DNA from: Macrostomum lignano | Taxonomy: Eukaryota | NCBI GenBank assembly: GCA_002269645.1 | Contig: NIVC01004606.1 | Span: 1 to 40,686 of the forward strand | Reading direction: 5' to 3' | DNA length: 40,686 nucleotides | Notes under the pieces: generated by a model | Seen by the model: the letters and a program-made list of their open reading frames with translations, nothing else | Databases searched by the model: none | What the model was told of the DNA's origin: nothing | Made by a program: the position numbers and the translations under genes | Shown here: positions 1 through 40,686 of the stretch, one piece after another | Position numbering within the stretch: the stretch's first letter is position 1 | How the letters are laid out: each line of letters begins with the position of its first letter

Positions 1-976
1 TATGACTGCGGAAGTATCCGCGCGCTTGTGTGCCTGCTCAGAGGCGGAATGGGCAGTAATGCCTCTAGTCGGTTGTGCGACAATGTCGGTTAAAAGTGCG
101 TTAAGGCACATAGTCCTACCTAACTATTTAACTTTGTGCCCGTAATAATACTCGTAATGAAACAATTAATTTGACATTAACTATCCCTTTCTGGGAGAAC
201 CGTCACATTACAAATTTACAACACAAAACAGTCGGCATTTGCATTAATACAGAAACATGTGCTCTAGAATTTAAGCATCTGTGTCTTTGCATAGCCATCT
301 GTTAAAGACAGAAAATTCCACGACTAGACAACCAAGGCGAGGGCGAGGAGAGAGGCACAGATTCCCCAGGGACTCTAATCTGTTCGGAAGACACGAGCTA
401 GGGGGGGGGGCTGGAGGACACCAGCGAGTAGCGAGAAAATGTACTAAAAGAGCCGAAGGGAATATTATTAGACAAGAAAAAAGGCTGAGAGACGGCTGCT
501 AAGCTAGGAGTCGAACGCATCGGCCATATGGTCACAAAATAGGCACAGTTTTACTATCATCGAGGAGAGAATAGATACCGATCAAGTTTCTCGTCAGCTT
601 AGGGTGAAAGCGACAGTAATAGTACGCGTAGCACGTAGCTTGGGGAATTGTAGTCTATCTATCTAAATAAAAAAACAGATAGATTGTGTCATAAGTCATT
701 TCGAATCGATGTTTTTTAACGTCATAGCGTTTCCAAGTGAGGTGCTTTCACAGGGTTGAAATCTCGCAACGTAGAAAATTCAAATAGGTCCAATGAATCT
801 TATGAATCCACTTTCATAAGGTCGAAATTTCTGCCTTATAAAGTCCCTTGCTAGAGTTTTCGAAGTTGTGTAATTTCGAGTTTGTGAACCCCCCCCCCCG
901 TACAAGTGCAGTCACATTAATTTGAAGCTGAATTGGAATCTCGGCTTGGGTCTGTTTGTGCAATCAATATTAATAT

Positions 977-1972
977 TGTAGTGATCCGCTAGTTGGTTTT
1001 AGGCGTCGCACTTTGTCAGCAGTCGCCCTTGCCCTCGCCCTCGCCCTGGGTTGCTGTCTGCCGCTGGTCAGCTTCCCGCCTCCCTCCTTTTTGTCTGTCT
1101 GTTGCTGCTCCCTTCCCTCGTTTTGCCTGTTTTGCCCCTTGTTTCTCAGCCCTCAGCTTCTCTGCTGTGGGCTGTCTCTGTTTCGCCCGGTCTTTGTTTC
1201 CCCTGTCATGTGAGCGAGTCACATGACATATCCTCTGTTCTTTGAGTCCTAAAGTACAGTAAACATGTTTACTGCACTTGTTGGCCCTGTTTACCGGGAG
1301 AGTCACATGCTTTCGGCCCCCTCCCTTCTCTAAGGAGAGGAGTGACTCATGTTGCTAAAAATAGCAACTGAGTCACAGCCATGTGCACTCTGCCGGGAGA
1401 CCCTCAAGTGACGTCAGTTCTAAAAATAGAACGAGTCACGAGGTCTTCCGCACGCTTGTACCTTGCCCAAGACTCTCAAGTGACGTCAGTTCTAAAAATA
1501 GAACGAGGTCACGAGGTCTTGTGCGTGGGTGTTTCCCGGTTATAAATAGGACCCTCTCCCTTGTTTCCGTCAAGGAATGGCTTCTTATCTGCGGAGAATT
1601 CACTAAGATCCCGTGTGCGTCAGTGTCTAACTAAGTGCCCTTTGCGTACTGAATCCGTTTGTACTGGTCTGACTGAGACCCCACTAAAGCCCAAGCCTAA
1701 GGGAGGTTAACACTGCCTTCACAGCCACCCCTGAGCCCGGCGGGGATCTGCTGATCAGGACGCCTTGTTCATTAATCTACAAATCTGCACGCTGTGCTGT
1801 GTTCGTTGACTTCGTTATTTCGTTCCGACGGGAAGCTCACCTCATCGAAGGCCGAGACCTGAAGGAACTGGTGGCAGCACTACCTACGCTACTAAGAGTT
1901 AAGAAGGCTTCTGAGTGAGAGGACGGAGCCCAAGTCACTGCGCTGTACAGCAGGACAACCACAGGTACAACA
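977..1972 (+). mobile_element. Solo LTR (996 bp), probably Ty3/Gypsy-type
   Basis: Begins TGTAGTG (977) and ends TACAACA (1972), giving TGT...ACA termini. Flanked by an identical 4-bp ATAT at 973-976 and 1973-1976 (TSD). GC/CpG-richer than the flanks, TATAAATA at 1541-1548, internal duplications. No PBS after it and no PPT before it, so a solo LTR. Confidence 0.8.
1342..1548 (+). promoter_or_regulatory. Putative LTR U3 enhancer/promoter: three hairpin cassettes with MEF2-, CRE- and AP-1-consensus sites plus TATA box
   Basis: CTAAAAATAG at 1355-1364, 1420-1429 and 1492-1501; TGACGTCA at 1409-1416 and 1481-1488; TGACTCA 1343-1349 and TGAGTCA 1369-1375; TATAAATA 1541-1548. Motif matches only; activity untested. 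Confidence 0.5.
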
Positions 1973-3256
1973 ATATTTTTTGTCATCCTGAATTTGGACC
2001 CAGGATGCAGATTGCAGTGCGATTTTGAGGCTTAAAATTTCACTTCAAAATTCATAATCTGAATTGATGAATGAAACTGTGACAAAAAATTGATCAAAAA
2101 ATGTCTCACGCTGGCATGGAAGCGTCTGTTAACCATGCAATTATAAAAATGAGACTGTAAGCTATAAAGATTAGAACGAATCGATAAACGGAATTGAAGC
2201 CCCCTATAACGAAGGTAAGCAAACACAGTTTAGGTGCATGCAGCATGCAGTGTTTTTATATTGGTTCTGTACTCCCAATAATCTCAGTGTATTTACTTAC
2301 TTCTCTCAAACCCGACCAATCGTTCTGAGTACTTTAGCCTAATCCCAATATACACAAACCCTGGACAGACCTTGTGTGCCTATGAGATTAACAAACATTA
2401 TTAAGCATTGGGAGAATTTCTTTAAACACAAAATTTGAGTCGGTTAGTTAAATATGGAAAAAAAGAAACATTAAATTTCTCGGTCTGAATGATTTTTGGT
2501 TGATTGTTGAAAGTAGGCTACTAGTGGTCGATTGCTTAAGCAACTACTGAAGGGTACAAGAGTGCAGCCAATTGCTGCTAGTGCTATAAGGGCGCGGGCA
2601 TGCATTCGGTGAGGGATTAGGAACCAACAATTAATCATTTGCTTTTCCAGCACTCCAAACTTCAACCATACAATAATAATGCTTAACGCACCCCCTCTCT
2701 GAATTCACACGATTTTGGGAATCCTTGAAAAGACAAGAAAAGACTTGAAAATACATGTACAATACAAAAAGTAATGACTGCTTGAGAATTGAACTACAGT
2801 GACTGCTACTTACTAAAACGCATTGAATGGTCACAAAAGTCTAGGATGTACTTATGCCGAATTTATGACCTCATAAATATATTCTATATTCTATATTAAC
2901 TAAGATCTGCATGCTAGCTAGGGAGTGAAACTAATAAAACATACTAGCGTGAATAATTAGACAGGAAACTTTCGCGAGCTAATTTTCTAAGGATTAGGCC
3001 TCCAGGGTCAACAGAGAGGGCTGACAGAATTAACAGGCCGGGGAAAGGTTTAACTGGAAAAAGAAAATTACTTCTTAACTAAAGGCTACTCGCTCACTTC
3101 TCTGTCAAAAAATATAATTGAAGACGCAATACGAAAGCCCTATGTAAGCGTGACCCACAGACAGAAAGTACAATTTTAAGCAAACCAGCAATAAGATGCT
3201 ACATATCTATCTCACTCTACGAAGAGCAAATAAATACGTTTGTTAATAGTATAATA

Positions 3257-4236
3257 TAGGATTTTTCGTTTGATTTCATAAAATAGCCATTTGATTTCGT
3301 CCATAGAAGTTGGCAGCGCGGCCATAGAGTCTATGGCAATAAAGTGCACTGTTTTCCGATTGAATTCATAACTTTGCCACTTCATTTCGACATACCCAGT
3401 AGAAAGGCAACAGAAAAGTCGATGCGCTTGTCCAGTACAGAAAGAACTGTTAAAAACAGAAAGCTGTGTATTTAAGTCACATGAGGAAGTAGGCAGTTCA
3501 ACAGTGAAATCAGTTATGTCCGCCAAAGTTAATGCTCGTTCGCAGCAACAAGCTACAAATTTCACATTATCTGCTGCTCATTGATGCACAGGGGCAGAAA
3601 CCGCATCACATGTCGTTCCTAGGCAAGGCACTTCGAGGCGGAAATTTCCTCTAGTGCAACGTAGCCGCAGCGGAAAAGCACCATGAGTCTCCACTGCGTT
3701 AGGTTGATGCCATCAGGCGGATTGCTAAGTTCCTGTTGAAGCTCAGGTGTTGCTAGCTGGCGTTTAAGCGAAGCCTTGAGACAACTGTGTGCCTGCTCCG
3801 CGGCGTTAAGAAATGGAGTACACTTCACTATGGAGTACACTGTCTGTTTGTTGATGTTGAGCCATCGTGCTATGTCCGTCACTTTCTCACCCCTGTTCAT
3901 TGCTTCAATGACAAGATGCCTTCTGTCGTTTCCAATGGACGCGTATGCAGCCATTTTTAGGCACACAAGGAAGGTGACTGTTGCCCAAGAAGAGGACACG
4001 TTCATATAGGCTTTTCATTTCTATGAGAGGTTTGGCCATAGATATTCACCCACTGATATCCCAGCCCCCTCTGGCAGTGTTTGAGCCACTCCGCACGCCA
4101 AGTCGAAATGAAGTAGCAAAGTTATGAATTCAATCGGAAAACAGTGCACTTTATTGCCATAGACTCTATGGCCGCGCTGCCAACTTCTATGGACGAAATC
4201 AAATGACAATTTTATGAAATCAAACGAAAAAACCTA
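3257..4236 (-). mobile_element. Internally deleted IS630/Tc1/mariner-type DNA transposon (~980 bp) with ~135-bp TIRs
   Basis: 3257-3391 is the near-perfect reverse complement of 4102-4236 (a few mismatches). Ends TAGG...CCTA flanked by TA (3255-3256, 4237-4238). Contains a transposase remnant. Confidence 0.9.
3619..4005 (-). pseudogene. Truncated IS630/Tc1-type transposase: N-terminal HTH fused to the C-terminal xxPxLNxxE segment, catalytic core deleted
   Basis: RRHLVIEAMNRGEKVTDIARWLNINKQTVYSIVK is a typical transposase HTH and runs directly into CTPFLNAAEQAHSCLK, matching the YSPxLNPIE motif that carries the third catalytic residue. The intervening DDE region is absent; the ORF stays open for 128 aa. 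Confidence 0.8.
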
Positions 4237-5180
4237 TAATATTTTAGGGATTTCCTCATTATCGCTTTTAAAGCCTGGGTAATATTGTGATTATATCATA
4301 GACTATGTGGCAGAGTTATACAAGCGCCTGAGCTGCCACAGATAATAAAACACTAGATATTTCACTCTGCATTGAGTAAAGCCATTTTTTGTGTTATAGT
4401 CTATGGCTCAAAAGAGTGTCTACTCATTGGGTGTGCGTCAGCGTGCGCATGACAAGAAAAAGTGCTATAGTTGCTCCAAAAATGAATTTTGACGCAAGGC
4501 ACTGCTGTTTGACGACGCACCCATGTTCGTTCACGCTACTAACCAAAGAGTAGTTGCAAAAATCTAAACAAGAGCGAACTATCTAGGGTTATAGTATCTG
4601 TGTGAGCTGCATCGATGTATATGGGCATGGGGTGTGAGTGTCAACCATAGATTTAAAATGATTTAATGAGTAACTATACAGTTAAATTATAAAAGCGTGA
4701 ATACAGAAGCAAAACGAAGCTATTAGGTACAATTTAGTATTTTATAGGATCCCATATGGAAGTTAAGGATTAACATCTAGCTATAAAAGCAGCTATAAAA
4801 TGTTCAACTGACTTACAAATTGAAGATTGAAGATTTGTAAGCCCAAGCCATAGGGCAAAAAGGTTTTTTTGGAATTCAGCTAGCGGGCGAAAATTTAAGC
4901 CTCTAGAAAAATACATCTTCACTTCTAGCTAATGCATTACTGGAATTCTTCTTGGCTTTTTCCGCACAAAAAATCCCGTCTGGAATCAGCGTATGAAGCT
5001 TTAAGTTTTTGTCGAATACAATTTTGACTCCAATGACTTCTGTTCGATTTGAAATCTTGAACAACGGCGCATACACGTTTGCGTGAGGCAATGCAGAATT
5101 TTCTTCAATTAAAAATGCACGAACGGACGAGGTATGGAATATGAGGCTTTGAGAATTCGGAGAAAAATCACCTCCCCCCT

Positions 5181-5260
5181 CAGTGGCGGCGCAGGGGGGG
5201 CAGGGGGGGGCAGCTGCCCCCGGGTGACCACAGGTCACTGCCTCAATGGGGGTGCCCACC
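5181..5260 (+). mobile_element. Probable truncated hAT-type MITE end
   Basis: Starts CAGTGGCGGCG, a common hAT terminus, followed by GGGGGGGCAGGGGGGGGCAGCTGCCCC. No matching second TIR or TSD found. Confidence 0.35.
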
Positions 5261-6084
5261 CCACCATCCCACGGCCCTCAAAAAGACCCTAGGAAGGGAG
5301 GGCAGATGGTCATCCCTTGCTATGCAACTTGGATAAATGATTAAAAATGCATTTTTATAAGAAATTTCGTGTTGTACATTCATTTTGTAAGAAGTGTGTC
5401 AGAATTTGTTCGTAATTTTTTACTTCCTTAGAAGGGTACTAAGAAAGTAAAAAAGTTTCTTAAAGGACTAAAACTGCACGTCTGGGGGGAGGGGTTCCAT
5501 TTTGATCCATGACATTATCTTGACTATAAGAAGCAATAGTGAAAAAAAAAACTAAAACCGCACAAAAATAATACTATTCGGAATGGGACACTAAATATAA
5601 GAGCTTTCTAGTCTAAAGGCCGGTGTTGGTTGTTGGTTACAAATGGAACGCTTGCATATTAGCTGGCGAAGAAGCAGTCAGTCTGGGCAATGCAATTAAT
5701 ATACAGCATTGCAATAAGTAGGCAATCAACAATCGTACTTTTCCAAGTTGCAATAGCAAGGCGCCTTTACGTTTCCTACAGTTTCCCACTCTTGACAGCA
5801 GGACCTGAAGGGAAGAGGTGCTTAATTTTCAATACTAATTTTCCTCACCCCCGTACATGCGGTTAGAATACTGCTGACCAATAATGCAAGACGGATCGAG
5901 CCATTGGACGAAGCATACACTGGACGCAAGAGAGAAGTAGTCATATAAGTGGGAACAGTTGGCTAGCTTTAGGACGAATCTGACGCTAGAAGAGTACTTT
6001 CATTTGGCATATAATTTACATGTAAAAATGAAAACTGAGAATTTCTCTAACGAAGGCAATGAAGAACAATAGTTCGAGACCAGA

Positions 6085-7770
6085 ATGACACAAGTTATTC
6101 GAGGCGATACAGTCTATAGCTTGGGTCCGTGCCTTGGCAAAGGCGGTTTCGGCACCTGCTACAAGGCGGTGGAGCGATCCTCAACAGCACCCGTTGAGCG
6201 AGTAGTAGCTCTGAAGAAAATCAGCCAACAGATGGTTAAAGAAGCGGCCAAGGAGCCGTACCTCAGATACGAGATCGCGCTGCACAGCCAGCTGGCACAC
6301 CAAAATGTCGTCGAACTTTTTCTGACATTCTCGAGCAACGACAGTATCTATTTTGTTCTCGAATATTGTAATAAGAAGTCGCTGGCAGACATCATTATCC
6401 GCTTTACTACTCTGCCAGTCGATGTGGCGGCTTACTACTTTTGCCAACTAATTGCTGGTCTAAAGTACATTCACGGGTGCCGAATTCTGCACAGAGATTT
6501 GAAGCTCAGCAATATCCTTGTCGACGCAAACGACGTAGTAAAGATAACTGATTTTGGATTGTCCTGCACAATTACAAGAAGCTATTTGGAACGACACCTA
6601 TCGTGTGGTACGCCGAATTACTTAAGTCCCGAAGTTCTGCTGAGACAGGGTCACACAGTTAAGTCAGACATATGGTCATGCGGAGTTGTACTATACGCGT
6701 TGTTTGGCGGAGTACCGCCTTTCCAAGCGGAAGAACTCTTGGAAATATATAGAAACATTGTGTCCGGTAGCTACCAATTTACAAAGTATCACACTGACGA
6801 TCATCTTAAGCATCTGATAGCCCGACTGCTGCAACTAGATCAAGAGGAGAGACCGGAACTCGACGATATTCTGCAGCACGAGTTCTGTCGCTACGGAAAA
6901 CAGTACGAACATCAGTTAATGCAAGACGAAAAATCAGCAACTACATGCGCAAATCTAGGCAATAGTTCAAGCATTAGTACAATGTCGAAAAGCCTCACTA
7001 ACTTGTTTGGCAAGCCTAAACAGGCGACAAGCCAGGAAAAACCGGAGCAAAACGAAAAGCATCAGAAAGCTTTTCATCCTTCAAACTTGAACGGTGTACC
7101 ACGGAGCCTCACAGTTGTCGATTTAAAACTGCGGCGTACAACCAATCTACTGCAGTATTTTCGTAATAGACCAGCTTGGAAAAAGCGTGCTACAGACTTT
7201 CAAGCTGGCTGGCTAACTTGGTGGCGCGACAAGACCTCCACAGTTGGCTTCTATTATCAGTTGTCAACTGGTTACAACTGCGCTCTCTACAACGATGCCA
7301 CCAGCTGTCTGTACCATAGAGAAACCGGACAGGCCCACTTTCTAAACCTGCAGTCAAGCCGACGCATTCACACCGAGAGCTCCGCTAATTTAGAGACGAT
7401 CAACAAATTCTACGAACCAATGCTACGCGACATTATCGAAGAGTTTCAAGACGTCTCATCGACAAATCAGCTTGGCGAGCAACTTAGCTGGGTGAGCCAG
7501 AACAATGGCCAAGGCAACGAAACAATCGACTATCTCACTAGATGGACAACTTGTTGCAACGAAACCTATCGAGTATTCTATTTCTCGGATGACTCGATTC
7601 AAGTCAACTTTGCAACTGCGTTTGTGCTTCGACTGTGCGGCCGTTTGTGTTATTTTTATCAGCCAGCAAGATGGAGCTTCCTGGTGGAGTCAAAACCATT
7701 CGATGCGTGGTGTTTCCAGGAGATCAATGCAGAACTAGTCGATGTGCTGTGTGATATATTCCTAGAATAA
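6085..7770 (+). CDS. PLK: Polo-like serine/threonine kinase, divergent and intronless (561 aa), kinase domain plus two polo boxes
   Basis: LGKGGFGTC P-loop with the PLK-typical Cys, VALK, HRDLKLSN, DFG, CGTPNYLSPE, DIWSCG. PB1-like WLTWWRDKTSTVGFYYQLSTGYNCALYND; PB2-like YLTRWTTCCNETYRVFYFSDDSIQVNF. In-frame TAG at 6070-6072 just upstream of the ATG. Orthology within the PLK family not resolved. Confidence 0.95.
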   Translation: MTQVIRGDTVYSLGPCLGKGGFGTCYKAVERSSTAPVERVVALKKISQQMVKEAAKEPYLRYEIALHSQLAHQNVVELFLTFSSNDSIYFVLEYCNKKSLADIIIRFTTLPVDVAAYYFCQLIAGLKYIHGCRILHRDLKLSNILVDANDVVKITDFGLSCTITRSYLERHLSCGTPNYLSPEVLLRQGHTVKSDIWSCGVVLYALFGGVPPFQAEELLEIYRNIVSGSYQFTKYHTDDHLKHLIARLLQLDQEERPELDDILQHEFCRYGKQYEHQLMQDEKSATTCANLGNSSSISTMSKSLTNLFGKPKQATSQEKPEQNEKHQKAFHPSNLNGVPRSLTVVDLKLRRTTNLLQYFRNRPAWKKRATDFQAGWLTWWRDKTSTVGFYYQLSTGYNCALYNDATSCLYHRETGQAHFLNLQSSRRIHTESSANLETINKFYEPMLRDIIEEFQDVSSTNQLGEQLSWVSQNNGQGNETIDYLTRWTTCCNETYRVFYFSDDSIQVNFATAFVLRLCGRLCYFYQPARWSFLVESKPFDAWCFQEINAELVDVLCDIFLE

Positions 7771-8354
7771 ACTGGGACTGCAGCTATGAATCGGGAATAC
7801 AATGCAGAAATCTGTTTGGTACAGTGCATATCAAAGATATTACACTTCTTCAAAAATATTTAACAATTGTACAGTTGAAACAACAAATTTATACATATTT
7901 TAGCAGCATGAATAATCTCATAGTTGGTAAATGTTTAGAAAAATACTTTTTGCTTCTTTCTTTTTATTCTAACAAATACACCAAAAATTAAATATTTGTA
8001 TTATTGCTATTACTGTTATAAACCTATGCAAATAACTTTATACATAGAAAATGATTACTCTAATGCAACAAATAAACATAGTATAATGCACAATGTGCAA
8101 AAAACATGAAAAGTTTATTGAAAAAAATAACAATGAAATAAACTAAATTCTTGTATAAATAGTAATATCAAGCCATTGCAAATTGCAGGCACACTACTTA
8201 TAGTAGGTGAGCAATATATAAAAGATAAACAAACAATTACATAATTTTTATGGTGATTATACTCATCACAATTTATATAGAAATAACATGAATAAATAAA
8301 AAGTTAAAATACAAAACAAAACTAAGATTAAAAGACTTTGTACACTAATTTTGA

Positions 8355-9460
8355 ATAGCCTAGCATATATACTTAATGATCCATTTTTATGATATAGCTG
8401 TTCTTTCTATCATATGACTAAATAAATTTCAAACATAAATCTAATGAGAAGTCTAAGTACATTCTTAAATAGTGTTATATACTACAGAGTTCATTCTTTT
8501 ATTAACCTAGAAATTCTCATATATATTTCTTAATAAATTCTTCTAGTAAATGTATCTTAGATTATCTAGGTATTTAGCTATCTGGAATAAGTTATTACTA
8601 GATAAGAGAGTCATGGCCTTCTTATTATTGTACTTAAGAGGTACTTATCTACTATGCTTTTTATCTAGTATCTTACTTAAAATCAGTAGTATACATTGGA
8701 CTAGTGTGACCTTGCAGGTTTGGCTATTGGTTTATTATGGCTTAGTGGATATAACCAGGTTGAGTTTTGGTAGAGTGTTGCCACCAGGCTCCTGATATTC
8801 TCAAATCCTATGTTAGTGATTAATGAATTGAGTCAGAACACCAATGAATTTATTTACTCCAAAAATTGGAAAAGAAAGAAAATAATTAAGCATGCAATAG
8901 TTAATACAATAATTAACCCTCAGTTGTACAATGTTATTTAGGCAAAGACTCCTTGTAGTGCATTGTTATAGCATTGACTACCTTTAATAGTTCTATGTAT
9001 CCTTGCTCATATCACCAGTCTTACCTTCTATATCCTATGCTGAATTGTCTAAAACCATAACATACATGCAAGTTTCTCTTCCCAGAACTCCAACTGCTTA
9101 GTAATTATGAAGAAGCCCAAAATTTGAATTTTTTATTTCACTATAATTACTTTTCCTGACTGAAACTACTGGCAGTAGTGTAAAAGCATATTTATAACCT
9201 ATTCCAATATTATGCCCTACTACATTATAGTATGTTTAGCTATTATTTCACTGTTTCAAAATTATGCATTTTAAAACAAAGTATTTACTACAGATTGAAA
9301 GTAATATTTTACATATATATTTACTTATAATATGAAACAAATAGACATTAATACTTTAGATAGCTTAGCATATATTCTTAACAATCATTTTTTCTAAAAA
9401 GGATGTAGCCATTATTTTTTTATCATGTGACTACATAATATAAAAGCAATAATCTAATGT
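8355..9460 (+). repeat. Old direct duplication, two ~100-bp copies ~1 kb apart (about 8355-8450 and 9355-9460)
   Basis: ATAGCCTAGCATATATACTTAATGATCCATTTT...TATCATATGACTAAATAA...AATCTAATG versus ATAGCTTAGCATATATTCTTAACAATCATTTT...TATCATGTGACTACATAA...AATCTAATG. Confidence 0.4.
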
Positions 9461-10489
9461 ACTCATAGTATTTTACTAAGAAATAGTCATAATACATATT
9501 TCATTAATATTTATAGCCTTGGTAATAAATAGGGGCTAAACTAATGTATGACCAAATTAACTTAAGGCCTAAGTAAATTTAGTGATTAATTAAAGATTAA
9601 ATCTGTGACCAAAACAGTCTATAGATGAAACAAGCAACTATTCACACTCTAGAAGATGTCATTCATGCTAGAACTTTCTAGTATACATTGTATTTGGAGT
9701 GCAATATATATTTTTAGTTCTAGTTCTAGTATATTCTCTGGTATGCATTCAATATAATCTAAATCTAAAGTATAGCTAGTTACTAGTTATTAGTTGCATA
9801 CTTGAGACTAGTCCAAATTTGAATAATACAATAATGATAAAAGTAAAAGATAGCTTATTTAGATTAAGGTTGTTCAGTTCTAGTTCTTGAATCATACTTT
9901 GAAATGTGACTATAATAAAATGGCACCTAATAAAACAATATTTTATTATTAAAATATTAAGATTGCCATAAAATAAAAATACATAACAATAAAAATAATT
10001 TTCATAAAGTTTGTCTTTTTTCATTTTGACTTTTTTTCTAAAATAACAAAAACTCTTTGACAAAGCTTAAATCAATTTTAATAAATTGTTTGCCAAAATA
10101 GCCAGGTTTATACAAAATGGTCATTGCAAAAAATATTTTGGGTTATTGACTTTTGCCAAAAATACCTTGTCAAAGTGGGTTGAAACCAATTGGAATAGTC
10201 TACCAAATATATCTACCAAAATAATGACAACCTCATTAGACCTATCTAACTAAAACAATTTATCCCATATGCACATTTTAATATAAACTGCATATGTACT
10301 TTGATTATAAGTCAAAAGATAGCAGATCAAAAAGCAAAAGGCAATAGTCAGAAAGACGATAGTCGAAGGATGACAATCAAAGGGTGACAATCAATATATT
10401 TTAAGCTAAAATTACAAGTTCATATATACGAGCTATTATAACAATTAGACTTTCTTTCTGGCGTACACCTTACCATCTGCATAATGGGT

Positions 10490-10692
10490 CCCTTGTAAGC
10501 CTTGACATATCAGCAGTTCTCCCACAAGCCTTAACATATAAACCCCCCCCCTTGACAACTTAGCAATGCCCCCATAAGCCTTGAAATCTTAAAAAAATCT
10601 GTCAACCTTCTAACCCTAGCCTTTTAGCCCAAACACTAACCTTAGCCTAACCCTAAAGTATTGACATCTTAATAATTCTTGTCAAGAGTCAT
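10490..10692 (+). repeat. Copy of the CCCTAA-containing dispersed repeat family (left part; continues at 12187-12262 after an insertion)
   Basis: Aligns by eye to 17420-17650 (AGCCTTGACAT/GAAATCT subrepeats, CTGTCAACCTTCTAACCCTA, AAGAGTCAT). 12187-12262 aligns to 17648-17725 (TCATTATAGCACTA...GAATCTC). Confidence 0.75.
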
Positions 10693-11238
10693 GAGATAGG
10701 CCTTATTTAGCCCCGCTTGTTTTCTTAGAAGTATTGTATTTGAAACTAGGCTAATTTTTGTTTTAATGAGTGTAATATTGGTAATATTGTAAATATTATG
10801 AATGTTATGAAATTTTATTCGTTTAAAACCAAACTGAAAAAGGAGTATAAATACATGAGCAGAATCAGAAGGAAACCAACTCGTCTGCTGCTTGCTTCAA
10901 GCTTAAAATTGCTCTAGTATCTCGAAATTGAAGCCTTGTTCAATACTTACTGACTTAGTTATTAAGAAGCCCTAAAATTGGGAGAGTCCAAACCATTCTC
11001 AGAAGAACAAGAAATCTAGATCTAGAATATGAGAAATTGCCTTTAGAAGGCAGGAATCCTACTATAGGGTAGAGAAGTCCAGACTCAGAGTCTGAAAAAC
11101 CCACCTCAGGGCAGGAAAACCCAGCAAAGTACACTATGACCCTCTGATCCTGGAACGGCCAGGACTGAGAATAATATATTTAGAATATAGGGATAGGATA
11201 GACAGTGCCTAAAGACTGCTCAGGCCAGAAAGTACAAC

Positions 11239-11322
11239 AAAAGTACATATGCTACCAATAAAAGTACATACACTACCAATAAAAGTACATATGCTACTAA
11301 TAGAAGTACATGCAGTACTAGT
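11239..11322 (+). repeat. 21-bp tandem repeat, ~4 copies
   Basis: AAAAGTACATATGCTACCAAT-like units starting at 11239, 11260, 11281 and 11302. Confidence 0.8.
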
Positions 11323-11591
11323 AAAAGGCAAGTAATAACCAGTAAGATTAATAAGAAGAAATAATTAGAGGTCGGACGGGACTGAAATCTTCGGGTGGGA
11401 TCGGGATTGGGAATAATTTTTTTCTCAGGATCGGGATCGGGATTCGAGAATTGGGATCAGGTCTTTTAGCGTTTTGTCCATGTAAAGTTAAACAAAATTG
11501 AGAAAATATTGTCAAGATCAAGAAGTAAAACACAACGAAATTGATATGAAGTTTTGTAACCAACAAAGACAAAGTAAATAATATAACAAGT

Positions 11592-11889
11592 CATACATGC
11601 GCAACCTCCAAAATTCGGTCGGCCGTGCGACTTAGTTTTAACAAAAATGCGACATAGTTTTTGGCCAGAAATGCGACTTACATGTAAAAAAACCCTAAAG
11701 CAAAATTAACGCAACTTTGGGTAAACGGCAGGAGTAACTATGACTGTCTTATTAACCAAAAATGCCTCGTCAGCTACTTAGTACTACTACTTAGGTATTT
11801 TTTCGGGTGGGCATTTTTGCGACTTCCTTGGTTGGTCACCAAATCAGTCGGCCGGATCGGCCGACTCGGCCGACTGTTGCGCATGTATG
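11592..11889. mobile_element. Young 298-bp hAT-type MITE nested inside the previous MITE
   Basis: Perfect 14-bp TIR CATACATGCGCAAC / GTTGCGCATGTATG; perfect 8-bp TSD TAACAAGT (11584-11591, 11890-11897); TGCGAC subterminal repeats; CAGTCGGCCG...CGGCCGACTG hairpin at 11845-11876; CpGs retained. Confidence 0.9.
11719..11782 (+). pseudogene. 64-nt fragment of 28S (LSU) rRNA, helix 69-71 region containing the R2/Pokey/I-PpoI target site
   Basis: Compared with the conserved eukaryotic 28S sequence recalled from memory: GGGTAAACGGC(A)GGAGTAACTATGACT(G)TCTTA matches 31/33 and AAATGCCTCGTCA(G)CTA(C)TTAGT matches 21/23. The 8 nt between them (28S AGGTAGCC) read TTAACCAA. Not a functional rRNA gene. 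Confidence 0.85.
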
Positions 11890-12357
11890 TAACAAGTACA
11901 AGTTAAATCAAAATACCTTCAAGTAATCACTAATTCTATAAATTTTTAATCAAAAGACCTGTTCCTGAATCCCGAGTTTTTTAGGGTTGGGATTCTGGTC
12001 CCGTGGGAATTCAATTTTTTTCGGGATCCCGAGATTTCAGGATCGGGATCCCATCCGACCTCTAAAAATAACCCCTGTTATAACTCAATTAGTAGGATAA
12101 TTGGAGGACAGAAGTTAGGACCACTGTAACCAAACTTGGTGGCATAATGGTGGAATTTTCATAGAGAGCCAAAAGGCATGTAACAATCATTATAGCACTA
12201 CAGCATTATAGCAATTCCCTATAAGCCTTGACATCATAAGGATTCCTAACTGAATCTCTAGCTAGGCTTAGCTAAGGCTAGCTAGGCTGGCCAATGCAAT
12301 CAAGACAAAATAATATTCCTATTAAAATTTAAGGTCAGACAAGGTCTTAATCTTGAT

Positions 12358-13314
12358 TGTCAAGATCTTGGCATTCTTTTGTTTACAATCCCCTTATATT
12401 TTTTCTATAGAACATGGCACTTTCATTATATGATCCCTATGTAAAAGATACGAGTCTTGTTTGCATATCAATAGAGTATATTTGAAGTTCAATTAGGGCC
12501 TACCCTATTCAATTGTAAGCCACAATTCTTGGCAAGAGTAGGGACATATCTATATTCACTTTTGTTATATGATCATTCAAATGGAGGAAATGTATGGAAA
12601 GGGATCAGATAACAAAACTTGGGCTTTTCATCAATTTTGTAGGCTTAATACAATCCCCCCAAGTTGAAAAATTGTTTGCAAGGGATTGTGTACTTATTTA
12701 ACCCCTTGTCTAGGCTACCTGATGTAGATTCCACAAAAGTAAACCATGATTTTTTTCTGGTGTTCCTCCCTTCTCTTTTTTAAACCACCCTCACTTTTGT
12801 TATATGATCCCCAACAACGTAAAAAATGTTGTCTATAGGCCTACTGTAAGGGGATTGTAAAACGAAAGTACGGGGGGGGGGTCAAGCATGGAATTATTAG
12901 ATAGTATGAACTATCTTTATTTCACATAAAAGCGCGATACCTTGATTTCATTTTTGATATACAATCCCCTGCAAACAAATTTTCGACTTGGGGGAATTCG
13001 ATGAAAAGCCCAAGTTTTGTTATCCGATCCCTTTGCATACATTTCCTCCATTTAAATGATTGTATAATATAACCAAAGTGAATATAGAGACATCCCTCTT
13101 GCCATGAATATTTTCGAGGCTTTGTTTGCCTCTTTTTGGTTGAACTCCACTTCAAATAGACATCAATTGAAACTGCCTTAATGCAGTGCCTTTGACTCAT
13201 GGATAACGTTTCGTCTGATTTCTATTCTTTGACTGCGTATTTTACACGGGGATCGTATAACGAAAGTGCCTAAGAATGGGGATCGTAAAACGAAAGAATG
13301 CCAAGATCTTGACA
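12358..13314. mobile_element. Foldback-type element with long (~340-360 bp) inverted arms
   Basis: TGTCAAGATCTTGGCATTCTTT at 12358 is the reverse complement of the sequence ending at 13314. Inverted homology continues inward (e.g. AAATGGAGGAAATGTATG...GATAACAAAACTTGGGCTTTTCATC) to about 12695/12955. CTTTCGTT(A/T)TACGATCCCC subrepeats occur in both orientations. No TSD recognised, so superfamily uncertain. Confidence 0.75.
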
Positions 13315-15339
13315 CTTTTTGAAATTTCAATCTCGGTTATGAGATCTTAAGATTTAGGACAAGATTTGCAATTACATGACTATTTATAACTACGATATTT
13401 ATTATGTGGTTATGGTGATCTTCCAGTTTGTTTCCTGATATTATTTTTAAGTTTGAATTGGTGCTGTAACATAGTGCCGTGAATTTGTCCGTGGCCATAC
13501 CATACCATACTTTGAGCGTTTGAGGTAGGTACCAATACAGCAAAATATTTATTCTAATAAAAGCCATGGTTTCTTTGAAATTCATAGGTTAAACTACAAC
13601 TCTGTAAGTAATAGTTAAAACAAAAACAATATAGAGATTTTAAAAACTATATAACTTTTAACTTTTTTTATGCTATTAATGTTTAGGCAAGTTTTTGTAT
13701 TTAAGTATTATCAAGTCAAACATTATTTTAGTTTTTTTAATTTTGTTAAAAAGCGCGCTAAAATTAAACAGATTACCGGTACGGCCATAGGCATGGGTCG
13801 AGGTTGACGAAATCGGGTGAATAGCTACAACTTTCTTACGTTAAGATCGGGACAGTTAGCATGTCGACTGCAATCACGACATGATTTTCTCTCGATTAAA
13901 AGCGGAATATATAGCTTCCTTTAGGCAGTATTTGGCGTGAGTTTCAAATTTATTATTGTAGTCTATTGATAACACAAAACTAGAGCCTGTGCTGTCTACT
14001 TCTCTACATTTATATATAGAAGGGTGCAATGTATAAGTTATTATTTATGATATATAAACTTATGTAGTGGTTATTGTTGGACTGCAAACATACTGAAGTT
14101 GGACTGAATTTGGCCTAGCTATTTAGGACTAGCACAAAACTATTCAAGATATCACATTTTCTCTATAAATAATTAGGCCCTACTTGCAACATGATATTGT
14201 TGTTGCATGTATTAATAATATATAAATATTAATAAGAAGAAAGGAGCCACTATTTGTATATAAGTCAGCCTAGCTACAATCTAGACCACTGTTATACTAG
14301 CTATTTTATTCATACTCTAGCTTTTGGCCTAGCTATATTCGATTTTATAAATATCCTAAACTATAACTATAAGTATTATATTTATGCTTAGCTATTGGCC
14401 CATATGAAGGAACTTAGAGCTTATTTAGAAGCATTAATTTATACTTTTGATTTGATAATAGAAGTAGGCCTATTTCCTTGTTTATATACCATCATTTATA
14501 TTGAACTCATATTCAATAGAAATTATAAATCATAATGTCTATAACCTCAACTCTTGCAAATTTATGAGCCTAGGCCTACTTGTACCTGTATATCTCAATT
14601 GGCAGAATTGAGAGGTCTAGAAACTTCTAGAGATACACACGACCAGAAATGTGTGTTATCAGGTTTCTTTACAATTACAATAACTAATATATAGTCGGCC
14701 CTAGTCATTAAACATTCCGCATGCTGTCTATTGGAATAAATGTTGAAAACTTGCCATAGTCTAGATCATGCTAGGTGCATGCCCGAACAAAAATTGAATA
14801 ATTACAAATGCATGCTGAAAAAAATGTAGTGCATGCCCATTTCCAAAAATATGTTGGTTTTGCAACAATAAATGACCTTTTTTACATTGTGACAATAAAA
14901 TAATTTTTTTAAATTGCATAATAGACCTCTATTACCAGTTGCTTTTTATGCTTTTTTGGCGATACTATTTATAGCAGAAAATTTTTACACACATGGCCCT
15001 TTCACAAGCTTGAAAAAACTGGAAAGCTTGAAATAAAAGCTTGAAAGTTTAAAAAAAAACTTTTTCATCTTTTTTTACTTCACAATAACTCTTACACGTG
15101 ATTCTATAAAGTGCACACCAAGTGTGCATGTATACTATCTTCTCAGGAGTGATGCACGCCTAATTTTGGTGTGCAAGGCCAATGCACACCCAAATTTTGA
15201 GACATATACTACAATACTACATGATCTAAAATATGGAAAACTCGTGGATGGGCACTTTAGAAAAAAAGTCAAATTATTTTACTGCACTTTAAGATTTTTT
15301 CTTAAAATATTTTTCTATTTCTATTTTTCCATTGCATAG

Positions 15340-16065
15340 ATGCCAATGAGGGGGGTATTTCAAATACCCAAAAAGTTATCCACACTATAACTCTTGAACC
15401 CAACAATGGATTCAGCAATATTCAGCGATTCTCAAGAAATGAGGAGCTTTCAATGAAATCAGATCAATATATAGATACAACCTAGGGAGTACTAGAACCT
15501 GCAGACGAGACACAAAAGAGTCCCACAGTCTCCTGACTCCATACATACTGTCATATGCTGCAGTTTGCATCTAGTTTTTGGCCATGTCAAAGCATAAATT
15601 GCGCCAAATCATTTCAAATTGATCCCTGCTAAAAGCACATAGTAGCAAAGAATGGTATCCAGATTTTACATCCATGCTCCATAAATTGTGGACCAAAACA
15701 TTACTGAGGTTGTTGCAACCGCAGTAGAGCAAAACGCCTATGATTCCTTCTATTTCAATCCTGTCTACTAGTTCAAAACTGTCCTCATGGCTCTCCCAAA
15801 GATTTTTGTTTGTCATCTCCGAATCAAAGAAGCCCATCACAACGTCGCATTCTGTTTGACCAATTGCTTGCTAGTTGATTGAAGGGTTCAATTCGTCTCT
15901 CAGACAAGGCACCTTGTCGCTTGGCCACTTTCTTGACCTTGGTGGCATGTCAGTCCAATCGATAGTCTCTGCACACACTGGAAAAATGGCCCTTCACTGA
16001 ACAAAGTTTTCAGGATCTAGGATAAATTCATCCTCGGACAGAATATTGCTGCTGGCATCAGCCAT
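15340..16065 (-). pseudogene. piggyBac-type transposase pseudogene, N-terminal half
   Basis: Reading from the ATG at 16065 through in-frame stops: acidic N-terminus MADASSNILSEDEF; EIEGIIGVLLYCG...LWS...FSRDQFEMIWRNLCFD; GVRRLWDSFVSRLQVLVLPRLYLYID (first catalytic D region); then a frameshifted LLNPLLG...SVDNF segment resembling the second D region. Confidence 0.8.
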
Positions 16066-17052
16066 TGAGTAGTTGTTAAATAGAAATATAGCCAAATGCG
16101 TCCTTTAGTCCAGGTTGCTCAGTCAGCAATGTTTACTTTACTAGAAAGCAGAGCAGATAAGCTAAAACTTGAATCTGCTATACACTGAAAGTTTTGCAAA
16201 ATCTTAAGGCAAAGTGCAGAGGTATCCTCAGCAGAGTGGCAGGGTGACTTGAAAAATTGCAAGTTAAATTCACTCTTTAGATTCTATTGTCCTCCTCTGG
16301 CCACAAGCATTTATTGTCTATGGTGTAAGTTCTGTCTTTTAGTCAAGACAGTAAATGAATTTTGCAGATAAGTAGGAGGTATCTCTTGCTGTCTATGGTA
16401 AAAAGCCATCCAAACAGATTCAATCAACTCTTGAAATGCGAATTATGTTTTTTAAAGTGCAAAGAAACAGCAATAAGTGAAGTAAGTAAGGTAATAAGTA
16501 ACTATAGTCTATGGCAAACCACAACTGCTGACTAAATCAAAGTTACTTTTCTAGGACTAAGCTGGCTAATGACTAAATTAACTTCACCAATGTCCAAAAA
16601 ATTATTAAAAGGAATAATAACAACAACATCTACTGACTGACTAAAAGTTAAAAGTTTGTCACTTAGAATTCCATTATCATTTATTAAGTTTCTACATGCA
16701 AGCAAAAAGACACAATCTAACATGTTTAGTTTTCTTTTCCATTTTTGTGCCGCTAAAATGAGCTTTCCAACCTCTGACAAGACCGTTTTATAGGAGTATT
16801 TATCCAGGAATGGTGTACGCAAGAAAGAAATCAGAAACTTTATTTCTTGGTGCAAGAGATACAGAAATTGTCGCAGTAAAAAAGCAAGATATGATGCATA
16901 TACTACATAGGCAAGGTATTTAAAGCAGTTTGGCAAAAACAAGAAATTTCGTAGTCCTTGCGTAGTTGCGTATGCTACTTGCGTAGCATAACGGGTGGAA
17001 ATGCAGCAGACACACCTGCCCCACAAGTTCACCACGATATGACAGGGAATGA

Positions 17053-17193
17053 ATTTGTGTGACTTGTGGTAAGGAAGCTACACAAAATGTAGGCAAACGT
17101 TGATGGTGCTATGTCTGTGACAAAGGTCTTTGCAGCTCGCACATGGCATGCAAAGTGCATGACACATGTTATTTTTGCTTCGACTGCTTGTAA
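17053..17193 (+). pseudogene. piggyBac-like C-terminal cysteine-rich (cross-brace zinc finger) domain remnant
   Basis: ICVTCGKEATQNVGKR*WCYVCDKGLCSSHMACKVHDTCYFCFDCL* has Cx2C-x12-Cx2C-x4-Cx2H...Cx2C spacing. The internal TGA is a plausible CGA>TGA change. Confidence 0.6.
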
Positions 17194-17329
17194 GTACCAT
17201 TATAATCTATAAACTTTTATTGTCACTTTCTCTTACTCACTCAGACTTTTACACTAAAAGATGTACCTAGTTTTGTCTAAATTATGCTTTATGCTTAAAA
17301 CTGCCAACATTTGCAGTAAAAACTAGCAA

Positions 17330-18640
17330 TCTACGCCCCCCGTTGGGGAGCCAAAGAAATGCAATACACGTTTTTTAAATAAGCTACATGTATCCTTGAA
17401 ATCTTAAAAAATCTCCTGTCAAACCTTGTAAGCCTTGACATGTCAGTAATTCCCCCCCACAAGCTTTAACATATCAACTCCCCCCTTGACATCTCAGCAA
17501 TGCCCCCAATAAGCCTTGGAAATCTAAAAATATCTGTCAACCTTCTAACCCTAACCCTAGCCTAACCCTAACCCTAACCCTAACCCTAACCCTAACCCTA
17601 ACCTAACCCTAAAGCATTGAAATTTCAGTAATAATTCTCTCTAAGAGTCATTATAGCACTACTACAGCATTATAGCGATTCCCTGCAAGCCTCGACATCG
17701 TAGGGATTCCCAAATGAATCTCTTAACTTCGACATGAAGCTTCTTTTTTTTTACATTACGCTTTTATCATCCCTCCCCTGACATCAAATAATATAATAAA
17801 ATTTTTTCAATAAACTACATGTAGCTTCTGACTTTAGCCTTGAAATCATTTATACCCCCGTGAGCCTTGACATCTCAGCTATTCCCCTAAACCTTAACAT
17901 GTCAGCGATGGCATCCTTGAAATCTAAAAAATTTTCAATAAACTACATGTAGCTTCTGACTTTAGCCTTGAAATCTCATTTATACCCCGTGAGCCTTGAC
18001 ATCTCAGCTATTCCCCCGTAAACCTTAACATGTCAGCGATGGCCCCATAAACCTTGAAATCTAAAAAATCCCCTCTGTTAACCTTGAAACCCGATAAAAT
18101 CTAACCCTCAACCCACACCTGACCTAAACCTAACTTTAACCCAACCTAAAGCCTTGAAATCTCAGCAATTTTCTCCCCTAAGCCTTGACATTTTAGTGAT
18201 TCCTTCTTTAAGAATCACAGCACTATAACAATTTCCACCAAGCTTTGACCTCGTAGCAATTCCCAAATGAGTCTTTTAACTTCGACATGACTTTTCTTTT
18301 ATGTATACGTAGTGCTACTTTTATTTTTTACATGACTCTTCTTCTATCAGCGCCCCCCCCCCCAGTGGCGAGCCAACAAAGAATACAATAAAAAAATTGA
18401 GTAAAGTACATGAACTTTGAAGTAGCTTCTGACTTTTGCTTTGACATCACAGAAACCCCCCCCCCTAATCTCAGTTATTCTCTGAGAGCCTTGACGTCTC
18501 AGTTTTTCTCCCCAGCACAGCATTATAGCTGCATTTAATTTTTACATGACACCCTTCATGTCTGACATGATGCTTCTTTTATTCTACCATGATGCTTCTT
18601 AATTTTTTAAATGACACTTTCATTAGTTTTTAAATAAGGC
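17330..18640 (+). repeat. Three tandem, diverged copies of a ~440-bp CCCTAA-containing dispersed repeat (non-autonomous element, Helentron-like by inference)
   Basis: Units start near 17330, 17770 and 18350 (units 1 and 3 open with a CGCCCCC...GAGCCAA motif). AGCCTTGA(C/A)ATCTCAGC subrepeats; internal ~127-bp direct duplication (about 17804-17930 and 17931-18070). Units 1 and 2 end in TTAACTTCGACATGA...TTTTTACAT. Confidence 0.7.
17545..17612 (-). repeat. Interstitial telomeric repeat (CCCTAA)n, ~11 units with two variants
   Basis: CTAACCCTAACCCTAGCCTAACCCTAACCC...CTAA inside the dispersed repeat. Decayed equivalents near 10605-10655 and 18100-18150. Confidence 0.9.
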
Positions 18641-21600
18641 TTCTATGATTTTTTACATGACGCTTTTATGATTGTTTACATGACGCTTCTATGATCTTTA
18701 CATGACGCTTCTATGATTTTTTACATGACGCTTCTATGATTTTTATATGACGCTTCTATGATTGTTTACATGACGCTTCTATGATTTTTATATGACTCTT
18801 CTATGATTGTTTACATGACGCTTCTATGATTGTTTACATGACGCTTCTATGATTTTTATATGACGCTTCTATGATTGTTTACATGACGCTTCTATGATTT
18901 TTATATGACGCTTCTATGATTTTTTACATGACGCTTCTATGATTTTTTACATGACGCTTTTATGATTTTTTTATATGACGCTTCTATGATTGTTTACATG
19001 ACGCTTCTATGATTGTTTACATGACGCTTCTATGATTTTTATATGACGCTTCTATGATTGTTTACATGACGCTTCTATGATTTTTATATGACGCTTCTAT
19101 GATTTTTTACATGACGCTTCTATGATTGTTTACATGACGCTTCTATGATCTTTACATGACGCTTCTATGATTTTTATATGACGCTTCTATGATTGTTTAC
19201 ATGACGCTTCTATGATTTTTATGACGCTTCTATGATTGTTTACATGACGCTTCTATGATTTTTATGACGCTTCTATGATTTTTTACATGACGCTTCTATG
19301 ATTTTTACATGACGCTTCTATGATTTTTATATGACGCTTCTATGATTGTTTACATGACGCTTCTATGATTGTTATTATGACGCTTCTATGATTTTTTACA
19401 TGACGCTTCTATGATTTTTATATGACGCTTCTATGATTTTTACATGACGCTTCTATGATTTTTACATGACGCTTCTATGATTTTTACATGGCTTCTATGA
19501 TTTTTACATGACGCTTCTATGATTGTTTACATGACGCTTCTATGATTGTTTACATGACGCTTCTATGATTGTTTACATGACGCTTCTATGATTGTTTACA
19601 TGACGCTTCTATGATTTTTATATGACGCTTCTATGATTTTTTACATGACGCTTCTATGATTGTTTACATGACGCTTCTATGATTGTTTACATGACGCTTC
19701 TATGATTTTTACATGACGCTTCTATGATTGTTTACATGACGCTTCTATGATTGTTTACATGACGCTTCTATGATTGTTTACATGACGCTTCTATGATTGT
19801 TTACATGACGCTTCTATGATTGTTACATGACGCTTCTATGATTTTTACATGACGCTTCTATGATTTTTTACATGACGCTTCTATGATTGTTTACATGACG
19901 CTTCTATGATTTTTACATGACGCTTCTATGATTTTTACATGACGCTTCTATGATTGTTTACATGACGCTTCTATGATTGTTTACATGACGCTTCTATGAT
20001 TTTTACATGACGCTTCTATGATTTTTACATGACGCTTCTATGATTGTTTACATGACGCTTCTATGATTGTTTACATGACGCTTCTATGATTGTTTACATG
20101 ACGCTTCTATGATTGTTTACATGACGCTTCTATGATTTTTTACATGACGCTTCTATGATTGTTTACATGACGCTTCTATGATTGTTTACATGACGCTTCT
20201 ATGATTGTTTACATGACGCTTCTATGATTGTTTACATGACGCTTCTATGATTGTTTACATGACGCTTCTATGATTTTTACATGACGCTTCTATGATTTTT
20301 ACATGACGCTTCTATGATTTTTACATGACGCTTCTATGATTTTTACATGACGCTTCTATGATTGTTTACATGACGCTTCTATGATTTTTATATGACGCTT
20401 CTATGATTTTTACATGACGCTTCTATGATTTTTACATGACGCTTCTATGATTTTTACATGACGCTTCTATGATTGTTTACATGACGCTTCTATGATTGTT
20501 TACATGACGCTTCTATGATTGTTTACATGACGCTTCTATGATTTTTACATGACGCTTCTATGATTTTTATATGACGCTTCTATGATTTTTACATGACGCT
20601 TCTATGATTGTTTACATGACGCTTCTATGATTTTTATATGACGCTTCTATGATTTTTTACATGACGCTTCTATGATTGTTTACATGACGCTTCTATGATT
20701 TTTATATGACGCTTCTATGATTTTTACATGACGCTTCTATGATTGTTTACATGACGCTTCTATGATTTTTACATGACGCTTCTATGATTTTTATATGACG
20801 CTTCTATGATTGTTTACATGACGCTTCTATGATTTTTACATGACGCTTCTATGATTTTTACATGACGCTTCTATGATTGTTTACATGACGCTTCTATGAT
20901 TTTTACATGACGCTTCTATGATTTTTACATGACGCTTCTATGATTTTTACATGACGCTTCTATGATTTTTACATGACGCTTCTATGATTTTTACATGACG
21001 CTTCTATGATTTTTTACATGACGCTTCTATGATTTTTACATGACGCTTCTATGATTTTTACATGACGCTTCTATGATTGTTTACATGACGCTTCTATGAT
21101 TTTTACATGACGCTTCTATGATTTTTACATGACGCTTCTATGATTTTTACATGACGCTTCTATGATTGTTTACATGACGCTTCTATGATTGTTTACATGA
21201 CGCTTCTATGATTTTTTACATGACGCTTCTATGATTGTTTACATGACGCTTCTATGATTGTTTACATGACGCTTCTATGATTTTTACATGACGCTTCTAT
21301 GATTGTTTACATGACGCTTCTATGATTGTTTACATGACGCTTCTATGATTTTTATATGACGCTTCTATGATTTTTACATGACGCTTCTATGATTTTTACA
21401 TGACGCTTCTATGATTGTTTACATGACGCTTCTATGATTGTTTACATGACGCTTCTATGATTTTTACATGACGCTTCTATGATTTTTACATGACGCTTCT
21501 ATGATTTTTACATGACGCTTCTATGATTTTTACATGACGCTTCTATGATTGTTTACATGACGCTTCTATGATTTTTACATGACGCTTCTATGATTGTTTT

Positions 21601-24600
21601 ATGACGCTTCTATGATTTTTACATGACGCTTCTATGATTTTTACATGACGCTTCTATGATTGTTTACATGACGCTTCTATGATTGTTTACATGACGCTTC
21701 TATGATTTTTACATGACGCTTCTATGATTTTTACATGACGCTTCTATGATTGTTTACATGACGCTTCTATGATTTTTACATGACGCTTCTATGATTTTTA
21801 TATGACGCTTCTATGATTGTTTACATGACGCTTCTATGATTTTTACATGACGCTTCTATGATTGTTTACATGACGCTTCTATGATTGTTTACATGACGCT
21901 TCTATGATTTTTACATGACGCTTCTATGATTTTTACATGACGCTTCTATGATTTTTACATGACGCTTCTATGATTTTTACATGACGCTTCTATGATTGTT
22001 TACATGACGCTTCTATGATTTTTACATGACGCTTCTATGATTTTTACATGACGCTTCTATGATTTTTACATGACGCTTCTATGATTTTTACATGACGCTT
22101 CTATGATTGTTTACATGACGCTTCTATGATTTTTACATGACGCTTCTATGATTTTTACATGACGCTTCTATGATTTTTACATGACGCTTCTATGATTTTT
22201 ACATGACGCTTCTATGATTGTTTACATGACGCTTCTATGATTGTTTACATGACGCTTCTATGATTTTTACATGACGCTTCTATGATTGTTTACATGACGC
22301 TTCTATGATTTTTACATGACGCTTCTATGATTTTTACATGACGCTTCTATGATTGTTTACATGACGCTTCTATGATTTTTACATGACGCTTCTATGATTT
22401 TTACATGACGCTTCTATGATTGTTTACATGACGCTTCTATGATTTTTACATGACGCTTCTATGATTGTTTACATGACGCTTCTATGATTTTTACATGACG
22501 CTTCTATGATTTTTACATGACGCTTCTATGATTTTTACATGACGCTTCTATGATTTTTACATGACGCTTCTATGATTTTTACATGACGCTTCTATGATTT
22601 TTACATGACGCTTCTATGATTTTTACATGACGCTTCTATGATTTTTACATGACGCTTCTATGATTTTTACATGACGCTTCTATGATTTTTACATGACGCT
22701 TCTATGATTTTTACATGACGCTTCTATGATTTTTACATGACGCTTCTATGATTTTTACATGACGCTTCTATGATTGTTTACATGACGCTTCTATGATTTT
22801 TACATGACGCTTCTATGATTGTTTACATGACGCTTCTATGATTTTTACATGACGCTTCTATGATTTTTACATGACGCTTCTATGATTGTTTACATGACGC
22901 TTCTATGATTTTTACATGACGCTTCTATGATTTTTACATGACGCTTCTATGATTGTTTACATGACGCTTCTATGATTTTTACATGACGCTTCTATGATTT
23001 TTACATGACGCTTCTATGATTGTTTACATGACGCTTCTATGATTTTTACATGACGCTTCTATGATTTTTACATGACGCTTCTATGATTGTTTACATGACG
23101 CTTCTATGATTTTTACATGACGCTTCTATGATTTTTACATGACGCTTCTATGATTTTTACATGACGCTTCTATGATTTTTACATGACGCTTCTATGATTT
23201 TTACATGACGCTTCTATGATTTTTACATGACGCTTCTATGATTTTTACATGACGCTTCTATGATTTTTACATGACGCTTCTATGATTTTTACATGACGCT
23301 TCTATGATTGTTTACATGACGCTTCTATGATTTTTACATGACGCTTCTATGATTGTTTACATGACGCTTCTATGATTGTTTACATGACGCTTCTATGATT
23401 TTTACATGACGCTTCTATGATTTTTACATGACGCTTCTATGATTGTTTACATGACGCTTCTATGATTTTTACATGACGCTTCTATGATTTTTACATGACG
23501 CTTCTATGATTTTTACATGACGCTTCTATGATTTTTACATGACGCTTCTATGATTTTTACATGACGCTTCTATGATTTTTACATGACGCTTCTATGATTG
23601 TTTACATGACGCTTCTATGATTTTTACATGACGCTTCTATGATTTTTACATGACGCTTCTATGATTTTTACATGACGCTTCTATGATTTTTACATGACGC
23701 TTCTATGATTTTTACATGACGCTTCTATGATTTTTACATGACGCTTCTATGATTTTTACATGACGCTTCTATGATTTTTACATGACGCTTCTATGATTGT
23801 TTACATGACGCTTCTATGATTTTTACATGACGCTTCTATGATTTTTACATGACGCTTCTATGATTTTTACATGACGCTTCTATGATTTTTACATGACGCT
23901 TCTATGATTTTTACATGACGCTTCTATGATTTTTACATGACGCTTCTATGATTTTTACATGACGCTTCTATGATTTTTACATGACGCTTCTATGATTGTT
24001 TACATGACGCTTCTATGATTTTTACATGACGCTTCTATGATTTTTACATGACGCTTCTATGATTTTTACATGACGCTTCTATGATTTTTACATGACGCTT
24101 CTATGATTTTTACATGACGCTTCTATGATTTTTACATGACGCTTCTATGATTTTTACATGACGCTTCTATGATTTTTACATGACGCTTCTATGATTTTTA
24201 CATGACGCTTCTATGATTTTTACATGACGCTTCTATGATTTTTACATGACGCTTCTATGATTTTTACATGACGCTTCTATGATTTTTACATGACGCTTCT
24301 ATGATTTTTACATGACGCTTCTATGATTTTTACATGACGCTTCTATGATTTTTACATGACGCTTCTATGATTGTTTACATGACGCTTCTATGATTTTTAC
24401 ATGACGCTTCTATGATTTTTACATGACGCTTCTATGATTTTTACATGACGCTTCTATGATTTTTACATGACGCTTCTATGATTTTTACATGACGCTTCTA
24501 TGATTTTTACATGACGCTTCTATGATTTTTACATGACGCTTCTATGATTTTTACATGACGCTTCTATGATTTTTACATGACGCTTCTATGATTGTTTACA

Positions 24601-27600
24601 TGACGCTTCTATGATTTTTACATGACGCTTCTATGATTTTTACATGACGCTTCTATGATTTTTACATGACGCTTCTATGATTTTTACATGACGCTTCTAT
24701 GATTTTTACATGACGCTTCTATGATTGTTTACATGACGCTTCTATGATTGTTTACATGACGCTTCTATGATTTTTACATGACGCTTCTATGATTTTTACA
24801 TGACGCTTCTATGATTTTTACATGACGCTTCTATGATTTTTACATGACGCTTCTATGATTTTTACATGACGCTTCTATGATTTTTACATGACGCTTCTAT
24901 GATTTTTACATGACGCTTCTATGATTGTTTACATGACGCTTCTATGATTTTTACATGACGCTTCTATGATTTTTACATGACGCTTCTATGATTTTTACAT
25001 GACGCTTCTATGATTTTTACATGACGCTTCTATGATTGTTTACATGACGCTTCTATGATTTTTACATGACGCTTCTATGATTTTTACATGACGCTTCTAT
25101 GATTTTTACATGACGCTTCTATGATTTTTACATGACGCTTCTATGATTTTTACATGACGCTTCTATGATTTTTACATGACGCTTCTATGATTTTTACATG
25201 ACGCTTCTATGATTGTTTACATGACGCTTCTATGATTTTTACATGACGCTTCTATGATTTTTACATGACGCTTCTATGATTTTTACATGACGCTTCTATG
25301 ATTGTTTACATGACGCTTCTATGATTTTTACATGACGCTTCTATGATTTTTACATGACGCTTCTATGATTTTTACATGACGCTTCTATGATTTTTACATG
25401 ACGCTTCTATGATTTTTACATGACGCTTCTATGATTTTTACATGACGCTTCTATGATTGTTTACATGACGCTTCTATGATTTTTACATGACGCTTCTATG
25501 ATTTTTACATGACGCTTCTATGATTTTTACATGACGCTTCTATGATTTTTACATGACGCTTCTATGATTTTTACATGACGCTTCTATGATTTTTACATGA
25601 CGCTTCTATGATTTTTACATGACGCTTCTATGATTTTTACATGACGCTTCTATGATTTTTACATGACGCTTCTATGATTGTTTACATGACGCTTCTATGA
25701 TTTTTACATGACGCTTCTATGATTTTTACATGACGCTTCTATGATTGTTTACATGACGCTTCTATGATTTTTACATGACGCTTCTATGATTTTTACATGA
25801 CGCTTCTATGATTGTTTACATGACGCTTCTATGATTGTTTACATGACGCTTCTATGATTTTTACATGACGCTTCTATGATTTTTACATGACGCTTCTATG
25901 ATTTTTACATGACGCTTCTATGATTTTTTACATGACGCTTCTATGATTGTTTACATGACGCTTCTATGATTTTTACATGACGCTTCTATGATTGTTTACA
26001 TGACGCTTCTATGATTTTTACATGACGCTTCTATGATTTTTACATGACGCTTCTATGATTGTTTACATGACGCTTCTATGATTGTTTACATGACGCTTCT
26101 ATGATTTTTACATGACGCTTCTATGATTTTTACATGACGCTTCTATGATTTTTACATGACGCTTCTATGATTTTTACATGACGCTTCTATGATTTTTACA
26201 TGACGCTTCTATGATTTTTACATGACGCTTCTATGATTTTTACATGACGCTTCTATGATTTTTACATGACGCTTCTATGATTTTTACATGACGCTTCTAT
26301 GATTTTTACATGACGCTTCTATGATTTTTACATGACGCTTCTATGATTTTTACATGACGCTTCTATGATTTTTACATGACGCTTCTATGATTTTTACATG
26401 ACGCTTCTATGATTTTTACATGACGCTTCTATGATTTTTACATGACGCTTCTATGATTTTTACATGACGCTTCTATGATTTTTACATGACGCTTCTATGA
26501 TTTTTACATGACGCTTCTATGATTTTTACATGACGCTTCTATGATTTTTACATGACGCTTCTATGATTTTTACATGACGCTTCTATGATTTTTACATGAC
26601 GCTTCTATGATTTTTACATGACGCTTCTATGATTTTTACATGACGCTTCTATGATTTTTACATGACGCTTCTATGATTTTTACATGACGCTTCTATGATT
26701 TTTACATGACGCTTCTATGATTTTTACATGACGCTTCTATGATTTTTACATGACGCTTCTATGATTTTTACATGACGCTTCTATGATTTTTACATGACGC
26801 TTCTATGATTTTTACATGACGCTTCTATGATTTTTACATGACGCTTCTATGATTTTTACATGACGCTTCTATGATTTTTACATGACGCTTCTATGATTTT
26901 TACATGACGCTTCTATGATTTTTACATGACGCTTCTATGATTTTTACATGACGCTTCTATGATTTTTACATGACGCTTCTATGATTTTTACATGACGCTT
27001 CTATGATTTTTACATGACGCTTCTATGATTTTTACATGACGCTTCTATGATTTTTACATGACGCTTCTATGATTTTTACATGACGCTTCTATGATTTTTA
27101 CATGACGCTTCTATGATTTTTACATGACGCTTCTATGATTTTTACATGACGCTTCTATGATTTTTACATGACGCTTCTATGATTGTTTACATGACGCTTC
27201 TATGATTTTTACATGACGCTTCTATGATTTTTACATGACGCTTCTATGATTTTTACATGACGCTTCTATGATTTTTACATGACGCTTCTATGATTTTTAC
27301 ATGACGCTTCTATGATTTTTACATGACGCTTCTATGATTTTTACATGACGCTTCTATGATTTTTACATGACGCTTCTATGATTGTTTACATGACGCTTCT
27401 ATGATTTTTACATGACGCTTCTATGATTTTTACATGACGCTTCTATGATTGTTTACATGACGCTTCTATGATTTTTACATGACGCTTCTATGATTTTTAC
27501 ATGACGCTTCTATGATTTTTACATGACGCTTCTATGATTTTTACATGACGCTTCTATGATTTTTACATGACGCTTCTATGATTGTTTACATGACGCTTCT

Positions 27601-30600
27601 ATGATTGTTTACATGACGCTTCTATGATTTTTACATGACGCTTCTATGATTTTTACATGACGCTTCTATGATTGTTTACATGACGCTTCTATGATTTTTA
27701 CATGACGCTTCTATGATTTTTACATGACGCTTCTATGATTGTTTACATGACGCTTCTATGATTTTTACATGACGCTTCTATGATTTTTACATGACGCTTC
27801 TATGATTTTTACATGACGCTTCTATGATTGTTTACATGACGCTTCTATGATTTTTACATGACGCTTCTATGATTTTTACATGACGCTTCTATGATTGTTT
27901 ACATGACGCTTCTATGATTTTTACATGACGCTTCTATGATTTTTACATGACGCTTCTATGATTTTTACATGACGCTTCTATGATTTTTACATGACGCTTC
28001 TATGATTTTTACATGACGCTTCTATGATTTTTACATGACGCTTCTATGATTGTTTACATGACGCTTCTATGATTTTTACATGACGCTTCTATGATTTTTA
28101 CATGACGCTTCTATGATTTTTACATGACGCTTCTATGATTTTTACATGACGCTTCTATGATTTTTACATGACGCTTCTATGATTTTTACATGACGCTTCT
28201 ATGATTTTTACATGACGCTTCTATGATTTTTACATGACGCTTCTATGATTTTTACATGACGCTTCTATGATTTTTACATGACGCTTCTATGATTGTTTAC
28301 ATGACGCTTCTATGATTTTTACATGACGCTTCTATGATTTTTACATGACGCTTCTATGATTTTTACATGACGCTTCTATGATTTTTACATGACGCTTCTA
28401 TGATTTTTACATGACGCTTCTATGATTTTTACATGACGCTTCTATGATTTTTACATGACGCTTCTATGATTTTTACATGACGCTTCTATGATTTTTACAT
28501 GACGCTTCTATGATTTTTACATGACGCTTCTATGATTTTTACATGACGCTTCTATGATTTTTACATGACGCTTCTATGATTGTTTACATGACGCTTCTAT
28601 GATTTTTACATGACGCTTCTATGATTTTTACATGACGCTTCTATGATTTTTACATGACGCTTCTATGATTGTTTACATGACGCTTCTATGATTTTTACAT
28701 GACGCTTCTATGATTGTTTACATGACGCTTCTATGATTGTTTACATGACGCTTCTATGATTTTTACATGACGCTTCTATGATTGTTTACATGACGCTTCT
28801 ATGATTGTTTACATGACGCTTCTATGATTTTTACATGACGCTTCTATGATTTTTACATGACGCTTCTATGATTTTTACATGACGCTTCTATGATTTTTAC
28901 ATGACGCTTCTATGATTGTTTACATGACGCTTCTATGATTTTTACATGACGCTTCTATGATTTTTACATGACGCTTCTATGATTTTTACATGACGCTTCT
29001 ATGATTTTTACATGACGCTTCTATGATTGTTTACATGACGCTTCTATGATTTTTACATGACGCTTCTATGATTTTTACATGACGCTTCTATGATTTTTAC
29101 ATGACGCTTCTATGATTTTTACATGACGCTTCTATGATTTTTACATGACGCTTCTATGATTTTTACATGACGCTTCTATGATTTTTACATGACGCTTCTA
29201 TGATTTTTACATGACGCTTCTATGATTGTTTACATGACGCTTCTATGATTTTTACATGACGCTTCTATGATTTTTACATGACGCTTCTATGATTTTTACA
29301 TGACGCTTCTATGATTTTTATATGACGCTTCTATGATTTTTACATGACGCTTCTATGATTGTTTACATGACGCTTCTATGATTTTTACATGACGCTTCTA
29401 TGATTTTTACATGACGCTTCTATGATTTTTACATGACGCTTCTATGATTTTTACATGACGCTTCTATGATTTTTACATGACGCTTCTATGATTTTTACAT
29501 GACGCTTCTATGATTTTTACATGACGCTTCTATGATTTTTACATGACGCTTCTATGATTTTTACATGACGCTTCTATGATTTTTACATGACGCTTCTATG
29601 ATTTTTACATGACGCTTCTATGATTTTTACATGACGCTTCTATGATTTTTACATGACGCTTCTATGATTTTTATATGACGCTTCTATGATTTTTACATGA
29701 CGCTTCTATGATTTTTACATGACGCTTCTATGATTTTTTACATGACGCTTCTATGATTGTTTACATGACGCTTCTATGATTTTTACATGACGCTTCTATG
29801 ATTTTTACATGACGCTTCTATGATTTTTTACATGACGCTTCTATGATTTTTACATGACGCTTCTATGATTTTTACATGACGCTTCTATGATTTTTACATG
29901 ACGCTTCTATGATTTTTACATGACGCTTCTATGATTTTTTACATGACGCTTCTATGATTTTTACATGACGCTTCTATGATTTTTACATGACGCTTCTATG
30001 ATTGTTTACATGACGCTTCTATGATTTTTTACATGACGCTTCTATGATTGTTTACATGACGCTTCTATGATTGTTTACATGACGCTTCTATGATTTTTAC
30101 ATGACGCTTCTATGATTGTTTACATGACGCTTCTATGATTTTTACATGACGCTTCTATGATTTTTACATGACGCTTCTATGATTTTTACATGACGCTTCT
30201 ATGATTTTTACATGACGCTTCTATGATTTTTACATGACGCTTCTATGATTTTTACATGACGCTTCTATGATTTTTACATGACGCTTCTATGATTTTTACA
30301 TGACGCTTCTATGATTTTTACATGACGCTTCTATGATTTTTACATGACGCTTCTATGATTTTTACATGACGCTTCTATGATTTTTACATGACGCTTCTAT
30401 GATTTTTACATGACGCTTCTATGATTTTTACATGACGCTTCTATGATTTTTACATGACGCTTCTATGATTTTTACATGACGCTTCTATGATTTTTACATG
30501 ACGCTTCTATGATTTTTACATGACGCTTCTATGATTTTTACATGACGCTTCTATGATTGTTTACATGACGCTTCTATGATTTTTACATGACGCTTCTATG

Positions 30601-33114
30601 ATTTTTACATGACGCTTCTATGATTTTTACATGACGCTTCTATGATTTTTACATGACGCTTCTATGATTGTTTACATGACGCTTCTATGATTGTTTACAT
30701 GACGCTTCTATGATTTTTACATGACGCTTCTATGATTGTTTACATGACGCTTCTATGATTGTTTACATGACGCTTCTATGATTTTTACATGACGCTTCTA
30801 TGATTTTTATGACGCTTCTATGATTTTTACATGACGCTTCTATGATTTTTACATGACGCTTCTATGATTGTTTACATGACGCTTCTATGATTGTTTACAT
30901 GACGCTTCTATGATTTTTACATGACGCTTCTATGATTTTTACATGACGCTTCTATGATTTTTACATGACGCTTCTATGATTTTTTACATGACGCTTCTAT
31001 GATTTTTACATGACGCTTCTATGATTGTTTACATGACGCTTCTATGATTGTTTACATGACGCTTCTATGATTGTTTACATGACGCTTCTATGATTTTTAC
31101 ATGACGCTTCTATGATTTTTACATGACGCTTCTATGATTGTTTACATGACGCTTCTATGATTTTTACATGACGCTTCTATGATTTTTACATGACGCTTCT
31201 ATGATTGTTTACATGACGCTTCTATGATTTTTACATGACGCTTCTATGATTTTTATATGACGCTTCTATGATTGTTTACATGACGCTTCTATGATTTTTA
31301 CATGACGCTTCTATGATTTTTACATGACGCTTCTATGATTGTTTACATGACGCTTCTATGATTGTTTACATGACGCTTCTATGATTGTTTATGACGCTTC
31401 TATGATTTTTTACATGACGCTTCTATGATTTTTACATGACGCTTCTATGATTTTTAATGACGCTTCTATGATTGTTTACATGACGCTTCTATGATTGTTT
31501 ACATGACGCTTCTATGATTTTTATATGACGCTTCTATGATTTTTTACATGACGCTTCTATGATTGTTTACATGACGCTTCTATGATTGTTTACATGACGC
31601 TTCTATGATTTTTACATGACGCTTCTATGATTGTTTACATGACGCTTCTATGATTGTTTACATGACGCTTCTATGATTGTTTACATGACGCTTCTATGAT
31701 TGTTTACATGACGCTTCTATGATTGTTTACATGACGCTTCTATGATTTTTTACATGACGCTTCTACGATTTGTTTACATGACGCTTCTATGATTGTTTAC
31801 ATGACGCTTCTATGATTGTTTACATGACGCTTCTATGATTGTTTACATGACGCTTCTATGATTTTTACATGACGCTTCTATGATTTTTACATGACGCTTC
31901 TATGATTTGACGCTTCTATGATTTTCATGACGCTGATTTTTACATGACGCTTCTATGATTTTTATATGACGCTTCTATGATTTTTATATGACGCTTCTAT
32001 GATTTTTTACATGACGCTTCTATGATTTTTACATGACGCTTCTATGATCTTTACATGACGCTTCTATGATTTTTACATGACGCTTCTATGATTGTTTACA
32101 TGACGCTTCTATGATTTTTATGACGCTTCTATGATTTTTTACATGACGCTTCTATGATTTTTACATGACGCTTCTATGATTTTTTACATGACGCTTCTAT
32201 GATTGTTTACATGACGCTTCTATGATTTTTATATGACGCTTCTATGATTTTTACATGACGCTTCTATGATTGTTTACATGACGCTTCTATGATTTTTACA
32301 TGACGCTTCTATGATTTTTATATGACGCTTCTATGATTGTTTACATGACGCTTCTATGATTTTTACATGACGCTTCTATGATTTTTACATGACGCTTCTA
32401 TGATTTTTTAATGACGCTTCTATGATTTTTATATGACGCTTCTATGATTTTTTACATGACGCTTCTATGATTTTTATATGACGCTTCTATGATTTTTTAC
32501 ATGACGCTTCTATGATTGTTTACATGACGCTTTTATGATTTTTATATGACGCTTCTATGAGTTTTTACATGACGCTTCTATGATTGTTTACATGACGCTT
32601 CTATGATTGTTTACATGACGCTTCTATGATTGTTAACATGACGCTTCTATGATTTTTTACATGACGCTTCTATGATTTTTATATGACGCTTCTATGATTT
32701 TTTAAATGACGCTTCTATGATTTTTATATGACGCTTCTATGATTGTTTACATGACGCTTCTATGATTGTTTACATGACGCTTCTATGATTTTTTAATGAC
32801 GCTCTATGATTTTTATATGACGCTACTATGGTTTTTATATGACGCTTCTATGATTTTTACATGACGCTTCTATGATTGTTAACATGACGCTTCTATGATT
32901 TTTTACATGACATGATTTTTATATGACGCTTCTATGATTTTTTAAATGACGCTTCTATGATTTTTATATGACGCTTCTATGATTGTTTACATGACGCTTC
33001 TATGATTGTTTACATGACGCTTCTATGATTTTTTAAATGATGCATCTATGATTTTTATATGACGCTACTATGATTTTTTATATGACGCTTCTATGATTTT
33101 TACATGACGCTTCT
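18639..33114. repeat. ~14.5-kb satellite of 22/23-bp monomers CATGACGCTTCTATGATT(G)TTTA, roughly 650 copies
   Basis: Directly visible. Main variants are the 22-mer (T5), 23-mers (TTGTTT or T6) and a C>T variant TATGACG. Degenerate at both edges. Copy number is length divided by ~22.3. Confidence 0.99.
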
Positions 33115-33639
33115 TTTTAAAAAGTCTTTTAGTTTTCCTGACGTTGAAAAGCTTTAATTAAAAAAATTATACTCTACGAAAATTCGAACCATCGTCGCTG
33201 CATTTAGCAGTTCAGTTTGTTCACCTCTAGGCTAGCTCTCATCGTTTTGATAACATCAAATTTTGCACTTATATAATTCAAAACTTGAAAATCCAAGCAT
33301 AGAGTAAATCACACGAAGCAGTTATGACATAATCAGTTTCTCAGTCAGTCAGTATCAGTTAACAATATGGTTACGCAATTTAAATCAAGTCTGGTGCTAC
33401 GCTTCCACACTGCATTTTCAATTCAAGTCGGAGTTACAATTCAGTTATGATGCAATCTATTTCAGAATCAGAATTCAACCAGTCAGTTTTTTCTCTAGCA
33501 TTCTTACAATGCATTTCAAGTCGAAAAGTTTGCTTGACCTTTGCAAAAAAGCATGTTTTTCGAATATTTAATGCTTTTAGCATCGAGCAATTTCTTAGCC
33601 ACGATGCATGTACCGTCACGGGAAAATTTCTGATCGAAC

Positions 33640-33726
33640 AGTGCAAGTTTGAACAAAATCGGTCCAGCCATTTTTTCTCTAATCGATCACATAGACACAG
33701 ACAGACCATTTTTAGTATATAGATAG
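33640..33726 (+). mobile_element. Helentron/HINE-like terminal segment
   Basis: AAAATCGGTCCAGCC...GACACAGACAGAC...TTTAGTATATAGATAG resembles the end of non-autonomous Helentron-like elements as I recall them. The 13-mer TTTAGTATATAGA (33711-33723) recurs at 36457-36469. Confidence 0.4.
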
Positions 33727-33884
33727 AGTGGAACTCCTCCTTCGGAGGAGAAAGGGGAAGAACTCCCATCACCGGAATTCCATTTCCTGAAATATCCATC
33801 AACTGAAATTCCATGCCTTGAACCCTATCTTCCAAATCGTCTCCAAATTCTTTACAAAACCTTTAAAAGACCATAGCTCAAAGA

Positions 33885-34826
33885 CTCTCACGTCTATCAT
33901 ATCTCCTCTCTACTCTCTTCGCTATTATCGTGACTCTCTTCTCTCTTCTCTCTCATATCTTATCTCTACCCCTACTCCCTTATTTATCTCTTCTCCCTCG
34001 TCTTTCGTCTGTACCCTCTCCTGTCTCCTGTCTCCTCTCTTCTCTCTTATCTCTCCCTCTTCTCTTCTCTCTCATATATCATCTCTACTCACTTATCTAT
34101 CGTCTCTCTTAACCCTCTCTCTCTCTTCTCTTTTCTCTTCTCTCAGCTCTCATTTCTCATATCTCAAATACGCTCTCACACTCTACTTTCTTGTCTCCCA
34201 TCTTTCTTTCCTTCTTTCCACTATCCCCTGTCTCTTCTCTTCTCTCTTTTCTATCCTCTCCATTCTCTCTTTTCTCCTCTCCTTGCTCCTTTCATCTTCT
34301 CCCTCTCTTCTCTAATCTCTAATCTCTAATCTCTTCTCTCTTATGTTCTCACGCATCTCTTCTCATCGCATCTCTCATCTCTCCTCTCCGCACTACTTTC
34401 CTCTCTTAACTCTCTCATCTATGATCTTTCATCTCTCTCCTCTCTCCTCTCTCTCTTCTCCTTTCGCTTCTCTCTCCTTTCTCCCCTCTTTTCTCCTCTC
34501 TTCTCTCTCCTCTCTCCCCTGCTCTCTCATCCCTCATCCCCTCATCTCACTCTTTCTTTCTCCTCTACTCTTCCCTCTCTTCTATTTCCTCTGTACGCTC
34601 TTATCCCTCATCTATTCTCTCTCCTATTATCTCTCTTGTATCCCTTTGCTATCTCATATCTCCCCTCTCATCTCCTCTCTCCTCTTCTCTTCTCTCTCCT
34701 TCGTTCCCGCCTTACTCCCCTTTTTTCTCCCATCTGTCATGTCTAATCTCTCCACTCATTTCTACTCTGTTTTCTATCATCTCATCTCTCTTCTCTTTTC
34801 ATTCTTCTCTTTACTCTCTTCTCTAA
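33885..34826 (+). repeat. ~950-bp degenerate (CT)n polypyrimidine tract
   Basis: Plus strand is almost all C/T (TCTC/TCTT/CTCC mosaics) with scattered A and very few G. Confidence 0.95.
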
Positions 34827-34834
34827 CTGATTGA

Positions 34835-35140
34835 AGATGCCAAATCCATCAAGATCCTCTCCGCGCGAAGCAGAAATCCTGTCCGTGCAACTGAAAACCA
34901 TCGAAATCCTCTCCGTGAAACTGGACTCCTTCGAAATCCTCTCCTTGAAACTTAAATCCATCAAAATGGTCTCCATAAAACAGAAATCAATCATAAATTA
35001 TCTCCACGAAACAGAAATTCTCTCCGTCAAAATTAAAACATTGAAATCGTCTCCGCTAAACTGGACTCAATCGAATTTTTTCCGTCAAACAACTCAACTC
35101 CGGATTCATTGGTTAGGGTTAGGGTTAGGGTTAGGGTTAG
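34835..35140 (+). repeat. ~30-bp subrepeat array (GAAATCCTCTCCGTGAAA-like) ending in a (TTAGGG)4 tract
   Basis: About 8 diverged 30-bp units from 34850 to 35095; TTAGGG at 35113, 35119, 35125 and 35131 plus TTAG. Possibly related decayed units at about 33745-33840. Confidence 0.75.
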
Positions 35141-36359
35141 AACTACGCACAGGTTTGTGTTAAAAGGCACTGATAAGAATATTGAACTAATTGAATCAAT
35201 TCATTGCGCAACCGATTTCACAGTCAGTCAGTACCAGTCTCAGTTAAAGTTAACAAAAACATTGCGCAATCTAAATCAACCCTCCAATACACAGCAGCAG
35301 TGAGAAGTTGAACCCTCCCCCCAACTTTATCTATTACGTCTCGCAAAACTGAGTACAATCTTTGCAGAAAGTTAAAAGTATGGAAATAGTTTTTCAAATG
35401 CTGTGCTTTTTCTTTTCATATTTAAAGCAAACAACTTATATCCCCGAACTCAGCGTTGCAAGATCTTTCCAGCAATATAAGTTTCTCTTCTCAAAGTTTA
35501 AAACTCGAGGAACAGTTAGCGTTTGAAATTTACCGATTTCCCAACTGCTTGCTAGAGAAGCTCGCAAGTTTATTCATTGAAATTCACTGCCCAGCTAATA
35601 CACAGGGCCGATAATAAAACCAATTGAATCTCGGCACAGTTCTATCTGTTTACAACAGCTATGTACACTCAGCCCAAGCCCAACCCCCCCGTTCCGGGGA
35701 ATCATTAAATTTAACTCAACCCCTCAACTCGCGGGGTTTTATTTGCATTGAACGCAGAACACGCGCACCCACCACCCCTCAATACACAGCGGCCCGCGAG
35801 CGGAGGTTGGGGTGGCTATTTTTACAAACTGGCTGAAGCCCCAGGCAGAGTAGCAAAAGAAGGTTATTGGGGGTCAAAAAGGCAGTTTTCTGCTTTTTTT
35901 GAGGATCTTAGAAATTAAAATTTCAGAATTAAAATAGCCTATAGCCGACCTCGGATAATTTCCAATCTTCCCAACCTTAAAGCAGAAATTAAGGTGCAAG
36001 TTTTCCCGTTTCTTACTTGCAGAGCGCAATGTACACTCTGTGATGAGTTAAAAAATCAAGCCATCCATTCTCGCGCAGTGTGCACCTCCACCCCTTTTTA
36101 ACACTGAGCAAGTAGGCCGCCAATTCTCAAGTGCCGGCGACCCTCCCCCAGCTGAAATGAAATACACTGCAGAGATAGGAGAAAAGTTGTGGCGCAACCA
36201 TACAAAATAGCGTCAAGTGGGAAGTCCATGGAATGCGATATATAGACATCTGGTCTGGCTGTCTGGTTTGTGCTGTTTTCTGCTTTTTTGAAGCACTTAA
36301 AATTGAAATTTGAAAATGAATTTTAAATTGTAGCATCGTCGGGACATTTGACATGTTTT

Positions 36360-36470
36360 GGTACCGGTTTGAAAGTTGAGTTGCAAGAATCCTAGGAGGA
36401 GATCGTCGACAAACCCGGCCCACCGGCCCACCCTACCACCGGACCACGACGTCAGCTTTAGTATATAGAG
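36360..36470 (+). mobile_element. Second Helentron/HINE-like terminal segment
   Basis: GAATCCTAGGAGGAGATCG...CCGGCCCACCGGCCC...GACGTCAGCTTTAGTATATAGAG shares the TTTAGTATATAGA end motif with 33711-33723. Confidence 0.35.
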
Positions 36471-36690
36471 GATTCGAAATGCTCTTATAACAGTTATGGT
36501 CTAATTTCAGACTGAAATTTTGATTGTTGTCACAGTGGAAACAATTCTTTTACTGTGCAACTTGCACATTTAATGACAGGCACAAAGGCAGGTTTATGAG
36601 TTCCAGTGGGACAAGACATGGCGGTGAATAAAATAAAGTGGAGGCCTTGCTGTGTACACTTTTGGTTTTGCTATGTACACCATTGCATGC

Positions 36691-36763
36691 TGTTTATTGT
36701 AGATCATTGCAGACTGTTTATTCCTTTACAACAGTTTATTCTGTGTTTATTAGACTGTTTATT
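36691..36763 (-). terminator. Cluster of five AATAAA hexamers, putative poly(A) signals downstream of the pogo/OTU reading frame
   Basis: Plus-strand GTTTATT near 36692, 36716, 36734, 36745 and 36757, i.e. AATAAAC on the minus strand. Confidence 0.4.
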
Positions 36764-36974
36764 CAATGACACAGTTCCAAAGCTACTTTACTTTGTTGCA
36801 CCAGTTTTAAGAACAATTCACAAGCACTTTCTTTTGTGTGACTCTGTTTTTTTTCAAATTGATCCTTGGACATTTTTCTTAACAATTGATAAGCAAAACA
36901 GTGCAAAATGACTATGTGTGATTGCAGTGGTTTGCAGGTTGCTCATTAGTTTAGTTGCACGCTTAGAGTGCTAG

Positions 36975-37415
36975 GGTGCTCATTGATCAAGAATTTCTAG
37001 CCAAAGTATATGCTAGACTGCCAGAAGTCCAATGGACATATCCGTTAAAAGTCACAATGGTCGTTTAGATAGTTGGGATGGTGCAGGAAGTATAGTCAGT
37101 GCAACAAGGAGTCTCACATTGCTCATTGGTAAGGCTTGATCAAGAATTTCTAGCCAAAGTATATGCTAGACTGCTAGAAATCCAATGGATACATCCGTTG
37201 AAGGTCCCGATAGTTGTCCAGATGGTCGGGATGGTGCAGGAAGTATAGTGAGTGCGACAGGTAGTGTCATGTTGCTCATTGGTGAGGCTTGATCAAGAAT
37301 TTCTAGCCAAAGTATATGCTAGACTGCTAGAAGTCCAATGGACATATCTGTTGAAGGTCCCAATGGTCATCCAGATGGTCAGGATGGTACAGGAAGTATA
37401 GTGAGTGCAATTAGT
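36975..37415 (-). repeat. 153-bp tandem repeat, ~3 copies (51 codons; decayed Pro/Ser-rich coding repeat by inference)
   Basis: TGATCAAGAATTTCTAGCCAAAG starts at 36984, 37137 and 37290 (period 153). One minus-strand frame reads ALTILPAPSRPSGQLSGPSTDVSIGFLAV*HILWLEILDQ. Confidence 0.85.
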
Positions 37416-37689
37416 TGTAGGATGCTTATTGACAAGATTTCATAATAAATATTTGACCAATTTTTTTTTCGGATCTTAAATTCCGATGATGTCAGAATAT
37501 GCTCATTGAATCTCCTGACAATGGTTAACTGTCAGATGCCAGAGACAGCCAAGGGACTCGCCAGCCGCAAATGCACTGGAGCTCAAGTCGGTGAGGGTCA
37601 GTTGGTCAGTCGGTAAATTATTTATTTATAATTAGTATGTATTCTTAAATCACTTGGCCCTGTGGCAGAACCTAAGCTGGCGCACTATA

Positions 37690-38110
37690 TAGACAAAAGC
37701 AGCATGTAATGATGTTCTGCAATGTGAGCCACCAGTAGAGGACCACTGGTTGGCTTTGTCTGCAATGGTTCAATAACTCTCTATAGATGGCTTTGATGCG
37801 GCATGCAAGTTCTTGACTTTTTCAATGCAGTGGGTAGGAAAATATGAATTTCACACTTTAATATATGGCTAGTAGACAGTACTACAATATTCTCAACGTA
37901 GGAAGTTGGCTTTCGCATGTTGTCCAGGTAGGTAATCAGATTCATGCCAGATTCGTTGAAGTCTTTAGAAACTTTAAAAAATTCTGGGTTTATTAGTTTG
38001 GTGCATGCCAAAGTGTGGAGTCTTATAGGGTCCTTATAGGGAAAGCAGTTGGCAAATAGAGTCAAAAAAGCAATTGCTATCAGCAGCAGCATCACCCAAG
38101 ATGCACCCTA
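37690..38110 (-). pseudogene. OTU-family cysteine protease (deubiquitinase-like) domain, disrupted
   Basis: GDAAADSNCFFDSICQL (Cys loop, Cys codon 38070-38072); after a frameshift YLDNMRKPTSYVENIVVLSTSHILKCEIHIF (variable-loop region); after a TAG at 37781-37783, PLLVAHIAEHHYMLL (His loop, His codon 37709-37711, same frame). Confidence 0.75.
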
Positions 38111-40023
38111 GCCTCTTGCCAATTAAGCGCAGTTTAGATTTTGCATTCTGCAATTCAGCCACTGGATTGAGACTTCTAATCTGGGCCATCTTCTGTAGCT
38201 GCCACTGCTGTGCTGCTGTGGCCTTGTTTTTTTTCATTTCAGCTAGCACTCCTTGGCATTTTAATTGTGCCAATTGTCGATTTCTCGCTTTTGGATTTCT
38301 CTTTGACAAAGAACTTCCAGAAACTTTGGGCTGGTCAATTTAGGCATGCCCGCTTCCCTCGCAATTGAAGGCCGCTGTCGCTTAGGCTGATTAGCTTTTG
38401 GCTTAGGCTACAACATTTCAAGATGGTTGTATTGGTGAGCCACTGAACGTAAAATTTCAAGTGTTGAATTCGGTGAAGACTTTAGAGTCAGAGAGATAGC
38501 ACTTTGATCGGCATCTAAATCAATGCTAGTGGTGCTCACTAAGCAGCTCGGTGCCTCGCCATCACCTTAGACAGCTGAGGTGACATTGCTGCTTGGCACC
38601 TCGCCATCGCCTTGGACAGCCAAGGTGGCATTGCCGCTCGATGCCTTGCCATGGCCTTGGGCAGTCATTGTCGCAGTTGCACCCACTTGCTGGCTGGCCA
38701 AACTGGAGGCAACATACAACTTGTCATATAATAAGGCTTCTAGGTTGAATGGAAAGAGGCCACACACTCGAAACCCAGACTTTACATTGGTAATGGAGAT
38801 TGACTCAGCCAAAGAAGACAAAAACAGTTGTATAAAGTCCATATTACACAGAACTCCAGCTGAATCTAGCCTCGCTTGCTGCGCAATGAGATTGTTCCAA
38901 GCAGCCTTAACTGATCAAAAGACTGCAACATCCAAAGGCTGCATTACATGCATTGTGTTTGGGACTTGGCCAAAAATGTAGACCTGTTTAATAATTTCAG
39001 AATTAATAAATATCTATGAATTGTCAACTGATAGAAGAAAAGATAAAGGGATTATCAATTAAAACAAGATATACAATACCTGATAGAAAGATCAGAATGA
39101 AACAAAATATACTAGCTAGTTTTTTTTACTTTTCAGGAACTCATATAATTAGATAGATTACAGTTAAAGCCTGTTTACATTTTCCTTGCTTAGCAGCTCC
39201 AACATCTAAGCATTATGTTGCAAATTGTAATTATTGCAAAATAAAATCACAGGTCTTCTGATTTTTTCTACTCTAGGTAGGATAGGAATGTCTCCATGAC
39301 CCACTTCCAAAACGACTCCCTGGTCAACCAACCTTTCTTTGTCATGGAATAGTTGTAAATGTCCGCAACATTATGTCTCTTTCCTGCAAAAACAAAATGC
39401 GGTGGCAGCATAGATCACAAGCCTGGATTGTAACCATGATGGTAGCATTTTCTTTTCTACTGTCTTAGTGTAAACAAATTTGGATCCCTTTCTAACAACT
39501 ACTTTGCGGGACTTTCTAGCAAAGTAAGCGCTGAAGTATCTGCTTCTTAGTGACTAAATATTGGGTGTAGTTGATCGGTTGAGGTGTCCAGATTGACAGG
39601 ACACTCTGGTGGCACACAAAGAAGCAGTTTAGCCAACCTTCTGTCATCGTCACTTTTTTTACAGTTTTTAAACTGATCTGAGTTGTCACTAAAAGCAGAA
39701 ATTTCTTTAGGGCTAGAGAGGCCATCTCCAGGACCTGTACTCTAGTCATTGGGATATGCTGCCTTTGCATTGCTAATGTCTCAACAAAGACAGCTTCCTC
39801 TTTGACTGTGAAAACCTGTTTCTGTGAATTAAAAAGGCTTTTGGGGTTTGTTAGATGAAACCTTCCTTATGTGATAAAGCAAAATTTGATGAAAAACACC
39901 AAATCGCTGCACAATGCTCCTATAACTTAACTTTTGAACTTTCACCTGCTTCAAGGAATGTAATAACAACCTGCACAGCTTCATCAAGGTCCTTCACTCA
40001 AGATCTTACCTGATTTTAGCCAT
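38110..40023 (-). pseudogene. pogo/Tigger/Fot1-type transposase pseudogene (psq-like HTH, CENP-B/Tc5 HTH, DDE_1, linker, coiled-coil)
   Basis: Across frameshifts and stops: KLSYRSIVQRFGV; FTVKEEAVFVE...PMTRVQVLEMA...GWLNCFFVCH...LSIWTP; KVVVRKGSKFVY...LPPHFVFAGKR...GWLTRESFWKW...RRPVILF; PNTMHVMQPLDVAVF*SVKAAW; NVKSGFRVCGLFPFN; LTSPKFLEVLCQREIQK. The first catalytic Asp region appears deleted. TIRs not located. Confidence 0.85.
38984..39178 (-). other. Predicted 195-bp phase-0 GT-AG intron in the pogo-type transposase
   Basis: GAAAAT|GTAAAC ... TTAAACAG|GTCTAC. Splicing joins ...SKEN to VYIFGQVPNTMHVMQPLD, restoring the usual spacing before the QPLD motif. The intervening DNA is AT-rich and full of stops. 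Confidence 0.7.
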
Positions 40024-40059
40024 TAGCCTAGTCTTAAACAAAATTCTAACAGGTAGACA

Positions 40060-40470
40060 AAGTATAACAGGAAAAAATATGCTAAGAAGTAAGCAAAGTA
40101 GATAAAGTAGAATAGGCAGTTTAGGTAGGCAAAGTAGATTTAGTAGACAAGGCTAGTTAAATAGTCAAAGCAGTTTATTTAGATAATACAGTAAGTTATT
40201 GTAAATAGGCAAAAGTATGAGTAGGTTAAGTAGACAAGGTTGTTAAGTAAGCAAAGTAGGTTAAATAGACAAGGTTGTTAAGTAAGCAAAGTAGGTTGTA
40301 GATAAGGTTGGTTAATTATAGACAAAATAGTTTATTTAAATAGTACAGTATGTTAAGTAGGCAAGACAGTCTACATAGGTAGGCAAAGTAGGTTGGGGAG
40401 AAAAGGTAGGTTATTTAGGTTAAGTAGGCAAAGTACTCTAAGTTGACAATGTAGCAAAAGTAAAATATGA
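40060..40470. repeat. Decayed minisatellite (TAGGCAAAGTAGGTT-like)
   Basis: Recurrent (T/A)AGGCAAAGTAG and TAGACAAGG motifs, including a near-exact duplication AGACAAGGTTGTTAAGTAAGCAAAGTAGG at about 40231-40295. Confidence 0.6.
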
Positions 40471-40686
40471 GTATAAGTATACAAGCCAGCAAAATTGACT
40501 TAACAATGTTTGAAGTGACCTCCAAAAACTTTCAGATTAGCAGTTGCAAAATGGTTCGAATGCTGTTGATTTAATGTTTAGAAGGTTTAAGAAAAAAACT
40601 AAGTATATCTTATTGCTGGATACATATAGCCAAAGATACTCGCTACAACTTCCGGCGCTATTGTTAAAGAGCGAATAAGAATCCTA

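What the first reader, a model, noticed from the sequence alone, without database searches (positions are those of the whole stretch)
36690..40023. pogo-type transposase apparently fused to an OTU deubiquitinase-like domain
Seen: on one strand, with no obvious non-coding gap apart from one intron, the order is psq-like HTH, Tc5 HTH, DDE_1, three 15-aa linker repeats, a basic/coiled-coil stretch, a complete OTU-like domain (Cys loop and His loop both present), 51-aa Pro/Ser repeats, then five AATAAA. Continuity needs 2-3 frameshifts and several stop read-throughs. The stop at 38567-38569 is TAA where the adjacent repeat has CAA, showing the frame once continued. Established: OTU proteases occur in Helitron/Helentron proteins and Ulp1 proteases in Mutator-like elements. 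I do not recall OTU as a pogo-family domain. Inference: a pogo lineage with its own deubiquitinase, possibly to stabilise the transposase or remove ubiquitin marks from chromatin.
Basis: partly seen in the sequence, partly recalled or inferred. Interest (0 to 1): 0.75.

Follow-up and report, generated by a model that had tools for sequence, protein, structure and literature searches.

The report
Dead pogo transposase fused to OTU
This is a badly decayed copy of a pogo-type transposase gene whose reading frame once ran into an OTU deubiquitinase domain; a nearly intact relative elsewhere shows the fusion is real, and I found no published report of it for this transposon group.

Summary
On the minus strand, 40023 to 37532, lie the remains of one gene: two HTH regions, DDE_1, a repeat linker, a basic helix, an OTU domain and a short tail. 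A stitched reading scores DDE_1 at 33 bits and OTU at 22.3 bits, just under Pfam's cut-off.

The decisive evidence is external. Searching 1.84 billion proteins with the OTU part gave one close hit, P0002 (E 3.6e-13). It carries DDE_1 and OTU in one uninterrupted 644-codon ORF. Its contig L001 reads 892 codons with one in-frame stop and is colinear with the window copy (33% identity). The fusion is therefore ancestral, not a chance juxtaposition.

Corrections:
- About nine frameshifts are needed, not 2-3, plus a deletion that removed the first catalytic Asp motif.
- The "51-aa Pro/Ser repeats" are non-coding 3' tandem repeats.

Open points:
- No TIRs, TSD or further copies could be found.
- The second catalytic Asp is Asn in both copies.

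An active transposon lineage (about 0.55) and a domesticated pogo-OTU gene (about 0.3) both remain possible. OTU fused to a transposase is already known for Ginger1 and Helitrons. I found no report of it for pogo.

The parts
40086..40457 (-). 5' array of short repeats just upstream of the ATG. It holds at least 8 copies of TTGCYTACTTAAC, all in one orientation (40120-40431), inside 35-36-nt units.
   Evidence: 11 matches in the window against 3.8 expected, 8 of them here. L001 has a comparable 19-nt array, CGTTGCTTAATTACTTAAA x6.8, directly upstream of its ATG. The two arrays share TACTTAAC or CTACTTAACC. Chance sharing of an 8-mer between shuffled units is about 0.03.
39832..40023 (-). Putative start (ATG 40023-40021) and a psq-like HTH remnant, read in three frame pieces: 40023-40009, 39997-39923 and 39933-39832.
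   Evidence: The piece aligns with the FGVPRSTL helix of psq-positive relatives. There is no Pfam hit in the window copy itself.
39531..39821 (-). Tc5/CENP-B-type HTH remnant, 97 codons with no stop.
   Evidence: tblastn against L001p residues 63-160 gives E 1.9e-4. That part of L001p is Pfam HTH_Tnp_Tc5 at 30.5 bits.
39179..39511 (-). DDE_1 first part, in four frame pieces. The first Asp motif (IFNCDE in L001) is lost in a deletion of about 90 nt between 39531 and 39511. The second triad position is Asn (codon 39235-39233).
38984..39178 (-). Intron: 195 nt, GTAAAC...AAACAG, phase 0, 25% GC.
   Evidence: The alignment to intron-less L001 has no gap here (KEN|VYIFGQ against QEQ|VILYGL).
38717..38983 (-). 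DDE_1 second part. It carries HVMQPLD (third Asp codon 38932-38930) and GFRVCGLFPFN. One in-frame TGA (38917-38915) sits where L001 has Arg.
38543..38677 (-). Three 45-nt (15-aa) linker repeats. The in-frame TAA at 38569-38567 matches CAA in the sister copies.
38127..38407 (-). Conserved post-DDE segment (ANQ..R...P.LTS) followed by a basic helix. One frame change falls inside it, within the overlap 38339-38303.
   Evidence: The matching part of P0002 (residues 396-446) is predicted as one long helix with pLDDT 63-90.
37688..38126 (-). OTU domain remnant. Cys loop DSNCFF (Cys codon 38072-38070) and His loop EHHY (the His that aligns with the OTUD3 His is codon 37711-37709). It has one frame change near 38038 and one TAG at 37783-37781.
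   Evidence: BLASTP against P0002: 35% identity, E 1e-22.
37532..37687 (-). C-terminal tail ending at TGA 37534-37532. It aligns with the L001 tail (PVHL motif) if a 72-nt GT..AG piece, 37653-37582, is removed. That piece is a tentative second intron or an insertion.
   Evidence: and reading of the sequence. The intron call is inference.
36983..37441 (-). 153-nt tandem repeat x2.8 in the 3' non-coding region. This is not the '51-aa repeats'.
   Evidence: Stops occur in all three minus frames, at least one per unit in each frame.
36693..36763 (-). Five AATAAA signals within degenerate repeats of about 20-24 nt.

Best explanation
The segment 40457-36693 (minus strand) is a dead relic of a pogo-superfamily element of the DD35D spacing class. 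Its single gene encoded one long protein: psq-type HTH, Tc5-type HTH, DDE_1 nuclease, a variable or repeat linker, a conserved basic helix and a C-terminal OTUD3/OTUD5-like OTU deubiquitinase. The OTU domain sits where OTU-less relatives of the same clade carry other C-terminal sequence or none, so it reads as an accessory domain captured into the transposase ORF.

Inferred mechanism for the intact ancestor:
- The HTH domains bind the short repeated motif upstream of the gene (TTGCYTACTTAAC arrays).
- The DDE_1 domain cuts and pastes.
- The tethered OTU removes ubiquitin from the transposase itself or from repair and chromatin factors at the excision or integration site, as proposed for the Ginger1 and Helitron OTU domains.

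Shown: the architecture, its conservation in a second near-intact sequence, and the death of the window copy. Inferred: mobility, DNA binding to the motif array, and any deubiquitinase activity or substrate.
For: Architecture:
- DDE_1 scores 33 bits and OTU 22.3 bits on the stitched window reading.
- In a search of 1.84 billion proteins, the only close relative of the OTU part is P0002, which has DDE_1 (38.6 bits) and OTU (33.7 bits) in one ORF.
- Contig L001 has HTH_Tnp_Tc5, DDE_1 and OTU above the gathering scores, in 892 codons with one stop.
- The window is colinear with L001p from residue 10 to 849.
- The closest solved structures to the L001 OTU are OTUD3 (E 1.1e-7) and OTUD5.

Transposon reading:
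- Both known copies are defective.
- No full-length homologue appears among the hits; only P0008 comes from an NCBI/UniRef-annotated proteome, and it lacks OTU.
- The nearest OTU-less relatives are ordinary pogo-like transposases.
- One of them, L004, has the same short motif arrayed in inverted orientation at both ends, as expected of a transposon.
- The window and L001 both have motif arrays directly upstream of the ATG, with a shared core.
- The window copy lies among satellite DNA and other transposon debris and shows CpG decay.

Precedent: OTU or Ulp1 domains are fused to Ginger1 transposases, and OTU occurs in Helitron proteins (PMC2836005, PMC9741609).
Against: - There are no terminal inverted repeats, no inverted copy of the 5' motif downstream of the gene, and no TA duplication.
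- No second copy exists in the 40.7-kb window.
- The second residue of the catalytic triad is Asn, not Asp, in both OTU-bearing sequences. It is Asp in eight relatives.
- In the model of P0002 the Asn directly follows the beta strand VVLFT, which is the canonical catalytic position. An ancestral Asp-to-Asn change would normally kill cut-and-paste activity.
- The motif-array similarity is only modestly beyond chance (about 0.03 for an 8-mer).
- OTU in the window copy is just below Pfam's own cut-off.
Confidence: 0.55

Rival explanations
1. This is a pseudogene of a domesticated host gene. A pogo transposase lost catalysis but kept its DNA-binding and DDE fold, and was joined to an OTU deubiquitinase. 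That would be analogous to POGK, POGZ, CENP-B and the TIGD genes. The window copy is a dead paralogue or a lost orthologue.
For: - Asn replaces the second catalytic Asp in both the window copy and L001, although the two are only 33% identical, so the change is probably ancestral.
- The L001 ORF stayed almost intact over 892 codons despite that change.
- No TIR or TSD was found.
- The window copy has an intron and poly(A) signals, like an ordinary gene.
- Domestication of pogo transposases with added domains is well documented (PMC7386202, PMC7325037).
Against: - Both known members are broken: about nine frameshifts in the window and a nonsense codon in L001.
- No intact orthologue appears in 1.84 billion representative proteins. 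The only close hit comes from one raw-read assembly.
- A repeated motif array is kept upstream of the gene in two very distant members, which is easier to explain as transposase binding sites.
Confidence: 0.3
2. The same element, but OTU was a second, separate gene or exon product downstream of the transposase in the window's lineage, not a fused domain.
For: In the window, the stretch between DDE_1 and OTU has two stops and one frame change. Continuity there therefore cannot be shown from this copy alone.
Against: - L001 reads from DDE_1 through OTU without any interruption.
- The window is colinear with L001 through the linker, including the ANQ..R...P.LTS segment and the basic helix.
- The TAA at 38569-38567 is CAA in the sister repeats.
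Confidence: 0.07
3. This is a chance juxtaposition: a pogo remnant lying next to an unrelated OTU gene or a Helitron/Ginger fragment.
For: The region is rich in repeats and transposon debris. OTU domains do occur in other transposons (PMC2836005).
Against: The same order, spacing and linker motifs occur in the independent contig L001 within one ORF. No Helitron or Ginger protein domains were detected.
Confidence: 0.03

Closest known systems
pogo superfamily transposases (Pfam DDE_1 with psq/CENP-B-type and Tc5 HTH domains; DD30-35D triad)
   Same: HTH, HTH and DDE_1 occur in the same order. The motifs LPPHFVF.GK, GW.T, RRPV.LF and HVMQPLD are present. There are 35 residues between the second and third triad positions. 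The closest relatives are ordinary pogo-like transposases (spacing classes from PMC7325037).
   Different: It carries a C-terminal OTU domain. The second triad residue is Asn. No TIR or TA duplication was seen. The pogo surveys that the literature searches returned show no occurrence of OTU or Ulp1 in the search counts; in one of them a term search also found no protease or ubiquitin.
Ginger1 DNA transposons (integrase-like DDE transposase with C-terminal OTU or Ulp1)
   Same: An OTU cysteine-protease domain is fused at the C-terminal end of a DDE transposase ORF. Some members have introns, and they are found in invertebrates (PMC2836005).
   Different: The transposase is of a different superfamily: Gypsy-integrase-like with a GPY/F motif, not IS630/Tc1/mariner/pogo. 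The two fusions are therefore independent acquisitions.
Helitron/Helentron proteins with OTU or VTD deubiquitinase domains
   Same: A deubiquitinase-type papain-fold domain is embedded in the main transposition protein (PMC9741609, PMC6431247).
   Different: Helitrons use a rolling-circle Rep/helicase, not a DDE nuclease. Activity was shown for the VTD domains but, according to that paper, not for the transposon OTU domains.
Host genes derived from pogo transposases with added domains (POGK, POGZ, CENP-B, TIGD1-7)
   Same: A pogo-derived HTH plus DDE_1 scaffold is joined to an extra functional domain, and loss of a catalytic residue is possible (PMC7386202, PMC7325037).
   Different: Those genes are intact, syntenic and conserved. 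Here both known members are broken, and no orthologue series is known. The added domain is a deubiquitinase, not KRAB, a zinc finger or a dimerisation domain.
OTUD3/OTUD5 subfamily of OTU deubiquitinases
   Same: These are the best solved-structure matches of the L001 OTU domain (4bou E 1.1e-7; 3pfy E 7.5e-5). The match spans the Cys loop through the His loop.
   Different: Similarity to these solved OTU domains is distant (E 1.1e-7 at best). L001 has Tyr in place of the Asp three residues before the Cys (YGNC against DGNC), while the window has DSNC. No activity data exist.

Membership tests
pogo superfamily transposase | DDE_1 catalytic domain detectable by profile | tested here: met
   The window's stitched reading scores 33 bits against a cut-off of 22. 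L001p scores 47.7 bits.
pogo superfamily transposase | N-terminal psq/CENP-B-type HTH plus Tc5 HTH | tested here: inconclusive
   The window copy gives no Pfam hit. L001p scores HTH_Tnp_Tc5 at 30.5 bits, but psq is not detected. The window aligns colinearly to both regions of psq-positive relatives.
pogo superfamily transposase | Complete Asp-Asp-Asp triad (DD30-35D) | tested here: not met
   The second position is Asn in the window (codon 39235-39233) and in L001 (LFTN). It is Asp in P0001 and P0008-P0014. The first Asp motif is deleted in the window. The third Asp is present in both. The 35-residue spacing fits the DD35D class.
pogo superfamily transposase | Terminal inverted repeats and TA target-site duplication | tested here: inconclusive
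   None was found within 33000-40686. The window ends 663 nt upstream of the ATG, and L001 is cut inside its 5' array, so the ends may lie outside the data.
pogo superfamily transposase | Multiple dispersed copies or evidence of mobility | not testable with these tools
   There is no second copy in the window. No eukaryotic genome collection was searchable by DNA. The metagenome and viral scans found no DDE+OTU locus.
OTU deubiquitinase (Pfam PF02338) | Profile match at or above the gathering score | tested here: inconclusive
   The window scores 22.3 bits against a cut-off of 23.3. Its homologue P0002/L001p scores 33-33.7 bits, above the cut-off. The window is 35% identical to that domain (E 3.6e-13 for the whole library; E 1e-22 pairwise).
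OTU deubiquitinase (Pfam PF02338) | Catalytic Cys loop and His loop present | tested here: met
   The window has DSNCFF and EHHY; L001 has YGNCFF and EHHY.
OTU deubiquitinase (Pfam PF02338) | OTU fold and ubiquitin-cleaving activity | not testable with these tools
   The AlphaFold model of P0002 has pLDDT below 50 over the OTU part, because there is no alignment depth there. No fold search was therefore run. Activity needs a bench assay.
DNA transposases with a fused deubiquitinase-type protease (Ginger1-like arrangement) | Protease domain inside the same ORF as the DDE domain, C-terminal to it | tested here: met
   P0002 is an uninterrupted 644-codon ORF containing DDE_1 and OTU. The window is colinear with it.
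Domesticated pogo-derived host gene | Intact, conserved, syntenic orthologues without transposon ends | tested here: inconclusive
   Catalytic Asn and absent TIRs fit this family. However, both members are broken and no intact orthologue exists among 1.84 billion representatives. Synteny is not testable.

The most novel reading that the evidence does not exclude
The OTU-bearing lineage may no longer be a transposase. It would then be a sequence-directed deubiquitinase: a catalytically dead pogo scaffold (Asp to Asn) whose HTH domains bind arrays of a 13-nt motif (TTGCYTACTTAAC type) and deliver an OTUD3/5-like deubiquitinase to that chromatin. It could act as a host regulator or as a selfish anti-silencing factor. 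It would be the first pogo-derived chromatin enzyme of this kind.
Probability: 0.25. Interest if true: 0.65.

Novelty: new variant of a known kind. Interest (0 to 1): 0.45.

Why it matters
Protease domains that remove ubiquitin or ubiquitin-like modifiers have been picked up independently by several unrelated DNA transposon groups: Helitrons (OTU, VTD), Ginger1 (OTU or Ulp1), Mutator-like elements (Ulp1) and an IS5-like transposase (USP). A pogo-type example would add the most widespread cut-and-paste superfamily to that list. That would strengthen the case that removing ubiquitin is a general need of DNA transposition or of escape from host control.

L001 differs from an open frame by a single nonsense codon. 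It therefore offers a small protein on which the long-untested activity of transposon OTU domains could be assayed directly. The shared Asp-to-Asn change raises a second, testable possibility: a transposase scaffold reused to target a deubiquitinase to DNA.

The window copy itself is dead and has no function.

Tried and rejected
- **Unstitched Pfam scan.** Scanning the three raw minus-strand frames gave only a weak OTU hit (15.4 bits), so stitching was needed.
- **First word-indexed search.** Using the stitched DDE-C to OTU reading found only one OTU-less pogo protein.
- **P0002 as a word-indexed query.** Only two proteins passed the threshold, P0002 itself and P0008; only 8000 candidates were scored, probably crowded out by its low-complexity linker. 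An alignment without the linker worked better.
- **Solved structures.** The window OTU part gave no hit. The L001 OTU part did.
- **Exact look-up of the neighbouring kinase ORF** to identify the organism found nothing on record.
- **SRA run numbers in the literature.** Only one run, that of L004, was cited, in a phytoplasma genome paper. The source organisms of the window and of L001 remain unknown.
- **Metagenome and viral scans.** These returned only generic OTU proteins without DDE_1.
- **TIR searches.** Repeat finding, motif scanning and short-word BLAST between the two flanks all found nothing.
- **Similarity between the 3' regions of L001 and the window** was not found.
- **Structure prediction.** Exact window fragments misaligned. 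The model of P0002 with nine sequences was usable only for the DDE part and the basic helix, so no fold search was run.
- **Stop-codon reassignment (TAA read as Gln).** I considered this for L001 and the window and rejected it for the window. The window's in-frame stops are a mix of TAA, TAG and TGA, and the neighbouring 561-codon kinase ORF is intact under the standard code. The L001 TAA aligns with Gln in the window, which fits a simple CAA-to-TAA mutation.
- **Bacterial promoter/terminator scan of the 3' region** was uninformative.
Full report
**What the window is.** The DNA is eukaryotic and repeat-rich.
- A 14.5-kb array of a 22-nt satellite lies at 18565-33114, and an interstitial (CCCTAA)n run at 17545-17612.
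- An intact, intron-less 561-codon polo-like kinase ORF lies at 6085-7770, and a Tc1/mariner-type HTH remnant at 3619-4005.
- The finding lies at the right-hand end of the window, on the minus strand.

**Checking the observation.** Translating the three minus frames of 36600-40100 and locating the recognisable peptide pieces gives this path:

| Coordinates | Frame | Note |
|---|---|---|
| 40023-40009 | 0 | putative start |
| 39997-39923 | 2 | |
| 39933-39832 | 0 | |
| 39821-39531 | 1 | |
| 39511-39449 | 2 | |
| 39458-39411 | 1 | |
| 39414-39271 | 0 | |
| 39265-39179 | 2 | |
| 39178-38984 | none | intron |
| 38983-38303 | 2 | |
| 38339-38037 | 1 | |
| 38038-37688 | 2 | |

- That is about nine frame changes, seven of them in the first 845 nt. 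There are also at least six in-frame stops: 39208 TAG, 38917 TGA, 38569 TAA, 38410 TAG, 37783 TAG and 37687 TAG.
- The unstitched frames give only a weak OTU hit.
- The stitched reading gives DDE_1 at 33 bits (E 5.6e-8, cut-off 22) and OTU at 22.3 bits (E 2e-4, cut-off 23.3).
- The intron is convincing. It is 195 nt, GTAAAC...AAACAG, phase 0 and 25% GC, and it sits exactly where an intron-less homologue reads through.

**The external evidence.**
- A first word-indexed search found only an OTU-less pogo protein, P0001.
- A full HMMER search of 1.84 billion representative proteins with the window's basic-plus-OTU part gave six hits. P0002-P0006 match Pfam OTU; the sixth, P0007, does not.
- One hit is close: P0002, 644 aa, E 3.6e-13, 35% identity. 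Pfam finds both DDE_1 (38.6 bits) and OTU (33.7 bits) in it.
- Its contig L001 (Logan assembly of run SRR30276804, 3191 nt) starts inside a 19-nt tandem array, with an ATG at 142. It then reads in one frame to 2820, with a single in-frame TAA at 826-828.
- The 892-residue reading has HTH_Tnp_Tc5 (30.5 bits), DDE_1 (47.7) and OTU (33.0), all above the gathering scores.
- The window's stitched reading aligns with it over its whole length at 33% identity. The alignment covers the HTH regions, the DDE_1 motifs, an ANQ..R...P.LTS segment after the nuclease, the basic helix, the OTU domain and the tail.
- The DDE_1-OTU arrangement is therefore older than the split between these two sequences. In L001 it lies within one uninterrupted 644-codon ORF. 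This disposes of chance juxtaposition and makes a separate OTU gene unlikely.

**Corrections from the homologue.**
- The L001 ORF ends about 45 residues after the OTU His loop. The window shows the same tail (PVHL motif) and a TGA at 37534-37532.
- The tail aligns best if a 72-nt GT..AG piece (37653-37582) is removed. Calling that piece an intron is tentative.
- The 153-nt repeats (36983-37441) lie beyond that stop, and all three minus frames carry at least one stop per unit. They are 3' non-coding tandem repeats, not 51-aa protein repeats.
- The window lacks about 36 residues, including the first catalytic Asp motif (IFNCDE in L001). The cause is a deletion between 39531 and 39511.

**Family placement.**
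- A profile of the two sequences without the linker found further relatives, P0009-P0014. They are ordinary pogo-like transposases with HTH_psq, HTH_Tnp_Tc5 and DDE_1.
- P0001, P0009 and P0010 share the post-DDE SPF..L.WP and P.V.TS motifs plus the basic region. They end differently: P0010 has a Cys/His-rich PHD-like segment (a weak Pfam hit), P0008 has DUF547, and others have nothing recognisable.
- The OTU domain therefore occupies a variable C-terminal accessory position in this clade.
- The P0010 locus (L004) has a 13-nt motif, TAGTGTTTGACAC, repeated at both ends in inverted orientation, as a transposon should.
- The closest solved structures to the L001 OTU domain are OTUD3 (E 1.1e-7) and OTUD5.

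**Transposon or domesticated gene?** For a transposon:
- Both known members are defective.
- No full-length homologue appears among the hits. Only P0008 comes from an NCBI/UniRef-annotated proteome, and it lacks OTU.
- Both members have an array of short repeats directly upstream of the ATG, with a shared core. The window has TTGCYTACTTAAC at least 8 times at 40120-40431. L001 has CGTTGCTTAATTACTTAAA 6.8 times.
- By shuffling, two such units share an 8-mer about 3% of the time, so this point is suggestive only.
- The window copy sits among repeats and shows CpG decay: CpG o/e 0.33-0.48 and TpG/CpA o/e 1.3.

Against a transposon:
- There is no TIR, no inverted copy of the 5' motif downstream, no TA duplication and no second copy in the window.
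- The second residue of the catalytic triad is Asn in both OTU-bearing sequences (window ILFCNNYNLQH, L001 VVLFTNLHDSR). Eight relatives have Asp (LF.DGH.SH) in an ungapped alignment.
- In the AlphaFold model of P0002 the Asn directly follows the beta strand VVLFT, which is the canonical place. The spacing to the third Asp is 35 residues, the DD35D class of PMC7325037.
- A shared Asn in two sequences only 33% identical, one of which is almost intact, points to an ancestral change. That would normally abolish cut-and-paste.

I therefore keep both readings open: relic of a pogo-OTU transposon at about 0.55, and pseudogene of a domesticated pogo-OTU gene at about 0.3. In either case the window copy is dead.

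**How it would work (inferred).**
- The HTH domains bind the repeated motif.
- The basic helix is predicted as one long helix with pLDDT 63-90 in P0002. It probably serves as a nuclear-localisation, dimerisation or DNA-contact element.
- The OTU domain, with its Cys and His loops intact in both sequences, removes ubiquitin from the protein itself or from chromatin or repair factors at the bound site. The same role has been proposed, and not tested, for the OTU domains of Ginger1 and Helitrons (PMC2836005, PMC9741609).

**Comparison with what is known.**
- OTU fused C-terminally to a DDE transposase is established for Ginger1 in Hydra, Aplysia and Acyrthosiphon (PMC2836005).
- OTU and VTD deubiquitinase domains occur in Helitron and Helentron proteins (PMC9741609, PMC6431247).
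- Ulp1 occurs in Mutator-like elements, and a USP domain accompanies an IS5-like transposase (PMC2836005).
- The literature searches found no paper that pairs OTU with a pogo, Tigger or DDE_1 transposase, and a term search of one pogo survey found no protease or ubiquitin.
- This is therefore a new variant of a known kind: another independent capture of a deubiquitinase domain, this time by the pogo superfamily.

**Limits.**
- The organisms behind the window and L001 are unknown.
- No eukaryotic genome could be searched by DNA, so copy number, termini and target-site duplication remain untested.
- The OTU fold could not be modelled, because there is no alignment depth there.
- The excess of frameshifts in the 5' third (binomial P about 0.015, my own arithmetic) is unexplained. 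It may partly reflect over-fitting of frames in that region.

Noticed in passing
window 18565-33114: A 14.5-kb tandem array of a 22-nt satellite, ACATGACGCTTCTATGATTTTT, about 650 copies at 96% match, with strong strand asymmetry and CpG o/e about 1.7.
   Followed up: no
window 17545-17612: An interstitial telomere-type repeat, CTAACC x11.7 (that is, (CCCTAA)n), about 1 kb before the satellite array.
   Followed up: no
window 6085-7770 (+): An intact, intron-less 561-codon polo-like kinase ORF (Pkinase 215 bits; POLO_box 22.7 bits, just under the cut-off). It may be a retrogene. The exact protein is not on record in the assembly index.
   Followed up: partly
window 3619-4005 (-): A 128-codon ORF with a Tc1/mariner-type HTH (HTH_23/HTH_28), probably another transposon remnant.
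   Followed up: partly
window 33900-34700 and 8001-10000: A CT-rich low-complexity tract with GC skew of -0.77 (33900-34700), and a 2-kb stretch of 26% GC with no CpG at all (8001-10000).
   Followed up: no
window 36001-40686: The element region has CpG o/e 0.32-0.48 with TpG/CpA o/e about 1.3, lower CpG than most of the rest of the window. The in-frame TGA at 38917-38915 sits where L001 has Arg, which fits a CGA-to-TGA change.
   Followed up: partly
window 40023-39179 versus 38983-37688: Frame changes are unevenly spread: about seven in the first 845 nt of the reading against two in the remaining 1450 nt or so. The excess is unexplained and could be over-fitting of frames in the 5' part.
   Followed up: no
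L004 41-75, 443-502 and 3201-3270: An OTU-less relative (the P0010 locus) has the motif TAGTGTTTGACAC repeated at both ends in inverted orientation, an apparent 5' UTR intron, and a Cys/His-rich PHD-like C-terminus. The only paper found citing its run (SRR12000859) is a phytoplasma genome report.
   Followed up: partly
L001 826-828: The single in-frame TAA of the near-intact homologue aligns with Gln (CAG) in the window copy, which fits a recent CAA-to-TAA nonsense mutation.
   Followed up: partly
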